A stretch of 64,000 nucleotides of DNA from Gemmatimonadota bacterium (lineage in GTDB: Bacteria > Gemmatimonadota > Gemmatimonadetes > Gemmatimonadales > GWC2-71-9). Each line of letters begins with the position of its first letter. Within the stretch, counting starts at the first letter, position 1. The position numbers and the translations under genes were made by a program. Of this stretch, positions 1-64,000 are shown piece after piece. The stretch spans positions 5,544 through 69,543 of the forward strand of contig JBGPLG010000001.1 of NCBI GenBank assembly GCA_041486305.1, read 5' to 3'. The notes under the pieces were generated by a model that was not told the DNA's origin, did not search any database, and saw only the letters and a program-made list of their open reading frames with translations.

Positions 1-1
1 G

Positions 2-661
2 CGGGAGGGCAGTGTCGGCGGCGGGACCGGGATGGTGTGCAATGAATTCAAGGGCGGCACCGGCACCTCGAGCCGACGAATCGCGATCGGCGCGAGGAGC
101 TACACGGTGGGCGTGCTGGTGCAGTGCAACTACGGGCGCCGGACGCGTCTCGAAGTAGCCGGCGTGCCGGTGGGACGGGAGATCCCCGATCTCCTCCCCT
201 GCAAGGCGGCGCTGCCCGAGGGAGGCTACGGCCTGCCCGGACGCGATGCCGAGCCGTGCGGCCTCCCGGGACGGAGCGGGGAGGAACAGGGCTCCATCAT
301 CGTGGTTGTGGCCACCGACGCGCCGCTGCTGCCGTCGCAGCTCAAGCGAGTGGCCAAACGCGCCGCGCTCGGCATCGGGAGGATGGGCGGCATCGGGGGC
401 GATTCCTCGGGCGATATCTTCATCGCGTTCTCCACCGCCAACGCCGGCGCCGCACCGGATACCGGGCTGGTGACCGCGACGTTCATCCCGAACAACGTCA
501 TCAACCCGGTCTTCGAGGCTACGGTGGACGCGACCTCGGAGGCCATCCTCAACGCGATGCTCGCGGCGGAGACGATGACCGGCGCCGACGGCTACCGGGT
601 CTACGCGTTGCCGCACGACCGGCTGATGGCGGCGCTCCGGAAGTACGGGAGGGTGAGATGA
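2..661 (+). CDS. P1/S58 (DmpA-type) aminopeptidase family protein, C-terminal part; the 5' end lies off-window
   Basis: The frame is open from the window edge. It contains the KGGTGTSS and ATDAPL motifs typical of the DmpA/Ntn-hydrolase family. Its stop overlaps the next start (ATGA). Confidence 0.8.
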   Translation, partial: REGSVGGGTGMVCNEFKGGTGTSSRRIAIGARSYTVGVLVQCNYGRRTRLEVAGVPVGREIPDLLPCKAALPEGGYGLPGRDAEPCGLPGRSGEEQGSIIVVVATDAPLLPSQLKRVAKRAALGIGRMGGIGGDSSGDIFIAFSTANAGAAPDTGLVTATFIPNNVINPVFEATVDATSEAILNAMLAAETMTGADGYRVYALPHDRLMAALRKYGRVR

Positions 662-2178
662 CCGGGACCAGGATTCAGGGTTCGGGCGTCAGGGCGTGGG
701 TGGCCTGCCTGGTGGCGGTCACCGGGTGCTCGCCGAACCCGCAGCCGTCGGCTCCTCCGGCGCCGCGGGACGACGGCGCCATTCACGTCATCCTGCTCCA
801 CATCAACGACGTCTACGAGATCACCCCGGTCGAGGCCGGCCGGTCCGGGGGGCTGGCGCGGGTGGCCACGGTGCTGGCCCGGCTCCGGCAGGGCAATCCC
901 GCCACCCGCATGCTGCTGGCCGGTGACTTCGTCTCCCCCTCCGCCCTGGGCACCGCGCGGGTCAACGGCGAGCGGCTGGGCGGGCGGCAGATGATCGCGG
1001 TGCTCAACGCCGCGGGGCTCGACGCCGCCACCCTGGGCAACCACGAGTTCGACATCTCCGAGGCCCAGCTGAGCCAGCGGATCCAGGAGTCGAAGTTCGG
1101 CTATCTGTCCACCAACGTGACCGATTCGGCGGGCCAGCCGCTGCTGGGCATCCCGCGCCACCTGATCATGCGCATCACCGACGCCCGAGGGCGGATCGCG
1201 CGCGTGGCGCTCGTCGCAGCGACGGTGGACCAGGTGCACCGCCCCAACCTCCGCTACCTCCCCAGCGTGGATGCACTGCGCCGGGAGCTGGCGCTGCTCC
1301 GGGACAGTGCCGACGCGTTCGTGGCGCTGACTCATCTCCGCCTCGCGGACGACGTGACCCTGGCCGACTCGCTCCCCGAGCTCGACCTGATCCTGGGCGG
1401 CCATGAGCACGAGAACTGGTCGATCCGCCGGGGCGACCGGTTCACCCCGATCATCAAGGCCGACGCCAACGTGCGCTCGGTGGCGATCGTCGACCTGACC
1501 GTCGGCCCCGGCAGCCGGCCCTTCGTCACCTGGCGCATCGTGACCATCACCGACTCGATCCCGGAAGCACCCCTGGTGGCCGCCGAGGCCCGGCGCTGGA
1601 CTGCGATCGCGTATGACGCATTCCGCAAGGACGGGCTCGAGCCGGAGCGGGTCATCGCCACCCTGCCGGCCCCGCTCGATGCCCGGGAGACGATCATCCG
1701 GAACGGGGAAAACGACTTCTCCCGGCTCCTGACCCAGGCGCTGCTGAAGGAAGCGCCGGACGCCGACCTGGCCCTCATGAACAGCGGTTCGGTCCGGCTG
1801 GACGACATCCTGCCGCCGGGGCCGATCACCGAGTACGACGTGATCCGCCTGCTGCCGTTCGGAGGGAAGACCGTCGAGGTGGAGATGACCGGCGCACTGC
1901 TGCGCCAGGTCCTGGAGCAGGGAGACAAGAATCGCGGCATCGGCGGTTTCCTGCTTCGCGCCGGCGCCGACACCGGGCCGGGAGGCTGGAGCATCGCCGG
2001 ATCACCGCTCGATCCGGAGAAGCGCTACCGGGTGGCCACCACGGACTTCCTGGTGTCGGGCGCGGAGCAGAACCTCGGCTATCTGAGTGAGAAGAACCCC
2101 GGCCTCCGGATGCTTCGCGCCCTGCGCGACATTCGCCTGGTGGTGATCGCCGAGCTGACCAGGCGCTACGGACGCTAG
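658..2178 (+). CDS. bifunctional metallophosphatase/5'-nucleotidase lipoprotein
   Basis: The internal ATG at 658 gives a signal peptide with a lipobox (VTGCSP). GNHEFD and GGHEH metallophosphatase motifs are present, followed by a C-terminal 5'-nucleotidase-like domain. The upstream part of ORF 124..2178 is an R/G-rich artefact. Confidence 0.85.
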   Translation: MTGTRIQGSGVRAWVACLVAVTGCSPNPQPSAPPAPRDDGAIHVILLHINDVYEITPVEAGRSGGLARVATVLARLRQGNPATRMLLAGDFVSPSALGTARVNGERLGGRQMIAVLNAAGLDAATLGNHEFDISEAQLSQRIQESKFGYLSTNVTDSAGQPLLGIPRHLIMRITDARGRIARVALVAATVDQVHRPNLRYLPSVDALRRELALLRDSADAFVALTHLRLADDVTLADSLPELDLILGGHEHENWSIRRGDRFTPIIKADANVRSVAIVDLTVGPGSRPFVTWRIVTITDSIPEAPLVAAEARRWTAIAYDAFRKDGLEPERVIATLPAPLDARETIIRNGENDFSRLLTQALLKEAPDADLALMNSGSVRLDDILPPGPITEYDVIRLLPFGGKTVEVEMTGALLRQVLEQGDKNRGIGGFLLRAGADTGPGGWSIAGSPLDPEKRYRVATTDFLVSGAEQNLGYLSEKNPGLRMLRALRDIRLVVIAELTRRYGR

Positions 2179-2817
2179 CTAACCCGGCAGCCTGATGATC
2201 CCGCGGTCCAGCGCCGTGGTCACGGCGGCGGTCCGGTCCGACACGCCGAGCTTCTGATAGATGTGAAGCAGGTGAGACTTCACCGTCGCCTCCGAGATGC
2301 TGAGCCCCGTCCCGACTTCCTTGTTGCTCTGGCCCGCCGCCACGCGCTGGAGCACTTCGAGCTCGCGGGAGCTGAGCGCCGAGCGGTCCGCGTCGCTCCG
2401 CCGGCTGGAGAGCCGGGCCGCGACGGCGGGAGCCAGCGCGGGGCTTCCCCGCGTCGTAGCCCGGATTCCCCGAAACAGCTCCTCCCGCGGAGCGTCCTTC
2501 AGCAGGTAGCCGGAGGCGCCGGCCTCGATGGCCAGGAGGATATCGGCGTCCGTGTCGTAGGTGGTCAGCACGATGATGCGCACCGCCGACAGCTCCTTCC
2601 GGATCGCCCGGATCGCGGTGACGCCGTCCATTTCCGGCATGCGGAGGTCCATGAGCACCACACCCGGCCGGAGCCGGGCGGCCCGCTCCAGCGCCGCGCG
2701 TCCGTTCTCCGCCTCGCCCACCACCTCGAAGTCCGACTGACTCTCCAGCATGCCGCGGACGCCGGCGCGAACGACGGGGTGATCGTCCACGATGAGAATC
2801 CGGATCACGGCACTCAT
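2179..2817 (-). CDS. NarL/LuxR-family response regulator
   Basis: Starts at MSAVIRILIVDDHP. It has a receiver domain (DLRMPEMDG) and a C-terminal LuxR HTH (ELEVLQRVAAGQSNKEVG). The start overlaps the kinase stop (ATGA). Confidence 0.9.
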   Translation of the reverse strand: MSAVIRILIVDDHPVVRAGVRGMLESQSDFEVVGEAENGRAALERAARLRPGVVLMDLRMPEMDGVTAIRAIRKELSAVRIIVLTTYDTDADILLAIEAGASGYLLKDAPREELFRGIRATTRGSPALAPAVAARLSSRRSDADRSALSSRELEVLQRVAAGQSNKEVGTGLSISEATVKSHLLHIYQKLGVSDRTAAVTTALDRGIIRLPG

Positions 2818-4001
2818 GCGCCGGATTCCACCGGCAGGCTCACCGTGAGGGTGGTTCCCTCGCCGGGCTGGGATTCCAGGATCAGCCGCCCGCCCAGCCC
2901 TCGGACCCGCTCGTCCAGCGCCTTGAGGCCGAAGCCACCGCCACCAGCGGGGCGCCCGCTCCCGATCCCGGCTCCGTCGTCCCTCACGTCGAGCGCGACT
3001 TCGTCCTCCATGTAGCTGAGAGTGACCGTGACGTGGCTGGCCCCGGCGTGGGTCTTCACGTTGTTGAGGGCCTCGCGCGCCGCCTGGAGGATCGCCGTCT
3101 CGCGATTGGGATCGAGCTCGCGGGCCGTGCCGGTCAGGACGTGCCGCCCCCGGACGCCGCTCCGGGCGGACCATTCGGCCAACTGCCGCTCGAGCACCAC
3201 GGTCAGCGGGGCGCCGTCCCGGAGATCGGGCCGGAGGTCCCACACCAGACGGCGGGACGCTTCGAGGCTCTCGCGCGCGAGCGCCTTGGCCTCCGCGACA
3301 TGCCCGGCGATTCCGGGATCGGCGCCCCCCGGCGCGGCTTCGGCCGCTTCGAGGTGCGTGACGATCCCGACGAAGCCCTGGGCCACCGTGTCGTGGATCT
3401 GCTGCGCCAGCCGCTGGCGCTCCGCCTGGATGCCGGCCTGCCGCTCCGCCGCGGCGAGGCTGGCCCGGGTGGACTCCAGTTCATCGATCAGCCGTTTCCG
3501 CTCGATACTCTGCCGGATGATCGAGTGGATGAACAGCGCGAGCATCACCGAGGAGGCCACCGCCAGCAGAATCGCGAGAATGTCGCCCGGGCCGACCCGC
3601 ACCCGCCATCCGTTGCCGGCCAGAAGCATGATGCCCGAGAGCGCGATCCCGCTGGGGATCGAGTAGCGGATGCTGAGCAGCGAGTAGGTAACCGGGAACA
3701 TGAACGCGGCGAATGCGTAGGCCGCCGGATGGAGCGGGAGGATCAGCGCCCAAATGACCAGTCCGAGCAGATAGAAGCCGTACGACCAGGGAAGCGAGGC
3801 GACCAGCCGGGCCCGGCCCAGGCTCTGGATCCCGACGTACCAGATCACCAGAGCCCCGAACAGCGCCCAGAAGTGCGCCGCATCGGGCCATCCCTCCGGC
3901 GCCGAGAATGCCACCGAGAATCCGACGACGACGAACGCCGCCCCGGCCAGCAGGCGCCAGCCGAGGATCCACTGTCGGGACATGTTCGAAGGAGTCGTCA
4001 T
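2814..4001 (-). CDS. sensor histidine kinase, DesK/NarX type (HisKA_3)
   Basis: N-terminal multi-TM region, H-box QQIHDTVAQ, and an HATPase_c region (DDGAGIG, GGFGL). Confidence 0.9.
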   Translation of the reverse strand: MTTPSNMSRQWILGWRLLAGAAFVVVGFSVAFSAPEGWPDAAHFWALFGALVIWYVGIQSLGRARLVASLPWSYGFYLLGLVIWALILPLHPAAYAFAAFMFPVTYSLLSIRYSIPSGIALSGIMLLAGNGWRVRVGPGDILAILLAVASSVMLALFIHSIIRQSIERKRLIDELESTRASLAAAERQAGIQAERQRLAQQIHDTVAQGFVGIVTHLEAAEAAPGGADPGIAGHVAEAKALARESLEASRRLVWDLRPDLRDGAPLTVVLERQLAEWSARSGVRGRHVLTGTARELDPNRETAILQAAREALNNVKTHAGASHVTVTLSYMEDEVALDVRDDGAGIGSGRPAGGGGFGLKALDERVRGLGGRLILESQPGEGTTLTVSLPVESGA

Positions 4002-4735
4002 TCCCAGCGGAAGTTACGCACCGCGATGCCGCCCGCCACAAGGAGGGCTCCCAGGAGCACGGCCAGCGACACCGGGCGCCATTGCGCGGTCAGCCAGAAT
4101 CCGGCGATCAGCTCGTTGACGTGGGTGAGTGGGAGCAGGCTGGAGACGCGCTGGACTCCGGCGGGCATCAGCGCCCGCGGAAACGCGGAGCCGGAGAGAA
4201 ACAGCATCGGAAAATAGATGGCCATGCCGATGGCCTGGGCGCTGCGCGCGGTCCCGGCCACCGCCGCCAGCATCCCGCCGATGCTCATGATGCTGGCGCT
4301 GCCGATCACGATCGCCGCCAGCACGCCGAGGGGGGCCGCGGGCATGCGGAGGTGAAACGCGAGCCGCCCGGCAACGATGAGGAGCCCGATACCGAGCAGC
4401 GACGTCAGGAAACCCACGATGCCCTGGGCCAGCAGCAGCGTCGACGGCCGAATCGGCGTAACCCGGAACCGCCGGAAGATGCCCTGCTCCCGGTAGGTGG
4501 CCACCCATCCGGGTACGCCCATGAGCCCGGTGGTACCGAGAATCATCCCGATGTAGCCGGGAACGCTCAGGTCCATGGCGCCACCGGGCTGCCCGACGAT
4601 GGGCCGGTTGCCGAAAATGGCGCCGAACACGAACAGCAGCAGCAGCGGGAAGGCGAGAATGAAGAACGCCGCGCGGGGGTTCCGGAAAAAGAGCCGCAGC
4701 TCGATTTCGGTGAGCTTGAGCAGTGGCTGGGCCAT
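3998..4735 (-). CDS. ABC-2 family transporter permease
   Basis: 245 aa, six predicted TM segments, and an ABC-2 type N-terminus (LRLFFRNPRAAFF). Its stop overlaps the kinase start. Confidence 0.85.
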   Translation of the reverse strand: MAQPLLKLTEIELRLFFRNPRAAFFILAFPLLLLFVFGAIFGNRPIVGQPGGAMDLSVPGYIGMILGTTGLMGVPGWVATYREQGIFRRFRVTPIRPSTLLLAQGIVGFLTSLLGIGLLIVAGRLAFHLRMPAAPLGVLAAIVIGSASIMSIGGMLAAVAGTARSAQAIGMAIYFPMLFLSGSAFPRALMPAGVQRVSSLLPLTHVNELIAGFWLTAQWRPVSLAVLLGALLVAGGIAVRNFRWE

Positions 4736-5646
4736 CAGTCGCGGACCTCCCGGCCGGTCAGGGCGAGAAACACGTCCTCGAGGGTGGAGCGCTCGGACCG
4801 GAAGTCGAGGGGCGGCTCCGCGAGAGTGGCGAGGCGCGCGGCCACGTGCACCAGCAGCGGGCCGTGGCCCGAGACCACCACCTCGGCGCCGTCGCGCTCC
4901 AGCCGCTCCACGCCGGGCGCCCCCTGGATCAGCGCGGGATCGAATCCCGGTGGCGCGGTGAAGCGGACCCGCGCGCCGGAACGCTGCTGCGCGATGAGGC
5001 GGCCCGGGGTGTCCTGCGCCACGATCCGGCCCCGGTCGATCACCAGCACCCGATCGCAGAGGACTTCGGCCTCATCCATGAAATGGGTGACCAGGATGAC
5101 GGTGGCGCCCCGATCCCGGACCGCCCGGACCAGGTCCCACGTGGCCCTGCGGGCCTGGGGATCGAGGCCGGTGGTGAGCTCGTCCAGCACCACGAGCTCG
5201 GGACGGTTCACCAGCGCCATCGCGATGAACAGCCGTTGCTTCTGCCCGCCGGAGAGATCGCCGAAGGCCGCGTTCCGCCGCTCGTCCAGGCCCCACTGCG
5301 CAATCAGCTGCTCGGGATCCTCCGCGCGGGAATAGAGCGACGCGAATAGCTCCACCGCTTCGTGGACCCGAAGCCGGTCCTGCAGCGCCGCGGCCTGGAG
5401 CTGCACGCCGATCCGTTCCCGGATCGTGTTGGACCGCGCTGCGGGGTCCTCGCCGAACACCTCGACGGTCCCGGCGTCCCGCGACTTGAGGCCGAGGAGG
5501 CACTCGATCGTCGTGGTCTTGCCGGCGCCATTGGGGCCGACGATCCCGATGATCTCGCCGCGTTCCACCTCGAATGAAACATCGTTCACCGCAGCCAGGC
5601 TTCCGTAGCGCTTGCCCAGCCCCCGTACCCTGACAATCGGTTCCAT
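4735..5646 (-). CDS. ABC transporter ATP-binding protein (ABC-2 exporter type)
   Basis: Walker A GPNGAGKTT, signature LSGGQKQR, Walker B LVVLDE. GAAAGGA Shine-Dalgarno upstream. Confidence 0.92.
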   Translation of the reverse strand: MEPIVRVRGLGKRYGSLAAVNDVSFEVERGEIIGIVGPNGAGKTTTIECLLGLKSRDAGTVEVFGEDPAARSNTIRERIGVQLQAAALQDRLRVHEAVELFASLYSRAEDPEQLIAQWGLDERRNAAFGDLSGGQKQRLFIAMALVNRPELVVLDELTTGLDPQARRATWDLVRAVRDRGATVILVTHFMDEAEVLCDRVLVIDRGRIVAQDTPGRLIAQQRSGARVRFTAPPGFDPALIQGAPGVERLERDGAEVVVSGHGPLLVHVAARLATLAEPPLDFRSERSTLEDVFLALTGREVRD

Positions 5647-5746
5647 GCCCGTCCTTTCGTGGTGCCCAAGGGTACCTCACCGGCTGGGCCACGGCATCCA
5701 CCATCCGGTGGATGTGCCGCCGGACCCCGATCGGTATCCTCATTCC

Positions 5747-7900
5747 ATGAGATTCGCCATCATCGCGGTCCTGGCGCTCGTCCCGTTTTCAACACTCGCG
5801 GCCCAGGCCGACTCCACCCACGTGGTGCGCGGCGCGGTCCGGGACTCGGCCGGCAAGCCGGTGCCGGGAGTGGATGTGTTCATCCTCAGCACGCTCGAAG
5901 GGGGAGCCACCGACACCCTGGGTCGCTTCGCGTTCCGTAGCTCGGCGCGCGGCCCGGTGACGCTGGTGGCCCGGAAGATCGGTCATCCGCCGGTCCGGCT
6001 GCCGGTGACGCTGCCGTCGGCCGCGCCGGTGGAGATCGTGCTGGAAGCCGAGGCCGTGGCGCTGGAGGAGATTTCCGTGTCGGCGGGCACCTACATCGCC
6101 GGGGAGGAGCGCGGCGCGCAGCTCACCCCGCTCGAGGTGGCCACGACTCCGGGAACCACCGCCGACATCGGGCGCACCATCCAGACCCTTCCCGGCGTAC
6201 AAAGCGTGGATGAAGGGAACGCGCTCTTCGTACGCGGCGGCGACTACCTGGAAACCAAGGTCTTCGTCAACGACGCGTTGCTGCTGAGCGGCTTTCGCTA
6301 CGACAACCCCACCGGCACATTCGCCAACACGCCCAACGCGTTTCTGCTGGACGGGATCTTCTTTTCCTCGGGCGGGTTCGGCGCGAGGTTCGGCAACGCG
6401 CTCTCCGGCTTGGTGAGCCTCCGCACCCTGGGCCGCCCGGTCAAGAACCTCGGCAACCTGAGTGCCGGGTTAGGGGCATTGTCGGCCAGCGGCGGATGGG
6501 CCCCCTCCGCCACGGTGGGGATGCGGGCCACCATCACCCGCTTCAGCACCGGCCCGATCTTCTGGCTCAACGGGACGCCCCGCGAATACGACCCCGCGCC
6601 CAACGGCACCGACGCGAGCGTGAGCGCCACCTGGACCTATCGCCAGAACGGCGAGCTCAAGATCTTCGCGATCGACCAGCTGAACCGGCTGGGCCTCGTG
6701 CAGGATCTGCCCGATGCCACCGACACCTACCGCAACCGGACCCGGAATTCGGTGGCGATCCTCTCCTGGCGCGACACCTTCGGGCGGTTCTCCGAGACCG
6801 CGACCTTCGCGATCGGCAAGCGGCGCCAGAACGAGTCCTTCGGGGGGTTCTTCGACCTGGAGCAGGGGTCCACGCTCGGTAACTTCTTCACCTATGCGGG
6901 TTACGATTTCACGGACCGGGTGACGGTGCGCGCCGGGGACGAGTGGGAGCGTCAGGAAGGAACCTTTTCCGGGCGGAAGGGCGTGGTGCTCGATTCACGG
7001 ACCACCGACGATCGCTTGGCCGCATTCATCGAGTCGGACTGGCGGGTCGGCCAGCGGCTCAAGCTGACACCCGGTCTCAGGACCGACCGGGCGAGCCTTC
7101 CGGGAAAGCGCACCTGGGACCCGCGATTCGCCGCGGCGTGGCTGGTGGGGAACGATGCCACCGTCACCCTGGCGGCGGGTGTCTACCACCAGGTCCCGGA
7201 CCCGCTCTTCTACGACGCCGCGCTGGGCCATCCGGGCCTCGAGCCGATGCGCGCCGATCAGGTGGTCGGCGGGTTCCAGCTCGGCGAGGGCGAGCGGATC
7301 CTCCGCATCGAGGGCTATGCCAAGCGCTACCGACACCTGGCCCAGATGACCCGGGATAATGCCGTGGTTGACGGGGGGGTCGGGACCAGCACGGGCTTCG
7401 ATTTCTTCCTCAAGGGGAGCACAGTCTGGAAGGTGACCGGCCGGCTGGCATACAGCTACATCCACGCCCGGCGCACCGACCCCGACACCGGGATTCCCGC
7501 GCCGGCCCCGGCGGACATCACCCACGCGCTGACACTGGTCCTGGAACGGCCGATCGGCCAGTCGGTCAAATCCGGCATCGCGGCGCATTACGCCACCGGA
7601 CGGCCCTACACCCGCGTAGTCTCCGCGGCCTCGGACCCCTCGGGTAACGGGTTTACCCCTACCTTCGGCCCGCCGATGGGCAGCCGGGTACCGCCGCTCA
7701 TCCGTCTCGACGCCAATGTGAGTAAGATCGTGTCCCTCGGACCCAAGGCGTTCGTGGTGCTCTACGGCTCGGTCAACAACCTGCTGGGACGGGAAAACAT
7801 CTACCAGTACACCTACACCCGCGACTACAGTCGGCGAATCGCCGTACCAAGTCTGTTCAACCGGTCCTTCTATTTCGGCGCGACCCTCACCACCCGGTAA
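5747..7900 (+). CDS. TonB-dependent receptor-like outer-membrane protein with N-terminal carboxypeptidase-regulatory-like domain
   Basis: The ATG at 5747 gives a signal peptide (ALVPFSTLAAQA). A CarboxypepD_reg-like segment (VRGAVRDSAGKPVPGVDV), a plug-like segment (TLPGVQSVDEGNALFVRGG) and a long beta-barrel region follow. Confidence 0.75.
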   Translation: MRFAIIAVLALVPFSTLAAQADSTHVVRGAVRDSAGKPVPGVDVFILSTLEGGATDTLGRFAFRSSARGPVTLVARKIGHPPVRLPVTLPSAAPVEIVLEAEAVALEEISVSAGTYIAGEERGAQLTPLEVATTPGTTADIGRTIQTLPGVQSVDEGNALFVRGGDYLETKVFVNDALLLSGFRYDNPTGTFANTPNAFLLDGIFFSSGGFGARFGNALSGLVSLRTLGRPVKNLGNLSAGLGALSASGGWAPSATVGMRATITRFSTGPIFWLNGTPREYDPAPNGTDASVSATWTYRQNGELKIFAIDQLNRLGLVQDLPDATDTYRNRTRNSVAILSWRDTFGRFSETATFAIGKRRQNESFGGFFDLEQGSTLGNFFTYAGYDFTDRVTVRAGDEWERQEGTFSGRKGVVLDSRTTDDRLAAFIESDWRVGQRLKLTPGLRTDRASLPGKRTWDPRFAAAWLVGNDATVTLAAGVYHQVPDPLFYDAALGHPGLEPMRADQVVGGFQLGEGERILRIEGYAKRYRHLAQMTRDNAVVDGGVGTSTGFDFFLKGSTVWKVTGRLAYSYIHARRTDPDTGIPAPAPADITHALTLVLERPIGQSVKSGIAAHYATGRPYTRVVSAASDPSGNGFTPTFGPPMGSRVPPLIRLDANVSKIVSLGPKAFVVLYGSVNNLLGRENIYQYTYTRDYSRRIAVPSLFNRSFYFGATLTTR

Positions 7901-7907
7901 CGCTCCC

Positions 7908-8708
7908 ATGCGACCAATGACGATGTTTGCCACGATGCTGCTCGCTACAACGACACTTACCGCCTTACCGCCCTGCCGGCTTACCGACTTGCACGCGCAG
8001 GGATCTCCCGATCCGCTCACCCTGGCCGAAAACCTGCGCGGAGAAATCCAGGCGGGATGGCTCGCGGGAGACCGGCCTCGCCTCGAGGCGGCACGCAAGC
8101 TGGCGGACCGGGCCACGGTGCTGTACCCGAAGAATGCTCTTCTGCAGCACTACCTGGGCTATGCGGCCTATCGGTCGGTCCAGCTCCCCGAAACATCGGA
8201 CGAAGCCAAGAAGGCCTTGCTCGTCCAGGGCCTGTCGGCGCTCGCCACCGCGAACCAGCTGGAGCCGATGGCGGAGTCCTACATCCTGCGCTGGGCAATG
8301 ATGGCGGAGACCATCACCGATGCCGGCTCCGCAATGGCCGTGGTGGGCGCCATGCAGGAGGAGTTGGCCCAGGCCATGCGGCTTGGCAAGGAGAATCCCC
8401 GGGTCTGGCTGGTGGACGGGGTCGGCAGCTTCTTCACACCGCCGATGTGGGGCGGCGGTCCCGAAACGGCCCTGCAGCATCTGACCAAAGCCGAAGCGCT
8501 CTTCAAGACCGACCACCCCGGCAAGGCGATGCCCGATTGGGGGCGCGCGGAGGTCTACGCCTGGCTCGGCGTGATGCACCAGAAGCTGGGCCACACCGAC
8601 GAGAGCCGGCGGGCCTACCAGGAGGCGTTGCGCATCGAGCCCGGCCTCCTCTGGGTGAAGGACGGGCTCCTCCCCGGCCTGGAAAAGGGAATTCAGCCGT
8701 TTCCCTGA
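7908..8708 (+). CDS. secreted TPR-like hypothetical protein
   Basis: N-terminal signal-like sequence and a C-terminal TPR-like helix pair (AEVYAWLGVMHQKLGHTDESRRAYQEALRIEP). It starts 7 nt after the receptor gene. Confidence 0.6.
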   Translation: MRPMTMFATMLLATTTLTALPPCRLTDLHAQGSPDPLTLAENLRGEIQAGWLAGDRPRLEAARKLADRATVLYPKNALLQHYLGYAAYRSVQLPETSDEAKKALLVQGLSALATANQLEPMAESYILRWAMMAETITDAGSAMAVVGAMQEELAQAMRLGKENPRVWLVDGVGSFFTPPMWGGGPETALQHLTKAEALFKTDHPGKAMPDWGRAEVYAWLGVMHQKLGHTDESRRAYQEALRIEPGLLWVKDGLLPGLEKGIQPFP

Positions 8709-8709
8709 G

Positions 8710-9621
8710 TTACTTCCCGAGTCCGGCCGGTGCCCTGGCCTTTCCTACCGCTCCGGCCAGCGCCAGCAGCGCCAGCGCATAGGGCATCACCAGGAAGAGC
8801 TGATAGGGCACCGCCAGTCCCATGGCCTGGAACGCGAACTGAAGTGCGCTCGCCGCACCGAACAGCAGCGCGGCGAGCAGGACGCCCGCCGGATGCCATC
8901 GCCCCAGCACCACGATGGCGATGGCGATGAAGCCCCGGCCCGCCGTCATCTTCTCGGCGAACGTTCCGACTTGGGCCAGTACCAGGGTCGCGCCGGCCAG
9001 CCCCGCCAGCCCACCCCCCACGAGAGTGGACATGACCTGCACTCGTCTCACCGGAACACCCGACGCCCGTGCCGCCTCGGCCGACTCACCCGTCGCACGG
9101 AGCGCCAGGCCCCACCAGCTCCGGAACAGGAACCACCAGGCCGCCGGAATCAGCAGCCACGCGATGTAAGTGAGCGCTGGCTGGCTGAACAAGGACTGGC
9201 CTATGACGGGAATCGAGGAGATTCCTGGTATCGGCACCACGGCGAAGGTCGGTAGCGTCAGGCCCGGCCCTCCCGAGCCGAAGGCCGTCCTATATAAGGC
9301 CCCGGTCAGTCCCACCGATCCCAGCGTGATCGCGGTGCCGCTGATGATCTGATCGGCCCGGGCGCCGATGGCCACCACGGCGAAGACCCCCGCGACCAGC
9401 ACGCCGGCTACGACCGCCAGAAGGGTCCCGGCCCACGGTCCACCCGCCGCCGCGCCCACCGCCGAGGCCAGCGCCCCGGCAAGCATCGCCCCTTCGACAC
9501 CGAGGTTGATCACACCCGCGCGCTCATTCAGCATTTCCCCGGTGGCCGCCAGGAGCAGCGGGGTCGAGATCCTGATCGACGCGGCGAGGAAGCCGGTCAG
9601 CACCGTCATGTCTTCGGTCAC
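8710..9621 (-). CDS. ABC transporter permease (BMP/nucleoside-sugar type)
   Basis: Multi-TM. The N-terminus STPLLLAATGEMLNERAGVINLGVEG is typical of the RbsC/YufQ family. GTGA overlap with the upstream permease. Confidence 0.85.
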   Translation of the reverse strand: MTEDMTVLTGFLAASIRISTPLLLAATGEMLNERAGVINLGVEGAMLAGALASAVGAAAGGPWAGTLLAVVAGVLVAGVFAVVAIGARADQIISGTAITLGSVGLTGALYRTAFGSGGPGLTLPTFAVVPIPGISSIPVIGQSLFSQPALTYIAWLLIPAAWWFLFRSWWGLALRATGESAEAARASGVPVRRVQVMSTLVGGGLAGLAGATLVLAQVGTFAEKMTAGRGFIAIAIVVLGRWHPAGVLLAALLFGAASALQFAFQAMGLAVPYQLFLVMPYALALLALAGAVGKARAPAGLGK

Positions 9622-10670
9622 GCCGAGTCCTCGGCGGAAATCGCCCGTCCCGCCGCCCGTCGCGCCAGTACTTCGGCCAGGAGTACTGCCAGAATGATCG
9701 TCGCCTCAGCCACCTGCACGGCGACCGCCGGGACACCCGCCTCGCGTTGCATCCCCTGGGCACCGGCCTCGAGCGCGCCGAACAGGATTCCGGTGACGAT
9801 GATCCCCAGCGGGTGGAGCCGCGCAAGAAGTGCCACGGCGATGGCCGTGAATCCATAGCCGGGAGATAGATTCTGAAACAGGGTGTAGGTCACCCCGCTG
9901 ATTTCCACCCCTCCGCCGAGCCCCGCCAGGGCGCCGGACCAGAGTAGAGCCCCCGCCACCACCCGCTTGACCGGGATGCCGCCGCTCACCCGCGCCGCTT
10001 CAGGCCCCATCCCGACCGCCTTGAGGCGAAAGCCCCATCGGGTGCGGGTAAACAGGAGCCAGAGCGCCATCGCCAGGACGACAGCCAGGAGAATGCCCGC
10101 GTGCAGCCTCGATCCCGCCAGGAGCGGCAGCCGCGCCGCCGATGCGATGGGATCGCTCTGGGGGTATACCCGCTTCGCTTCCTGCAGCGGTCCAGTGACG
10201 GCGAAGCTCACCACCGCTTCGGCGACGAAGTTGAGCAGCAACGTCGAGATCACCTCCAATACACCGAATCGGACCTTGAGCAGCACCGGCAGCCCGATCC
10301 AGATCACTCCGGCCACCGCCGCGGCAACCCAGACCGCGCCGACTGCGAGCGCGGAGGGCCAGGCGGCGACATGAATCCCGACCCAGGTGGCGGCGATGGC
10401 TCCCGCGTAGAACTGGCCTTCCCCGCCGATATTGAGCGCTCCCGCGCGAAACGCGAGCGCCACACCCAGCCCGAGCAGGATGAGCGGAACCGCGCGGACC
10501 AGGGTCGCCGAGCTGAACGTGTACCACGATCCGAACGCGCCCCGGCCGAGTGCACCCAGGGCGAGCACCGGGTCGTATCCCGAGGCGGCGAGGCCGATCG
10601 CCAGCACGCCGAACCCTGCGCCGAGCGCGCCGAGTGCCGTGAGAATGGGCCGAAGGCGGTTTCCGCTCAC
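9618..10670 (-). CDS. ABC transporter permease (BMP/nucleoside-sugar type)
   Basis: Multi-TM with the GALNIGGEGQFY motif (YufP-like). Overlaps the ATPase stop. Confidence 0.85.
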   Translation of the reverse strand: MSGNRLRPILTALGALGAGFGVLAIGLAASGYDPVLALGALGRGAFGSWYTFSSATLVRAVPLILLGLGVALAFRAGALNIGGEGQFYAGAIAATWVGIHVAAWPSALAVGAVWVAAAVAGVIWIGLPVLLKVRFGVLEVISTLLLNFVAEAVVSFAVTGPLQEAKRVYPQSDPIASAARLPLLAGSRLHAGILLAVVLAMALWLLFTRTRWGFRLKAVGMGPEAARVSGGIPVKRVVAGALLWSGALAGLGGGVEISGVTYTLFQNLSPGYGFTAIAVALLARLHPLGIIVTGILFGALEAGAQGMQREAGVPAVAVQVAEATIILAVLLAEVLARRAAGRAISAEDSA

Positions 10671-12088
10671 CGGTCCGCGCCCCCCGCTCGCCGTATCCCC
10701 AGCATCATCTCGCCCACGACCCTTCGGTCCGCCCCGCGCGGCGCTTCCGCCACCAGTCCGGCGTGCACCACCAGCACCCGTTGCCCCAGCTCCAACACCT
10801 CGTCGAGGTCAGTACCGTAGATCAGCACCAGAACCCCGGCGCTTGCCGCGGCACGAATCTGTTCGTGCACGAACGCCGTCGCGCGAATGTCCAGACCCCG
10901 CGTGGGATTCTCGGCGACCAGGATTGTGGGGCGGCGTTCCAGCGCGCGCGCCAGGACCACCTTTTGCTGATTCCCGCCCGACAGGGTTCGGACCGCCACA
11001 TCCGGTCCTTCGGCGCGAATCCGGAACGCCTCGATGAGCTCCGCGGCTCGGGCACGGGCCCTGGCCCAGTCGAGGCGCCGCCCCCGGGTCCACCGGGGAT
11101 CGTGGTCGAGCCCCAGCACCAGGTTCTCGGTGATGGACAATTCAGGGATCAATCCTTCGGTGGTTCGGTCCTCGGGCACCAGTGCGACCGAGCCCTGGGC
11201 ACCATCGGTCGGCCGGGTCGCTCGGAGGAGCTCCCGCTGGCCGTTGCGCTCGATGGCCGCAATCCCGACCAGCTCTCCGGCCCGCAGCGGAATACCGCCG
11301 AACCGGGTGACAATCGGTGCGGTCCCGGAGGAACTCGGTGCCGCCGGGGAGATGGGATTCGCGCTCGGCTCCACCGTCGGCCCGATCATCGCGCGAGCCA
11401 GGGTCTCCTCGGTCTGTCCGGCGACGGCGCCCGAGAATGTCACCGTGCCGCGCCGAAGCACCGTCACCCGATCGGCCGCGGTGAATACCTCGCGGAGCTT
11501 GTGGGTGATCAGCGCCGCCGCGCCGCCGCCATCCACGAATTCACGAACCAGGGCAAGAAGCTCTTCGACCTCGCTCGGCGCCAGGACGGCGCTCGGCTCA
11601 TCGAGGAGGAGGACCCCCGCGCCGGTCGCGAGTGCCTTCACAATTTCGAGCCGTTGCCGCTCGACCACCGAGAGCAACTCCACCCGAGTCGAGGCCGGCA
11701 GGTCCGCCATCAGCTTGGCGCGCACGTCGGCTCCGGGGCGTCCATCCCCGTGTCCACCTCCCGGACCGACCGCCAGCGTGATGTTCTCCGAAACCGTCAG
11801 AGCGCCGATCGACGTGAAGTGCTGGTGTACCATGCCGAGTCCCAGCGCCCGCGCCGCGCGGGGCGACCCGATGATCGTGTCCCTGCCGCCGACCCGGATC
11901 GCTCCCGCGTCCGGAGGGATCATGCCATAGGCAATGTGCAGGAGAGTGGACTTACCGGCGCCGTTCTCCCCCAGCAGGGCGTGAACCTCGCCGGCGCGCA
12001 GCGTGAAATCGGCCCCGCGCAGCGCGTGCACGGGGCCGAACGACTTGGAAATCCCATGAAGCTCGAGAACCGACCCCTCCCCGCTCAC
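10667..12088 (-). CDS. ABC transporter ATP-binding protein with duplicated ATPase domains
   Basis: First domain has Walker A GENGAGKST. Second domain has LSGGNQQK and the Walker-B-like region TILVAENPTRGLD. The size fits the RbsA/YufO type. Confidence 0.9.
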   Translation of the reverse strand: MSGEGSVLELHGISKSFGPVHALRGADFTLRAGEVHALLGENGAGKSTLLHIAYGMIPPDAGAIRVGGRDTIIGSPRAARALGLGMVHQHFTSIGALTVSENITLAVGPGGGHGDGRPGADVRAKLMADLPASTRVELLSVVERQRLEIVKALATGAGVLLLDEPSAVLAPSEVEELLALVREFVDGGGAAALITHKLREVFTAADRVTVLRRGTVTFSGAVAGQTEETLARAMIGPTVEPSANPISPAAPSSSGTAPIVTRFGGIPLRAGELVGIAAIERNGQRELLRATRPTDGAQGSVALVPEDRTTEGLIPELSITENLVLGLDHDPRWTRGRRLDWARARARAAELIEAFRIRAEGPDVAVRTLSGGNQQKVVLARALERRPTILVAENPTRGLDIRATAFVHEQIRAAASAGVLVLIYGTDLDEVLELGQRVLVVHAGLVAEAPRGADRRVVGEMMLGIRRAGGADR

Positions 12089-12106
12089 TGCGTCCCGCCC
12101 ACGTTT

Positions 12107-12877
12107 CTACAGTCCCGTAGGGTGATCGTGAAACTCCCAGGGAATTCCGAATCGGGCCGACAAGTGCTCTGCGAGCGCCTTGACCCCGATCGTCTCGGTC
12201 GCGTAGTGCCCCGCGAAAATGGCATTGACACCCAGCTCCATGGCGTCGAAGTAGGTGTGATGCGGGCCTTCCCCGGTCAGGTACGCATCGAGCCCCGCCC
12301 GGGCCGCCGCGGGAATCCGGTCGCCCGCCCCCCCGGTGATGATCCCGACTCGACGAACCGTTACCGGACCGCCGGGAATCAGCCTGGCCGTCGAGCCGAG
12401 CACTTCCTCCACCCGTGCCACCAGCCGGTTCCGGGGCATCTCCGCCTCGAGGGTGCCCTGCACCCCGATCGGAGTACCCCGGTATAGGTCAAATGGCTCC
12501 AGCTCCCCGAGCCCGATCCGCCGGGCCAGCTCGTGATTGTTGCCGACGTCGGGGTGAATATCCAGGGGGATGTGGGCGGAGTAGAGGGCAATGTCTCCGT
12601 CGAAGAGGGTTCGAACCCGAAGGTACCGTCGCCCGGTGAGCGGGATATTCCCGTCCCAGAAGAGTCCGTGATGCACCACAAGAAGGGCCGCTCCGCGAGA
12701 CACGCCCTCGATCGTGGCCAGCGACGCGTCCACCGCCGCCACGATCCGGCCTACCAGTCCGGACCGGTTCTGGGCCTGAAGGCCATTGACGGCGTTCGCC
12801 TCGTCCGGAACCTCGCCGATTCGGAGGTACTGGTCGAGATAGGCGGCGATCGTGTCGAGCGGAACGGGACCGGACAT
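12107..12877 (-). CDS. Nif3-like dinuclear metal-centre protein (GTP cyclohydrolase 1 type 2 family)
   Basis: The start at MSGPVPLDTIAAYLDQ (12877) is preferred. Conserved VVHHGLFW and ITGEGPHH segments are present. Confidence 0.85.
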   Translation of the reverse strand: MSGPVPLDTIAAYLDQYLRIGEVPDEANAVNGLQAQNRSGLVGRIVAAVDASLATIEGVSRGAALLVVHHGLFWDGNIPLTGRRYLRVRTLFDGDIALYSAHIPLDIHPDVGNNHELARRIGLGELEPFDLYRGTPIGVQGTLEAEMPRNRLVARVEEVLGSTARLIPGGPVTVRRVGIITGGAGDRIPAAARAGLDAYLTGEGPHHTYFDAMELGVNAIFAGHYATETIGVKALAEHLSARFGIPWEFHDHPTGL

Positions 12878-12905
12878 TTCGCGAAGAATAACCGGCCCCT
12901 CCCCT

Positions 12906-14987
12906 CTAGCGCCTGCAATCGTACACCGGCGTCGCAACCGCCAGATCCCAGGTGGGACCGATCGGTCCCTCGTAGACCGTCGCCATCTGCCGGTTACGCA
13001 TGATCACCACCTGGGTCGTGCCTTCGAGGAGTTTCCACAGTCCGATCTCCAGGTCACCGTCCTTGATGAGCCCGGAACGGCGTTCAACATAATTGTTCTT
13101 GTCAACCAGATGGTTGTAGAGGTTATCGAAGTATGTCTGGGCCGCCGGCTCGTTCTTGAAGGCCAGCGTTATCCCCGAGACGACGGTTCCATCGGCCGCC
13201 AGGTACTCCGCCTCGATGGCATCGTTGATGACGTCGTCCAGCGACTCCGGAAGGTTGTGGATGGACTTGCGGTCGAAGCGCCCCCGCCGGCAACTGGTGT
13301 GATCGATCAGCGGACCGCTCGAAGGGGTGGCTTTCTGCTGCGCGATCGCCGGAGGAGCATGCACCGCCTTGATGAAATCCGGCCCGCTACAGTCCCGGCC
13401 TTCGACCCCTTCGGTGAATGCGTCGATCCGCTGCCCCCCGGACCCATGCGCGCCGCTCTGGAACCACTCCACCCCCAGCGGGTCCTTCATTTCGAGCAGG
13501 GCGGTCACGGCCTCGTTCTGGTCTCCCGCATCGAGAAACCCCTTCGTTTTCGCATCCCGGGTCCATCGCCCCGCAAGACAGTCTGCCCCCAGCTCGGTCT
13601 CGAGGCTCCACTTCCCCGCCAGTGGACCCAGCTCACCGCGGAGATCCTGGACCAGATGCCCCCATTCGTGCGCCAGGACGAAGGCCGCGGCAAAATCTCC
13701 GTTCCCTTTCCACAGTCTCTGGAGCAAGCCTGCATCGTAATAGATGTGACGGTCGCCTCGGCAATACGTTGCGTTGTTGGTCCGGGGCGGGCAGGATAGC
13801 GAGAACATGGAGTAGGGCCCCACATCAGCCGGAGGACGATAAGTGGTGCCGAGCTGGAAGCTCCAATACCCATTAATGAGCCGCCGGCTGCCGGCCACGA
13901 GGGAATCGAGATTGGCCCAGTTGTCTCGGGCGAGCGAGACGGCCTGCTTTCCCGCCCCGAGAACGACCGCTCCCACCAGCACCACGACGATGACAGCCAG
14001 GGTATGCGCGTGGCGGATGACCCGCCGGATCAGCGCGGCCTGCGCCTCCATTCGGGTACGCTGCGCAGGGCTGCTCTCACGGGCTGCGCGGTGCTTGAGC
14101 AGCGCCAGTTGAACCTGCCGGTTGTGCAGCGCGGCCAAGTGCAGACACTGACCGACCCGGCCCCTGACCAGCAGCCGCAGATAGCTGAACTGGCGGCGCC
14201 AGAAGCTGTCCAGTAACGCAACCTCCTCGGCGGAAACGACGCCGGCGTCGGCCTCCTCCGCCAATTGCGCCCGTAGGACCCGTCGCTCCCGGGTGAGCGA
14301 GAATAGGCCGACTCCGACCAGCAGGAGCAGGGGAAGTAGCACCGCCAGCCACGCGCGGAAATGGCCCTCCGCTCCACCGAGCCCATTGCCATGAGCCAGG
14401 ATTCGAAAGAGGCCGTTGAGCAGCGTCGCGCCGGCGAGGCCCACGATGGCCCAGAGCCCCTCAGCCAGTCGTCCCCGGGCATCGAACGCCGCGCCGATAC
14501 CCAGGCCGGCCACGGCGGCAAAGACGCCGTGGGACAGTCCCCCGGCCGCGGCGTTGAGCGCGGTCTGGAGCGGCGAGGTCCCTGCGTGAAGGGCGATGAG
14601 GTGCGCGGTCTGAAGCTCGCGCACCAGGGTTTCTCCCGTGCTGTACCCCAGCCCAACGGCGATGCCGTAGATGATGCCGTCGGTCAGGTCGCTGAATTCC
14701 GACCACCCCCGGATGCGGGACACCGCGGAGAAGATCCCGATGCCCGCCAGGAGAGAGATGAGCTTGGTCGCTTCGACCGCAAACGCCCCGTGCCAGATCG
14801 AGCCGTTCAGCGCCTCCGATCCGATGAAGAGCTCTGCCACGCACGCGCCCAGCAGACCGAGCCCGAATACGGTCGCAAGGGCCCAGACCGGCTCCCGTTC
14901 GTTGACGTCCACGAACCGGACGAAGGTCAGGTAGATCCAGGCGACCCCAACGGTGATCAGGATCTCGCCCAGATAGCCGACGGGCAT
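12906..14987 (-). CDS. fusion protein: N-terminal PrsW-family intramembrane protease domain plus C-terminal YpfJ-like neutral zinc metallopeptidase domain
   Basis: The N-terminal multi-TM region carries PrsW-like motifs (FVDVNEREP, AVEATK, GLGYSTGE, HGVFAA). After a linker and a further TM helix, the C-terminal region has YCRGDRHIYYD, AHEWGHLVQ, ELGADCLAG and GAHGSGGQR, as in the Zn_peptidase/YpfJ family. A strong GAAGGAGG Shine-Dalgarno lies upstream. Confidence 0.75.
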   Translation of the reverse strand: MPVGYLGEILITVGVAWIYLTFVRFVDVNEREPVWALATVFGLGLLGACVAELFIGSEALNGSIWHGAFAVEATKLISLLAGIGIFSAVSRIRGWSEFSDLTDGIIYGIAVGLGYSTGETLVRELQTAHLIALHAGTSPLQTALNAAAGGLSHGVFAAVAGLGIGAAFDARGRLAEGLWAIVGLAGATLLNGLFRILAHGNGLGGAEGHFRAWLAVLLPLLLLVGVGLFSLTRERRVLRAQLAEEADAGVVSAEEVALLDSFWRRQFSYLRLLVRGRVGQCLHLAALHNRQVQLALLKHRAARESSPAQRTRMEAQAALIRRVIRHAHTLAVIVVVLVGAVVLGAGKQAVSLARDNWANLDSLVAGSRRLINGYWSFQLGTTYRPPADVGPYSMFSLSCPPRTNNATYCRGDRHIYYDAGLLQRLWKGNGDFAAAFVLAHEWGHLVQDLRGELGPLAGKWSLETELGADCLAGRWTRDAKTKGFLDAGDQNEAVTALLEMKDPLGVEWFQSGAHGSGGQRIDAFTEGVEGRDCSGPDFIKAVHAPPAIAQQKATPSSGPLIDHTSCRRGRFDRKSIHNLPESLDDVINDAIEAEYLAADGTVVSGITLAFKNEPAAQTYFDNLYNHLVDKNNYVERRSGLIKDGDLEIGLWKLLEGTTQVVIMRNRQMATVYEGPIGPTWDLAVATPVYDCRR

Positions 14988-15077
14988 TGAGGGCCTCCTT
15001 CAGGGAACGACGTCTCGAGTGGTCGGGGGTGGAGCAGGGGAGAACTTACCCGTTGTGCGGAAAAGCGTTAGCCGTCC

Positions 15078-16043
15078 TTAGGGCACCGCCTTGAGGGTGC
15101 CCGCAACCAGGGAATCCGCCGCGGCCCTGACCCACGCCGCGAGTGCCGGGGAAATCCGGTTCGCCAGCCGGGGGTTGGCCTCGTAGCGCAGCACCCCGCC
15201 GGCCAGCCCGAATGATTCCACTCTCGGCGCGAAACTTCCCTCCTTGACCTTTCGGGCGATGGCCAGAAACGCCCGGGGCAGGTCGATCACCACGGAACCC
15301 ACGACGCGATCGGGGGCCAGGGCGGTTTGATCGGCATTGGCGCCGAACGCATAGGCTCCCGGACTCTCCTTCACCGCCTGGAACAGTCCCAGTGCGGCTT
15401 GGTCCGCGTTGTGGTGCAGCATGTCGACACCCACGCGGATCATCGCCAGAGCCGCCTCGCGACCCGCCGCCGCGTCATCGAACGTATTGAGATACGCAAC
15501 CCGGCTGTCCACGGCCGGGTTCACCGCCTTGGCCCCGTGGAGCCAGCCTTCATAGCCTCGCTTGATGGGGGGCAGCTCGATTCCGCCGATGAAACCGATC
15601 TTGTTGGTTCTGGTCAGGCCCCCGGCAACCATACCGGCCAGGTACGTCCCCTCTTCGATGCCGAACACCATGGGAACTACGTTCCCCGCCGCCGATACCC
15701 GCTCTCCCGAAGTGACGACGAAGATCGTCTTCGGATACTCCGCTCCGATCCGCTCTGCAGGCCCCTGGAATTCGAAACCGTGCCCGAAGACCACGTCGTA
15801 GCCCTGCTCGGCGTAGGCCCGGAGCGCTTCCTGCTGCGCTCCGGGAGTTCGAGCCTCGACGTGGCTGATTTCGACGTGGAGTGAATCCCGGATGGCGATG
15901 AGCCCTGCATAGGCCCCGGAGTTCCATGCGGCGTCGGCAATGGAGCCCGGCGTGATGAGCGCGACGCGAAAGGCCCCCGCCGCACCGGGCTTCTGGCCAC
16001 AGGCAACGAGGGCGAGAATAAGAAGGGAAAGAACGCGGATCAT
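15078..16043 (-). CDS. BMP-family ABC transporter substrate-binding lipoprotein
   Basis: Lipobox LVACG. The body resembles the Med/PnrA basic-membrane-protein family (ITPGSIADAAWNSGAYAG). Confidence 0.9.
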   Translation of the reverse strand: MIRVLSLLILALVACGQKPGAAGAFRVALITPGSIADAAWNSGAYAGLIAIRDSLHVEISHVEARTPGAQQEALRAYAEQGYDVVFGHGFEFQGPAERIGAEYPKTIFVVTSGERVSAAGNVVPMVFGIEEGTYLAGMVAGGLTRTNKIGFIGGIELPPIKRGYEGWLHGAKAVNPAVDSRVAYLNTFDDAAAGREAALAMIRVGVDMLHHNADQAALGLFQAVKESPGAYAFGANADQTALAPDRVVGSVVIDLPRAFLAIARKVKEGSFAPRVESFGLAGGVLRYEANPRLANRISPALAAWVRAAADSLVAGTLKAVP

Positions 16044-16077
16044 GGCAGGATCATAACACGTGCATACCTCCTATCGC

Positions 16078-16488
16078 TTACGGCTCGCTGCTCCCCGCGG
16101 TCACGCTTTCCATCTTCACCCCCCCGTTGACCTGGCCGCCCTCCTGAATCAGCAACCGGCAGGTCGCGATGTCACCATGCACCACGGCGGTGGCCTGCAG
16201 CTCGACCCGCTCCTCCCCGTGAATGCACCCGTGCACCCTCCCGGCCACTACCGCTTCGCGCGTCACCACGTCGCCCTCGACGATGCCACCCTCCGAGATC
16301 AGCACCTGATCGCCGGCGTGCACATTGCCGATCACCCGTCCCTCGATCCGGACCACGCCCTCGGCCTGCAGATCGCCGGCGATGGTGAGATCCTTCGCGA
16401 CGATCGACAGCCCGCCCTGCGCGCCGTTCATTCGGCGGCGTTCGATGGGCGGAGCCGCGGTGGTCGAGGGTGCCGAGAAGATGCCCAT
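16078..16488 (-). CDS. bactofilin (polymer-forming cytoskeletal protein)
   Basis: 136 aa with the repetitive beta-helix pattern of DUF583 (IAGDLQAEGVVRIEGRVIGNVHAGDQVLISEGGIVEGDV...). Its start shares 1 nt with the M23 stop (TGATG). Confidence 0.9.
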   Translation of the reverse strand: MGIFSAPSTTAAPPIERRRMNGAQGGLSIVAKDLTIAGDLQAEGVVRIEGRVIGNVHAGDQVLISEGGIVEGDVVTREAVVAGRVHGCIHGEERVELQATAVVHGDIATCRLLIQEGGQVNGGVKMESVTAGSSEP

Positions 16489-17282
16489 CAGTGTTCCTCC
16501 TTCACCATCGTGCCGGGATCGATCGAGACCCCGTTGAGCCGGATCTCGAAATGAAGATGTGGTGCCGATGACCGGCCGGTGTTGCCGCTTCGGGCAATCA
16601 CCTCGCCGGCGTTCACCCGAGCCCCCTGAACCGCGATGATCCGGGACAAGTGGCCATACATCGACTGATACCCGTCCGGGTGCTCGAGGAGCACAAAACG
16701 CCCGTACTGCTCATGTTCTCCGGTCTGCAGGACGATGCCCCCGCCGGAGGCCCGGACCAGGCTTCCTACCGGTACTGCGATATCGATGCCAGGGTGCTCG
16801 TCCTGGGTGGTATCCGCAAGCGCCTGGCCCCGCGTGACATAGCCGCGCTCATCAAGAGGCCAGTGCCGGGGAGTGGAGGAGCCGATCTCGTAAACTGCCC
16901 CGGAATCCGGGCCGGCCGCGAAGAGGGCCGGAGCCACCGGGAGCGAGCTGCCGAGCATGACGGGGTCGGGGACGATGTCGGCGCCCACCATCTTGCGGAG
17001 TCGTTCGTAGTTCATCTCCAGGCTGTCCATTGCGACCGCCAGTTCGCGGACCCGGAGATTGTCGGTGCGCAGGCGGTCTACCTCACGCTCCAGTGGTGGG
17101 ACCCGCAACGCCTGCCGCGCGATGGGCCCGTAGAAGGCGACGCCCAGCACCAGCAGAACTGTGAGGACCACGCCGAGGATCAGCGCACCGCGCAACGCCC
17201 AGACCGGAATCCGGTAGGTGCTGGACTGAAGCGCCCCGTCCCGCTGCACAATGATGGAGACGCTGCGCCGCCAGCCGATCAT
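16488..17282 (-). CDS. bitopic M23-family metallopeptidase (LmdC-like architecture)
   Basis: Short N-terminal cytoplasmic tail, one TM helix (ALILGVVLTVLLVLGVAFY), a coiled-coil-like linker, and an M23 domain with HPGIDI and APHLHFE catalytic motifs. Confidence 0.9.
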   Translation of the reverse strand: MIGWRRSVSIIVQRDGALQSSTYRIPVWALRGALILGVVLTVLLVLGVAFYGPIARQALRVPPLEREVDRLRTDNLRVRELAVAMDSLEMNYERLRKMVGADIVPDPVMLGSSLPVAPALFAAGPDSGAVYEIGSSTPRHWPLDERGYVTRGQALADTTQDEHPGIDIAVPVGSLVRASGGGIVLQTGEHEQYGRFVLLEHPDGYQSMYGHLSRIIAVQGARVNAGEVIARSGNTGRSSAPHLHFEIRLNGVSIDPGTMVKEEH

Positions 17283-18178
17283 CCTCCGAAGGGCTCGCCC
17301 AGGATGAGCTCGAGCAGGCGCGCCAGATCCTCGTTCGAGTAGTAGTGAATGGTGACCGCGCCGCGACCCCGCCGCCGGGCGGTCACCCGGACATCGGTCT
17401 GCAGCCGCTTGCGCAGCGAGTCTTCGACCCGTCGCACGTCGGCGCTGGGATTCCTTGCTTCGGCCTTGGGCCGCCGGATTGTCCGGCGCACCACCGGAAT
17501 CTCGGTGAGGCGCTCACCCCGCACCCGCGCCTCGAGATCGCGCACCGACCACTCGGCCGCGGCGCATTCCCGCCCGAGACGCGTCATTTCCCTCAGATCG
17601 GAAAGCGACAGCAGCGCGCGGGCGTGACCTTCCGAGAGCTTCCGGTGCTGCAGCAGGTCCTGTACCTCCTGCGGAAGCCGGAGCAGCCGGAGCGTATTGC
17701 TGACCGTCGAGCGGTCTTTCCCGACCAGCCGCGCCACTTCCTGCTGCGGCATGGAGAACTCCTGCATCAGGCGCTGATAGCCCATCGCCGCGTCGATCGG
17801 CGAGAGATCGTCGCGCTGCAGGTTCTCGATCAGGGCCAACGTGAGCAGGGCGCGGTCATCGACGTCCTTCACCACCGCGGGGACCTTCTGCCAGCCCAGC
17901 CGCTGTATCGCACGATAGCGGCGCTCGCCTGCGATCAGCTCGTAACGACCGTCAGGCCTCGAACGCACCACGATCGGCTGCAGCAGCCCGGAGGCCGCGA
18001 TGGAATCCGCCAGCTCCTTGAGTTGGGCTTCGTCGAACTCTCGCCTCGGCTGATAGGGATTGGGCCCGATCGAGGACACCGCGAGCTCTCGAAGACCCCC
18101 ATTCGCCTGCGCATCTTCCCGGGTGATCGGACCGAGCAACGCCTCGAGGCCACGTCCCATCCGCCTGGTCTCGGTCAT
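17279..18178 (-). CDS. parB: chromosome partitioning protein ParB/Spo0J
   Basis: GRGLEALL N-terminus, ParB box (LIENLQRDDLSP), HTH region. ATGA overlap with parA. Confidence 0.95.
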   Translation of the reverse strand: MTETRRMGRGLEALLGPITREDAQANGGLRELAVSSIGPNPYQPRREFDEAQLKELADSIAASGLLQPIVVRSRPDGRYELIAGERRYRAIQRLGWQKVPAVVKDVDDRALLTLALIENLQRDDLSPIDAAMGYQRLMQEFSMPQQEVARLVGKDRSTVSNTLRLLRLPQEVQDLLQHRKLSEGHARALLSLSDLREMTRLGRECAAAEWSVRDLEARVRGERLTEIPVVRRTIRRPKAEARNPSADVRRVEDSLRKRLQTDVRVTARRRGRGAVTIHYYSNEDLARLLELILGEPFGG

Positions 18179-19017
18179 GTATGTACCTCCCCCGTGGCAC
18201 GGGCGGTTCCGTGAGGCAATTCGATGTCGCCGGCCGAGTCGGATGCTTCGGCCCGGCGAAGCAGCTCCTGCGCAACCGACAAGTAGCTCTTGGCGCCCAC
18301 CGACTGCACGTCATACATCAGGATCGGCTTGCCGAAGCTGGGCGCCTCGGCGAGACGAACGTTCCGTGGAATGACGGTCTTGAAGACCTTGGCACCGAAG
18401 TACTCCTTTGCGTCCTTTGCCACCTGACGGCAGAGATTGAGCCGCGAATCGTACATGGTGAGCAAGACCCCGTCGAGCGCCAGCTCGGGATTGAAGTTCT
18501 GCTGCACCAGACGAATGGTGTTGAGCAGCTGCGAGATTCCCTCGAGCGCGTAGTACTCGCATTGAATCGGAACGATCACGCCGTGCGCCGCCGAAAGGAC
18601 GTTGAGCGTGATCAGGCCGAGGGAGGGAGGACAATCGATGATGATGTAGTCGAAAGACGCCAGCGCGGGGCGCAAGGCCTCACGCATTCTGGCCTCGCGC
18701 TTCTCGACGTTTACCAACTCCAACTCGGCACCGACCAAGTCCTGTGTCGCTGGAAGAATCGAAAGGAAAGGAAGCTCCGCGTCTTGCTGAATGACTTCGT
18801 GAATCGGCCGACGGTCCACCAGGAGATCATAGAGCGAGGGCCGAGACGGATCCTTGGCCACACCAACACCGCTCGTTGCGTTGCCCTGAGGGTCCGCATC
18901 GACCAGCAAGGTGCGCCGCTCGGCGATGGCCAGGGAAGCGGCCAGGTTAACGGCCGTTGTAGTCTTCCCTACCCCGCCCTTTTGATTGGCGATCGCAACA
19001 ATACGGGCCATTGCCAT
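18175..19017 (-). CDS. parA: chromosome partitioning ATPase ParA/Soj
   Basis: Deviant Walker A (ANQKGGVGKTTT) and full-length Soj-like sequence. Confidence 0.95.
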   Translation of the reverse strand: MAMARIVAIANQKGGVGKTTTAVNLAASLAIAERRTLLVDADPQGNATSGVGVAKDPSRPSLYDLLVDRRPIHEVIQQDAELPFLSILPATQDLVGAELELVNVEKREARMREALRPALASFDYIIIDCPPSLGLITLNVLSAAHGVIVPIQCEYYALEGISQLLNTIRLVQQNFNPELALDGVLLTMYDSRLNLCRQVAKDAKEYFGAKVFKTVIPRNVRLAEAPSFGKPILMYDVQSVGAKSYLSVAQELLRRAEASDSAGDIELPHGTARATGEVHT

Positions 19018-19121
19018 ATCACGTAACTATATGTTTTGAAAGAAGTTATAACTAGAACTACCGGGACCTTCATGCGTCGGTGTTTAACAATATACCTGTT
19101 TGGCGGTTACTGTGCTAGGCT

Positions 19122-19137
19122 GGTTTCACGTGAAACG
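19122..19137. other. parS centromere-like site 1 (GGTTTCACGTGAAACG)
   Basis: 14/16 match to the canonical parS TGTTNCACGTGAAACA. The core GTTTCACGTGAAAC is perfect. It lies about 105 bp upstream of parA. Confidence 0.85.
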
Positions 19138-19262
19138 GTACAATTACCTGCGGCTTGGAAGCAAACACAACAATGGTGGACCAGGAATGGGGGAACGCAA
19201 GGATGTTTCTCACACCGAGGGAACCGAGCTCCCGGGGAATCCGCTCACTACCAGGCATTGTC

Positions 19263-19278
19263 GGTTTCACGTGAAACC
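19263..19278. other. parS centromere-like site 2 (GGTTTCACGTGAAACC, perfect palindrome)
   Basis: It has the same 14-bp core as site 1 and lies 141 bp from it, 20 bp from the mnmG stop. Confidence 0.85.
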
Positions 19279-19297
19279 GGCCTTGGTAACCAGGATC

Positions 19298-21151
19298 CTA
19301 TCCTCTGATCTTGAGCACCTCCATGACCAAGTTCTGCAAATCGCTGGGTGAGACGCCCGGGATTCTCCCCGCTTGTCCGAGGCTGGAGGGGCGCTGTCGC
19401 GTCAGCTTCTCTCGGGCCTCGAAGGAGAGGCTCTCCAAGGAATGAAACTCGAGCCATCCAGGGATGCTGAACTCCTCCATCTCCAGCATCTTGCCGGCCA
19501 TATCTCGCTCCCGTTCCATGTATCCACCGTACCGGAGCTCGATGGCGGCCCATTCCTCAGCTCCTCCGGTGGATTCGAATCCCGATGCACCCAGGAGTTG
19601 CTGCAGCTCAACTGCTGGTCGCCGAGCGAGTTCCGCTAGCCGTACGGGCTCCGCGATGGCTGCTGAACCTGCGGCTTCAAGGACCGGGTTGGCGAGTGAA
19701 GGGGGGATGGGGGTCTCCACCGCGAATGTCATGACTGCTTCCTCGGCCGCCATCCTCGATTCCGCTGTGTGCCTTTCCGCCTCCGAGAGCAATCCCAGTC
19801 GCAGGGCGGTCGGGAAGAGGCGCCGAAGTGCGTTGTCCTGGCGGAGGATCAACCGGAACTCCGCGCGGGATGTAAAGAGGCGGTAGGGCTCGTCTACCCC
19901 GCGAGTCACGAGGTCGTCCACAAGCACACCGAGAAATGCTTCATCCCGACGAAAGCGGACTGGGGCCTGGTCCAGAGCGGAGGCGGCCGCGTTCAATCCA
20001 GCCACCACGCCTTGTCCTGCGGCCTCTTCGTACCCCGTCGTACCATTGATCTGCCCCGCGAAATACAGCCCGTCGACACCCCGAACCCTGAGGGTCGGTT
20101 CAAGTTGGGTGGGGGGGAAATAGTCGTACTCAATCGCATAGCCGGGCCGAGTCATTTCGACCTGCTCGAGTCCCGGCACGGAGCGCAGGTACTCGAGTTG
20201 TACGCCGGGCGGGAGGGAGGTGGAAAGGCCGTTGACGTACATCTCCGTGGTGTCGAGCCCTTCCGGTTCGAGAAAGACCTGATGCCGAAGCGCGTCGGGG
20301 AATCGCACGATCTTGTCTTCGATCGAGGGGCAGTACCGGGGCCCGCGTCCGCTGATGGCTCCGCCATACATGGCAGACTCGGACAGGTGTGCGGTGATGA
20401 TGTCCCTGAGGCGCTCATTCGTATGGGTCAGGTAGCAGGGCATTTGGGCAGGATGTTCGGCGCGCTCGTAAAAGGAGAACCAGTAGGGACGCTTCTCTCC
20501 GTCCTGCCGCGCCAGCGAGGCCAGGTTTGCCGTTCGCCCGTCGATCCGCGGGGGCGTTCCGGTCTTGAAGCGTTCGACTGTAACACCAATATTCACAATG
20601 GCTTGCGATATCTCTACGGAAGGGGCTTCACCGGCCCGGCCCGCCGGTACCGGAGTAGCCAGTCCCATGTGGATCTGACCTCTCAGAAACGTGCCGGCGG
20701 TAATCACAATCGAACGAGCCGAGTATCGTCGACCGTCGGTGGTCTCGACACCGGCGATCCGGGTTCCTTCAAAAAAGAACCGCGCCGCCGTTCCCTGGGC
20801 GAACCGGAGGTTCGGCCGTCGCTCGAGGAGCGTGCGCACCGCGCGGCGGTAGAGTCCCCGGTCGCACTGTGATCGGGGTGACCAGACCGCCGGTCCCTTC
20901 GAGCGATTGAGCATGCGGAACTGGATCCGGGCCATGTCGGTCGCTCGCCCCATAATCCCGCCCAGCGCATCGACTTCACGCACCACGGTGCCCTTGGCGA
21001 TGCCCCCAATGGCCGGGTTGCACGACATCTGCCCGATCGTCTCCAGGTGTTGGGTCAGCAAAAGCGTCCGAGCCCCGGACCGCGCGGCCATCGCGCAGGC
21101 CTCGGTGCCGGCGTGCCCTCCCCCAATCACCAGAACATCGTAGCGGTCCAT
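19298..21151 (-). CDS. mnmG: tRNA uridine 5-carboxymethylaminomethyl modification enzyme MnmG (GidA)
   Basis: FAD-binding N-terminus (DVLVIGGGHAGTEA) and full-length GidA similarity. Confidence 0.96.
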   Translation of the reverse strand: MDRYDVLVIGGGHAGTEACAMAARSGARTLLLTQHLETIGQMSCNPAIGGIAKGTVVREVDALGGIMGRATDMARIQFRMLNRSKGPAVWSPRSQCDRGLYRRAVRTLLERRPNLRFAQGTAARFFFEGTRIAGVETTDGRRYSARSIVITAGTFLRGQIHMGLATPVPAGRAGEAPSVEISQAIVNIGVTVERFKTGTPPRIDGRTANLASLARQDGEKRPYWFSFYERAEHPAQMPCYLTHTNERLRDIITAHLSESAMYGGAISGRGPRYCPSIEDKIVRFPDALRHQVFLEPEGLDTTEMYVNGLSTSLPPGVQLEYLRSVPGLEQVEMTRPGYAIEYDYFPPTQLEPTLRVRGVDGLYFAGQINGTTGYEEAAGQGVVAGLNAAASALDQAPVRFRRDEAFLGVLVDDLVTRGVDEPYRLFTSRAEFRLILRQDNALRRLFPTALRLGLLSEAERHTAESRMAAEEAVMTFAVETPIPPSLANPVLEAAGSAAIAEPVRLAELARRPAVELQQLLGASGFESTGGAEEWAAIELRYGGYMERERDMAGKMLEMEEFSIPGWLEFHSLESLSFEAREKLTRQRPSSLGQAGRIPGVSPSDLQNLVMEVLKIRG

Positions 21152-21286
21152 CTTGAGAAACTAAGCCCTCGCGAGCCGAGAATCAGGGTGGGGGGCCGGT
21201 GAGACGGACGGTATGTTCCCGTCGTTAAATGAGGGTACCTCGCGCTGGTCCCATTCACCCGAGAACGGACGACAGGAGTAGCACCC

Positions 21287-21922
21287 ATGGCCATTCGCCT
21301 TGGCGACACCGCCCCCGACTTCACCGCCGATACCACGCAGGGCCCGGTCTCCTTCCACGCCTGGAAGGGGAATTCCTGGGCGGTGCTGTTCAGCCACCCC
21401 AAGGATTTCACCCCGGTCTGCACCACCGAGCTGGGACGCGCGGCCCAGCTCAAACCGGAATTCGAGAAGCGACGCTGCAAGATCATCGGCCTCTCGGTGG
21501 ATCCGGTGTCGTCCCATCAGAAATGGGAGGGAGACATCAGGGACGTGACCGGTCATGCCGTGAATTTCCCCATGATCGGCGATCCCGATCGCGCGGTGGC
21601 CCTGCTGTACGACATGATCCATCCCAACGCCAGCGAGAACTTCACGGTGCGATCGGTCTTCGTGATCGGCCCCGATAACAAGGTGAAGCTCACCATCACC
21701 TATCCCGCCAGCACCGGCCGGAACTTCGATGAGTTGCTCCGGGTCATCGACTCGCTCCAGCTGACCGCCGAGTATTCGGTGGCGACGCCGGTCGACTGGA
21801 AACACGGGGAGGACGTGATCATCGTCCCCGCCGTCTCCGACGAGGACGCGAAAAAGAAATTCCCGAAGGGATTTGTGGCGAAGAAACCGTACTTGAGGGT
21901 GACGCCGCAGCCGAACAGGTAG
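21287..21922 (+). CDS. 1-Cys peroxiredoxin (Prx6 type)
   Basis: FSHPKDFTPVCTTE active site, 211 aa. AGGAG Shine-Dalgarno. Confidence 0.95.
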   Translation: MAIRLGDTAPDFTADTTQGPVSFHAWKGNSWAVLFSHPKDFTPVCTTELGRAAQLKPEFEKRRCKIIGLSVDPVSSHQKWEGDIRDVTGHAVNFPMIGDPDRAVALLYDMIHPNASENFTVRSVFVIGPDNKVKLTITYPASTGRNFDELLRVIDSLQLTAEYSVATPVDWKHGEDVIIVPAVSDEDAKKKFPKGFVAKKPYLRVTPQPNR

Positions 21923-21930
21923 GCCGCTGA

Positions 21931-21999
21931 GGTCGGTAGGTCGGTAGGTCGGTAGGTCGGTACCGGCCTACCGAGCTACCGACCTACCGACCTACCGAC
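21931..21999. terminator. long bidirectional hairpin built from (GGTCGGTA)x4 tandem octamers
   Basis: The left arm (21932-21962) and right arm (21969-21999) pair at 30 of 31 positions around CCGGCC. It lies between the convergent prx and ABC-2 permease genes. Confidence 0.75.
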
Positions 22000-22002
22000 T
22001 CT

Positions 22003-23316
22003 CTACGCCGTCCTGATCCAGCGGAACACCTCGCCAAAACTCGCCTTCTTGCCGTACATGAGGATGCCTACTCGATAGATCCTTCCCGCGAGCCACACGA
22101 CCACCAGAACGCCCAGGATGGTGGTCAGAATGGTGCTCGCGAGCGACAGCGGTGACAGCGGTGAGATGGAATAGCGCATCGGCACCACGAAAGGAGCCAA
22201 TGGTGGCACGTAGCTGAGCGCCCGCGCGGCGGCGCCGTTGGGGTCCCGAATCAGCGCGAAGACCGAGAAGAATCCGGCAATCACCGTCATCATCACCGGC
22301 ATCTGGGCCTGGCCCGCGTCCTGGATGGTATTGCACATAGCGCCGACCGCGGCATAGAGCGCCGCGAAGAACAGAAACCCCAGCGTAAAGAAGATCAAGA
22401 AGACCAGAAACAGATCCGGCTTCATCGACGGGAGCGAGAGCGGAAGCGGCCCGGTGGCGGTGGCACCGAGCGCGCCGAGGATCTGGTCCTTGTAGGTGGA
22501 GAACAGGGTCGCCGCCCCGGTCCAGATGCCGATCTGAAGCAGCGCGACCGCGCCGACTCCGATCACCTTGCCGAGCATCATCTGGAACGGGGTCAGGCTG
22601 GAGGCCAGCACTTCCACAATCCGGCTGGTCTTCTCCTCGACGATCGCGCCCATGATCTGCTGGCCGTAGATCAGCAGCGCGATGTACAGAATGAGGCCCA
22701 TGGCATATGCCAGCAGAAACGTCGCTGCGCCGCTCTCACCGGTCAGCCTTCCGTCGGCCACCTTGGCGGTGACCAGATCGATGCCCTGGACCGATTTCAT
22801 CACTTCGGCGGGATCCACGCCCAGCCGTTGCAAGCGAGTCGCCTGGATTACCGGCCGGATCTCCGTCTCGATCATCCGCATGTCATCGAACGACCCGACA
22901 TTGTTGCCGAGGTAGTGCACTCGCCCCGTCATGATCGAGGAGTCGCTGACCAGCAGCAGGCCGTCGAATCCCGCGGCCTGCTTGTCCGAGAGTCCGGTCA
23001 ACTTGACCAGGGAATCCCGCACGGCGAGCTCGCGGCCCGCCGCCGCGACATGGGTGACCTCGAAGCGTGGCGGCGCCCCGGCGCCCCGACCCCGCCTGGC
23101 TGCCTTGAGGGCGGCCGTCGCCTGGTTCCCGAACTCGGTCGTGCTGCCGTCCACCACTGCGACCCGCTTCACCCCGGTGTCGCGGCTCATCAGGTACCCG
23201 GGCACGATGGCAAGGACCCCGAAGAACACCGGCCCCAGAATCGTGGCAAGGATGAAGGCCCTGGTGCGGACCTTTTCGATGAACTCCCGCCGGATGACCG
23301 CCCAGATTTTATGCAT
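22003..23316 (-). CDS. ABC-2 family transporter permease (NatB-like) with large extracytoplasmic loop
   Basis: Starts at MHKIWAVIRREFIEKVRTRAF (23316). One N-terminal TM helix, a roughly 150-aa loop, and a C-terminal multi-TM bundle. The upstream part of ORF 22003..23598 is an artefact. Confidence 0.8.
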   Translation of the reverse strand: MHKIWAVIRREFIEKVRTRAFILATILGPVFFGVLAIVPGYLMSRDTGVKRVAVVDGSTTEFGNQATAALKAARRGRGAGAPPRFEVTHVAAAGRELAVRDSLVKLTGLSDKQAAGFDGLLLVSDSSIMTGRVHYLGNNVGSFDDMRMIETEIRPVIQATRLQRLGVDPAEVMKSVQGIDLVTAKVADGRLTGESGAATFLLAYAMGLILYIALLIYGQQIMGAIVEEKTSRIVEVLASSLTPFQMMLGKVIGVGAVALLQIGIWTGAATLFSTYKDQILGALGATATGPLPLSLPSMKPDLFLVFLIFFTLGFLFFAALYAAVGAMCNTIQDAGQAQMPVMMTVIAGFFSVFALIRDPNGAAARALSYVPPLAPFVVPMRYSISPLSPLSLASTILTTILGVLVVVWLAGRIYRVGILMYGKKASFGEVFRWIRTA

Positions 23317-24265
23317 GCTGCACCTCGCTGGCTGGCGCGCTGGCGGCATCGGCTCCGACCTTCGCGATGAAAATGGCCTGGAGCGAAGGCTCCACGACCT
23401 CGAAACGGGCGAGCCCCACATCTTCCTGGACCAGCGTCTTGAGCAGCCGGTCGGGGTCGGCGCCGGGGGCGAGCTGCACCTCCGCGGAATCACCATAGTC
23501 GTCGAAGCTGGCCACCAGGGTCCGGTCGGAGAGAATCCGGGTTGCCCGCTCGGAGTTCCGGGTGAACGTGAGTGCAATGTGCCGCCCGCCGAATTCACGC
23601 TTGATCTGCGCCAGGGGTCCGTCCACCAGCTTGTGTCCTCGCGCGATGATCACGATGTGATCGCACATCTTCTCGGCCTGCTCCATGATATGGGTCGAGA
23701 AGAGCACCGTCCTTCCAGCCCGCGCCGCTTCCACCACCACGTCTTTCATCACCTGGGCATTGACCGGGTCCAGCCCGCTGAACGGCTCGTCCAGGATCAG
23801 CAGTTCAGGGTCGTGGAGCAGCGCAGAAATGAATTGGACTTTCTGCTGCATGCCCTTGGACAGGTCCTCGACTTTCTTCTGCGACCAGTCCATGAGTCCG
23901 AGTCGCTCGAGCCAGGTGACGGCGCGGGTCTTGGCGCTCGCCCGCGTGATTCCCTTGGCCTCACCCAGGAAGACCAGGTGGTCCAGCACCCGCATCTTCT
24001 TGTACAGACCACGCTCCTCGGGCAGAAACCCGATCCGTTCCGACAGGTCCCGGCTCGCGGCGACCGAGTCGAACACCGAGATCCGGCCCTCGTCGGGCGT
24101 AATAATGTTCATGATCATGCGGATCGTCGTGCTCTTGCCGGCGCCGTTCGGGCCCAGCAGGCCGAAGATCCCGCCCTTGGGAACGCCGATCGTCAGCCCC
24201 TCTACCGCGGTGTGTCCCGCGAAACGCTTCGTGACACCCTCGACCTTCACAACGCTGCCGTTCAT
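23309..24265 (-). CDS. ABC transporter ATP-binding protein (NatA-like)
   Basis: Walker A GPNGAGKST, signature LSKGMQQK, Walker B LLILDE. Confidence 0.9.
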   Translation of the reverse strand: MNGSVVKVEGVTKRFAGHTAVEGLTIGVPKGGIFGLLGPNGAGKSTTIRMIMNIITPDEGRISVFDSVAASRDLSERIGFLPEERGLYKKMRVLDHLVFLGEAKGITRASAKTRAVTWLERLGLMDWSQKKVEDLSKGMQQKVQFISALLHDPELLILDEPFSGLDPVNAQVMKDVVVEAARAGRTVLFSTHIMEQAEKMCDHIVIIARGHKLVDGPLAQIKREFGGRHIALTFTRNSERATRILSDRTLVASFDDYGDSAEVQLAPGADPDRLLKTLVQEDVGLARFEVVEPSLQAIFIAKVGADAASAPASEVQHA

Positions 24266-24537
24266 GCGGATGCTCCGCGGAGGAGAGGTGTGCGCTGGAC
24301 CGTTCGTACGGAGGAGCCCGGAGGGAGGTTTCGTCTATGCCGGCCCGCGAAGACCCGCAGCCGGCACCCGGTCACCCATTCGGCATATCGCCGGGGGGCT
24401 AGAGACGCCGACCCGAACAGCGCGGCGAACCTGAGGGCCTGGGCCAGAACCCTGGGCACCGTCAGGGGGCCGCCGACCACCGCACTCAGCACCGAGCCCA
24501 AGACGAGGGTGATCACGAAGGCGGACCACCTACGCAT
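24262..24537 (-). CDS. possible small membrane protein (91 aa)
   Basis: The ATG at 24537 is preceded by GGAGG and overlaps the XRE stop. Its own stop overlaps the ABC ATPase start (ATGA). It has an N-terminal TM helix (AFVITLVLGSVLSAVV). I recognise no homologue, so this is a tentative call. Confidence 0.4.
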   Translation of the reverse strand: MRRWSAFVITLVLGSVLSAVVGGPLTVPRVLAQALRFAALFGSASLAPRRYAEWVTGCRLRVFAGRHRRNLPPGSSVRTVQRTPLLRGASA

Positions 24538-24736
24538 CGGGGCCTCCGTTCGCGCTGAAGATGGACTCGATCGGCCGCTCGAACAACCGTGCAATGGCAA
24601 ACGCCAGCGGAAGGCTCGGATCGTACTTCCCCGTCTCGATCGCATTGACGGTCTGACGGGAGACGTTCAGTCGCTGCGCGAGATCGGCCTGGGACCACGC
24701 TCGCTCGGCCCGCAGCACCCGGAGGCGATTGGTCAC
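24530..24736 (-). CDS. small XRE/Cro-C1 family HTH transcriptional regulator (68 aa)
   Basis: LRAERAWSQADLAQRLNVSRQTVNAIETGKYDPSL. The GTG start at 24736 overlaps the upstream stop (GTGA). Confidence 0.85.
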   Translation of the reverse strand: MTNRLRVLRAERAWSQADLAQRLNVSRQTVNAIETGKYDPSLPLAFAIARLFERPIESIFSANGGPDA

Positions 24737-25134
24737 CGGTATCGGCGGCCCACGATTGCCTGGCCCAGCGACCAGCTCACGAACAGCAGCAGCCAGATCC
24801 AGGGCCAGAGGTCCCCGACCGGCGGGTTGGGTACGGCCCCCGTTTCGGCCAGCACTCCATATCCCATCACCGACAGCGCGGTGATCCCGAACTGAAGCAA
24901 GAGTGCCTCGAACTGGATCAGGCGCTGCATCTCGTCCAAGCTCCGAACCCACCTGGCGAGGGCGAAGAAATAGCCCACCATCGGCAGCACCGGCAGCAGG
25001 GCCACGGGCCCGCGCAGGGCGCCCCCGCCAAGATTCCAGCGCTTGAGCAGCGCCTGGACCAGGGCCAGCAGGGCCGAGAGAAGCGCCCAGCCGAGCAACT
25101 GCCAGGTGAATCGATTCGGCTTACAAAGCATCAC
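24733..25134 (-). CDS. small multi-TM membrane protein, partner of the XRE regulator
   Basis: 133 aa with about four TM helices. This gene arrangement commonly precedes roughly 70-aa Cro/C1 regulators. Confidence 0.7.
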   Translation of the reverse strand: MMLCKPNRFTWQLLGWALLSALLALVQALLKRWNLGGGALRGPVALLPVLPMVGYFFALARWVRSLDEMQRLIQFEALLLQFGITALSVMGYGVLAETGAVPNPPVGDLWPWIWLLLFVSWSLGQAIVGRRYR

Positions 25135-25155
25135 GTCTCCGGGAATCGCCCGCAG

Positions 25156-25199
25156 ACAGTAAAGCTTGTTTGACTGATTGTCAAGTGTGCTTGACTACG
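25156..25199 (-). promoter_or_regulatory. putative promoter with overlapping palindromic operators for the XRE operon
   Basis: On the minus strand: TTGACA (25184-25179), 17 bp, TACTGT (25161-25156). Overlapping inverted repeats GTCAAG-N4-CTTGAC and TTGAC-N5-GTCAA are present. Confidence 0.5.
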
Positions 25200-25488
25200 A
25201 GATGGTCGGTTCCCAGTCCATGAGCCGGACAATACGGGTTGCCTGGTCGGCCGGCACTACGAGGTGTCGGAGGTCGGCGCGCACGCCGAATTTGATCTGC
25301 CGCTGAACCCAGGCGGCACGGGGCTGGTCCGAAGCGGCAGGGTCATAGCTGGCGACGTCATGCAGCAGAACCCCGCGCTCGGTCCGCTCGTGGTAGCGGC
25401 CGACCCAGGTCATCCCGGCCGGGCCCTCCACGACGACCGTTACTCCGTGGAGTTCCTCATGGCCCGGGTGAAACACGTGACCGGGCAA
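25195..25488 (-). CDS. hypothetical protein (97 aa), last gene of the suf transcription unit
   Basis: Starts 1 nt after the bacilliredoxin stop. I recognise no family. Confidence 0.6.
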   Translation of the reverse strand: MPGHVFHPGHEELHGVTVVVEGPAGMTWVGRYHERTERGVLLHDVASYDPAASDQPRAAWVQRQIKFGVRADLRHLVVPADQATRIVRLMDWEPTIS

Positions 25489-25489
25489 C

Positions 25490-25933
25490 CTATGCGTCCT
25501 TCGCCGCGCCCTGCGGCAAGCAATGCTTGTCGAATGCGGCTACCAGGTCCGCGGCAATGGCCTGCGGCGGGCGTCCCTCGATCATGTGACGGTGCACGAA
25601 GTACACGACTTCGCCGTCCCGGAGCAGCGCCACTGAGGGTGAGCTGGGCTGGTACTCCGAGAAGTAGCTCCGCGCCCGCGCGGTGGCGTCGAGGTCCTGG
25701 CCGGCGAAGACGGTGTAGAGCTGCTGGGGCTTGATCCCATGGGAAAGCGCGAGCGCCAGCGCGGGGCGGGCCCCGCCGGCGGCGCAACCGCACACCGAAT
25801 TCACGAACACCAGCGCGGTTCCTTCGCCGGGGCCCAGTGCCGCGTCTACCTCGGCGACCGTGCGAAGCTCCTTGACACCGTGCCGGGCGATTTCTTCGCG
25901 CATCGGCTTGACCATCATTTCGTGGTAGGGCAT
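25490..25933 (-). CDS. bacilliredoxin-family protein (YphP/YqiW, DUF1094; CGC redox motif)
   Basis: VFVNSVCGCAAGGARP, TVFAGQD.DAT, PSSPSVALL and HRHMIEG closely parallel B. subtilis BrxA/BrxB. Confidence 0.88.
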   Translation of the reverse strand: MPYHEMMVKPMREEIARHGVKELRTVAEVDAALGPGEGTALVFVNSVCGCAAGGARPALALALSHGIKPQQLYTVFAGQDLDATARARSYFSEYQPSSPSVALLRDGEVVYFVHRHMIEGRPPQAIAADLVAAFDKHCLPQGAAKDA

Positions 25934-25942
25934 TGCAACTCC

Positions 25943-26389
25943 TTAGGTCGGTAAGTCGGTAGGTCGGTCTGTCGACTCCAGCGCCTGCTTCATGGCATGC
26001 CAGCTGAGCGTCGCGCACTTGACCCGAATCGGGAAGGCGCTGACGCCCCGGAAGACCTCCAGCTTCGACGGGAGCGACGGAGGGCCACCGGCCCCGGTCA
26101 CCACCTCGTGGAACTCCTCGAAGAGCGCCCGCGCCTCGCCCACCGTCTTTCCCTTGACCGCCTGTGTCATCATCGAGGCGCTGGCCTTGGATATCGCACA
26201 CCCTTGGCCCAGGAAGGCGGCTTCGGCGATGACGTCGCCCTCCAGCTTGAGCCAGACCTCGAAATGGTCGCCACAGAGCGGATTACGCCCTTCGGCATGA
26301 TTGGTGGCGTTCGGAAGTTTCCGGAAGTTCCTCGGCGCCCGGTTGTGATCGAGGATCACGCTCTGGTAGAGCTCATCCAGCTCGCTCAT
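25943..26389 (-). CDS. sufU: SUF-system Fe-S scaffold/sulfur-transfer protein SufU
   Basis: NPLCGD, GQGCAISKAS and CATLSW motifs. Confidence 0.9.
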   Translation of the reverse strand: MSELDELYQSVILDHNRAPRNFRKLPNATNHAEGRNPLCGDHFEVWLKLEGDVIAEAAFLGQGCAISKASASMMTQAVKGKTVGEARALFEEFHEVVTGAGGPPSLPSKLEVFRGVSAFPIRVKCATLSWHAMKQALESTDRPTDLPT

Positions 26390-27660
26390 CCAAGCACCTT
26401 CCGGGCCTGCTCCAGGCCTGCCACCAGCGCCTCGACTTCGCCGATCGTGTTGTAGGCGCCGAAGGAGGCCCGCAGGGTGGCCGTAACGCCGAAGCGGCGC
26501 ATCAGGGGCTGGGCGCAGTGGTGGCCGGCCCGCACCGCGATGCCCAGGGTGTCGAGCACGGTACCCGCATCGTGCGGATGGATCCCCTCGAGCATGAACG
26601 AGAACACACTCACCCGATCGGCCCCCTCGCCCATGATCCGGACTCCGGGGATCCGTCCGATCAGCCGGGAGGCCTCTGCCACCAGCCCCTGCTCATATCC
26701 GACCAGCGCCTCCCAGTCCCAGGCCATCACGTAGTCGAGCGCGGCGCCCAGACCCACCACCTCGGCGATCGGTGGGGTGCCGGCCTCGAATCGCTCGGGC
26801 GGCGGTGCGTAGGTGCTGCGTTCGATGTAAACCTCGCGGATCATTCCGCCCCCGCCCTGCCAGGGCGGCATCGCCTCGAGCAGCTTGTGCTTGCCGTACA
26901 GAAGCCCGATCCCGGTGGGGCCGTAGAGCTTGTGTCCGGAGCAGACGAAGAAATCGCAGTCGATCGCCTGCACATCCACCCGCAGGTGCGGGGCCGACTG
27001 GGCGCCGTCCACCACCACGACCGCGCCGGCTTCGTGGGCCATCGCGGCAATCGCGTTGATCGGGTTGATCGCACCCATCACATTGGACGCATGGGTAACG
27101 GCCACGATTCGGGTCCGCGGTCCGAGCTGCCGCTCGAACGCGGCCAGGTCGAGTCCCCCCGAGTCCATGACCGGGATCGGACGGACGCTCGCCCCGGTGC
27201 GTTCGGCGACCAGGTGCCACGGGATGATGTTCGAGTGGTGCTCCATCTCGGACACCAGGATCTCATCGCCCGGGCGGAGAACCGATCCGCCATAGCTCTG
27301 TGCGACGAGGTTGAGGCCGGCGGTGGTCCCGGCGGTGAAAATGATCTCGGAGGGAGACTCGGCGGCGAGAAACCGCGCGGCCAGCTGCCGGACCCGCTCG
27401 TACGCGGTCGTGGCCTCCTGGCTCAACGCATGGACCCCGCGATGCACGTTGGCGTTGCCGCGCTCGTAGTAGGCGCTGATCGCGTCGATGACCGCTCTGG
27501 GCTTCTGCGCCGTGGCGGCGCTGTCCAGGTACACCAGCGGCTGGCCCCGCACTCGCCGGGTGAGAATCGGAAAGTCGGCGCGCACCTTGGCCACGTCCCA
27601 CGAGTGGCCCTGACGCCCACTCACCGGTTCCCGGGGCGGCACCGCGGCAACCGGGCTCAT
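26386..27660 (-). CDS. sufS: cysteine desulfurase SufS
   Basis: VRADFPIL..LVYLDSAATAQKP, SGHKLYGPTG (PLP lysine), RAGHHCAQP. The ATG at 27660 is preferred over the TTG at 27696, which would overlap sufD by 26 nt. Confidence 0.9.
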   Translation of the reverse strand: MSPVAAVPPREPVSGRQGHSWDVAKVRADFPILTRRVRGQPLVYLDSAATAQKPRAVIDAISAYYERGNANVHRGVHALSQEATTAYERVRQLAARFLAAESPSEIIFTAGTTAGLNLVAQSYGGSVLRPGDEILVSEMEHHSNIIPWHLVAERTGASVRPIPVMDSGGLDLAAFERQLGPRTRIVAVTHASNVMGAINPINAIAAMAHEAGAVVVVDGAQSAPHLRVDVQAIDCDFFVCSGHKLYGPTGIGLLYGKHKLLEAMPPWQGGGGMIREVYIERSTYAPPPERFEAGTPPIAEVVGLGAALDYVMAWDWEALVGYEQGLVAEASRLIGRIPGVRIMGEGADRVSVFSFMLEGIHPHDAGTVLDTLGIAVRAGHHCAQPLMRRFGVTATLRASFGAYNTIGEVEALVAGLEQARKVLG

Positions 27661-27670
27661 CGCGACGAGG

Positions 27671-28957
27671 TCACGTGAGGCCACCCAGCCGCTCAATGAT
27701 CAGGCGATCCAGCGCCTCACGTACCGGGGGGGAGGCCACTTCCGCCGTGACCTCGGCGGCAAAGGCGTAGGTCAGCAGACGCTTTGCGGAGGCGCGCGGA
27801 ATGCCGCGGCTCTGCAGGTAAAAGAACGCCGTCTCGTCCAGCCGTCCCACGGTGGCGCCATGGGTGCAGCGCACGTCGTCGGCAAAGATCTCGAGCTGCG
27901 GCTTGGTGTCGACCCGGGCGCCGTCGGACAGCAGCAGGTTTCGGTTGGTCTGCTTGGCGTCGGTCTTCTGGGCTTCGGGCCGGACGAAAACCTTCCCGTT
28001 GAATACCGCACGGCTCTTCCCCTCGAGCACGCCCTTGTAGACCTCCCAGCTCCGGCAGTTGGGGCGATCGTGGTAGATCACCGTGTGATTGTCCACCAGC
28101 TGGCTGCCTCGTCCGAGGTAGAGTCCGTAAAGAAGCGTCTCGACGTTTTCGTCTCCCAGCCGGGCCCGCAGATCGTGGCGGGCGATTGCGCCACCCATCG
28201 ACAGGGTAAAGGAGCGATAGTGGCTGTCCCGGGCCTGCTCCACCCGGGTCAGCCCGATATGGTATGCCGATTCGCTTTCCCGCTGAATCCGGCTGTGCTC
28301 GACCCAGGCGCCCGCGCCGACGGTCACGTCGGTTACCGCATTGGTGAACGAGGCGGCGCCGCCCAGCCCCGCATAGCTCTCCACGAACTGCGCCCGGGCG
28401 CCCGGCGCCGCTGCGATCAGGGAGCGGACCTGAGCGGTCCGGCCGGCGCTGTCGGCCGTGGTGAGGAAGAGCAGATGGATCGGGTCGGCCACCACGACAC
28501 CGGCCCCGACGCGGACGACGGCGCCGTCCCTGGCGAACGCCGCGTTGAGCGCGGAGAACGGCGTTGCCTCCGCAAGATCGAGGAGCTCCGGATGGCCGGC
28601 CAGGACATCCGCCAGGGGTTCGATGGTCACTCCCGAGGGGAGTCCGGACCGGTGGGAGAGTTCCGCGTCATAGCGGCCATTGACGAAGACCACGGTGATC
28701 CAGCTCGACGGGCCGACCCGGTAGGGGTCCAGCTCCTCGGGGGCCGGTCGCCGCGCCGGCGGCACCGCGGGGGTCCAGCCGATTTTCTCGATGGCCGACA
28801 CGGGCGTGAAGCGCCATTCCTCGTCCCGCGAGGAAGGAAAGCCGGCCGCGGCGAACCGGCCCCACGCCTCTCGCCGGCGCATCAGCAGCTCGGCGGGGCC
28901 CTCGGCGCCCCCGTTGCGGCTGAACTTCTCGAAGGCCTCGGCCAGCGCCCTGGTCAC
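27671..28957 (-). CDS. sufD: Fe-S cluster assembly protein SufD
   Basis: The GTG start at 28957 overlaps the sufC stop (GTGA). The C-terminal region is SufD-like (TDAKQTNRNLLLSD..A.VDTKPQLEIFADDVRCTHGATVG). Confidence 0.85.
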   Translation of the reverse strand: MTRALAEAFEKFSRNGGAEGPAELLMRRREAWGRFAAAGFPSSRDEEWRFTPVSAIEKIGWTPAVPPARRPAPEELDPYRVGPSSWITVVFVNGRYDAELSHRSGLPSGVTIEPLADVLAGHPELLDLAEATPFSALNAAFARDGAVVRVGAGVVVADPIHLLFLTTADSAGRTAQVRSLIAAAPGARAQFVESYAGLGGAASFTNAVTDVTVGAGAWVEHSRIQRESESAYHIGLTRVEQARDSHYRSFTLSMGGAIARHDLRARLGDENVETLLYGLYLGRGSQLVDNHTVIYHDRPNCRSWEVYKGVLEGKSRAVFNGKVFVRPEAQKTDAKQTNRNLLLSDGARVDTKPQLEIFADDVRCTHGATVGRLDETAFFYLQSRGIPRASAKRLLTYAFAAEVTAEVASPPVREALDRLIIERLGGLT

Positions 28958-29715
28958 GCCGGGGCGCCCTCGGCGACGCCGGTCAGCCACTCGTATCCCT
29001 TGGCCTCGAGTTCCAGGGCGAGCTCCCGGCCGCCCGACTTGACGATTCGCCCGTCGGCGATCACGTGCACAAAATCGGGAACGATGTAATCGAGCAGCCG
29101 CTGATAGTGTGTCACGACGATCGTGGCCCGATCCGGCCGCCGGAGCGAGTTGACTCCCTTGGCCACGACGCGCAACGCGTCGATGTCGAGACCCGAGTCG
29201 GTCTCGTCGAGGATGGCGAGCGTCGGCTCGAGCACGGCCATCTGTAGGATCTCGTTGCGCTTCTTCTCTCCCCCGGAAAAGCCGCTGTTCACCGCGCGAC
29301 TCATGATATCGGGCTCCCACTCCACCAGCCGGAGCTTCTGCTCCAGCAGGTCGAGGAAGTCCATCGGATCCAGTTCTTCCTCGCCCCGGGACTTCCGGAT
29401 GGCGTTGTACGAGGCCCGCAGGAAGTAGGCATTGGTGACACCGGTGATTTCCACCGGATACTGGAACGCCAGGAAGAGGCCGGCCTGGGCACGCGCTTCC
29501 GGCTCCAGGTCCAGCAGGTCGGCGCCCTGAAACCGCACCGTGCCTTCGGTAACGGTATAGGCGGGATGACCCGCCAGGACCTGGGCGAGGGTGCTCTTGC
29601 CGGAGCCGTTGGGACCCATGATGGCGTGCACCTCGCCGGGTCTCACGACGAGGTCGATGCCCTTGAGAATCTCCTTCTCGCCGGCGGAGGCCCTGAGGCC
29701 CTGGACTTCGAGCAT
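28954..29715 (-). CDS. sufC: Fe-S cluster assembly ATPase SufC
   Basis: Starts at MLEVQGLRASAGEKEILKG. Walker A GPNGSGKST, signature FSGGEKKR, Walker B AILDE. Confidence 0.95.
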   Translation of the reverse strand: MLEVQGLRASAGEKEILKGIDLVVRPGEVHAIMGPNGSGKSTLAQVLAGHPAYTVTEGTVRFQGADLLDLEPEARAQAGLFLAFQYPVEITGVTNAYFLRASYNAIRKSRGEEELDPMDFLDLLEQKLRLVEWEPDIMSRAVNSGFSGGEKKRNEILQMAVLEPTLAILDETDSGLDIDALRVVAKGVNSLRRPDRATIVVTHYQRLLDYIVPDFVHVIADGRIVKSGGRELALELEAKGYEWLTGVAEGAPA

Positions 29716-29720
29716 CGCGC

Positions 29721-31154
29721 TCACCCCACGCTCCCTTCCAGGCTGACGCCGAGGAGCTTCTGTGCTTCGACCGCGAACTCCATGGGCAGCTCCTTGAAGA
29801 CTTCCTTGCAGAACCCGTTCACGATCATCGAAATCGCATTCTCGGTATTGAGGCCGCGCTGCTTGCAATAGAAGATCTGGTCTTCGCCGATCTTCGAGGT
29901 GCTGGCCTCGTGTTCCACCGACGCGGTGGGGTTCTGCACCTCGATGTAGGGAAACGTGTGGGCTCCGCAGCGGTTTCCGATCAGCATCGAGTCACATTGA
30001 GTGTAGTTGCGGGCGTTGTCCGCCTTGGGCAAGACCTTCACCAGGCCACGGTAGCTGTTGTTCCCCTGGCCAGCGCTGATGCCCTTGGATACGATCGTGC
30101 TGCGGGTATTCCGGCCCATGTGAATCATCTTGGTGCCGGTGTCGGCCTGCTGCCGGTTGTTGACCACGGCCACGGAGTAGAACTCCCCGACCGAATCGTC
30201 GCCCTGGAGGATGACGCTGGGATACTTCCAGGTAATGGCCGAACCGGTCTCGACCTGGGTCCAGGAGATCTTGGCCGCTCGCGACGCCTTGCCGCGCTTG
30301 GTGACGAAATTGTAGATGCCGCCCTTGCCCTCTTCATCTCCGGCGTACCAGTTCTGCACCGTGGAGTACTTGATCGTCGCCGCGTCGAGTGCCACCAGCT
30401 CGACCACCGCGGCATGGAGCTGGTTCTCGTCCCGCTTCGGCGCGGTGCAGCCCTCGAGATAGCTCACCGAGGCACCCTCGTCCGCGACGATGAGGGTTCG
30501 CTCGAACTGGCCGGTGTTCTGGGCGTTGATTCTGAAGTACGTGGAGAGGTCCATCGGGCAGCGGACGCCCTTCGGCACATACACGAAAGACCCGTCGCTG
30601 AACACCGCGGAGTTGAGTGCCGCAAAGAAGTTGTCGCTGGCCGGCACCACCGACCCCAGGTACCTCCGCACCAGGTCGGGATGCTCGCGGACCGCTTCAG
30701 AAAAGGAACAGAAGACGATCCCCATCTCCCCCAGCGCCTTCTTGTACGAGGTGCCCACGGACACCGAGTCGAAGATGGCGTCCACCGCAACCCCCGACAG
30801 GATCTTCTGCTCGGTCAGCGGGATGCCGAGTTTGGCGTACGTCTCGAGGAGCTTGGGGTCGACCTCATCGAGGCTCCCCAGCGGCGTCTTGGTCTTGGGG
30901 GCGGAATAGTAGATCGAATCCTGGTAGTCGATGGGCGGATACTTGACGTTGGGCCAATGCGGCTCGGTCATTTTGAGCCAACCGCGATAGGCCTTGAGCC
31001 GCCACTCGAGCAGGAATTCGGGCTCGTTCTTCCTGGCCGAGATCATCCGAACGATCTCCTCGGACAACCCCTTGGGTACGGTGTCAGCCTCGATGTCGGT
31101 GACGAAGCCGTACTTGTACTCGCGATTGACCAGCGACTCTACCGGACTGCTCAT
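29721..31154 (-). CDS. sufB: Fe-S cluster assembly protein SufB
   Basis: Starts at [17 protein letters not shown]. Full-length SufB similarity. AGGGGA Shine-Dalgarno. Confidence 0.95.
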
Positions 31155-31220
31155 CGATCCCCTGTTCCCCGACCGTGAAGCACCTTGGCACCCGCAGGCT
31201 TCTGGTCCAGTTGAAAACAA

Positions 31221-31249
31221 ATCCTAAGTAAAATAGTCGGGATTGTCAA
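31221..31249 (-). promoter_or_regulatory. putative suf operon promoter
   Basis: On the minus strand: TTGACA (31249-31244), 17 bp, TAGGAT (31226-31221). It lies about 65 nt upstream of the sufB ATG. Confidence 0.4.
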
Positions 31250-31510
31250 AATTGCGGAAGGGATGGAAGGGCAAGGAGTTATAGCCGGTTACCTCGTTTC
31301 GGGATTTGAGGCTCCGGGAATGCCGGCCGACGCGAGGGGTCAGGTCGACCGATCTAGGATCGGACTCGCGAATGAACCTGCGCCTCTCATTAGTAGTTTG
31401 ATATACCACCCCTACAGCATGTCTTCCCAAGTGGCTGGGAGGCTCCCAAATCCCGATTCCTGCTCCGGTTCCTCTTGAGGATTCCTGTTCTTGGCCGGAG
31501 ATTGTCAGAC

Positions 31511-32083
31511 ATGACCATCCACCGCATCCGGCTCCTGGGAGACCCGATCCTCCGGACCCCCTGTCAGCCGATCACCAAGCCGCGATCGACCGCGGTCCGG
31601 GTGATCGTGGACGATCTGCGGGAGACCCTCCGGGACTGGCAATCGCGCTTTGGGAGCGGGCGGGCGATCGCCGCGCCCCAGATCGGCGCACCGGTGCGGA
31701 TTCTCCACGTGGAGATGGATCAGCCCTGGACCCTCATCAACCCGGAAGTGGTGGATATCGGCACTGAGGACTTCACGGTCTGGGACGATTGCTTTTCGTT
31801 TCCCAACCTGCTGGTCCGGGTCCAGCGGGCCTATCATGTTCGAATCCGCTATCAGGACCTCAAGGGCGAGACCCAGGAGCAGGATCTGGAGCGGGATCGG
31901 GCCGAGCTCCTGCAGCACGAAATCGACCATCTCGACGGGGTCCTGGCGGTCAACCGGGCTCACGGCCCGGACCCATTCTGCCTCCGCGAAGAGTGGAACC
32001 GTCTGTATACCGCCGCGGACCGCTACGGTGAACCGGAGCTGCGGTCGGAGCAGGTTCCCGCGCCGCTTTCCTCGCTGCTGTAG
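31511..32083 (+). CDS. def: peptide deformylase
   Basis: AAPQIG, and HEIDHLDG (metal-binding HExxH). A C.SFP region stands where EGCLS is expected. Starts at MTIHRIRLLGDP. Confidence 0.88.
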   Translation: MTIHRIRLLGDPILRTPCQPITKPRSTAVRVIVDDLRETLRDWQSRFGSGRAIAAPQIGAPVRILHVEMDQPWTLINPEVVDIGTEDFTVWDDCFSFPNLLVRVQRAYHVRIRYQDLKGETQEQDLERDRAELLQHEIDHLDGVLAVNRAHGPDPFCLREEWNRLYTAADRYGEPELRSEQVPAPLSSLL

Positions 32084-32096
32084 CCGAGGGGGTTCC

Positions 32097-32801
32097 ATGG
32101 GACAGATGATCGAGTTTCCGGCCAACGGCCATTCCGGGTCCGGTTATCTCGCGACGCCATCTTCATCGCCTGGGGGGCCTGGCGTGCTGGTCATTCAGGA
32201 GTGGTGGGGGCTGGTCGACCACATCAAGGACGTCTGCGATCGTCTGGCGCGGGAGGGGTTCGTGGCGCTGGCGCCCGACTTCTACCACGGCGCCGCAACC
32301 AAGAGTCCGGACGAGGCCGGAAAGCTGTTCATGGCGCTCAACATCGCCAAGGCGGGGGCGGATCTGCGCGGCGCCGCCGATGCACTGTTGGCCCGGCCCG
32401 AGGTGACTTCCCGGCGGCTGGGCGTGGTGGGGTTCTGCATGGGCGGGCAACTCGCAATGTACGCGGGAGCCGAGTACCCCGATCGAATCGCCGCGGCGGT
32501 CAACTTCTACGGGATTCATCCCAACGTGCGGGTCGACCCCGGCAAGTTGCGGGTACCGCTCCAGGCGCACTTCGCCAAACGGGACAACTCGGTGAAGGAG
32601 GCGGATGCCCGCGCCCTGGTCGGTCGAATCGTCGCCGCGGGTGGCTCCGTCGAAGCGTATTACTACGACGCGGACCACGCCTTCTTCAACGACAGCCGTC
32701 CCACCGTGTACGACAAACAGTCGGCGAAGGACGCGTGGCAACGGACCCTCGAGTTCCTCCGCAAGCACACCGAGGTCAGAACCACCGCCCGACCCGGATG
32801 A
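32097..32801 (+). CDS. dienelactone hydrolase family protein
   Basis: VLVIQEWWGL, nucleophile region GFCMGG, and a C-terminal DHAF motif. Confidence 0.85.
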   Translation: MGQMIEFPANGHSGSGYLATPSSSPGGPGVLVIQEWWGLVDHIKDVCDRLAREGFVALAPDFYHGAATKSPDEAGKLFMALNIAKAGADLRGAADALLARPEVTSRRLGVVGFCMGGQLAMYAGAEYPDRIAAAVNFYGIHPNVRVDPGKLRVPLQAHFAKRDNSVKEADARALVGRIVAAGGSVEAYYYDADHAFFNDSRPTVYDKQSAKDAWQRTLEFLRKHTEVRTTARPG

Positions 32802-34824
32802 AGGCGGCGCGGCGCCCGTTTGAAGCGAATCCGTACTCGAACGCCACCGGCCCGATCGGCGTCGCGGCGCCCAAACCCAGCCGGATCCCCGCCAGCCAGT
32901 TGACCCGCTCGAAAAGCGCCCCGCCGTTTGCCGACCTTCCTGCCGCGACCAGCATCCGGAGTGCAATTGGACCCTTGAGTTGCCAGGCGCTCTGGATCCG
33001 CGCGTAGACCTCTCGATCGCCCCGGCGCTCCCCGATATGCAAACCGGGAAAGCCCTCGTCTCCCCCAAGCTCGAACGCCTGGTGGATCGGAAGATGGTGC
33101 CCGACGCCGAGCCGGACCTCCGGCGCCAGCGTGAGGCGCCCCGAACCGATCGCGGTCCCCGCCGTAATCCGGGCGGATTGATAGTCTCCGGTCCAGGTCA
33201 GCTCGACGCTGCCTTCGGCGCGGCGTCCCGGTTCGAGCCGCGCGCTGAAAAACGTTCCGCCGGTCGAGCGGTTCTCGCCCTCAGCCGTGCGCCAGGTAGC
33301 CACCTGGCCTCCCGCCTGCGCCCTCCAGGCGCCAAGCCGGGCCCATTCCGCCCCGGCAGAGGCGCCGGCCTCATGGGCCTCAAGCGTTGCGAAGCTGGTG
33401 CCGTCGGGAGTGAACTGTCGCACGCCGTCCGACAGCAGGTGAAACGAAGCGAGCGGCGTCAGGCTCATCCGGCCGACGCCGATGTGGGTCAACAGGCTGC
33501 CGGTGAGGTTGTTCCGGAAGCGTCCCAGGGAGAGGACCGCGCTGCCCTCAATTCCCCGGACCGTGAAACGGTCGAGCGCGCCGAGCCAAAGCCGGCCACC
33601 CAGGTCGTGGTCGTAAGCCAGCCCGAGGCCGGCGACTCGGCGGGCCGATGGTGTGAACTGGATCCGGAAATCGATGGTGTCGGGACCGCCGACCGGTCCG
33701 AGCCAGACTTCGCGGAACGTCTCCAGGTTGGGCATCTCGGAGAGCTGGGCCTCGAGCGCAGCCAGGTCGAGCCGTTGCCCCGCGGCGAGTCCCAAGACCC
33801 GGCCCATGGTTTCCCGGTCGCGGGTGTCTCCGTTGACGACCTCCCACCGGCGAAGCCAGCCGGGCAACGGGGGAATGACGGGTGGAGGGCGGCGGGGAAG
33901 ACACGCCATCCCCCCCAACATCGAGTCAGCCGCGGCGCGCCCGTTCCTCACCAGACGATCGCGATTGCCGGGCTGGAAATCGAGATTCGCGAAGCCGCGA
34001 ACATCCGGCCGGATATAGACGTCGTCCGGACCCAGGGCCGGCATCGGTTGGGTGAAGAGAAAACTCGCCAGCCGCCCCGCCACGGTGCCCGGAGAGGTCA
34101 TGTCGGCGCTGTCCAGCTGGGCCGATTCATCCTTGAGGTCCACCACGATCAGTCGCCGCGCCCCCGCCGCCCGCGCTGCCTCGACCGGGAGGTTGGCGGA
34201 GATCCCACCATCGATGTAGTACCGGTCGCCGATCCGTTCGGGCGTGTAAACCAGGGGAATTGCGATCGAGGCCCGCACCGCCTGGGCGAGGTCGCCGCCC
34301 CTGAGCGGCACGGCTTCCCGGGTTCGAAGGTCGGTGGCTACCGCGCGAAACCGGATCGGGAGGCGGTCGAAGTCGCCGCGCGCCAGAAGGTTGCCTCGCA
34401 GGAGGATGCGATTGAGCGCGGCATCGGTTCGGAGCTCCGAGGCGCCGCGGGTAACCAGCGAGAACCCCCGCCCGCCCTGCTCCCAGAGGAGGAGCGGGAG
34501 CAGCGTTTCCCAGTTGTGGGGGGGCAGGGTGGAGAAGTTTCCGGTGACCGCGGCCGGCGGGAGAACCCGAACGATCGAATCGATCTGCCGGCCCGAAAGG
34601 CCGCTGGCATAAAGGGCACCGAAGATCGAGCCGATACTGGTGCCGACGATCAGGTCGGGGCGCACACCGAGGCTGTCCAGCGCGAGAAGCACGCCGATAT
34701 GGGCGTAGCCCTTGGCGCCGCCGCCCGCCAGGACCAGAGCGACCGGGCCATCGGGGCATTGCTGGCCCTCGAGTGGCGAGCCGGCGATCAATGCAGCGGC
34801 GAGCAGGCGCAACGGAACACGCAT
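32776..34824 (-). CDS. patatin-like phospholipase fused to an Omp85/surface-antigen beta-barrel (PlpD-like, type Vd secretion architecture)
   Basis: Signal peptide; patatin motifs GGGAKG, GTSIGS and DGG; a POTRA-like middle region; a C-terminal barrel ending in ...RVGRWF. Confidence 0.85.
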   Translation of the reverse strand: MRVPLRLLAAALIAGSPLEGQQCPDGPVALVLAGGGAKGYAHIGVLLALDSLGVRPDLIVGTSIGSIFGALYASGLSGRQIDSIVRVLPPAAVTGNFSTLPPHNWETLLPLLLWEQGGRGFSLVTRGASELRTDAALNRILLRGNLLARGDFDRLPIRFRAVATDLRTREAVPLRGGDLAQAVRASIAIPLVYTPERIGDRYYIDGGISANLPVEAARAAGARRLIVVDLKDESAQLDSADMTSPGTVAGRLASFLFTQPMPALGPDDVYIRPDVRGFANLDFQPGNRDRLVRNGRAAADSMLGGMACLPRRPPPVIPPLPGWLRRWEVVNGDTRDRETMGRVLGLAAGQRLDLAALEAQLSEMPNLETFREVWLGPVGGPDTIDFRIQFTPSARRVAGLGLAYDHDLGGRLWLGALDRFTVRGIEGSAVLSLGRFRNNLTGSLLTHIGVGRMSLTPLASFHLLSDGVRQFTPDGTSFATLEAHEAGASAGAEWARLGAWRAQAGGQVATWRTAEGENRSTGGTFFSARLEPGRRAEGSVELTWTGDYQSARITAGTAIGSGRLTLAPEVRLGVGHHLPIHQAFELGGDEGFPGLHIGERRGDREVYARIQSAWQLKGPIALRMLVAAGRSANGGALFERVNWLAGIRLGLGAATPIGPVAFEYGFASNGRRAAFIRVGRWF

Positions 34825-34938
34825 GGGGAAAAGCTAACCCCGGCTCCCCTTGCGATACGCGGCCCGGTTCCTTAATTCTGTCCCCAGAGCAGGAACGTTT
34901 GCGGGGACGCCCAACGCCCACCCGGGAGACGCGCAGTC

Positions 34939-35202
34939 ATGGCGTATGTGATTACCGAAGCATGCATCGGCACCAAGGACAAAGCCTGCGTCGACGTGTG
35001 CCCGGTCGATTGCATCTATGAGGGCGAGGATCAGCTCTACATTCACCCGGACGAGTGCATCGACTGCGGGGCGTGCGAGCCGGAGTGCCCCGTGACGGCG
35101 ATCTTCCCGGAAGAGGATGTTCCGCCCAACCTCGAGAGCTACATCGAAAAGAACCGCGAGGTCTTCAATTCCGATGTTCCCCCGGGGAGGCCGAAGAAGT
35201 AG
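34939..35202 (+). CDS. fdxA: 7Fe ferredoxin ([3Fe-4S][4Fe-4S], FdxA type)
   Basis: [37 protein letters not shown]. Confidence 0.93.
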
Positions 35203-35240
35203 GACTGAGGATTGAGGATGGAGGATGGAGGGCAACTGAA

Positions 35241-35276
35241 AGGCGGCGCTCCCGGTCGGGGCGCCGCCTACGTGTT
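35241..35276 (+). terminator. Rho-independent terminator of the ferredoxin gene
   Basis: AGGCGGCGC-loop-GCGCCGCCT stem followed by the T-rich ACGTGTTTCT. It is nested inside a larger imperfect repeat-armed hairpin (35203-35304). Confidence 0.7.
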
Positions 35277-35448
35277 TCTACTGAACCTCAGTCCTCGATC
35301 CTCAAAAGTGGGCGACCCGCGAGACCGGCATATGCGCCGATCCCGGGGTCGTTGGGGGAGAAGACCTGCATGAGGCTTGGCAGTGATCCGATATAGAGCA
35401 TCGGTTCGGCCCGCCATACTAATAGACGCCCGGGCCCCGGAAATGGTT

Positions 35449-36645
35449 TCATGCGATTGACTGAAGGAACTTGAGGATCGCCCGGGTGGTGGGAACCGGC
35501 TGTTCCACCCCCGGCAAGTGACCGGCCCCGGGTATCTCCATCAGCCGGGCGCCGGGAATAGCCGCCGCCATGCCCTGGGCAATGGCGGGGGGCGTGATCA
35601 TGTCTTCCGCGCCCACCAGCACGAGGGTCGGTACGCCGGTCAGCGTCTCGAGCAATGAAGTGCTGTCGGGCCGCTCCCGCATGGCCGATAGCGCGCCGAC
35701 AATGCCGGGCACCGGCGTTCGCAGGATGGTCGTGCGGATGCGCTCGATGATCTCCGGGGAAACCTGGGAGGTGAAGAATCGCGGCAGCATCGCCTCGGCG
35801 GCGGCGATGGCTCCGAGCTCCCGCACCCGTCCAATCAGGGCATCCCGGGCCCGGCGACCGTCGGCGTTGTCCGCTTCGGCGCGGGTATCAACCAGGATGA
35901 GTCCGCGGACTCGCTCCCGCCACCGGCGTACGAACTCGAATGCGATATACCCGCCGAGCGAGTGCCCGCACAGCACAACCTCTCCCTCTCCGAGCGCATC
36001 GAGCAGGCCGAGCAGATCCTCGGCATAGGTACTCATCGAATAGCCCAGGTCGGGGGCGTCGGACTGACCCATGCCGCGCAGGTCGGGCGCGATGCGCCGA
36101 TAACCGGTCAGGGTGTCGATCTGATGCTGCCAGATGGTGCGATCGAGAGGGAAGCCGTGCACGAAGAGAATGCTGGGGCCGGTACCGCGATGCTCCACGG
36201 CCAGGCTCACCCCGTTCACGGTGAGCCGGTCGGCGGGCTCGGTGCTGGGCCGCGCGTTGAACAATTCCCCCACTTCCTCGGGCACCGGAATGGGGCGGCC
36301 CTCGCGATCGATACAGACGAACACGAACTCGGCGGTCGCAATGAGGTTGCCGTCGCTGGCCCGGCGCGCGGTCTGCCGCATGGTGAAGCTGGTCCTTCCA
36401 TGGTGCACCACCGCTTGGTGCACCCGAAGGACATCCCCGGGAAAGGCCGGAGCATGATAGTCGATCACGGTCTTTCGGACCGCTGGCCAGGCATCATGCC
36501 GGGTGAACACGTCCATGCCCGGGCCCCGGGCCATCACGTCCCAACGGGCCCGCTCGAACACCCGAAGGAACGACGCCTGATTCAGATGCCCGAACGCATC
36601 GCAATCATCGGGATAGACGACTTGTTCGACGTCGGCGAGATTCAT
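35449..36645 (-). CDS. fusion protein: 4HBT/YbgC-type acyl-CoA thioesterase plus alpha/beta hydrolase
   Basis: N-terminal hotdog-fold motif (YPDDCDAFGHLNQASF). The C-terminal region has HGFP and the nucleophile elbow GHSLGG. Confidence 0.8.
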   Translation of the reverse strand: MNLADVEQVVYPDDCDAFGHLNQASFLRVFERARWDVMARGPGMDVFTRHDAWPAVRKTVIDYHAPAFPGDVLRVHQAVVHHGRTSFTMRQTARRASDGNLIATAEFVFVCIDREGRPIPVPEEVGELFNARPSTEPADRLTVNGVSLAVEHRGTGPSILFVHGFPLDRTIWQHQIDTLTGYRRIAPDLRGMGQSDAPDLGYSMSTYAEDLLGLLDALGEGEVVLCGHSLGGYIAFEFVRRWRERVRGLILVDTRAEADNADGRRARDALIGRVRELGAIAAAEAMLPRFFTSQVSPEIIERIRTTILRTPVPGIVGALSAMRERPDSTSLLETLTGVPTLVLVGAEDMITPPAIAQGMAAAIPGARLMEIPGAGHLPGVEQPVPTTRAILKFLQSIA

Positions 36646-36709
36646 GCAAGTCGCTCCGGGAATGCCTTAAGGTACGCCGGTCTCTGCCGGACTCGCTACT
36701 ATTCGGCCC

Positions 36710-37849
36710 GTGACCACCTCGCCTCTGCGACTCATCGAGAACTCCACCGAGTTCGAGACGCTGCTCCGGCGGCTCTGCCAGGCGCCGATGGTGGCGATCG
36801 ATACGGAGGCGGCGAGTTTTCACCGCTACCGCGACCGGGTCTACTTGGTCCAGGTCTCGACCCGCGGCGAGACCCACCTCATCGACCCCCTCGCGGTCCC
36901 GGGGCTCCCGGGCTTCGGGGAGTTGCTGGCCGACCCCGCCATCGAAAAAGTATTTCATGACGCTGATTACGATCTCCGGCTCCTGGGGTACGAGTTCGGG
37001 TTCAAAGCGACCAACCTGTTCGACACCAGGGTCGCGGCCCAGTTCCTGAACGAGCCCGGCATCGGTCTCGCTGCCCTGCTCGAGAAGCACATCGGGGTCA
37101 CCCCAGACAAGCGCTTTCAGCGAGCCGACTGGTCGGCTCGGCCCCTGAGCCAGCCGATGCTCGAGTACGCCGCGATGGACACCCGGCATCTGCCCGACCT
37201 GCGAGACCTGATGCGGGACAAACTGGTCGCACGCGGACGGCTCGAGTGGGTCCTGGAGGAGTGTGCGCTGCTCACCGCGGTGCGCTGGCCGGATCCGGTG
37301 CCTTCGGAAGAAGCCGCACTGACGGTCAAGGGCGTCCGTGCCCTCACCCCCCGGGCCCAGGCGCTTTTCCGCGAGCTCTACCTCTGGCGGGCCCGCACGG
37401 CGGAAGCGCTGGATCGGGCAGCGTTCCGAGTCATGGGGAACGAAACGCTCGTGGCACTCGCCCAACAGCCTCCGGCAGACCAAACGGCCCTCGTGGGCGT
37501 GAAGGGTGTGGGACGCGATATCGCCGAGCGACGCGGAACGGAAATCATGGCCGCGGTCCGACGGGGGCTCGAGCTGCCGGATGCCGAGCTCCCCCGTTTG
37601 CCCCGAGGCCCGCGCCGCCGTCCCGACCCAGTCTTCGATGTGCGGCTCGAACGCCTGAAGGCGCTCCGCACCGGCCTGGCCGCCCGGGAGGATCTGGCCC
37701 CCGGGGTGCTCTGCCCCAATTGGCTACTCGAAGCGATTGCCCGTGCCGCACCGGCGACCCTGGAGGAATTGGGGCAGGTCGAGGGAATCCGTCGCTGGCA
37801 GGTCGGTGCTATCGGGCCGGACCTGCTCAAGGTAATCCCAGCCACGTAG
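36710..37849 (+). CDS. rnd: ribonuclease D (DEDD 3'-5' exonuclease plus HRDC domain)
   Basis: VAIDTEA, HDADYDL and YAAMD exonuclease motifs, with an HRDC-like C-terminus. GTG start. Confidence 0.85.
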   Translation: MTTSPLRLIENSTEFETLLRRLCQAPMVAIDTEAASFHRYRDRVYLVQVSTRGETHLIDPLAVPGLPGFGELLADPAIEKVFHDADYDLRLLGYEFGFKATNLFDTRVAAQFLNEPGIGLAALLEKHIGVTPDKRFQRADWSARPLSQPMLEYAAMDTRHLPDLRDLMRDKLVARGRLEWVLEECALLTAVRWPDPVPSEEAALTVKGVRALTPRAQALFRELYLWRARTAEALDRAAFRVMGNETLVALAQQPPADQTALVGVKGVGRDIAERRGTEIMAAVRRGLELPDAELPRLPRGPRRRPDPVFDVRLERLKALRTGLAAREDLAPGVLCPNWLLEAIARAAPATLEELGQVEGIRRWQVGAIGPDLLKVIPAT

Positions 37850-37862
37850 TTGTAATTACAAC
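37849..37862. repeat. perfect AT-rich palindrome GTTGTAATTACAAC, the core of the motif GTAGTTGTAATTACAACA (37846-37863)
   Basis: It overlaps the rnd stop codon and ends 5 nt before the ATG at 37867. It matches 52904-52921 at 16 of 18 positions. Confidence 0.7.
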
Positions 37863-37866
37863 ATCT

Positions 37867-38547
37867 ATGAGAATCCCGGAACGGCCCCAGACCTTGGGTC
37901 CTCCGGCGGTTCGCGTCGTTCTTTCCAGTCTGACCCAACGCTTCTTCGGTTGGTATCGTCATACGAGTGCAGGCAGAACCGAAGCCCATGCGGCCGCAAG
38001 GGACGGTGTGGTGGACGATACGGATCTGATCGCGGGCGCGCGCGCCGGCGACCGGTTGGCAGCCCGCCGACTCTACGACCGACACGCCCCCCGGGTGTAT
38101 CGGCTGATCTTTCGCATGGTTGGCGAGGAGTCCCTGGCTCAAGAATACACGCAGGACACGTTCGTGAAGGTATTCGACCGATTGGAGCAGTATCGCGGCG
38201 AGTCGGCATTTTCGACCTGGCTGCATTCGGTGGCGATGTCATCGGTCCTGACGGGATTTCGGCGCCGCAAGAGGATTCGGTCCCGGGAGATCGAGCTGGA
38301 GGAAGCGTCGGCGGTGGCCGCGCCACCGGGTGGCTCGGACCCGTACCTGAGGGATCGGTTGACGGCGGAGCTGGAACGGCTCCCGGACCGGCTGCGGATT
38401 CCGGTGGTGCTGCACGACATCGAGGGGTTCACCCATCGGGAGATCGGCGAGATGCTGGACATTCCGCAGGGCACCAGCAAGGCCCGGCTCTTTGAAGCGC
38501 GAGCACGACTGCGCGACGCGCTGGCCGGCGTCGCGACAGAGCAGTGA
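37867..38547 (+). CDS. ECF-family RNA polymerase sigma factor
   Basis: Region 2 (RLYDRHAPRVYRLIFRMVG..AQEYTQDTFVKVF) and region 4 (EGFTHREIGEMLDIPQGTSKARL). The start is ambiguous: ATG 37867 (leaderless geometry) or GTG 38008 (AAGGGA Shine-Dalgarno, 179 aa). Confidence 0.85.
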   Translation: MRIPERPQTLGPPAVRVVLSSLTQRFFGWYRHTSAGRTEAHAAARDGVVDDTDLIAGARAGDRLAARRLYDRHAPRVYRLIFRMVGEESLAQEYTQDTFVKVFDRLEQYRGESAFSTWLHSVAMSSVLTGFRRRKRIRSREIELEEASAVAAPPGGSDPYLRDRLTAELERLPDRLRIPVVLHDIEGFTHREIGEMLDIPQGTSKARLFEARARLRDALAGVATEQ

Positions 38548-38557
38548 GGAAAATGTC

Positions 38558-39196
38558 ATGATGAGCGAAAAGGACCTGGAACGACGGCTGGTGGAGCTCC
38601 GCGACCATTGGCGAGTGGCCGGGGATCCGCCTCTGGATCAGATGTGGGAGCGGGTCGAAGCGGAGGCCCTCGCACCGGGGCGCCGGGGTCTGGGCGGCCC
38701 CTGGATTCGCCACCTCTTGCCCCTCGCGGCAATGCTCGTGCTTGGATTCGGAATCGGTCAACTGACGCCCCATGTCGTCGGCGGGCGCCCCGGAAAGGCG
38801 GTGACCGCGCCGATGGGGCCCGGGATTGCGGCCCGGAGTGTTTCTTCTCAATCAGTGCCGTTCGTCGGCGTCGCGACCGACTACCTCGAACGGGTCACGG
38901 CGCTGCTGGTGACCCTCGCCTCGCAATCGCGCGACGGAAAGTCGCTGGAGTATTCCGCCACGCAGGCCCGGGACCTGCTGGCCACGACCCGTCTCCTCAT
39001 GGATACGCCGCAGCGACTGGACCCGCATCTGCAGGGCCTGCTCGAAGATCTCGAGCTGGTGCTCGCGCAGATCGCCCGGCTGCCGTCCAGGCCCGACGCG
39101 CCCGACGTCTATCTCATCGATCAGGCCCTGAATCAGCGGGACGTCATCCCGCGCCTCCGCGTCTTTCTCGCGGAGAATCCCACCTCGCAGCCGTAA
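38558..39196 (+). CDS. putative membrane-anchored anti-sigma factor (no ZAS motif)
   Basis: Sits 10 nt after the sigma gene, with a GAGGA Shine-Dalgarno. Short cytoplasmic N-terminus, one TM helix (LLPLAAMLVLGFGIG), and a helical extracytoplasmic domain. The functional assignment rests on position only. Confidence 0.6.
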   Translation: MMSEKDLERRLVELRDHWRVAGDPPLDQMWERVEAEALAPGRRGLGGPWIRHLLPLAAMLVLGFGIGQLTPHVVGGRPGKAVTAPMGPGIAARSVSSQSVPFVGVATDYLERVTALLVTLASQSRDGKSLEYSATQARDLLATTRLLMDTPQRLDPHLQGLLEDLELVLAQIARLPSRPDAPDVYLIDQALNQRDVIPRLRVFLAENPTSQP

Positions 39197-39213
39197 CGGG
39201 CGGAGCCCTCGCC

Positions 39214-41010
39214 ATGCGATCCATTCCTCTGCTGGTTCTCGCGCTGGCGTCCGTCGCCACCGCTCAGACTCCCCCATCGCGGCGGCCTTCCGCACGGCCC
39301 CCCGTGATACCCGCGCCGCGGGTCCGTCCGAAACCCCACGCGGTGACCCTCGATCACGCCGCGCCCCTGCCCTTCGAGGCCTGGGGATTGCTCGATCAGG
39401 ACATGGCGCCCCTCGGCTCAATGTCCCTGGCGCCGCTCGACCAGCTCACACCCTTCGAGCTCCCCTGGTCGGACCCCCTCGGCTCCGTGAACACCAACAT
39501 CATGAGCCTGGAGCAGGGGCTGTTGAGTCACGCGGCGCCGCTGCCGTCGCTGCACGGGTTCGAGGACCTTCGCGTGGACTTGGAGCAATTGCAGGAGCTC
39601 CGCGCGCCCCGGGCGTTCAGCCTGAACGGAGATCTCTGGCCATCATCATGGCGCGACGAGGCGGAGTCCCGCGGGCCGCTCACGCGGATGCGGCCGGACC
39701 AGGGGACCCCGGAAGACTCGATGTACCGTGCCGCCCGCGAGGCGCTCAATCGTGGCGAGTACAGCCGCGCCTCCACGATGTTCCGCACCCTGGAGCAGAA
39801 ATATCCCCGCTCCCGCGTGGCGCCGGCCGTGCTGTACTGGCAGGCGTTCGCGCTGTATCGCGCCGGGTCGACCGATGAGCTCAAACGGGCCCTCGAGGTC
39901 CTCAGGGCGCAGCAGGATCGCTATCCCGATGCGGCAGCCGACGTCGAGGCCGCGACCCTCCGCACCCGGCTCCAGGCGGCCCTCGCCGCCCGGGGTGACG
40001 CCGGGGCCGCGGAGGCGTTGCGCCTCGCGACCGCCGGAGGTCCGACCTGCGACCGGGAAGACGTGGAAGTACGTGCCGAAGCGCTCAATGCGCTGGCCCA
40101 GATCAATCCCCCCGAGGCGCGTCCAACCCTCAAGAAGGTCCTGGCCCGCCGCGACGAATGTTCGGTGCGGCTGCGTCGCAGCGCGGTGTACATCCTGGGC
40201 CGGATCGGGACCGACGAGGCCACCACCGACCTCATCGAAGTGGCCAAGACCGATCCTGATCTCAGCGTTCGAAGCGACGCGATCCTCCTCATCGGCCGGT
40301 CTCCCGGCACCACGACCATCAAGACGCTCGAGCTGCTCTTCGCCGGGAGCACCGACGACCGGACTCGGCAGGCGGTGCTCTCCGCGCTCCGTTCCCGGGG
40401 CGGTCCGGAAGCCCGCCGGGTGCTCCGCGGCATCATCGAACGGAGCGACACGCCCGACAAGATGCGCAGCGAAGCGATTGCCCAGCTGGCCGGGAGCTCG
40501 TACGATACCCGGCGCGCGCTGATGGAAGCCGCCGCGGAAAAGGGCGTGGTGGAGGGCCGCCGAGCCGTCGAAACAGGAGCCAGTGACGAGGATGCGGCCT
40601 ATCTGCGCGGGCTGTATTCCAAGACCGGGTCGATGGACCTCAAGGCCACGATCATCGCCGCGGTGGGCCGCATCGGCGGCACCGCGAACGACCAGTGGGT
40701 CCTGGGCATTGCCCGGAATCGTGACGAGGATATGCGCCTGCGCCGGGAGGCCCTGTCCCGCCTGCGTTCGACCTCGCTCACGGTCGATGACCTCGGAAAG
40801 CTGTTCGACTCGCTGTCGGAGCGGGAGCTTCGCGCCGCCGTGATCTACCAGCTTGCCAACCGAGAGGATGACGCCGCGACCGACAAGCTCATCGAGATCG
40901 CCAAGTCGGGCACCGATCCGCAGACCCGCCGTGAGGCCATCTCGGCGCTGACCCGCAAGAAGGATCCCCGCACCACCAAACTGCTGCTCGACCTGGTGGA
41001 GCGGCCATGA
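39214..41010 (+). CDS. secreted HEAT-repeat protein with a YbgF/TPR-like segment
   Basis: Signal peptide (LLVLALASVATAQ), a Pro-rich linker, a TPR-like segment (YRAAREALNRGEYSRASTMF), and multiple PBS-lyase/HEAT-like repeats (VRLRRSAVYILGRIG...). Confidence 0.75.
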   Translation: MRSIPLLVLALASVATAQTPPSRRPSARPPVIPAPRVRPKPHAVTLDHAAPLPFEAWGLLDQDMAPLGSMSLAPLDQLTPFELPWSDPLGSVNTNIMSLEQGLLSHAAPLPSLHGFEDLRVDLEQLQELRAPRAFSLNGDLWPSSWRDEAESRGPLTRMRPDQGTPEDSMYRAAREALNRGEYSRASTMFRTLEQKYPRSRVAPAVLYWQAFALYRAGSTDELKRALEVLRAQQDRYPDAAADVEAATLRTRLQAALAARGDAGAAEALRLATAGGPTCDREDVEVRAEALNALAQINPPEARPTLKKVLARRDECSVRLRRSAVYILGRIGTDEATTDLIEVAKTDPDLSVRSDAILLIGRSPGTTTIKTLELLFAGSTDDRTRQAVLSALRSRGGPEARRVLRGIIERSDTPDKMRSEAIAQLAGSSYDTRRALMEAAAEKGVVEGRRAVETGASDEDAAYLRGLYSKTGSMDLKATIIAAVGRIGGTANDQWVLGIARNRDEDMRLRREALSRLRSTSLTVDDLGKLFDSLSERELRAAVIYQLANREDDAATDKLIEIAKSGTDPQTRREAISALTRKKDPRTTKLLLDLVERP

Positions 41011-42296
41011 GCGCCGCGGCGAGGGTCCTGGGTGGCCAGTTCGGGGCCGCGTTCCTGGCTACCGTGGCACTCAGCGCCCAGGGGGGGCTCCGAGCCCGCG
41101 TCGAGGGAAGTGGAGACGCCCGGGTCCAATTCCGCTACGCGGCCCGCGCCGACGTCTGCGGCACCGGGTCCTCGATACAGATCGGCAACTCGACGTACAT
41201 CTCCACCGGCTCGGGCCGGAATTTCGATGGAGACGTTCGCCCGGTGTGCTCGCGCGGGCCGGTGGTGGTGCGGGTGACCCGGTCCGGCGGCATGGTCGTC
41301 GGTATCGACGTGGAGATCGCGCCGGAGCGCTCCCCGGAAGGGGTGACCGACCTGGGCGCCGTGCCGGCGGCCGCCGCCGCCGAGTACCTGCTCGACCTCG
41401 CCGCCCGGGCCGAGGGACGGCCCGGCCGCGAGGCGATCCTTCCCGCTGTGCTGGCCGACAGCGCCACCGTCTGGCCGGGACTCATCGAGCTCGCGAAGAA
41501 TCGCGCCCTGGCTCGCGCGGTGCGCCAGAGCGCCATGAACTGGCTGGGCCGCGAGCTGGATCGCACCAGTGGAGCGGATGCCCGGCGAGCCTCCGCGCCG
41601 CTAATCGCACTCGCCACCGATCCCGACGAGATGCTGCCGGTCCGCCAGCAGGCAGTCTCGGTGCTGGCTCGCTCGGAAACCGCCGACCTCGCGGCGCTGA
41701 CCAGCATGGCGAACGGCAGCGACACCTGGCTCCGCCAGACCGCGATCCAGGCGCTGGCCAATTCGGGGGACCCGCGAGCCCGGGAGTATCTGCGCGCCGC
41801 ACTCCAGGACCCCGCCCTGCCTGAGATGCTCCGGACGACCGTGATCCGGGGGCTTGGCCGCGAATACGCGACGGGGAAGGACATCGACCTGCTCCGGACC
41901 CGCTACGCCACCCTGACCTCGGTCAGCAGCAAGCAGGCGGTGCTCTCCGTGCTTTCCGAGGAAGGCGGCGCGGCCAACGTGGCGTGGCTCCTCAAGATTG
42001 CGGGAGACGCCGAGGCCGAGCCGGAGCTCCGCGCCCAGGCCATCGAGGCCGTGCAGCGGGCGGGGGCGACCTCCGCTCAGCTCGGCAAGCTCTACGAGCA
42101 GGCCCCTGATCGGCGCGCCAAGGAAGCGGCCATCAATGGGCTCTTCCGGCGTGCCGACCGCCAATCGGTGGATTTGCTGCTGGGAATCGCCCGGACCGAA
42201 ACCGATCAGTCGGTACGACGGTCGCTGATCTCGCGGCTGGGACGGCTGGAGGACGAGCGGGTGAAGGGATTCTTGAAGGACCTGGTGAATCAGTAG
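41007..42296 (+). CDS. secreted HEAT-repeat protein with an N-terminal beta-rich domain
   Basis: ATGA overlap with the previous gene. Signal-like N-terminus, then a beta-rich segment (VQFRYAARADVCGTG...VVVRVTRSGG), then HEAT-like repeats (VRQQAVSVLARS, LRQTAIQALANSGDPRA). Confidence 0.75.
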   Translation: MSAAARVLGGQFGAAFLATVALSAQGGLRARVEGSGDARVQFRYAARADVCGTGSSIQIGNSTYISTGSGRNFDGDVRPVCSRGPVVVRVTRSGGMVVGIDVEIAPERSPEGVTDLGAVPAAAAAEYLLDLAARAEGRPGREAILPAVLADSATVWPGLIELAKNRALARAVRQSAMNWLGRELDRTSGADARRASAPLIALATDPDEMLPVRQQAVSVLARSETADLAALTSMANGSDTWLRQTAIQALANSGDPRAREYLRAALQDPALPEMLRTTVIRGLGREYATGKDIDLLRTRYATLTSVSSKQAVLSVLSEEGGAANVAWLLKIAGDAEAEPELRAQAIEAVQRAGATSAQLGKLYEQAPDRRAKEAAINGLFRRADRQSVDLLLGIARTETDQSVRRSLISRLGRLEDERVKGFLKDLVNQ

Positions 42297-42328
42297 GAGG
42301 GAGGAGGGAGCCTGCTCTCTCCTCCCTC
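42297..42328. terminator. hairpin with GAGGGAGGAG / CTCCTCCCTC arms between convergent genes
   Basis: 10-bp perfect stem (42297-42306 with 42319-42328). Confidence 0.6.
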
Positions 42329-42332
42329 TTCG

Positions 42333-42662
42333 TCACCCCAGAAACGCCCGCACTCTTGGATCCATGCGCTCCGGCGTCCAGTAAGGCTCCCACACCAGAT
42401 CGATCGCTACGCTCTTCACGCCTTCCAGGTCTTCGAGGACGAGCTTGGCGTCTTCCATAATTTCCGCACCGGCCGGACAGCCGGGCGAGGTGAGGGTCAT
42501 TTTCACCGTCACATCGCCTGCCGGGCTCACGATGGCGTCGTACACCAGGCCGATATCGATAATATTGAGTCCGAGCTCGGGGTCCTTCACCGCACGGAGG
42601 GCCTTCTTCACCGTTTCGGGGCTCGGGACGATTCGCGACGGGTCCATGCCTTCGGTGGCCAT
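42333..42662 (-). CDS. DUF59/MIP18-family Fe-S assembly protein (SufT-like)
   Basis: VKDPELGLNIIDIGLVY...MTLTSPGCP. Confidence 0.85.
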   Translation of the reverse strand: MATEGMDPSRIVPSPETVKKALRAVKDPELGLNIIDIGLVYDAIVSPAGDVTVKMTLTSPGCPAGAEIMEDAKLVLEDLEGVKSVAIDLVWEPYWTPERMDPRVRAFLG

Positions 42663-42693
42663 GGGAGAACAATGGGCATCCCGGGCCGGCCGG

Positions 42694-43824
42694 TCAATGT
42701 TGGGCCGCCCGGATCACCAGGTCGGACAACGCCGAGCGAAGCCCGCGCAGCGCGGTGATCGAATGCCGGACCCGGGGCTCGAGGCTGCGATTGGTGAGGA
42801 AGACCACGAACAGATCACGCACTGGATCGACCCACAGCATGGTGCCGGTCCATCCGCTATGCCCAAAGGTGTGAGCCCCAGCCAGATGACCGTATATCGA
42901 CGGGACCGTGCCGCGCTGCTCCGGAGTATCCCATCCCAGGGCGCGGCTCCCGCTCTGCGCCGATCGGCGCAGGAACTCGCGCATCGCGCTGGCCGAGACC
43001 CACGGCCTATCCGGCGCGCGGCCTTCGCGAAGCCACGCCTGGGCAAACCTGGCCACATCGGCACCGGTGGAAAACAGCCCCGCGTGTCCCGCAACTCCAC
43101 CCAGAAGATTGGCGTTGTCGTCGTTAACCCGGCCGAAGACGGGTCGCCCGCTGGCACTCCAGCTCGGGGCGACCGAGAGGCCGGGCGTGAGCGCGGGCGT
43201 GAACGTCGTCGACGAAAGCCCGAGGGGCGCGAACACCTCCCGCTTCGCGAAGACATCGAGGGGTTCGCCGGTCACCGCTTCGACCAGAATGCCGAGCAGC
43301 ATCGCGTTGAGATCACTGTACTCCGGGGAGGACCCGGGGACCCGAACCGGCACGGCCTCGTACAGCAGCTCGATGGCCGCCGCACGGCTTCCAGTCAAAC
43401 GGTAGAAGGCCAAGTACGGCCGCAGCCCGCTGGTATGATCGAGCAGCATCCTCACGGTGATCAGCTCCCTGCCGGAGCCCGTGAAGCGCGGCAGGTAGCG
43501 TGAAACCGGGGCGTCGAGGCTGACCCGGCCCTGGTCGACCAGCACCATCACCGCGCTCGCGGTCGCAACGACCTTGGTGAGCGATGCGAGGTCCCATCGG
43601 GTTTCGAGGGCGGAGGGCCGGGGAGAGCTCCGAGCCCAACTCAGGTGGCCGAACCCCCTGGCAAACAGCACGGTGTCCCGCCGGCCGATGACCACCACCG
43701 CGCCCGGGTAGACCCCCTGCCGAATCCCCCGCTCGACCAAGGCCCCCACGGCAGCAAAGGCCGGGGCCGCCACGGGTCGAGGAGCCTGAAGTGCCAGCAG
43801 GCCCACGAGGAGTGCAGGGATCAT
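42694..43824 (-). CDS. serine hydrolase, beta-lactamase/transpeptidase-like family
   Basis: Starts at MIPALLVGLLALQA (43824), overlapping the matrixin stop (ATGA). SLTK nucleophile motif and a YSD segment. Confidence 0.85.
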   Translation of the reverse strand: MIPALLVGLLALQAPRPVAAPAFAAVGALVERGIRQGVYPGAVVVIGRRDTVLFARGFGHLSWARSSPRPSALETRWDLASLTKVVATASAVMVLVDQGRVSLDAPVSRYLPRFTGSGRELITVRMLLDHTSGLRPYLAFYRLTGSRAAAIELLYEAVPVRVPGSSPEYSDLNAMLLGILVEAVTGEPLDVFAKREVFAPLGLSSTTFTPALTPGLSVAPSWSASGRPVFGRVNDDNANLLGGVAGHAGLFSTGADVARFAQAWLREGRAPDRPWVSASAMREFLRRSAQSGSRALGWDTPEQRGTVPSIYGHLAGAHTFGHSGWTGTMLWVDPVRDLFVVFLTNRSLEPRVRHSITALRGLRSALSDLVIRAAQH

Positions 43825-44603
43825 GGGGTGATCACTTCGCGGATTGTTCCGAGTGGTAGTTCGTACAACAACGTCAACGTCGAGCGATCCCTCTGGCTCA
43901 GAATGGCTGTCCGGGTTACCGGGAACATGACGTCGTCGGGATTGGGTGAGTGCGCCAACCCCATCGCGTGGCCGATCTCGTGTACTGCCACGGCGAGGAG
44001 GCCGCGGCCTGGGATGGGCCGGCCGGCCTGATCTCGCCGCGCCAGCGTAATCACCGCGGAGTGAATCAGACCATCCCTCGACCATTGAAGGTCGGTCTGG
44101 CCCGCCCGCTCTCCGGCAAGCTGGTCGCTCCCTCGCACCAGGATCTGGGCGCCGGTCGTGTCGGAAGTCACGCTGAAGCGAAGGCCCAGCCCGGCGGCCT
44201 CCCAGGTGGCCACCGCCTGGTGCAGCACCGCCACGAGCCCGGCATCGTACCGGGCCGAGTCTCCGGGAGGGATGGCGATGACAAAGGGCGCTCCGGTCCG
44301 GTCGGGCCACCGGCGCACCACCGAATCGGTTTCGGCGAACAATGAATCGAAATAAGTCGTTCGGGTGGCCCGGACCAGGCGGCGGCGGCCTTCGAGGCGC
44401 GCCAGCAGATCGATGGTTGGGGTGCCGGCGGGCTGCAGGACCGGCGTGAGAACGGGGGCGGGCGGCGGAAGCGGCCTTGGTCCGGGCGGCCGAATCACCT
44501 CGATGGCCTTAACCGCGGGCCCCGCCACGGCGGGACGGTTGAGCCGACCGATCAGGAGAAGCGCGAGAAGCACCGCGAGCGCGAGCAGGAGGGAGCGCGA
44601 CAT
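43821..44603 (-). CDS. matrixin-like (M10) zinc metalloprotease
   Basis: Starts at MSRSLLLALAVLL. HEIGHAMGLAHS zinc-binding motif. Confidence 0.8.
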   Translation of the reverse strand: MSRSLLLALAVLLALLLIGRLNRPAVAGPAVKAIEVIRPPGPRPLPPPAPVLTPVLQPAGTPTIDLLARLEGRRRLVRATRTTYFDSLFAETDSVVRRWPDRTGAPFVIAIPPGDSARYDAGLVAVLHQAVATWEAAGLGLRFSVTSDTTGAQILVRGSDQLAGERAGQTDLQWSRDGLIHSAVITLARRDQAGRPIPGRGLLAVAVHEIGHAMGLAHSPNPDDVMFPVTRTAILSQRDRSTLTLLYELPLGTIREVITP

Positions 44604-44761
44604 GGTCGTCCCGGAATATGGGGAGGCGGGACCGGCGGTCGCCACTCCGCGGCGAAACTGGCGTCCGACCGCATCGCGGCCTACCATTCGTGCTTGCAGA
44701 TCCTTGCATTCGCCTCCCGCCTGATCGCGGTGCACCTTCCTCGCGTCCTGCGCCCGTGCTG

Positions 44762-47080
44762 ATGTCGGAACGGGCCGCTCTCCTCGTCGTCCGGTTCCGT
44801 TGGCTGATCGTGGTGATCTGGACCGTGATCGGCGTGGTGGGGCTGATCCGGGCGCCTGGCACCGCCGAGCTGTTGAGCGTGCGCGGCGGCGCCGATCGGG
44901 AGACCGAGGCGGCTCGCGCCGACCGGTTGCTCACCAGCCGATTTGCCCGGCCCTTCAGCGAGTTCTTTGCGGTGGCCATCGAAAGCCCGGCGCCGTTCAC
45001 CGATGGCCTTCCCGCGGCGATGCTCGATTCGATCACCGATGAGCTCAAGCGTGAGCCGTACGTCCGTTCGATCCTCTCCTACCGCACCTCCCACGATTCC
45101 CTGTTTCTGAGCGCCGATGGGCGGATGACGTTTCTCCTCGTCTCGGTCGACGCGCCGGCCGGCGACAGCGTCGGCAAGGTGGTGGTGACGTTTCGCCGGG
45201 CCCTGAACCATGCCATCGGGCGGGTGCCCTATCGCGACGCCTACCGGACCTGGGTGACCGGCCGCTCGCCCCTCGACCTCGACGTCCGGACGGTGAGCAC
45301 CGAGGACAGCCGTCGCCTCGAAGCGCGGGTGATCCCCCTCACCCTGATCATCCTGATCCTCGCCTTCGGCGCCCTGGTGGCGGCCCTGCTCCCGCTGCTG
45401 ATCGGCTTCCTGGCGGTGACAGTCTCGGTGGCGCTGATCGGGGTGGTCGCCGGGCATATGCCGATGTCGGTGTTCGTCCTCAATCTGACCACGATGGTCG
45501 GCCTCGGCGTGGGGATCGACTATTCGCTCCTGGTCGTCACGCGCTTCCGGGAGGAGCTCACCCGGGGGTATCGCCGCAAGGAGGCGGCGGCACGCACCTT
45601 CCGCACCGCCGGCATGGCGGTGCTCACTTCCGGCCTCACCGTCGTGGTGGGATTCGGGGCTCTGGTGCTGACACCCCTGGTGGAAACCAAGAGCCTCGGC
45701 ATCGGGGGGTTGATCGTGGTGGGGGTCGCGGTGCTGTTGTCGACGACGCTCCTCCCTGCCCTGCTGGCCACGATCGGTCGCGGCATCGACCGACCCCGCT
45801 GGCTGGCGCGCCGGCTGACCTGGTATCACTCGCCCCGCGGCTGGGAGAAATGGGCCCGGACCCTGTCGAGGCATCCGCGCCGGGCGCTGGTGCTGGGGGG
45901 CACAGCGGTGGCGATCCTCACCGCACCGCTGCTGTGGATCCGGATCGGGCTTCCGGCCCGCCACTGGTGGCCTTCGAAGACCGAGGCCGGCGCGGGTGTG
46001 GAGGTGCTGGAGCGGATCGGGGTCTCGGGGTACCTCTTCCCGATCCGGGTGCTGGTAGAATTCCCCGAGGGGCGGAGCGCCACCGACCTGACCGGCCTGC
46101 GCGCGCTTCGGCATCTCTCGGATTCGCTTCGGACCGACCCCCGGGTGCGGGACGTACGGAGCCTGGTCGACCTCACGCCGGGGCAGTCGCTGCTGGCCTA
46201 TTCTCTGATCTATTCCGATCCCGATTCGGCCCGGGCCCATTACAGCGACGCGGTCGACGCATACCTGAGCAAGGACGGCCGGATGGCCCTGGTCGACGTC
46301 ATCCCCCGGGATTCGACCTCGCTCACCACGTCGATGGACCTGGTCGCGGCTATCCGGGCGCTGGCCCGGGCCAACGATATCAAGCAGCTCAAGGGCTCGT
46401 CCATCCTGGTGGGCGGCTATGTCGCCGGCAGCGTCGACTTTCAGAAGGATCTGCTGGGCCGATTCCCCGGCATCATCGCCCTGGTGTTGGGAGTCACGGC
46501 GGTGATGCTGGCGATCGCCTTCCGCTCGGTGCTGGTGCCGGTGAAGGCCGTGATCATGAACTCGCTCTCGGTGAGCGCCACCTTCGGGCTGATCGTGCTG
46601 GTGTTCCAGTACGGAATCGGAGGACAGGCGTTCGGCATCATGGGACGGACCGAGGCGATCTTCGTGGTGATTCCGGTGCTGGTCTTCGCGGTGGTCTTCG
46701 GGCTCAGCATGGACTACGAGGTCTTTCTGCTTTCGCGCATCAAGGAGGCCTTCGACCGCACCGGCCGGAACACCGAGGCGACCATGGAAGGCGTCAGCGC
46801 CACGGCGTCGGTGATCACTTCCGCGGCGCTGATCATGATCGTGGTGTTCGGGGCGTTCGCCTTTGCGCGGGTGCTCATGGTGCAGTTTCTGGGCTTCGGC
46901 CTGGCCGTGGCGGTGCTGCTCGACGCGACGGTGATCCGGATGGTGCTGGTGCCGGCCTTCATGCACCTGGCCGGGCAATGGAACTGGTGGCCGGGAGGCC
47001 GCCGGGGAGGCCAGGGGCCGGGAGTCAGCGGAACGTCCGGATCCCATCCGGTCCCTACACCGCCAACCCCCGACGCCTGA
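44762..47080 (+). CDS. MMPL-family (RND superfamily) transporter
   Basis: Starts at MSERAALLVVRFRWLIV. Two 6-TM bundles with large loops, and a duplicated GxGxDYxLL.. motif (GVGIDYSLLVVTRFRE / GLSMDYEVFLLSRIKE). Confidence 0.87.
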   Translation: MSERAALLVVRFRWLIVVIWTVIGVVGLIRAPGTAELLSVRGGADRETEAARADRLLTSRFARPFSEFFAVAIESPAPFTDGLPAAMLDSITDELKREPYVRSILSYRTSHDSLFLSADGRMTFLLVSVDAPAGDSVGKVVVTFRRALNHAIGRVPYRDAYRTWVTGRSPLDLDVRTVSTEDSRRLEARVIPLTLIILILAFGALVAALLPLLIGFLAVTVSVALIGVVAGHMPMSVFVLNLTTMVGLGVGIDYSLLVVTRFREELTRGYRRKEAAARTFRTAGMAVLTSGLTVVVGFGALVLTPLVETKSLGIGGLIVVGVAVLLSTTLLPALLATIGRGIDRPRWLARRLTWYHSPRGWEKWARTLSRHPRRALVLGGTAVAILTAPLLWIRIGLPARHWWPSKTEAGAGVEVLERIGVSGYLFPIRVLVEFPEGRSATDLTGLRALRHLSDSLRTDPRVRDVRSLVDLTPGQSLLAYSLIYSDPDSARAHYSDAVDAYLSKDGRMALVDVIPRDSTSLTTSMDLVAAIRALARANDIKQLKGSSILVGGYVAGSVDFQKDLLGRFPGIIALVLGVTAVMLAIAFRSVLVPVKAVIMNSLSVSATFGLIVLVFQYGIGGQAFGIMGRTEAIFVVIPVLVFAVVFGLSMDYEVFLLSRIKEAFDRTGRNTEATMEGVSATASVITSAALIMIVVFGAFAFARVLMVQFLGFGLAVAVLLDATVIRMVLVPAFMHLAGQWNWWPGGRRGGQGPGVSGTSGSHPVPTPPTPDA

Positions 47081-47088
47081 CCCCTGCC

Positions 47089-49920
47089 CTAGCTCTTTGC
47101 GTCGAGCCAGTTGTCTCCTACTCCCACATCCACGACCAGCGGTACCTCCAGCGACGCCGCGCCTTCCATGTGCGCTTTGACCAGCGCCGCGACCGGCTCG
47201 ACTTCCTCCGCCGGCGCCTCGAGCACCAGCTCGTCGTGGACCTGGAGGAGCAGCCGGCCCGCGAATCCGCCATCCCGCAGCGCGCCGTGGAGGCGGGCCA
47301 TGGCAATCTTGATCAGGTCGGCGGCGGAGCCCTGAAGCGGGGCGTTCTGGGCCTGGCGCTCCCCGAACGCCCGCACGTTGAAGTTGCGGTCGTGCACCTC
47401 GGGGATATACCTGCGCCGGCCGAAGAGGGTCTCCACGTACCCGCGCTCGCGGGCAATCTCGACCTGCCGATCGAGGAACCGCCGGACTCCGGAAAACCGC
47501 CGGAAGTACTCGGCGATGAACGCCTTGGCCTCTTCCTGGGGAATCGAGAGCTGCTTCGACAGCGCGAAGGGGCCCTGGCCGTAGATCGTGCCGAAATTGA
47601 TGGTCTTGGCGCGGGCTCGCATGTCCGGGGTCACCGCCGGAAGCGGCACATCGAAGATGATCGCCGCCGTCTGGCGATGGATGTCCTGTCCCTGCCGGAA
47701 GGCCTCGATGAAGGCGGGGTCGAGGGAGAGGTGGGCCATCAGACGCAGCTCGATCTGCGAATAGTCCGCCACCACGAACTTCCACCCCGGTTGCGGCACG
47801 AAGCCGCGGCGGATGGCCTCACCGCGGGGGGAGCGCACCGGGATGTTCTGCAGGTTGGGGTCGGTCGAGGAGAGCCGCCCCGTCGCGGCGCCGATCTGAT
47901 TGAAGCTGGTGTGGATCCGGCCGGTGGATTTGTTGATGGCCCTGGGAAGCACGTCGACATAGGTGGAGCGGAGCTTTTCCAGCTCGCGATAGTCCAGCAG
48001 GAGCTTGGGCACCAGGTGCCCCATCTCGGCGAGCTGCTCGAGCACATCGGCGTCGGTCGAGGGGCCGGTCTTGGTGCGCTTGAGCGCAGGGAGCTGAAGC
48101 CTCTCGAACAGCACCGCGGCGAGCTGTTTCGGGCTGTTCAAATTGACCGAACCGCCTGCCGCGACCGCGATTTCGGCTTCGAGCCGCTGCAGGTCGGCGG
48201 CGAGCTCCTTGGCGAGGCGACCGAACAGCCCGGGATCGATCGCGATGCCGACCCACTCCATGTCAACCAAGACCTCGACCAGGGGCATCTCCAGTCCGTC
48301 CAGCAGCGGCTGCATCGCCGATTCGGCCAGCCGGGGCAGGAAGAGCCGGTGCAACGCGAGGACAATGGCGCTGTCGGTGCCGCAATACTCCGCCGCGTCG
48401 GCAATCGCCACCTCGGCAAAGGGAATCCGGGCCTTTCCCTTCCCCGTGAGGTCGTCATAGCTCCGCATCGGCCGGCTCAGCAGCTCGAGCGCGAGGGTGT
48501 CGATCCCATGCGAGCGGCGGCCCGGGTCCAGCAGAAAGCTGGCCAGCATCGAATCGTAGACCACCCCCTTGAGCTCGACGCCGGCCCGACGGAGCACCTG
48601 CCAGTCGTACTTGATGTTGTGCCCGGCCTTCTTCACCGCCGGATCCCGCAGCAGCGCGGCGATCGGAGCGAGTGCGGGATCGGTGAGGGGAGGGAGGTTG
48701 GTCACCGGGGCCGGCGCGGCCAACTCCCCGCCCCGCGGCAGATGCCCGAACGGCAAGTACCACGCGGTTTCCGGGTCCACCGCGAGGGAAAGGCCTACCA
48801 GCTCGGCATCGCGGGGATCGAGCGAGGTGGTCTCGGTGTCGATGGCAATGAGGGGAGCGGCGCGGAGCGCCAGCGCCAAGGCCTCAATCTGCTCGGGGCC
48901 GTCGACGACCCGCACGCACGACGCCGGTGCGGTGGGGAGCGTTGCCGGCACCGGCGGCACCGGGCCCGCCGGGGCGAGGGCCTCGATCGCCGGATCAGCC
49001 GGGGCCTCGGACCGACCACCGGCTTCGGTGAGCCGCTTGGCAAGGGAATGAAACTCCAGCCGGGCCAGGACCTTGACCAGCGCGTCGGTATCGGGCTCCC
49101 GCATGGCCGCCGTCCCGATGTCCAGATCGACGGGCACATCGCATTGGATGGTGACCAGCTCACGGGAAAGCCGGGCTTCCGCCGCATACTGCGCCAGCGC
49201 CTCCCGCGGGCGCTTGGCCTTGATCTCGCCCGCCCTAGCCAGGAGGGTTTCCAGGTTGCCGTACTCGGTCAGGAGCTGCACCGCCCCCTTGTCGCCGATC
49301 CCCCGGACTCCCGGCACATTGTCCGAGCTGTCGCCGACCAGGGCCAGGTAATCCGCCACTTGATGCGGCGGTACCCCCAGTCGCTCGGAAGCGTTGGTCT
49401 CATCGACCCACATCTCGTCGACGCCGCCGGGACCTCCCCGGCCCGGATTGAGCAGCGAGATCCCGGGCCCGATGAGCTGGTAGAAATCCTTGTCGCCCGA
49501 AACGATCACCACCTGGCGACCCGCCGCGGCCTCCCGCTTGGCCACGGTGCCGATCACGTCGTCGGCTTCATAGCCCTGCACCGCGAGCGCGGGAATGCGG
49601 AATGCCGTCAGCAGCGCGCCGATCTGTTCCAGCGCGGTGTCGAAGTCGGCCTGGAGCTCCGAATCGAGTTTCTCGCGGGTGGACTTGTATTCGGCGTAGC
49701 GCTGGGTGCGGAACGAGTCGCCCGCGTCCAGAACCCAGACCAGGTAGTCAGGACGGTACTTGGACTGGAGCCGCAGCAGGAAATTGACCACGCCCCAGGC
49801 CGCGGAGGTGTTCTCCCCGCGGCTGGTCCGGAGCGGCCGGGTGATCAGGGCGAAGAATGCGCGATAAATGAGCGCGTAACCATCAACCAGGAAGAGCTGG
49901 GGCGGTACGTGGTTGGACAT
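47089..49920 (-). CDS. polA: DNA polymerase I
   Basis: 5'-nuclease domain, 3'-5' exonuclease-like domain, and a family-A polymerase domain (DYSQIELR, QVHDE). Confidence 0.96.
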   Translation of the reverse strand: MSNHVPPQLFLVDGYALIYRAFFALITRPLRTSRGENTSAAWGVVNFLLRLQSKYRPDYLVWVLDAGDSFRTQRYAEYKSTREKLDSELQADFDTALEQIGALLTAFRIPALAVQGYEADDVIGTVAKREAAAGRQVVIVSGDKDFYQLIGPGISLLNPGRGGPGGVDEMWVDETNASERLGVPPHQVADYLALVGDSSDNVPGVRGIGDKGAVQLLTEYGNLETLLARAGEIKAKRPREALAQYAAEARLSRELVTIQCDVPVDLDIGTAAMREPDTDALVKVLARLEFHSLAKRLTEAGGRSEAPADPAIEALAPAGPVPPVPATLPTAPASCVRVVDGPEQIEALALALRAAPLIAIDTETTSLDPRDAELVGLSLAVDPETAWYLPFGHLPRGGELAAPAPVTNLPPLTDPALAPIAALLRDPAVKKAGHNIKYDWQVLRRAGVELKGVVYDSMLASFLLDPGRRSHGIDTLALELLSRPMRSYDDLTGKGKARIPFAEVAIADAAEYCGTDSAIVLALHRLFLPRLAESAMQPLLDGLEMPLVEVLVDMEWVGIAIDPGLFGRLAKELAADLQRLEAEIAVAAGGSVNLNSPKQLAAVLFERLQLPALKRTKTGPSTDADVLEQLAEMGHLVPKLLLDYRELEKLRSTYVDVLPRAINKSTGRIHTSFNQIGAATGRLSSTDPNLQNIPVRSPRGEAIRRGFVPQPGWKFVVADYSQIELRLMAHLSLDPAFIEAFRQGQDIHRQTAAIIFDVPLPAVTPDMRARAKTINFGTIYGQGPFALSKQLSIPQEEAKAFIAEYFRRFSGVRRFLDRQVEIARERGYVETLFGRRRYIPEVHDRNFNVRAFGERQAQNAPLQGSAADLIKIAMARLHGALRDGGFAGRLLLQVHDELVLEAPAEEVEPVAALVKAHMEGAASLEVPLVVDVGVGDNWLDAKS

Positions 49921-49932
49921 GCCTGTAAAGTA

Positions 49933-49973
49933 GCGAGTAGCAAGTAGCGAGTCCCTCGCTATTCGCTACTCGC
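49933..49973. terminator. hairpin with GTAGCGA/GTAGCAA tandem-heptamer arms
   Basis: 17 of 19 bp pair around a 3-nt loop. It lies between the GWxTD gene stop and the polA start. Confidence 0.65.
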
Positions 49974-49990
49974 CACCGGTGCCTCGCCAA

Positions 49991-51361
49991 TCAATGCGTC
50001 GCGCCTTGCCTCATCACCTGGGCCCGAGCCCGGGAGAATTCCGCCCGTGACGCCGGGGTCATGCGAAGCCGGGAGAATCCGAGCTGGCCGCTGAACGAGA
50101 TCACCGCGCGGTAGTTGTTGTAGAGCCACTGCACGATCCGGGTGTCGTTCCCAGGCGGCGTCTCCATGACCTGGTCCGGCTCGCCCAGGGTGATGTACAC
50201 TTCGCCCCGGTCGGTGCGCCAGCCGGCGCCACCCTCGTCCTTGAACCGCTCGTTGGCGATCGCGACCCGGGTGAAATACTGGTCCAGCGCTTCGTTCTCC
50301 GGCGTCTGCGGGATCGGATCTGTCGCCGTCCAGAATTCACGCCAGAGCCGGGGCCGGTCCGGCGGCTTGGCATTGCGCAGCGCGTTGAGCTTGTCGGCTC
50401 CCCAGGGGAAGTACCGCAACAGGGCCAGCAGGTTGTCATAGTTGGTGACCACCCAGCTCCGCGAGAAGGACACCAGTGCGGTGGCCTTCTTGGCCTGCGC
50501 CCCCTCGCCCACGGTGATCTTCAGCTCGCCGAGCGGCGGCGCATCCGACGGCACCCGGAGCACGAAGCCTTCCAGCGGGCGGCCGCCCTTGAACGGGATG
50601 GTTCCCTGATAGACCACGCTGTCCCGCTCGTCCCGGACATCCACCGGCACCAGGACGGGCCCCGGCAGCCGATAACCCTCGACATACATCGTGAGGGAGT
50701 CTCCGCCTCCGTTGGCGACCGTGCCGCGCGGGTTAAGGACCACCGCCAGCGTGTCGGTCAGCCGCTCGCGGGCCTGGGCGGCGTAGACCAGAATCGGCAT
50801 CGTGGTGCTTCCGGCCCGGAATCCCGGCACCTCGGTCAGCTGCTCGGCCCGAGAAGCGACGTTCGACGCCGGGTCTCGCACCGTCACGGTGAGGGTGTAG
50901 CTGCCCGGCGCGAGCAGGAACCCCTGCTCCACGATGATGCTCTCGTCGCTCCGCTGCGTCTCTGCAAAGGATTCGACCCGGACGATTTCGTCCCGCACCG
51001 CCTGCACCGGCGCCGCCCCCGGCCGCACAAAGCCGATCTCGACCCGGAAGCGGGTGGAAAAGGCCCGGCCGTCCCGCTGAAACGCGAAGGCATGGTTGTC
51101 GAAGGAGAGCCCGACCCGCGCGATGGTCGAGTCTCCCCGCCCGCCCGCATAGGCAATCGTTCCGACAAAGGGCATCGGCCCCCCCGCGGCCAGCCGGCCC
51201 ATGCGCTGATAGAGCGCCGAGAGATTGAAGAGCTCGTTGAGCGTCTGCTCGGTCGACGGCACGACGCCGCCCGAGGGCGTACGGCGGCCCCCTCCGCAGG
51301 CTACGGCGGCGAGCAAGAGCCCGGTGGGTACCGTGCGTCGGAACAGGGCGGAGATCGTCAT
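49991..51361 (-). CDS. GWxTD domain-containing lipoprotein
   Basis: Starts at MTISALFRR.. with lipobox LLAAVACG. The C-terminal region has GWRTDRGEVYITLGEPD. Confidence 0.8.
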   Translation of the reverse strand: MTISALFRRTVPTGLLLAAVACGGGRRTPSGGVVPSTEQTLNELFNLSALYQRMGRLAAGGPMPFVGTIAYAGGRGDSTIARVGLSFDNHAFAFQRDGRAFSTRFRVEIGFVRPGAAPVQAVRDEIVRVESFAETQRSDESIIVEQGFLLAPGSYTLTVTVRDPASNVASRAEQLTEVPGFRAGSTTMPILVYAAQARERLTDTLAVVLNPRGTVANGGGDSLTMYVEGYRLPGPVLVPVDVRDERDSVVYQGTIPFKGGRPLEGFVLRVPSDAPPLGELKITVGEGAQAKKATALVSFSRSWVVTNYDNLLALLRYFPWGADKLNALRNAKPPDRPRLWREFWTATDPIPQTPENEALDQYFTRVAIANERFKDEGGAGWRTDRGEVYITLGEPDQVMETPPGNDTRIVQWLYNNYRAVISFSGQLGFSRLRMTPASRAEFSRARAQVMRQGATH

Positions 51362-51494
51362 GCGGGGCCGCGGAAGAGGGTGGCCAGGCCATCGGAGGGT
51401 CGGGGGACGCTTGGGGGGACGCCCGCCAGGGCCCCGGGATGCACTCGCGCGGCTTGTGAGGGGTCCCCGCCGGCAGTAGTTTGGACTGCCTCCC

Positions 51495-52400
51495 ATGAGC
51501 CAAGATAATCTCGTCGGCCGGACTGTGGCCGGATACAAACTCCTCTCGCATGTCGGCGAAGGTGGCACCGCCACCGTCTATCGCGCGGAGCATTCCGAGC
51601 GGGGGCCGGCGGCCATAAAGATCCTGCGCCCCCGCATGGCGCAGGATCCCGTGGCCGTCAAGCGCTTTCTCCGCGAGGCGGAGTTCGGGGCCCGCATCAA
51701 TCACAAGTACATCATCCGCACCTACGATTTCGGCGAGGCCGAGGGCCTGTATTACCTGGCCCTCGAATGGGCCCAGGGCGAGCCGCTTGGCACGTTCCTG
51801 AGCGCGGCCGGGCGACTGGCTCCGCCGCTCGCCGCCAGGATCATCGAGCAGCTCGGCGCCGCGCTGGAAGTGGCGCACAAGGCCGGCATCATCCACCGCG
51901 ACCTGAAGCCCGCCAACATCATGTACGATCCGGAGACGCAGACCGCGCGGCTCCTGGATTTCGGCATCGCGCGAGACGCGGAGGACAATCCGGCCGACCG
52001 GTTGACCCGCGCGGGGTTCTTCGTGGGCACCTTGCAGTACGTGGCCCCCGAAGCCCTCTCGGGAGAGCTGGTGGGCGAGCAGGCCGATGTCTATAGCCTG
52101 GCGACCATCGCCTACCACCTGCTTACCGGCATACTACCCTTCCCCGGGCGCAGCCCGCGCGAACTCTTCCAGCAGCTGCTGACCCAGTCTCCGATTCCGC
52201 TCAACGAAGCCGTGAAGGGGCTCAAGTTCACGAAAGAGATCGAAGCCGCGGTAATGACCGGCCTCGAGCGGGATCTGACGAAGCGCTGGAAGACCGTAGG
52301 AGGGTTCGCCCGAGCGTTCTGCGCCGCGGCAGGCGCGGAGGCAGCGCCGGAAAAGAAGGGCGGCTTCCTCTCTTCGTTCTTCCGCCGAGGCAGCGAGTGA
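51495..52400 (+). CDS. Ser/Thr protein kinase (kinase domain plus short tail, 301 aa)
   Basis: GEGGTATVY, AIK, HRDLKPANI and DFG motifs. Its stop overlaps the pyrE GTG (GTGA). Confidence 0.9.
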   Translation: MSQDNLVGRTVAGYKLLSHVGEGGTATVYRAEHSERGPAAIKILRPRMAQDPVAVKRFLREAEFGARINHKYIIRTYDFGEAEGLYYLALEWAQGEPLGTFLSAAGRLAPPLAARIIEQLGAALEVAHKAGIIHRDLKPANIMYDPETQTARLLDFGIARDAEDNPADRLTRAGFFVGTLQYVAPEALSGELVGEQADVYSLATIAYHLLTGILPFPGRSPRELFQQLLTQSPIPLNEAVKGLKFTKEIEAAVMTGLERDLTKRWKTVGGFARAFCAAAGAEAAPEKKGGFLSSFFRRGSE

Positions 52401-52945
52401 CCGATCAGGAGGCGCTCGCGGCACTGCTCCGCGAGCGCTCCGTCAGCCTGGGCGATTTCCTGCTTTCCTCCGGCCAGCGCTCCACCTACTACATCGACGC
52501 CCGCAAGACCACCATGTCCGCCGAGGGCCAGCGCTTGATCGGGAGACTCGGCCTGGCGGCCATCCGGGCCGCAGGTTGGCGGCCCGCATCGGTGGGCGGA
52601 CTGACCATGGGGGCCGACCCGGTGGCCTACGCGATCGCCCGGGAGAGCTTGGACGCGCCCCCCCTCATCCAGGCGTTCAGTGTACGGAAGACGGTCAAAG
52701 ATCACGGTACCCGCCGACGCATCGAGGGGAATTTCTCGTCGGGTGACACCGTGGTGATCGTAGAAGACGTGATCACGCTGGGTGGCTCTGCAGCCGAGGC
52801 AATCGACTCGGTGACCGAGGCCGGAGGCCGGGTGCTGGGTGTTCTGGCCGTTGTCGACCGCGAACAAGGCGGCCGGGAAAAACTCCAAGCGAGAGGAATT
52901 AAAGTAGTTGTATTAACAACAACTAGCGAACTCAGCCTGGGCTAG
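52397..52945 (+). CDS. pyrE: orotate phosphoribosyltransferase
   Basis: PRPP-binding loop VVIVEDVITLGGS and an N-terminal FLLSSGQRSTYYID motif. Confidence 0.9.
   Translation: MTDQEALAALLRERSVSLGDFLLSSGQRSTYYIDARKTTMSAEGQRLIGRLGLAAIRAAGWRPASVGGLTMGADPVAYAIARESLDAPPLIQAFSVRKTVKDHGTRRRIEGNFSSGDTVVIVEDVITLGGSAAEAIDSVTEAGGRVLGVLAVVDREQGGREKLQARGIKVVVLTTTSELSLG
52904..52921. repeat. second copy of the AT-rich motif (GTAGTTGTATTAACAACA), inside the pyrE 3' end
   Basis: 16/18 identical to 37846-37863. It is encoded with A/T-ending codons that are atypical for this sequence. Confidence 0.65.
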
Positions 52946-52965
52946 GCCTTCGGTGACGACCCCGC

Positions 52966-53832
52966 TCAATCCTCCCTCCGCGATCCCCGTAAGGGGTGAA
53001 ACTCCGACCAGACTCTCTTGTACGGCAGCACCAATTGTGCAAGAAAACGCTCCAAGGCCGTCGGGAAGGGAAATCGACGGCGAAACTCACCGGGTGTGAT
53101 GCCGAGCATCGCCCGAATGGTGCGCCCGAAGCTCTGGGGGGAGGAACAGTCGAGCCGGTAGGCGACGTCTGCCACGGATCGACCGCCACCCTCGAAGAAC
53201 TGTGCCGCATAGAGCAGCCGCACTGCGGCCAGGTAAGTCTTGGGGGAGGGAAGCCCGGCGCGGGCAAACCGGGACATGAGCGTGCTCGGCTTGATGTCGA
53301 ATCGCGCGGCAACTGTCCGCACCGCCGGCATCTCCGGGGCAAGCCGGATCAGCAGCTCGAGGAACATTCTCGAATCCTGGGACAGCTCGGGGAGCGAAGC
53401 GAAGACCGGGGCCAGGATTCGGGAGGCCCCGTGCGTGGCGGGCTCGGCCACCAGCTGGCGGAGGCGATTCCACCCAGCCGGGATGGTGACATCCACCACC
53501 TGGCGCACCCCGGTGGCGCCGAGGCGGAGCAGCGTTTCCGAAGCGAGGGCATCGTGTCGGGTAACCAGCGCCACGGTGGGCACACCGGGAAAGCTCCGAA
53601 CCAGTTGATCGACTTCATCAACCTGGCCCTGGGCACACTGGTGCACGGAGAGGAGCACGGCATCGATCGCCCGTTCCCGTACGGCCCGCACCACCTCCGG
53701 CACGGAGTTTCGGTGGAGAACGGCAAAGCAGCCGATACTCGCCGCGTCGAGACTGGCCCGCTCGGCGGGGGTTAGCACCGCCGCAACCGTGGGGGCGGAG
53801 GGTCGAGTGAGGGCTGCGACGGCGACTGGCAT
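52966..53832 (-). CDS. AraC-family transcriptional regulator with an N-terminal receiver-like (pseudo-receiver) domain
   Basis: C-terminal AraC HTH (VADVAYRLDCSSPQSFGRTIRAMLGITPGEFRR). The N-terminus has a CheY-like alternating pattern without an obvious phospho-acceptor context. Confidence 0.78.
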   Translation of the reverse strand: MPVAVAALTRPSAPTVAAVLTPAERASLDAASIGCFAVLHRNSVPEVVRAVRERAIDAVLLSVHQCAQGQVDEVDQLVRSFPGVPTVALVTRHDALASETLLRLGATGVRQVVDVTIPAGWNRLRQLVAEPATHGASRILAPVFASLPELSQDSRMFLELLIRLAPEMPAVRTVAARFDIKPSTLMSRFARAGLPSPKTYLAAVRLLYAAQFFEGGGRSVADVAYRLDCSSPQSFGRTIRAMLGITPGEFRRRFPFPTALERFLAQLVLPYKRVWSEFHPLRGSRRED

Positions 53833-53922
53833 CGGGGGGTCCGGAGCGTAAGTTGAGGTGACGATGGCCCGGTTCCCTCAACCGCCAGTCAACTGGGCCG
53901 GCGGTCGGCTTTTCGCAGAACG

Positions 53923-56900
53923 GTGCCAAACGCAACGAACCACCCCATTTCGGCATCGAATGGGGTATCCCCTGGCAAGGTCGTGGCAGTGACCGACACC
54001 GAGCTCTTCCAGACCCTGGTTCGGACGCTGGGCCAGCAATACCGGCTCGAGCGGGAAGTCGGGCGGGGAGGGATGGGCGTGGTGTTCCTAGCCACCGACC
54101 TGGCTCTTGACCGTCGGGTCGCGGTCAAAGTCATCCATCCTGACTTGGTCGTGAATCGGGCGCTGGCCGCCCGCTTCCTGGCCGAGGCCCGGCTGGTGGC
54201 GCGGATCCGCCATCCGAACATCGTCACGGTGCATGCGGCCGGCGACGCGGAAGGCCACCTCTTCTACGTCATGGATTTTCACGAAGGCGAGACGCTCCGC
54301 CAGCGGCTTCGCCGGGAGCGCCGCCTTCCTGAGGCAGTGGCCGTGTCCATCGCCGCAGACCTGGCGCTGGCGCTGGACGCCGCGGCCGCGACGGGGGTCG
54401 TTCATCGCGACCTCAAGCCGGAGAACATTCTGCTCGAGGGCCCGCCAGAGACCCCGACGGCCCTTCTGGCCGACTTTGGCATCGCCCGCCTGGTGGATGG
54501 TGTGGAGGGACCCACGGGTCCAACGGCCGTCATGGGCACGCCAGCGTATATGAGCCCGGAGCAGGCCGCCGGCGAGGAGATCGACTCCCGCAGCGACCTG
54601 TATTCGCTGGGCGTCGTGGCCTACGAGATGCTCGCTGGCGAGGCGCCGTTTACCGGCCCGGCCCGTATCGTGGTCTCTCGGCAGATCATCGATCCACCGC
54701 CGCCACTCGCCATCGTCCGCCAGGGACTTTCGGCGCCGGTGACCGACGCGGTCATGCGGGCGCTCGAGAAGATCCCGGAAAGCCGCTGGCAAAGCGGCGC
54801 CGCTTTCCGGCGTGCGTTGCTGGGAGAGCCGACACCGCCCGCGCCGGTGCCGCCGGGGAAACGGCGGCGGCGGCGGCGGCTCGGGGTCACGGTGGCGCTG
54901 ATGATCCTGCTCGCGGCCGCGCTCGGGGTTCTGGTGAAGGGCAGGGCAGGGGCACTCCGCGGTGCCAATCCCCGGCTCTCGCTGCTGGTGCTCCCGTTCG
55001 ACAACCTGCGGGACGATCCGGCACTCGCGTGGCTGCACGATGGCAGCGTCAACATGCTGGCTATGGCGCTTTCGCAGTGGCGCGATCTCGGCGTCGTGGA
55101 TCAGGACCGGGTCCACGACCTCTTGAGCCAGGCCAGGGTTCCCGATGACCAGCCGATCGGACTGGCCGAGGCGCGCCGGCTGGCTCGGCAGGCGGGCGCC
55201 GGCACCGTGGTGCTGGGAGACTACGCCCGCGCGGGTGATTCGCTCCGCCTCACTGCGCGCACCTATGACGTGGCCACCGGGGCGCGGGTCGATGTGGTAG
55301 AGTCCGCGGGCCGGGCCACCGACGACGTGCGGCCGTTGTTCGACGAACTGGCGGGCCGCCTGCTCGACCTCTCGGGCGCCCCCTCGGGCCGGCAGAGCCC
55401 CCTCGCCACAGTCACGACGGGATCGCTGGAGGCCTATCGAGCGTACCTGCAGGGCGTCGAGCACCTCAATCACTGGGAGCTGTTGCCCGCCGAGATCTCG
55501 TTCCGGCGCGCGGTGGCGCTCGACAGCACGTTCAGTCTCGCCTATTTCAAGCTCGGGCTCACCAGAGGGTGGGTGCTGGGCGCGGGCGACAGCGCTGGCC
55601 GGAACGCGGTCCTCCAGGCCTCACGATTCGCCGACCGGCTCCCGGAGCGTCAGCGCGGAATGATCGGCGCCTACCGCGCCATGCTCGATGGTGAGTACGA
55701 GCGGTCCCAGCAGCTGTACCGGAACATCCTGGCGCGCGATTCGGCGGACGCCGACGCCTGGTACGGATTGGGGGACGCGTTCTTCCACGACTCGGTCGCG
55801 GGGCTGACGCCGGGAGGCATGACGCGCTCGCTTCAGGCGTTCGGGAAGGCGCTGTCCCTCGATCCTCAGTACGCACTGGCATACGAGCACGTCACCTACC
55901 TGCTGACCGGCGCCGCCGGCCGGACCGCAAGCTATGCGCTGGTGGCTCCCGATTCGTTCGCGGCCACGATGGTGGCGGGAAAGCCTGCGCTCGACAGCAC
56001 TACCCGAGCAGCCGCACTCCGGCGCGCCGGTGCGGCTGCGGTGCGCGCCGCGCGGAACTGGGTCGCCTCTCAGCCGGCTACGGCGCGTGCGCACCATGCG
56101 CTCTTCGAGGCCTATTTTGCGAGCGAGGACTGGAACCAGGCTTCGCTCGAGGTCGCCGAGCTGGGGCGTTTGCTGCCGCCGGCGGGTCGCGGCCTTGCGG
56201 CCTTTCTCGAGGCCCGGGTGCGCTTCGCCAGGGGAGAGGCGCGCTCGGCCGCGACCCTGGTGCGGAGCACCACCGCCTCGTTCGGCGGCCGTGCGCCGGC
56301 ACTGCCCGATTTCGGGAGGGAATTCGTCTCCGACGTGATGGCCGGAGCGAACACCCTGGCCTATCAAGGCGATCTCGATGGCGCGGCGGACGTCATTGCG
56401 CTGGGCGACGCGATCCGCCGGGCAACGCTGATTCCCGCGAGCTCACCGACGATCTGGGACCAGGACGATGTGTGGCAGTGGTCCCGGCTGGCCCAGTTGT
56501 ACAGCGCGGCGGGCGGGCCGGCTCGGGAGCTCCGACGGGTCTGGTCCGATGTGGTGGAGGCGGCCAGGCGGGCGCCTGCGGCGGATCGCGCCAGCGTGGC
56601 CGGGGCGGGGGCCGCCGCCGCGGTCGGGCTGCTCCTCGGCGCGGAACCGGACAGCCGCCCGCTGGCCGAGCTGGAGACGTTGACCGGCCGATCCGCCTCT
56701 CCCGAGGTGCGGGCCCTCGCGGCGCTGGCGCGGGGCGACAGCGCGGTGGCCCGACAGGCGCTGGCCGATTCCGGCAGGCGGCCGGATCAGCCGGTGACCA
56801 AGACCGACGCGATCTACCTGGGCGTCGCCTGGAACGATCCCCGGCCGCTCGAGGCGGAGGCACGGTACCAGCTGGGCGACTACCGGGGCGCGATCGACAT

Positions 56901-57195
56901 GCTCCAGTCGTTCACCGAGACCCAGTTGTTCCGACGCGGATTCGACTCGCGCTGGGGCATCCTGGGCCGGGTGCACCTGCTGCGGGGCCTGGCCTACGAA
57001 CGGCTGGGCGAACCGGATCGTGCCACCCGCGAGTTCAGGGAGGTGGTCGTCGCCTGGCAGGGCGCCGACGAGCCGCTGCTGACCTTCGTCCAGCAGGCGC
57101 AGGCGGGCCTGGCTCGCTTGCGGGGATCGGTCGAGACCAAGAGCGAGGCGGCGATCGAGCCGCCGGGTTGCTCGGGGTGCAGCGGTATCCGCTAG
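53923..57195 (+). CDS. membrane Ser/Thr protein kinase with a large extracytoplasmic TPR-rich region
   Basis: Kinase motifs (GRGGMGVV, HRDLKPENI, DFG), one TM helix after an RRRRRR stretch, then TPR-like repeats. The GTG start is uncertain. Confidence 0.85.
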   Translation: MPNATNHPISASNGVSPGKVVAVTDTELFQTLVRTLGQQYRLEREVGRGGMGVVFLATDLALDRRVAVKVIHPDLVVNRALAARFLAEARLVARIRHPNIVTVHAAGDAEGHLFYVMDFHEGETLRQRLRRERRLPEAVAVSIAADLALALDAAAATGVVHRDLKPENILLEGPPETPTALLADFGIARLVDGVEGPTGPTAVMGTPAYMSPEQAAGEEIDSRSDLYSLGVVAYEMLAGEAPFTGPARIVVSRQIIDPPPPLAIVRQGLSAPVTDAVMRALEKIPESRWQSGAAFRRALLGEPTPPAPVPPGKRRRRRRLGVTVALMILLAAALGVLVKGRAGALRGANPRLSLLVLPFDNLRDDPALAWLHDGSVNMLAMALSQWRDLGVVDQDRVHDLLSQARVPDDQPIGLAEARRLARQAGAGTVVLGDYARAGDSLRLTARTYDVATGARVDVVESAGRATDDVRPLFDELAGRLLDLSGAPSGRQSPLATVTTGSLEAYRAYLQGVEHLNHWELLPAEISFRRAVALDSTFSLAYFKLGLTRGWVLGAGDSAGRNAVLQASRFADRLPERQRGMIGAYRAMLDGEYERSQQLYRNILARDSADADAWYGLGDAFFHDSVAGLTPGGMTRSLQAFGKALSLDPQYALAYEHVTYLLTGAAGRTASYALVAPDSFAATMVAGKPALDSTTRAAALRRAGAAAVRAARNWVASQPATARAHHALFEAYFASEDWNQASLEVAELGRLLPPAGRGLAAFLEARVRFARGEARSAATLVRSTTASFGGRAPALPDFGREFVSDVMAGANTLAYQGDLDGAADVIALGDAIRRATLIPASSPTIWDQDDVWQWSRLAQLYSAAGGPARELRRVWSDVVEAARRAPAADRASVAGAGAAAAVGLLLGAEPDSRPLAELETLTGRSASPEVRALAALARGDSAVARQALADSGRRPDQPVTKTDAIYLGVAWNDPRPLEAEARYQLGDYRGAIDMLQSFTETQLFRRGFDSRWGILGRVHLLRGLAYERLGEPDRATREFREVVVAWQGADEPLLTFVQQAQAGLARLRGSVETKSEAAIEPPGCSGCSGIR

Positions 57196-57224
57196 CCAGG
57201 GCGGCGCTTCCACCGTATAGTTCT

Positions 57225-57610
57225 GGCACGGGTCGAACGCGATGGTCGCGGGGGAACGCGAGTTCCCCCGAGGAAAGTCCGAGCTCCAACGGGTAGACTG
57301 CCAGGTAACGCCTGGGCGCCGAGAGGCGACGGACAGGGCCACAGAAAACAGACCGCCTCACGCAAGTGAGGTAAGGGTGAAACGGTGGGGTAAGAGCCCA
57401 CCGCGCTCCTGGCAACAGCGAGCGGCACGGCAACCCCCAGTCGGAGCAAGGCCAAATAGGCGGCGAGGTGTGGCCCACACCGACAACACCGGCAACGGTG
57501 AGCCGCGGGTAGGCTGCTCGAGGTGGCCGGCGACGGCCATCCCAGACAGATGACCATCCTTCGCGCGGAAGCGCGGGGAACAGAACTCGGCTTACGGTTC
57601 GACCCGTGCC
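57225..57610 (+). ncRNA. rnpB: RNase P RNA, bacterial type A
   Basis: Universal elements are present: GAGGAAAGTCCGAGCTCC, ACAGAAAACAGACCGCC, GGTAAGGGTGAAA, GGTAAGAGCCCACC, CAGACAGATGA and ACAGAACTCGGCTTAC. The P1 helix pairs GGCACGGGTCGAAC with GTTCGACCCGTGCC. A TATAGT -10-like box lies at 57216-57221. Confidence 0.92.
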
Positions 57611-57646
57611 CCCGGCGTCCCCCAAGGACGCCGGGGGTTGAAGTTT
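57609..57646 (+). terminator. Rho-independent terminator after rnpB
   Basis: CCCCCGGCGTCC-CCCAA-GGACGCCGGGGG followed by TTGAAGTTT. Confidence 0.8.
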
Positions 57647-57705
57647 GGTAGCTTTCGACTTCCTGGCGGGAACCGGCCCGCCCACTCATCCAAGCGAGGT
57701 GTTCC

Positions 57706-58500
57706 ATGTCGGTCCGTTCCACGATGCTTGCGTCGCTGGCCCTGATGCCATTCGCCCTGCCAGCGACGCCCCCGGCGGCGAGCACCACGCGATACCGCTT
57801 CGACCTCAAGGTGGAGACGACGGTGGACCTGAGCGTGGTCGGCGCCCCGACCCAGGTCACCAATCTCGGCCTCAACGCCTGGGTCGTGATGACGCTCAGC
57901 GACAGCGCGGGCGGCAAGGTCGTCCACGTCATCGTCGACTCGCTCAAGGTGGATACGACGATTCCGCAGATCACCCCCGCGACCATCGACAGCGCGAAAG
58001 GGGGCATGGTCCATGGCTGGGTCGACCCTACCGGTCACATCAAGAACGTCACCGGTACGCCGAGCGGGAACCCGCTGCTCGCGTCGGTGCAGGGGGTCGT
58101 CAACGCGCTCTTCCCCCGGGTCAAGGCCGGCACCAAGGCGGGCGATCACTGGGTCGACACGACCGAGGTGTCCAACTCCGGAGAAGGAAACAACACCAAG
58201 GTCAAGCTCGTTCTGAACTACGCCGCGGAGGGCAACGAGACCGTGGCCGGGCTGCCGGCCACCAAGGTGACGGCGAGCAGTACTTCCACCGTGTCGGGCA
58301 CCATGGAGAACGCGATGGCCGGCACCATGGAGGTCGAGGGGAACGGCACCGGGACCGGAACATTCTCCATTGGAACCGACGGCCGATTCCTGGGCGGCAC
58401 CTTGGCGTCCACGATTGACCAGCGACTGAAGGTCGCGATGGCACCGGCGCCGATCCCGGTCAAGACGATCCAGTCGCTCACCGTCACCCTGCTCAAGTGA
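57706..58500 (+). CDS. secreted hypothetical protein, paralog 1 of a tandem pair
   Basis: Signal peptide (LASLALMPFALPA) and a beta-rich, Thr/Gly/Val-rich body. I recognise no family. Confidence 0.6.
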   Translation: MSVRSTMLASLALMPFALPATPPAASTTRYRFDLKVETTVDLSVVGAPTQVTNLGLNAWVVMTLSDSAGGKVVHVIVDSLKVDTTIPQITPATIDSAKGGMVHGWVDPTGHIKNVTGTPSGNPLLASVQGVVNALFPRVKAGTKAGDHWVDTTEVSNSGEGNNTKVKLVLNYAAEGNETVAGLPATKVTASSTSTVSGTMENAMAGTMEVEGNGTGTGTFSIGTDGRFLGGTLASTIDQRLKVAMAPAPIPVKTIQSLTVTLLK

Positions 58501-59360
58501 GACCAGGCTTTCTGGGTGCCTGCGCGGCGGCCCTGGTGGGCGCGTGCGCAGGTACCAAGGGCTCGGCGCCGCCGGAGCCGGTCAGCGGAGCCCAGCCCAT
58601 AGCGGTACCGGCGGCGCCGAGCCCCCCGATCCACTACCGTCTGCGCACCCCCTTGGTGTATGAAGTGGAGCGATATGACAGCCTGTTCTACGCCAGCATG
58701 CCGGGCGCACCCCAGGCAACCGCCAAACGTGCCGTTCTGACTGCCCTGCCGCTCACCAGCCGGGGCAGTGACGTTGAAGTCCGGCTCGATTCCCTGTTGG
58801 CGCTTGAGGACACCCGGCTGACCTCGACTAGCGTCGACAGCAGCGTCGGGCGCCGCTGGCAATTCACGCTCGGCCCGACCGGCCCCAAAGGGGTGATGCT
58901 GGGGGGTCATCCGACGATTCTCTCGGGCCAAATCGAGGCGATCGTCAGGTTGTTGTTTCCGCAACTACCGTCGGAAGGCCTCCGGAGTCTGGATACCTGG
59001 AGCGATTCGACCTCGTACCGAGTGCAGCTTGATGCCTTCGATGCGTTCGAGACGGCGGTCCGGACCAGTCAGTCGGTGCCAGGCGTCGCGCAGACCGGCC
59101 AAGGCTCCGGGGTGTCGGTGGAGGCAAACGAGCGGCTCACCCGCACCGGCACGGCGATGCAGGCCGGCCAGGTCATGACCCTTAGAGGCGCTGGACTGCG
59201 CCGGTTGCGCTACGAGTTTGGTTCGGATGGCTGGGTCAGCGCCCTGACCGCACGAGACTCGCTCGACCTGGTCGTGACGGTCGGACCGGCGGGCGAAACG
59301 GTTCCCGTCCGCTGGCGCTCGACTCTGATCGGTCGACTGCGTGACCTACCCGTTCGCTGA
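58497..59360 (+). CDS. hypothetical lipoprotein, paralog 2 of a tandem pair
   Basis: The GTG start overlaps the previous stop (GTGA). Lipobox LVGACAG. Several blocks align by eye with paralog 1 (YR.., VDSL/LDSL, LFP, ..SDG../..TDG..). Confidence 0.6.
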   Translation: MRPGFLGACAAALVGACAGTKGSAPPEPVSGAQPIAVPAAPSPPIHYRLRTPLVYEVERYDSLFYASMPGAPQATAKRAVLTALPLTSRGSDVEVRLDSLLALEDTRLTSTSVDSSVGRRWQFTLGPTGPKGVMLGGHPTILSGQIEAIVRLLFPQLPSEGLRSLDTWSDSTSYRVQLDAFDAFETAVRTSQSVPGVAQTGQGSGVSVEANERLTRTGTAMQAGQVMTLRGAGLRRLRYEFGSDGWVSALTARDSLDLVVTVGPAGETVPVRWRSTLIGRLRDLPVR

Positions 59361-60225
59361 ACCGGAGGTACCCGCGGAGAGGCGCCGCGGTGGCTTTCGG
59401 GCGCTCAAGCGGATTGCTCGGTACGCCTGCCTCCTGTTCTTCGCCTGGCTCTGGTTCCTGTGGCCGCCGCCAGTCTGGTACCGGTGGGCCTGGCCCAGAC
59501 AAACGGCGTTCATGGCCATGCGCCGCGGTGAGGAGCGCCAGGTGCTCACGAGGGGCCTTGCCAAGGGCGAGCTGCCCAGGCGGCTGTACCAGCCGGTGGC
59601 GATCGAGCTGATCGCGCCGGTGGCGAAGACCGCAGCGCTGGTGGCGGAGGATCACCGCTTCTACGAGCACGCCGGTATCGACTACGTGGAGTTCCGCCAC
59701 GCCCTGGGCTATCGACCGGACGATTTTTCGGTGGGAAGCGCGCGCGATCGAGCCGAGCTGTGGCGGGCCCTGGAGCGGAGCCTGGCGGGGAAGGGACGGA
59801 TGCGGGGCGCCAGCACGATCACCCAGCAACTGGCCAAGAATCTCTACCTGTCCCCTTCACGCAACCCGCTCCGGAAGGTGAAGGAGGCGGTGACCGCCTG
59901 GCGGCTGGAGTACTGGCTGGGGAAAGAGCGGATCCTCGAACTGTACCTCAACGTCGTGGAGCTCGGGCCCGAGGTGTGGGGAGTCGAGGCGGCGAGCCGG
60001 AAGTATTTCGGCCACCCGGCACGCCAGCTGACGCTGGACGAGGCGGCCGCGCTCGCCGGCTCGCTGCCGTTCCCACTCAAGTCGAATCCGGGGTACCGTC
60101 CGGGCCGGATGCGCTGGCGTCAGGCGATGATCCTTCGCCGGGTGCGGGGAGAGAAGGTCGAGATTCCGAGGACGGCGGAGGAAGTCGATTCGGTAAGGCC
60201 GGATACCACCGGAATCCAGTACTGA
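59341..60225 (+). CDS. mtgA: monofunctional biosynthetic peptidoglycan transglycosylase (GT51)
   Basis: N-terminal TM helix. EDHRFYEHAGID, GASTITQQLAKN and RKVKEA motifs. Overlaps the preceding gene by 20 nt. Confidence 0.87.
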   Translation: MTYPFAEPEVPAERRRGGFRALKRIARYACLLFFAWLWFLWPPPVWYRWAWPRQTAFMAMRRGEERQVLTRGLAKGELPRRLYQPVAIELIAPVAKTAALVAEDHRFYEHAGIDYVEFRHALGYRPDDFSVGSARDRAELWRALERSLAGKGRMRGASTITQQLAKNLYLSPSRNPLRKVKEAVTAWRLEYWLGKERILELYLNVVELGPEVWGVEAASRKYFGHPARQLTLDEAAALAGSLPFPLKSNPGYRPGRMRWRQAMILRRVRGEKVEIPRTAEEVDSVRPDTTGIQY

Positions 60226-60243
60226 CGTCGCCCGAACGGGGCA

Positions 60244-60267
60244 CGGGAGACGCATCGTTGTCTCCCG
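60244..60267. terminator. hairpin between convergent mtgA and dnaN
   Basis: CGGGAGAC-N8-GTCTCCCG, with additional flanking complementarity. Confidence 0.6.
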
Positions 60268-60274
60268 CGGGGCG

Positions 60275-61387
60275 TCAATCCACCAGCCGAAGCGGCATCA
60301 CCAGCGTCATGAAGCTCGCCGGATCATCCCAGCCCACCGGCTCGCAGGTCGCGGCGCGCTCGGGGGCTTTGAAGGTCATGCGTACCTCGTCGGTGGGCAT
60401 GTACTTCAGGATCTCGAGCATGTAGGCCGCGTTGAAGCCGATTTCCAGGGAGTCGCCCTCGTAGGCTACCGCCAGTTCCTCCTGGGCCTCGCCCAGGTCC
60501 GGGGTCTGGACCGACATCTTGCAGGCGCCGTTGGTGAACGCCATCCGGATCCGGTGGGTCTGGTCACTCGCCACGATGCTCATACGGCGGAGGGCCGCGG
60601 CCAGCGCGGCTTTATCGGCAGTGAGGCTCTTGTCGTTCTCCCGCGGGATTACCTGTTCGTAGTTTGGGTAGGGGCCCTCGATCAGACGGGTGTAGATCTG
60701 CGTGGTGGTCGATCGGAACCCGAGGTGGTTGTCGCTCTTCCCGATTTCGATCTCCTCGTCGCCCCCGAAGAGCCGGCGAATCTGATCCAGCGCCTTGGGC
60801 GGGATGATCAGATCCGCCTGTCCGCCGCCCTGGCCGCTGGTCGGTACATCCATGCGCGCCAGTCGGTGCCCGTTGGTGGCGACCATCCGCATCCGGTCGG
60901 CGCGGAGCTCCCAGAGCACCCCGTTCAGAATCGGGCGGCTCTCCTCGGTGCTGGCGGCAAAGGCGACGTGGCTGATCAGCTTCTGCAGATCCTTGGCCGC
61001 CACCTTCCAGCCCCCCTCGAACTTGACGGTGGGGAAGGCGGGGAACTCGTCCCGGGACAGGCCCAGGAGCTTGAACTTGGACTTGCCGCACTCGATGCTG
61101 GCGCGCTGCTCGCCGGAGCTGGTCATCCGGATAGCGGCGTTGGGGAGCTCCTTCACGATCTCGACCAGTTTGCGGGCCGGGAGCGTCGTGGCGCCCTCCT
61201 GGTCAACCGAGGCCGGTATGGTGGTGCTCACCGAGATGTCGAGATCCGTGCCGGAGAGCTTGAGCCCGTCCTTGGATGCCTCGACCAGAATGTTGGCCAG
61301 CACGGGAAGCGTAGTCTTCGAAGGCACGCTTGCCGCGACCGCCCCGAGACCTTCATGGAGTTTTTCCCGCGTGATCGTGAACTTCAT
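60275..61387 (-). CDS. dnaN: DNA polymerase III beta sliding clamp
   Basis: Starts at MKFTITREKL (61387). Full-length three-domain DnaN similarity. Confidence 0.96.
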   Translation of the reverse strand: MKFTITREKLHEGLGAVAASVPSKTTLPVLANILVEASKDGLKLSGTDLDISVSTTIPASVDQEGATTLPARKLVEIVKELPNAAIRMTSSGEQRASIECGKSKFKLLGLSRDEFPAFPTVKFEGGWKVAAKDLQKLISHVAFAASTEESRPILNGVLWELRADRMRMVATNGHRLARMDVPTSGQGGGQADLIIPPKALDQIRRLFGGDEEIEIGKSDNHLGFRSTTTQIYTRLIEGPYPNYEQVIPRENDKSLTADKAALAAALRRMSIVASDQTHRIRMAFTNGACKMSVQTPDLGEAQEELAVAYEGDSLEIGFNAAYMLEILKYMPTDEVRMTFKAPERAATCEPVGWDDPASFMTLVMPLRLVD

Positions 61388-61610
61388 CCGAAAGCTCCCC
61401 GCAAAGCCCAATAAGAAGAGACTACTTACAGATAGTTATACCTAGCAGCAGTAGTAGAGGAGCTGAAGATGTGGACATGGTCCGCAAGTGACGTGTCCAC
61501 CGGCTCATCCCTTGTTTGGTCGCGTGGGGATCGTGTTGGCATTGGGGATAGATGCGCCCCCGCTGTGCCCTTATCCCCGATCGTCCACAGGACCACATAC
61601 GCCGAAGCGA
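61388..61610. other. candidate oriC module (dnaA-dnaN spacer): AT-rich patch plus a cluster of degenerate DnaA boxes
   Basis: AT-rich stretch at about 61410-61460. 9-mers matching TTATCCACA/TGTGGATAA at 7/9: 61470-78 TGTGGACAT, 61543-51 TGGGGATAG, 61571-79 TTATCCCCG, 61581-89 TCGTCCACA. Weaker 6/9 matches at 61493-501 and 61525-33. Confidence 0.5.
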
Positions 61611-62996
61611 TTACGGTGCGTACAACTCCTGCCGAGCGGACTCAACGCGTTCGCGGAACTGACGATCGCGCTGCAACTGTCGCTGCACCTTGTCCACACT
61701 GTGAATCACGGTTGAGTGGTCCCGTCCTCCGAAAGCCTGCCCGATTTCCACGAGCTGCATCTGCAGCACTTCGCGCGCGAGGTACATTGCAATCTGACGC
61801 GGCACGGTGAGCGTCTTGATGCGCGCCTTGGAGCGGAGCCCTTCCGGTGTCACCCCCCAGCGCCGGGCCACGACGTCCTGCACCTTGTCGATGGTCGGAC
61901 TCTGTTTGGGCAACGCACCGGACTGCTCCTGCCCAGGCCGGATCTTGTCGGCCAGGGCCTCGCGGGCCAGGTCGATAGTGATCTCGCGATGCCGGAGCGA
62001 CGCGTAGAGAAGGAGCTTGATGATGCAGCCCTCGAGCTCCCGCACATTCGAGTGCACGTATTCCGCGATGAAGCTCAGGACTTCATCAGGAATCGTCGTT
62101 TCGAGGTGATCCTGCTCCTGTTTCTTGCGCAGGATGGCGATCCGGTGCTCGAGGTCCGGCTGGCCCACATCGGCCACCATGCCCCATTCGAACCGACTGA
62201 CCAGCCGCGCCTCGAGACCCGGCATTTCCTTGGGGGGCCGGTCCGAGGTCAGGACGATCTGTCTCTTGGCCTCGTAGAGGGTGTTGAACGTGTGAAAGAA
62301 CTCTTCCTGAGTGGCTTCCTTGCCCTCGAGGAAGTGCACGTCGTCCACCAGGAACAGGTCCACGTCGTTGCGATAGCGGCGCCGGAGCTCCGGCATGGTG
62401 CGAGAGTGGATGCTCTCGATCACTTCGTTGATGAACTGCTCGGCCCCGACGTAGAGCACCCGCACGGAGGGGCTTCTGCGGGTGACGATATGGCCGATGG
62501 CCTGCATGAGATGGGTCTTGCCGAGCCCGGTGGCCCCGTAGATGAACAGGGGGTTGTAGAGCTTTCCGGGGGCCTCCGCGACGGCGTGCGCGGCTGCGGC
62601 GGCCAGCTCGTTGGACTTGCCGATGACGAAATTCTCGAAGGTATAGCGCTCGTTGAGCGGTTGCGCGGGCGCATTGGCCGCCGCCGCCGAGCTCACGGCA
62701 GGGATCGGCGCGACGAAGAAGTCCATCTGGGGGCGCTGCAGCCGATCTTCGTCCACTCGGAAGATGACCGAGACGGGGCGCCCCAGCGCGCGCTCGGCAA
62801 GCCGCGCAAACAGCCCGGAGTTCTTGGCCTCGTTCCATTGCACGGCAAACTCGTCGGGGACGCCCAGGATCAACCGATCGCTCTCCAGCGCGACAGGTTT
62901 GGCGGGCTCAACCCAGGCCTTGAAATCCTTTTCGGGGATTTCGCGGCGAGCGTCGTCCAGGATGCGCGTCCAGGCCTCTTTTAGCGACAGCTGCAT
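61611..62996 (-). CDS. dnaA: chromosomal replication initiator protein DnaA
   Basis: AAA+ motifs (GATGLGKTHL, LVDDVHF) and the domain IV DNA-binding signature (DHSTVIH). Confidence 0.97.
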   Translation of the reverse strand: MQLSLKEAWTRILDDARREIPEKDFKAWVEPAKPVALESDRLILGVPDEFAVQWNEAKNSGLFARLAERALGRPVSVIFRVDEDRLQRPQMDFFVAPIPAVSSAAAANAPAQPLNERYTFENFVIGKSNELAAAAAHAVAEAPGKLYNPLFIYGATGLGKTHLMQAIGHIVTRRSPSVRVLYVGAEQFINEVIESIHSRTMPELRRRYRNDVDLFLVDDVHFLEGKEATQEEFFHTFNTLYEAKRQIVLTSDRPPKEMPGLEARLVSRFEWGMVADVGQPDLEHRIAILRKKQEQDHLETTIPDEVLSFIAEYVHSNVRELEGCIIKLLLYASLRHREITIDLAREALADKIRPGQEQSGALPKQSPTIDKVQDVVARRWGVTPEGLRSKARIKTLTVPRQIAMYLAREVLQMQLVEIGQAFGGRDHSTVIHSVDKVQRQLQRDRQFRERVESARQELYAP

Positions 62997-63058
62997 GCCG
63001 ATCGTTCGGTCGGATGACAGTAGGGATGTTGTTGGGGGAGGCGAAGCTACGACACGCT

Positions 63059-63067
63059 TGTGGAAAA
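63059..63067. promoter_or_regulatory. DnaA box (TGTGGAAAA, 8/9) in the dnaA-rpmH divergent promoter region
   Basis: Best single match to TGTGGATAA in the window. It is followed directly by the palindrome GTCAACCTTGAC, which contains a TTGACC -35-like hexamer for rpmH. Confidence 0.5.
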
Positions 63068-63134
63068 GTCAACCTTGACCGAAGCGGGTTCGCGCGGCTA
63101 ACTTTGCGGGCTCATCGGAGGAGAAGGATTTCGT

Positions 63135-63296
63135 ATGCAGCCGACATATCGCCCTCGCAATCGCAAGCGGATCAACCGCCACGGTTTCCGGGCCCGGATG
63201 GCCGACCGTTGGGGTCGCGAGGTGCTTTCCCGCCGCCGCAAGAAGGGCCGCAAGCGCCTCACGGTCCGGATCCCGTCGAAGCACGGCGGAAGCTGA
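63135..63296 (+). CDS. rpmH: 50S ribosomal protein L34
   Basis: Translates to [64 protein letters not shown] Shine-Dalgarno. Too short for the ORF track. Confidence 0.95.
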
Positions 63297-63637
63297 CGGC
63301 AGGCGAGCGGCTGCCGCGGGCCGGCCGGCTCACTCGCAGTTCGGAGCTTCGCCGGGTGCAGGATACCGGGAAACGGCGGCGGTCAGCGCACCTCGACGTA
63401 CTATGGGCAGACAATCAGGCGGGCCACCCGAGGGTGGGACTGATCGTTCCGAAATATCAGTCCAGCGCGGTGGCCCGCAATCGTTTGCGGCGCCGACTCC
63501 GGGAAATCTGGCGCCGGGAGCTCAAGCAAGACTTGCCTTCGTGGGACGTGGTCATTCGGGCCCGGCGGGAAGCGTATGGCGCCGCGTTCGCCGCGCTTTC
63601 GAGCGAGCTGCTGGCCTGGCGAATGGGGGCGGGGTGA
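63293..63637 (+). CDS. rnpA: ribonuclease P protein component
   Basis: [20 protein letters not shown]...[27 protein letters not shown]. No ATG, GTG or TTG lies upstream of the conserved N-terminal motif, so the 5' end is uncertain (CTG at 63293 or 63311). Confidence 0.8.
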
Positions 63638-63677
63638 CCGGGTGCAGCCCATTACTCGATGGCCTCGTCGGGCAGCC

Positions 63678-63872
63678 ATGGGCCTGATTCGGGGCTACCA
63701 GCGTTTCATCTCGCCGGCGCTTCCGCCAAGCTGCCGTTTCACCCCGAGCTGCTCGCAGTACACTCTGGAAGCCATCGGACGCTACGGTGTGCTTCGCGGT
63801 GGATGGCTGGGCGCCCGCCGGATCGTGCGCTGCCATCCCTTCAACCCGGGCGGGTTCGACCCCGTGCCGTAA
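63678..63872 (+). CDS. yidD: membrane protein insertion efficiency factor YidD
   Basis: [28 protein letters not shown]...[21 protein letters not shown]. An alternative GTG start lies at 63642. Confidence 0.85.
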
Positions 63873-63894
63873 TCTCCCGGATACCCCCTTCGAT

Positions 63895-64000
63895 ATGGAT
63901 CGTCGCGTTCTCCTGGCCGTCGTGCTGATGATGGCGGTCGCCATTCTGCCTTCGATGTTCCTCAAGTCGAAGAAGCCGCCCATTGTCCAGACCAGCGGGC
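63895..64000 (+). CDS. yidC: membrane protein insertase YidC, N-terminal fragment (continues off-window)
   Basis: MDRRVLLAVVLMMAVAILPSMFLKSKKPP is a signal-anchor typical of YidC. The call also rests on the conserved position after rnpA-yidD. Confidence 0.75.
   Translation, partial: MDRRVLLAVVLMMAVAILPSMFLKSKKPPIVQTSG

Follow-up and report, generated by a model that had tools for sequence, protein, structure and literature searches.

Why does an unbroken run of codons ending in A or T stand at the 3' end of pyrE, in DNA with a G+C content of ∼0.67? The question arises in a stretch of 64 kb (hereafter the window, by which we mean the whole of the DNA that was analysed). The window is origin-proximal, with parS sites at 19122 and 19263 and dnaN at 61.4 kb. 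The run lies among the following features.

51495–52400, plus strand: Ser/Thr kinase gene, overlapping the start of pyrE
52397–52945, plus strand: pyrE, encoding orotate phosphoribosyltransferase (182 residues), the host gene of the element (open reading frame, TIGR00336, PDB entry 5hkf)
52892–52924, plus strand, in the pyrE frame: 11 consecutive A/T-ending codons, AGA GGA ATT AAA GTA GTT GTA TTA ACA ACA ACT
52966–53832, minus strand: gene for an AraC-type (HTH_18) regulator, convergent with pyrE (context only, membership in the element not shown)

The pyrE reading frame scores 131.7 bits against TIGR00336 (cut-off 106.8) in a profile search, and the closest match of its product in the PDB is the orotate phosphoribosyltransferase 5hkf. 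Both the profile and the structure alignments are continuous to the C-terminus and span the tail without an insertion; in a first-pass annotation of this DNA, the peptide had been described as looking normal for a PyrE C-terminus. The A/T-ending run opens the last 18 codons of the gene and encodes RGIKVVVLTTT; ten such codons had been counted previously, and AGA at 52892 also qualifies, which makes 11. Third positions elsewhere in the window are mostly G or C, as had been stated, with an AT3 of only 0.17 in the 40 confidently framed genes. Each of the 11 codons is rare, accounting for 0.3–17% of its family in the window (TTA for 0.3% of Leu; GTA, ACA and ACT for 4–5% of their own families). 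Given the peptide RGIKVVVLTTT, an unbroken set of 11 A/T-ending codons has a probability of ∼1.6 × 10−10, and 5 × 10−5 runs of at least 11 A/T-ending codons are expected in 17.5k codons. Of all 20-mers in the 64 kb scanned, the one richest in A and T (17/20) also falls in the region 52896–52919. The AT islands found elsewhere in the window are promoter regions (parA, dnaN and sufB/def). The stop codons of pyrE and the AraC-type gene are 20 nt apart, and the convergence of the two genes is kept in most relatives, with a gap of 0–100 nt or with overlapping genes. In two relatives (L025 and L057), a co-directional gene begins 9–51 nt 3' of pyrE.

The tail was compared across 80 Gemmatimonadales pyrE loci with 60–86% protein identity (set 1), which together with the window make 81 loci. 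About half of the 80 relatives write VVxLTT(T/A) with A/T-ending codons, in pyrE genes with a GC3 of 0.7–0.85; the remaining relatives, mostly those with the most GC-rich genomes, use GTG/GTC...ACC/ACG for the same peptide. Ordinary GC-rich codons at this place, which the first-pass annotation had regarded as telling against its reading, are a property of the distant, higher-GC half of the set only and not of the closer half. Among the 18 closest relatives, codons 166–178 have an AT3 of 0.78–0.83 versus 0.23 gene-wide, and the third-base identity of the tail is not raised (0.42–0.50 versus 0.51 overall, for pairs with the same amino acid). Third bases swap between A and T and yet stay A or T, which indicates a continuing constraint rather than a frozen relic. 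Another run of AT-rich codons in the window, GAA AAA GTA TTT CAT GAC within the RNase D gene, served as a negative control; it is AT-rich in none of the ∼75 relatives checked. Selection acts on the nucleotide sequence itself within this coding region, as the first-pass annotation had proposed: relatives keep A/T wobbles as the bases turn over, and further support comes from the occurrence of the same words in different frames and outside coding sequence, described below.

The contrast in composition is local, and nothing else speaks for a recombination or insertion scar or a foreign AT-rich 3' end, such as an att site, which was one of three mechanisms suggested for the run. The suggestion is contradicted by the uninterrupted PyrE alignment, by the kinase–pyrE–(convergent AraC-type gene) synteny, which most of the 80 relatives share, and by third bases that have turned over and are still A or T; in addition, neither of the neighbours identified with Pfam, an AraC-type regulator and a Ser/Thr kinase, is a mobile-element gene. 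When viral contigs were scanned for a perfect form of the palindrome defined in the next paragraph, at least 120 matches were obtained, a chance-like result. Among the matches listed, most are in AT-rich phages and none resembles the pyrE tail; the three GC-rich ones listed, which fall in the tail of a phage ORF, in a tRNA-like arm beside an integrase and in an intergenic site, are unrelated. We give this explanation next to no weight.

What, then, is being conserved? The core of the tail belongs to a family of inverted repeats with a 7-6-7 palindromic consensus of 20 bp, GTAGTTG-N6-CAACTAC, or GTAGTWG-N6-CWACTAC in the form that covers the family. The members in the window, none of them assigned to a strand except the one at 43856, are as follows.

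31393–31409: degenerate relative, GTAGTTTGATATACCAC, of tentative membership, in the divergent intergenic region between sufB and the peptide deformylase gene
37846–37865: second copy, GTAGTTG TAATTA CAACATC, at the stop of an RNase D-type gene and upstream of an ECF sigma gene
43856–43875, minus strand: fourth, weaker copy (three mismatches), within the final 18 codons of a matrixin-like gene
52904–52923: core inverted repeat of the pyrE tail, GTAGTTG TATTAA CAACAAC, one mismatch to the consensus
58949–58968: third copy, GTTGTTG TTTCCG CAACTAC, inside the hypothetical open reading frame 58497–59360

The RNase D-type gene (36710–37849) stops at the TAG contained in the copy at 37846, and the part of the ECF sigma reading frame that encodes sigma-70 region 2 lies ∼140–160 nt further downstream. 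The resemblance on which the first-pass annotation was built, a 16/18 match of the tail to 37846–37863 (GTAGTTGTAATTACAACA) upstream of the ECF sigma gene, was reproduced, and 0 of 100 shuffles gave any such match. The copy at 58949 is spelled AGG TTG TTG TTT CCG CAA CTA CCG, is located ∼390 nt upstream of a transglycosylase gene and has orthologues at 7405 in L003 and 7557 in L004. The weaker copy at 43856 (ACG TTG TTG TAC GAA CTA CCA on the sense strand) lies 32–51 nt ahead of the ATG with which the next gene, of the beta-lactamase family, begins and is conserved in eight relatives, ∼+6.0 kb from the RNase D stop. The spacer between sufB and the deformylase gene contains orthologous GTAGT..ACTAC or GTTGT..ACAAC inverted repeats in six relatives. 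Exact GTTG-N6-CAAC occurs at three sites in the window (37849, 52907 and 58952). Outside the window, further copies are found in the non-coding spacer between the rnpB terminator and the start of the transglycosylase gene (L006 and L008), upstream of a PspC-like gene (L063) and inside the transglycosylase gene (L067). The motif is thus seen in different reading frames, at a stop codon and in non-coding DNA. Its copies are few, with only 4–6 in the 64-kb window and ∼1 per 8 kb over 37–59 kb.

A further copy is found in the kinase gene upstream of pyrE, where 35 of the 80 relatives carry the motif at the peptide RELFQQLL, ∼245 nt before the pyrE start. It is spelled GAG TTG TTY CAG CAA CTA CTN, in a reading frame that differs from that of the tail copy. 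Elsewhere in the same kinase genes CTA makes up 0.9% and TTG 8% of the Leu codons and CAA 11.6% of the Gln codons. The spacer of the kinase copy keeps preferred codons (CAG and TTC/TTT), so that the constraint is in the arms only. The kinase gene of the window itself does not have the motif at the RELFQQLL position (52143–52166), which is GC-rich with ordinary codons. Across the 81 loci, ten have both the kinase and the tail copy, 25 the kinase copy only, 18 the tail copy only and 28 neither, which indicates that the site is kept regionally, not positionally, and is not universal.

The 6-bp spacer is a property of the family: GTTG-N6-CAAC occurs 43 times, versus 2–7 times for each other spacer length compared (0–12). 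Matches with at most two mismatches to the 14 specified bases number 56 versus 0.3 expected in the window and the pyrE loci, and the window alone contains six matches with at most three mismatches versus 0.5 expected. A second set (set 2) of 80 further loci, 831 kb in total, was obtained from a metagenome scan with the RNase D protein; here, eight matches with at most two mismatches were found versus 0.7 expected, and 35 with three mismatches versus 11. The consensus was partly derived from data that were used for its own enrichment counts; when only independent loci are counted, there are three new ones versus 0.3 expected in set 1 and two versus 0.7 in set 2, an excess that is significant but modest. 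Neither GTAGT nor CAACTAC is over-represented as a single word, so the signal is the paired arrangement. In RNase D relatives with at least 65% identity in set 2, the stop codon (mostly TAG) always lies inside an AT-rich inverted repeat of the same words, and most of these repeats fit the 7-6-7 form with at most three mismatches; in more distant relatives a convergent gene occupies that place and the motif is absent.

At the pyrE-tail positions, 28 of the 81 loci have 0–3 mismatches to the consensus. Here the peptide contributes to the match, as VVxLTTT written with W-ending codons is by itself already ∼2 mismatches from the consensus, and membership of the tail in the family rests mainly on a position-specific preference for A3 and T18. 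In a hand tally of the closest relatives, Val1 is mostly GTA (12 A versus 4 T) and Thr6 mostly ACT (15 T versus 2 A), and Val2 and Thr5 end in A or T alike. The pattern is thus mirror-symmetric, with the outer wobbles held to the consensus and the inner ones free to vary, and GTA is about as rare as GTT and ACT about as rare as ACA in the usage of the window.

These mirror preferences bear on whether the rare codons themselves might be the conserved feature. Conserved rare codons could slow ribosomes near the PyrE C-terminus, assisting folding, dimerization or coupling, and the palindrome would then be a by-product. All 11 codons are rare, the constraint is for A or T and not for a fixed base, the AT-richness reaches past the motif and, as discussed below, the pairing of the arms is fully explained by codon complementarity. 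The tail does share with conserved rare-codon clusters the rare synonymous run at the same place in homologous proteins. It differs from them in being base-specific at mirror positions, with GTA favoured at Val1 and not Val2, and ACT at Thr6 and not Thr5, despite similar rarity. Moreover, ∼35 relatives encode the same peptide (VVALTT and similar) with ordinary GC-rich codons, and the words are also found outside coding sequence and in a second reading frame, where the spacer uses common codons such as CAG. A pure rare-codon cluster was rejected on these grounds, and we consider a translational pause to be very unlikely as the source of the constraint.

The words could also be read in the transcript, as an AU-rich stem-loop or as a single-stranded site for an RNase or an RNA-binding protein, for example in processing or decay at the end of a cistron. 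Such an element would agree with the position of many copies, which lie at or near the 3' ends of reading frames or where two cistrons meet (L217, the RNase D stop and the tails of pyrE and the matrixin-like gene), and with the variable arm spacing of some orthologues. A Thr-to-Ala change (ACT to GCT) keeps a U–G wobble on the sense strand, pairing is slightly better on the sense than on the antisense strand (5.7/7 versus 5.3/7), and downstream of the RNase D copy, which may itself lie in a 3' UTR, there is a weak terminator-like hairpin. The predicted hairpins are weak, however (−5 to −8 kcal mol−1, with single-site z scores of −0.5 to −2.9), and over 19 RNase D-stop orthologues the mean z score is −0.4, with the antisense strand slightly more stable. 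Nor do the tails covary: in 40 motif-bearing tails 80.4% of the arm positions pair versus 79.5% after shuffling (156 of 500 shuffles equalled or exceeded the observed value), and 70–78% still pair when the partner is slid by three columns. Any GTN codon for Val is complementary to an ACN codon for Thr, and a VV...TT peptide therefore yields a palindrome irrespective of the wobble bases. Double changes were seen in one pair; an apparent excess of covariation at positions 6/15 was found to be explained by the AT/GC class of the genomes, and A–A or T–T clashes occur at these positions in 10 of 30 cases. The clade does have canonical GC-rich terminators, such as the one behind rnpB in L006. Searching the whole window against Rfam at the gathering threshold returned only RNase P RNA, and a search of 52300–53100 at a permissive E-value gave nothing relevant, with a best hit over the tail of 16 bits (E = 4). 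A PyrR-binding loop was considered for the upstream sequence CUCCAAGCGAGAGG, which resembles one, and was dropped for want of Rfam support. An element acting at the RNA level is in our judgement rather unlikely, with perhaps one chance in several.

An internal or antisense promoter within pyrE, directed into or against the AraC-type gene that converges on it, was another mechanism of the first-pass annotation. In its favour, AT-rich DNA is rare in this genome and the other AT islands of the window are promoter regions. On the minus strand, TACTTT (the reverse complement of 52901–52906) resembles the TAnnTT of the rnpB promoters of relatives, and a co-directional gene starts close behind pyrE in L025 and L057. 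The clade's rnpB promoters have a −10 element of the form TAnnTT(T/G), in which the T at position 6 is invariant in 12 of 12; TAGTTG of the motif does not have this T, and of the 35 relatives that bear the motif only ∼10 have TAnnTT in this position, consistently on neither strand. The distance from TTG to TAC in the motif is 13, too short for a −35/−10 pair, whose hexamers are 16–18 apart in a sigma-70-type promoter, and a scan for sigma-70-type promoters found none in 52300–53900, 37700–38100 or 58800–59400. With no sigma-70-type match and no conserved TAnnTT on either strand, the promoter claim was not upheld, and we judge it quite unlikely.

The tail might alternatively terminate the AraC-type transcript from inside pyrE, by means of a minus-strand hairpin followed by the U-rich tract ACUUUAAUUCCUCU. 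The two stops are only 20 nt apart here (and 0–100 nt apart or overlapping in relatives), and no other fold tested is better than that of the minus strand (−7.9 kcal mol−1, z = −2.9). Against this, the stem has no G–C-rich core, relatives have not kept the minus-strand U tract, L025 and L057 retain the tail motif with a downstream gene that is co-directional, and other copies of the motif lie outside convergent contexts. A terminator scan found none at the pyrE tail on either strand, nor at any tested motif, and termination is a highly improbable role.

The remaining mechanism of the first-pass annotation, a protein-binding site, is the one that the evidence favours. A fixed-spacing inverted repeat recurs at several loci, with other spacings in a few orthologues, and its information is symmetric about a free spacer (arms only in the kinase copy; A3/T18, with free W at 6/15, in the tail). 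Symmetric information without covariation, an unconstrained spacer of fixed length and the occurrence of the motif in any frame and in non-coding DNA point to a homodimeric DNA-binding protein. We therefore put forward the core of the pyrE tail, tentatively and from sequence comparison, as a coding-embedded, operator-like candidate site for a dimeric DNA-binding protein, an assignment that is plausible though with somewhat less than even chances. The AT-rich tail would be a cis-acting DNA element written into pyrE through the choice of synonymous codons. Its putative reader would be a dimeric protein of the helix-turn-helix type that recognizes double-stranded DNA, with one subunit on each arm and the 6-bp spacer left unread. 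Binding might regulate neighbouring genes, for instance as an operator or as a roadblock at operon junctions, or alternatively might mark the origin-proximal region.

Several observations fit this assignment of a candidate binding site less well. The AT-richness of the tail runs into the spacer and into 3–4 flanking codons, which the motif alone does not require, and is absent at the kinase site. The pyrE site has no obvious promoter to control and many copies are located at the 3' ends of reading frames and not at promoters; it is unusual for a conserved operator to stand at the 3' end of a coding region and opposite a convergent gene. Finally, a dimer of fixed geometry does not predict the arm spacings seen at the RNase D stop in L214 (GTAGTT-5-AACTAC), L218 (GTAGT-7-ACTAC) and L222 (GTAGT-4-ACTAC). 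GTAGT–ACTAC spacers of 1, 4, 7 and 10 were considered as the trace of a hidden Val-Val...Thr-Thr frame, which was rejected owing to stop codons at 31393 in the window and in L202; these spacers more likely reflect slippage of GTA/TAC-like triplet units.

The architecture of the motif is that of known operators of dimeric helix-turn-helix proteins (MarR, LuxR/NarL and TetR types), such as the MexR site GTTGA-N5-TCAAC and the GacA box TGTAAG-N6-CTTACA. It shares with them two short inverted arms, a fixed and unread spacer of ∼6 bp, a total length of ∼20 bp, symmetric conservation without covariation and occurrence at several loci, including some promoter spacers (L006 and L008). Unlike these operators, most of the well conserved copies lie in coding sequence or at stop codons, and we know of no named operator with this sequence. 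A second point of comparison is with parS and the sites bound by Noc and SlmA, which are palindromes of 14–20 bp that are often intragenic and are kept by synonymous constraint. The motif resembles these sites in that presence in a region outweighs exact position (kinase gene or pyrE tail; three places near the transglycosylase gene), and differs in its density over 37–59 kb, which is above that typical of such systems. Identity with parS was rejected, as the canonical TGTTNCACGTGAAACA is found in the window only at 19122 and 19263 and the motif is unrelated to it in sequence; DnaA boxes were also scanned for and rejected as its identity. The dif site, CtrA, sigma-54 and LexA boxes, integron attC and Tus/Ter sites, to our knowledge, differ from the motif in sequence or spacing. 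REP elements, which are associated with RAYT transposases, are extragenic, are GC-rich in GC-rich hosts, number in the hundreds and are not known to be conserved orthologously across genera. The motif is like them a small, imperfect, recurring palindrome that starts with GTAG and is often found at the 3' ends of genes. Unlike them, its copies are mostly intragenic, AT-rich, few and orthologously conserved among relatives with 60–86% protein identity, and a REP element was rejected for this reason.

A search of the literature for the motif words and for promoter and regulon motifs of Gemmatimonadetes did not find the motif described. It is conceivable, if doubtful, that the sites belong to an undescribed DNA-binding system of the Gemmatimonadales, in which GTAGTWG-N6-CWACTAC sites are systematically embedded in coding sequence by means of very rare codons and are retained regionally. 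Its role might be in origin-proximal chromosome organization or as a roadblock, or in an envelope-linked regulon. The regional shifts between the kinase gene and the pyrE tail, and among three positions around the transglycosylase gene, are cited for such a system; the ECF sigma, PspC-like, transglycosylase and beta-lactamase-family genes are those cited for a global regulon linked to the envelope.

The pyrE tail and its relatives provide a statistically strong case in which an overlapping DNA signal constrains synonymous sites, from a phylum that is little studied and mostly uncultivated. The 20-bp sequence GTAGTTG-N6-CAACTAC is a defined bait that, together with a handful of conserved loci, could be used to fish out the cognate factor. 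The same loci would allow tests of how regulatory or architectural sites are fitted inside the genes of compact GC-rich genomes, and for annotators they indicate that rare-codon runs of this kind are signals, neither errors nor foreign DNA.

Several landmarks lie in the window:

18175–19017, minus strand, parA
19122–19137 and 19263–19278, two canonical parS sites, with sequences GGTTTCACGTGAAACG and GGTTTCACGTGAAACC
19298–21151, minus strand, mnmG/gidA
53923–57195, large Ser/Thr kinase gene, divergent from the AraC-type gene
57229–57610, RNase P RNA (rnpB; Rfam RF00010)
60275–61390, minus strand, dnaN

Both parS sites are located in the gap between mnmG/gidA and parA, with parB downstream. The two sites beside parA/parB, together with dnaN at 60275–61390, place the window close to the replication origin.

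The RNase D stop is followed, 55 nt further on, by a weak hairpin that resembles a terminator and bears a T-rich tail (CGGCGGTTCGCGTCG TTCTTTCCAG; 37904–37928), an arrangement which suggests that the copy of the 20-bp motif at 37846 may belong to the RNase D 3′ UTR and not to the ECF sigma promoter. Loci L231 (5092–5108) and L232 (12612–12628), from a more distant relative in the set retrieved with the RNase D protein, carry GTAGTT-ATGAC-AACTAC around the ATG of a lipoprotein-like gene (MTTTIALLTACA) 7–8 nt past a GGAGA Shine–Dalgarno sequence, and the inverted repeat therefore spans the start codon. Two candidate operators, separate from the 20-bp motif, are present in the divergent region between the AraC-type and kinase genes (53833–53925): an inverted repeat with 7-bp arms, GTTGAGG-N17-CCTCAAC, and the palindrome CCAGTCAACTGG.

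Exact heptamer tandem repeats of 3–6 copies occupy the spacer that separates pyrE from the following gene in five of 81 loci (L012, L014, L029, L036 and L076; at most 150 nt past the pyrE stop), compared with six of 741 random 180-nt windows. The units include AGGACTG, CGTGAGA and AGTACCG, and imperfect repeats are visible in several further loci (L045, L055, L058 and L075).

Upstream of rnpB (57160–57228 in the window), a −10-like hexamer, TAnnTT, is common to 12 relatives (among loci L003–L076, retrieved via pyrE) and is located about 5–7 nt upstream of the mature 5′ end of the RNA, with a poorly conserved −35 region. The hexamer is frequently extended to TAnnTTTG and recalls the −7 promoter motif of Bacteroidetes, which is TAnnTTTG. 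The tRNA-Phe(GAA) called by ARAGORN (48063–48157) is 95 nt long, about 20 nt above the normal length of tRNA-Phe; the extra length may reflect an intron, an insertion or a wrong call.

An AT-rich block is found immediately upstream of dnaN (61410–61445 in the window, 8175–8199 in L006 and 8133–8171 in L008). Although the flanks have diverged, the window and L006 agree at every base of the block's 25-mer ACTACTTACAGATAGTTATACCTAG, and the words ACTACTTAC and AGTTATA.CTAG recur in the parA upstream region (19036–19061) and in some RNase D-stop sites (L210 and L222). The block may be a promoter or an element of oriC.

Follow-up and report, generated by a model that had tools for sequence, protein, structure and literature searches.

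MtgA-type monofunctional GT51 enzymes are widespread, but what they do in the cell and how they are regulated is poorly understood, and the Gemmatimonadota are themselves a poorly studied phylum. In the 64,000-nucleotide stretch of gemmatimonadotal DNA analysed here (the window), the gene for an MtgA-like enzyme stands at the end of a chain of overlapping genes that begins with two genes for exported proteins, P1 and P2. The question raised by this locus is whether P1 and P2 assist or regulate the glycosyltransferase, by analogy with the Lpo activators of class A PBPs, as the original prediction suggested, or whether the three genes are neighbours with unrelated roles.

The P1-P2-mtgA unit and its boundaries

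Three plus-strand ORFs are chained in the ORF list of the region. The first, P1 (57,706-58,500; 264 aa), begins with an ATG that has a Shine-Dalgarno sequence, GAGG, 8 nt to its 5' side, and its stop shares the four nucleotides GTGA with the GTG start of P2 (58,497-59,360; 287 aa). P2 in turn overlaps the GT51 ORF (59,341-60,225; 294 aa) by 20 nt (59,341-59,360), and the GTG at 59,341 is the sole start codon 5' of the membrane helix in that ORF. The ORF sizes, the signal peptide of P1, the lipobox of P2 and both overlaps had been described beforehand, and a check of the ORF coordinates and N-termini found them as described.

Upstream lies the RNase P RNA gene, rnpB (57,229-57,610, plus strand; Rfam RF00010, 291.9 bits, E = 4e-95), which is upstream context and stands outside the P1-P2-mtgA operon. 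It is followed on its 3' side by a 13-bp GC-rich hairpin on the same strand (57,608-57,638; fold energy -33.1 kcal/mol, z = -3.5), the stem of which, CCCCCGGCG/CGCCGGGGG, is kept in 9 relatives with a variable loop. This hairpin is probably the 3' end of rnpB or a terminator, setting rnpB apart from the P1 operon. The only site found in a sigma-70 promoter scan is 5' of rnpB; the gap between rnpB and P1, the sequence of which is not conserved among relatives, has none. At the other end, mtgA converges on dnaN (60,275-61,411, minus strand; Pfam DNA_pol3_beta domains 1-3), beyond which lies dnaA (61,611-62,996, minus strand; Pfam Bac_DnaA). The 49-nt gap between mtgA and dnaN holds a second hairpin (60,244-60,266, assigned to neither strand), with a 9-bp stem, GGGAGACGC/GUCUCCC, inside a structure of -32 kcal/mol (z = -2.4); it is a probable bidirectional terminator and would mark the end of the operon. 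In the window, P1, P2 and mtgA thus form a single overlapping, translationally coupled unit between two hairpins.

The GT51 ORF matches Pfam PF00912 (E = 2.7e-47), contains no transpeptidase or other domain, and has a membrane anchor at aa 28-47 (59,422-59,481). Scored against the motifs EDxxFxxHxG, GxSTITQQ and RKxxE, it carries EDHRFYEHAG (59,647-59,676; aa 103-112), GASTITQQ (59,806-59,829; aa 156-163) and RKVKE (59,872-59,886; aa 178-182), and an alignment to the GT domain of Aquifex PBP1a (2oqo) shows both catalytic Glu motifs intact. The domain match, the catalytic motifs and the absence of a transpeptidase domain uphold its earlier identification as a monofunctional transglycosylase. 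Against NCBIfam TIGR02070 it scores 158.7 bits, under the equivalog cutoff of 182.65, and the protein is therefore best called MtgA-like. It shares with known MtgA the GT51 domain, the Glu motifs, the N-terminal membrane anchor and the lack of a transpeptidase module, and differs in a C-terminal tail of ~20 residues and an extra insertion of ~22 residues. The insertion is lineage-specific and falls in the 43-aa spacer between GT51 motifs 1 and 2 (59,677-59,805), at about residues 121-152.

Two paralogous exported proteins and their remote relatives

P1 has a signal peptide at approximately aa 1-25 (57,706-57,780) and no lipid anchor, and all 43 P1-family N-termini sampled have a hydrophobic signal segment. 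Judged from its N-terminus, P1 would be released to the periplasm via an ordinary signal peptide. P2 has the lipobox LVGAC (58,533-58,547; Cys17), followed by a Pro/Ala-rich linker of ~27 residues (aa 18-44; 58,548-58,628), and both the Cys and the linker are conserved across an alignment of 28 homologues. P2 is accordingly predicted to be lipid-anchored via Cys17 on a flexible Pro/Ala-rich tether. The expectation of Lpo-like lipoproteins thus fits P2, with a lipobox Cys in 26 of the 28 aligned P2-family N-termini, and does not fit P1, where no conserved Cys is present among the 43.

The conserved motifs of P1 are VDSL (57,934-57,945), LFPRVKAGTKAGDHWVDTT (58,108-58,164) and GTDGRFLGG (58,372-58,398), and those of P2 are LDSL (58,785-58,796), LFPQLPSEGLRSLDTWSDST (58,953-59,012) and GSDGWV (59,220-59,237). 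BLASTP relates the two proteins over 260 residues at 25% identity (E = 1e-8), aligning the same VDSL/LDSL, PTG, LFP and (S/T)DG blocks that had been matched by eye, and hhalign of the P1-family against the P2-family profile gives 98.2% probability over 212 columns (E = 3.8e-14). Together with agreeing AlphaFold models, these alignments bear out distant paralogy, and P1 and P2 are products of an old tandem duplication within one exported protein family. The AF2 models (pLDDT 81.6 for P1 and 83.9 for P2) have the same fold, with 11 long antiparallel strands and two helices, in keeping with the beta-rich character first read from the sequence. Each mature domain of ~240 residues is thus predicted to form a barrel or a curved sheet, with the 11 long strands running antiparallel about the two short helices.

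A soluble protein paired with a lipid-anchored, distant paralogue is also the arrangement of LolA and LolB, each of which is an 11-stranded antiparallel sheet with helices, and P1 and P2 could by the same token be a soluble carrier and an anchored acceptor of hydrophobic cargo (lipoproteins or lipids), each with its 11 antiparallel strands arranged as a half-barrel and the helices as a lid. Besides this shared architecture, the best PDB analogues by TM among the Foldseek matches listed for both paralogues are barrel domains of lipid-transfer proteins, ApoB100 (9bd8_A) and MTP (6i7s_G), with a Foldseek probability of 1.00 and TM scores of 0.40-0.43. The N-terminal beta-barrel of these proteins (vitellogenin-N type) likewise has ~11 long strands around helices and is of comparable size, but the match stays under TM 0.5 at an rmsd of 8-15 A and 7-12% identity, and the proteins are eukaryotic and belong to another context. 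Membership in the vitellogenin-N or LLTP group finds no support in those TM scores, nor in Pfam PF01347, which neither P1 nor P2 matches, and the likeness is at best one of analogy rather than membership. LolA and LolB are themselves absent from the best 50 Foldseek matches listed, where the sole LolA-like entry is a DUF1329 protein (4z48; TM 0.21), and the Pfam LolA and LolB families are unmatched. The P1 and P2 domains are also larger than LolA and LolB (~240 versus ~180 residues), and the pair is not universally kept: whole clades have P1 alone or a P2-like protein alone (8 and 30 species, respectively), which is unfit for an obligate donor-acceptor pair, and purifying selection on the two genes is weak, which is atypical of an essential trafficking system. 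A Lol-like role is, on this balance, quite improbable.

Many of the Foldseek matches ranked by E-value are porins, from which it might be supposed that P1 and P2 are integral outer-membrane beta-barrels. The porin TM scores, however, are just 0.18-0.30 with rmsd of 16-24 A, the predicted strand number is odd (11) with two internal helices, P2 has a lipobox and a flexible linker, aromatic residues are few, and neither C-terminus (TLLK in P1, LPVR in P2) has the aromatic signature. The TM scores, the strand count and the missing signature effectively refute a porin-like structure, to which we give almost no credence. The porin and maturation-protein matches were set aside as artefacts of long hairpins.

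No domain had been recognised in either protein at the outset, and this was borne out by the searches. Scans of Pfam and NCBIfam returned no family above threshold for P1 or P2; Foldseek searches of both models against the PDB, and of P2 against BFVD, gave nothing at TM 0.5 among the matches listed; and a PDB sequence search with the family profile found nothing. When all members of the family alignments were scanned, isolated matches to PPC, CARDB, Big_7, TIG and DEC-1_N appeared and were dismissed as noise.

One family does emerge below threshold. The gathering cutoff of Pfam DUF6263 (PF19777) is 26.7 bits, which P1 misses at 13.0 bits (E = 0.079) and P2 does not match at all. Sub-threshold matches were obtained for 11 of 43 P1 relatives (best E = 7.9e-6), with a top P1-family score of 26.1 bits, and in the P2 family for only one of 28 members (E = 0.039). 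Comparison by hhalign of a family profile with the lipoprotein P0343, a borderline DUF6263 member that scores 28.2 bits to PF19777 and so lies slightly over the cutoff, gives 96.3% probability over 182 columns (E = 1.7e-9). As far as profile comparison can tell, the P1/P2 family are remote relatives of DUF6263. The two groups have in common the motif FPxLPxxxxxxGDxW and the strands after it, and both are exported, usually with a lipobox. The gemmatimonadotal branch differs in being duplicated into non-lipidated and lipidated forms and in lying by mtgA. Elsewhere, DUF6263-like genes come singly: in a metagenome scan with P0343, those outside the Gemmatimonadota were stand-alone, beside hydantoinase or M28 genes, and no GT51 neighbour was found. 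The function of DUF6263 is uncharacterised, and a literature search on it found nothing, so the link gives no functional information on P1 and P2.

In protein-database searches the P1/P2 family itself is confined to the Gemmatimonadota. P1 has 136 homologues, of which those that bear a name are all from Gemmatimonadales, and a diverse profile of 18 sequences found nothing outside the phylum except two DUF6263-like proteins. A search of a representative library, which carries neither names nor context, showed 1006 clusters. An ORF of 283 aa downstream of the single homologue in one clade (d) was considered as a cryptic P2 and rejected (hhalign probability 0.1%).

Linkage to mtgA across the Gemmatimonadota

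Whether linkage to mtgA is conserved bears directly on the proposed role, and the answer is divided. Across 74 informative species loci (the genome scan used 15 closer sequences), mtgA directly follows the family gene or genes in 22. In another 26 an unrelated ORF and a kinase gene on the opposite strand intervene, so that mtgA is ~2 kb off, and the remaining 26, among them the locus on the complete chromosome CP070716.1, have no mtgA in the interval from the family genes to dnaN. P1 and P2 are intact and comparably conserved in the loci that lack mtgA. The flanking genes outside the operon are no less syntenic: rnpB lies immediately 5' of the family gene in 10 of 10 related loci tested, and dnaN and dnaA are kept as neighbours in nearly all related loci. 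P1 precedes mtgA in the absence of P2 in 8 species, and a single P2-like lipoprotein occurs alone in 30; since some lineages have only P1 and others only the P2-like protein, no fixed stoichiometric complex is required.

Where the genes do adjoin, the overlaps recur. The 20-nt overlap of P2 and mtgA is shared by the nearest relatives of the window, L005, L007 and L011; a start codon giving the 4-nt overlap of P1 and P2 is available in 32 of 43 two-gene loci; and the order P1-P2-mtgA recurs in three clades that are distinct on the DnaN tree, the divergent L085-87 lineage included. The comparison covers closely related genomes, with 73-98% identity in DnaN, and the whole block from rnpB to dnaN-dnaA is syntenic, so the shared order carries little weight; the adjacency may simply have been inherited by descent rather than selected.

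The spacer that holds the insertion follows the presence of P1. It is 43 residues long in all scorable MtgA proteins encoded directly after P1 or P1-P2 (29 loci and the window), and only 33 or 16 residues in a clade that has no P1-type gene and in which mtgA is displaced. This correlation is essentially one evolutionary event. The three genes of the unit also evolve faster than their housekeeping neighbours, at dN/dS of 0.16-0.21 (MtgA) and 0.27-0.50 (P1 and P2) as against 0.02-0.05 (DnaN and DnaA). Between genomes, identity in P1 and P2 is down to 60% where that in DnaN is 98%.

Much of this would also be expected if P1 and P2 were a fast-evolving binding module of the envelope or surface, in soluble and lipid-anchored forms, with a role unrelated to MtgA. 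Both genes would then have been in the rnpB-dnaN interval since a common ancestor, and their co-transcription would be incidental. The genes have come apart repeatedly, direct adjacency being missing in 52 of the 74 informative loci; P1 and P2 persist where there is no local mtgA; the genomes span little phylogenetic depth, and the block is syntenic as a whole; DUF6263-like lipoproteins stand alone elsewhere; and very fast evolution (60% identity at DnaN 98%; dN/dS 0.3-0.5) is typical of exposed envelope proteins. Set against these points are the tight overlaps with mtgA that recur in several clades, the triad kept in the divergent L085-87 lineage, the MtgA insertion that covaries with P1, and the fact that an unrelated role offers no positive mechanism. 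We give it the same credence as an accessory role for MtgA, somewhat under even.

A possible accessory role for the glycosyltransferase

An accessory role of P1 and P2 for MtgA is plausible from gene order, and we hold it tentatively, with doubt having the upper hand. The observations that we counted towards such a role are the recurrent overlaps, the order kept in three clades, the P1-mtgA pairs in 8 species, the extracytoplasmic features of all three proteins, the spacer link and the dN/dS values; those counted the other way are the broken adjacency, the retention of P1 and P2 without a local mtgA, the close kinship and overall synteny of the genomes, the single evolutionary event onto which the spacer link maps, the lineages with only one of the two genes, the contexts of DUF6263 genes and the lack of any likeness to known synthase regulators in the searches made.

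The signal peptide of P1, the lipobox of P2 and the membrane-anchored GT51 are extracytoplasmic features of all three proteins, which therefore act outside the cytoplasm. In the accessory reading, which at this stage we would venture rather than assert, P1 and P2 would work in the cell envelope as non-enzymatic binding partners of the MtgA-like polymerase. Anchored in a membrane, P2 would extend on its tether to the enzyme or to its product, with P1 as the soluble partner. The two might localise MtgA, modulate it, or act on glycan strands as they are made. The insertion of ~22 residues in the spacer of the GT51 domain is a candidate docking site; every MtgA encoded directly after P1 has it. 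The fully specified form of the proposal, in which soluble and lipid-tethered DUF6263-like barrels dock on the MtgA insertion and control glycan-strand polymerisation, is doubtful.

The resemblance to the Lpo system that was originally proposed did not hold at the level of sequence or fold, there being no similarity to LpoA, LpoB or LpoP in Pfam, NCBIfam or the Foldseek matches listed. Lpo structures are absent from the best 50 Foldseek PDB matches listed for either model, and neither those matches nor the PDB sequence search revealed any structural or sequence likeness of P1 or P2 to known synthase regulators. The likeness is one of concept: P2 is a tethered lipoprotein with a flexible or disordered linker that would be able to reach a membrane-anchored glycosyltransferase, and Lpo activators, like P1 and P2, are lineage-restricted and fast-evolving. 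The partner differs, being a monofunctional GT51 that has only the ~22-aa insertion in place of the UB2H or ODD docking domains of Lpo systems. Lpo genes, moreover, are normally not operonic with those of their PBPs.

We know of no protein activator or regulatory partner for any monofunctional GT51. A literature search for an activator lipoprotein of MtgA found work on Lpo and PBPs only, and lipid II is the sole modulator of S. aureus MtgA given in a review of synthase regulation from 2015 (PMC4632607). Should P1 and P2 prove to be partners of MtgA, a monofunctional peptidoglycan glycosyltransferase would for the first time have protein partners dedicated to it. In that case the Lpo principle, that GT51 enzymes are governed by envelope proteins specific to a lineage, would extend to MtgA, and proteins of the DUF6263 type would gain their first function. 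Otherwise, P1 and P2 would represent another rapidly evolving, phylum-restricted envelope family in the Gemmatimonadota.

Gene arrangement around P1, P2 and the glycosyltransferase gene

P1 (57706-58500, + strand), an ORF of 264 aa, shares the GTGA of its stop codon with the start of its paralogue P2 (58497-59360, +; 287 aa), which in turn overlaps by 20 nt an ORF of 294 aa encoding a GT51 glycosyltransferase (59341-60225, +); the chain of three ORFs described in the original prediction is present as claimed. A Shine-Dalgarno sequence, GAGG, lies 8 nt 5' of the P1 ATG, and GTG 59341 is the sole start codon upstream of the membrane helix of the GT51 protein. Directly upstream of P1 is the RNase P RNA gene rnpB (57229-57610; Rfam, 292 bits). 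A GC-rich hairpin of 13 bp comes after it (57608-57638; -33 kcal/mol, z -3.5) and is conserved, its stem being invariant and its loop variable among relatives. At the other end, mtgA converges on dnaN, beyond which lies dnaA, and the 49-nt intergenic gap holds a 9-bp GC hairpin (60244-60266) that is a probable bidirectional terminator. Because of the ORF overlaps, the flanking hairpins, rnpB and the convergent dnaN, P1-P2-mtgA has the appearance of an operon of three genes in the region of the replication origin; in this genome P1 and P2 share an operon with, and are translationally coupled to, a membrane-anchored GT51 that is intact.

The third protein matches Pfam Transgly (E 2.7e-47), carries all of the GT51 catalytic motifs (EDHRFYEHAG, GASTITQQ and RKVKE) and has no transpeptidase module, in agreement with its earlier description as a monofunctional peptidoglycan glycosyltransferase, which it is. 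Its TIGR02070 score of 158.7 bits is under the equivalog cutoff of 182.65 bits, and it is therefore named MtgA-like.

Several other features of the region were recorded. The gene just 5' of rnpB (53923-57195, +) encodes a Ser/Thr protein kinase of 1090 aa, whose long C-terminal region contains TPRs, and Ser/Thr kinase genes occur near the family gene elsewhere too, at 4126-5016 in related locus L085 and, between the lipoprotein gene and mtgA, at 8607-9947 (-) in L054. The listed TTG start of the dnaN ORF (60275-61411, -) adds 8 residues (MGFAGSFR) before the conserved MKFTITRE; translation probably begins instead at ATG 61387. Antisense and alternative-frame ORFs of 185-271 aa over P1, P2 and rnpB (57192-58964 on the - strand, and other frames) are not genes, since frames poor in stop codons are usual in a genome of 66-70% GC.

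Paralogy, export and family placement

The distant paralogy proposed by eye was upheld by BLASTP (E 1e-8, 25% identity across 260 residues), in an alignment that coincides exactly with the blocks originally noted, and by comparison of family profiles built from 43 P1 and 28 P2 relatives (98.2% probability, E 3.8e-14, 212 columns); by these sequence criteria P1 and P2 are true paralogues. Confident AlphaFold2 models (pLDDT 81.6 for P1 and 83.9 for P2) have an identical order of elements: three long strands, a helix, two short strands, a helix and six long strands. N-terminal alignments agree with the export of both proteins, P1-family members having hydrophobic signal peptides without a conserved Cys, and 26 of 28 P2-family members having a lipobox, next to which is a Pro/Ala-rich linker of ~27 residues. 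Mature P1 has a near-neutral pI of 6.4; the pI of mature P2, which is rich in Arg, is 9.4. The pair is thus an exported, duplicated, DUF6263-like beta-rich module with one soluble and one lipid-tethered copy.

As the original prediction had it, neither protein has a recognised domain, since neither passes a Pfam or NCBIfam threshold. The sole recurrent weak Pfam signal is DUF6263 (PF19777), which P1 matches at 13 bits (cutoff 26.7 bits) and 11 of 43 P1 relatives match at E < 0.1 (best E 7.9e-6); a literature search found no paper that mentions this family. In profile-profile comparison, a diverse family profile, A4, matched P0343, a low-GC lipoprotein barely over the DUF6263 cutoff, with 96.3% probability (E 1.7e-9), centred on a common motif, FPxLP...GDxW. 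P1 and P2 thus belong, on a branch that has diverged, to a superfamily still uncharacterised, of which they form a new, duplicated, mtgA-linked variant. Relatives of P0343 in sediment metagenome contigs (L088-L098, GC 0.43-0.51) are single genes beside hydantoinase/oxoprolinase-like and M28-peptidase-like ORFs, as judged on N-terminal sequences only, and no cell-wall synthesis neighbour was found beside them.

The Foldseek search proposed earlier, run with both AlphaFold2 models against the PDB, gave no fold-level match, the top TM scores (0.40-0.43) being those with the beta-barrel at the N-terminus of ApoB100 and MTP; a BFVD search and a PDB sequence search found nothing. An outer-membrane-barrel reading was rejected, as porin matches had TM scores of only around 0.2. 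The soluble-plus-anchored logic and 11-strand architecture would fit a carrier-acceptor pair like LolA/LolB, but neither LolA nor LolB is among the top 50 Foldseek matches listed, and some lineages retain one paralogue only, which makes such a pair improbable.

Gene order and divergence among relatives

A search matched 1006 clusters among 1.8 billion representative proteins, and all named relatives come from Gemmatimonadota; the names put the organism itself in Gemmatimonadales. Loci from 80 species-representative genomes, together with metagenome contigs, were annotated with family HMMs and the window's MtgA, DnaN and DnaA. The family gene is directly preceded by rnpB in 10/10 related loci tested, and lies upstream of dnaN-dnaA in each locus reaching far enough. 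P1-P2-mtgA are adjacent in 14 species loci, and P1-mtgA without P2 in eight; 26 have a single lipoprotein homologue with mtgA ~2 kb downstream, behind an unrelated ORF of 283 aa and a Ser/Thr kinase gene on the opposite strand; 22 have P1-P2 with mtgA missing before dnaN; four have a single homologue and no mtgA; and six were uninformative. Conservation of the three-gene unit is thus partial: the triad recurs, including in a divergent lineage (L085-87), and mtgA is displaced in 26 loci and missing in 26. Where both paralogues are present their junction is tight: an overlapping start (ATGA or GTGA) is available to P2 in 32 of 43 such loci.

Three clades of a neighbour-joining tree of DnaN contain the triad, which therefore seems to be the ancestral state; P2 has repeatedly been lost, and mtgA repeatedly lost or displaced. 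Single-copy lipoproteins cluster with P2 on the family tree; lineages therefore retain either both genes or just one, P1 or a P2-like gene. In the 22 species whose locus has P1-P2 without mtgA, the P2-dnaN slot is usually filled by an opposite-strand YtxH-domain gene (e.g. L001, 2020-2499, -). The ~283-aa unannotated ORF that follows the single lipoprotein homologue (L054, 7759-8610, with an equivalent in about 26 loci) has a signal-like N-terminus, a beta-rich, Gly/Ala/Leu-rich sequence and no Pfam match; it may be an outer-membrane protein, and kinship to P1/P2 was ruled out (hhalign probability 0.1%).

The data set is shallow (DnaN identity to the window copy, 73-98%) and non-operonic neighbours are as syntenic as the unit, so shared order is weak functional evidence; mtgA adjacency has been broken several times despite this shallow sampling. 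P1 and P2 evolve unusually fast for a conserved locus, with 50-60% identity (window versus L005 and L011) where DnaN identity is 97-98%. Their dN/dS of 0.27-0.50 (MtgA, 0.16-0.21; DnaN/DnaA, 0.02-0.05; Nei-Gojobori, with dS near saturation) is that of real genes under weak purifying selection, which is common for exposed envelope proteins. It is quite conceivable, if short of an even chance, that P1 and P2 are envelope proteins that evolve fast and have nothing to do with MtgA, their neighbourhood merely inherited.

A possible partnership with MtgA

Equal weight is given to a tentative reading in which P1 and P2 would be periplasmic partners of MtgA, working with it in a non-enzymatic role. 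An observation in favour of such a link, drawn from alignments, is the spacer between GT51 motifs 1 and 2, which is 43 residues in the window MtgA (aa 113-155; 59677-59805) and in every scorable MtgA directly after P1 or P1-P2 (29 fetched loci and the window, including L085-87). In the clade with displaced mtgA and no P1-type gene the spacer has 33 residues, or 16 in a subclade (L058, L075, L079, L081 and L084). The canonical spacer is ~21 residues in the Aquifex PBP1a alignment, and likewise about 21 in E. coli MtgA, implying an insertion of ~22 residues (GYRPDDFS....RDRAELWRAL; roughly aa 121-152), a candidate docking site. Because it coincides with a single tree branch, the correlation of spacer length with P1 counts as about one evolutionary event.

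The original observation is thus confirmed and its interpretation partly supported. The likeness to Lpo activators is conceptual only, in that P2 is a tethered lipoprotein beside a synthase gene; P1 and P2 resemble Lpo proteins neither in sequence nor, among the top 50 PDB matches listed, in fold, only P2 of the two is a lipoprotein, and the GT51 here lacks Lpo docking domains. Lipid II is the only modulator given for a monofunctional GT51 in a 2015 review (PMC4632607), so P1 and P2 would be something new if they did turn out to be protein partners of MtgA.
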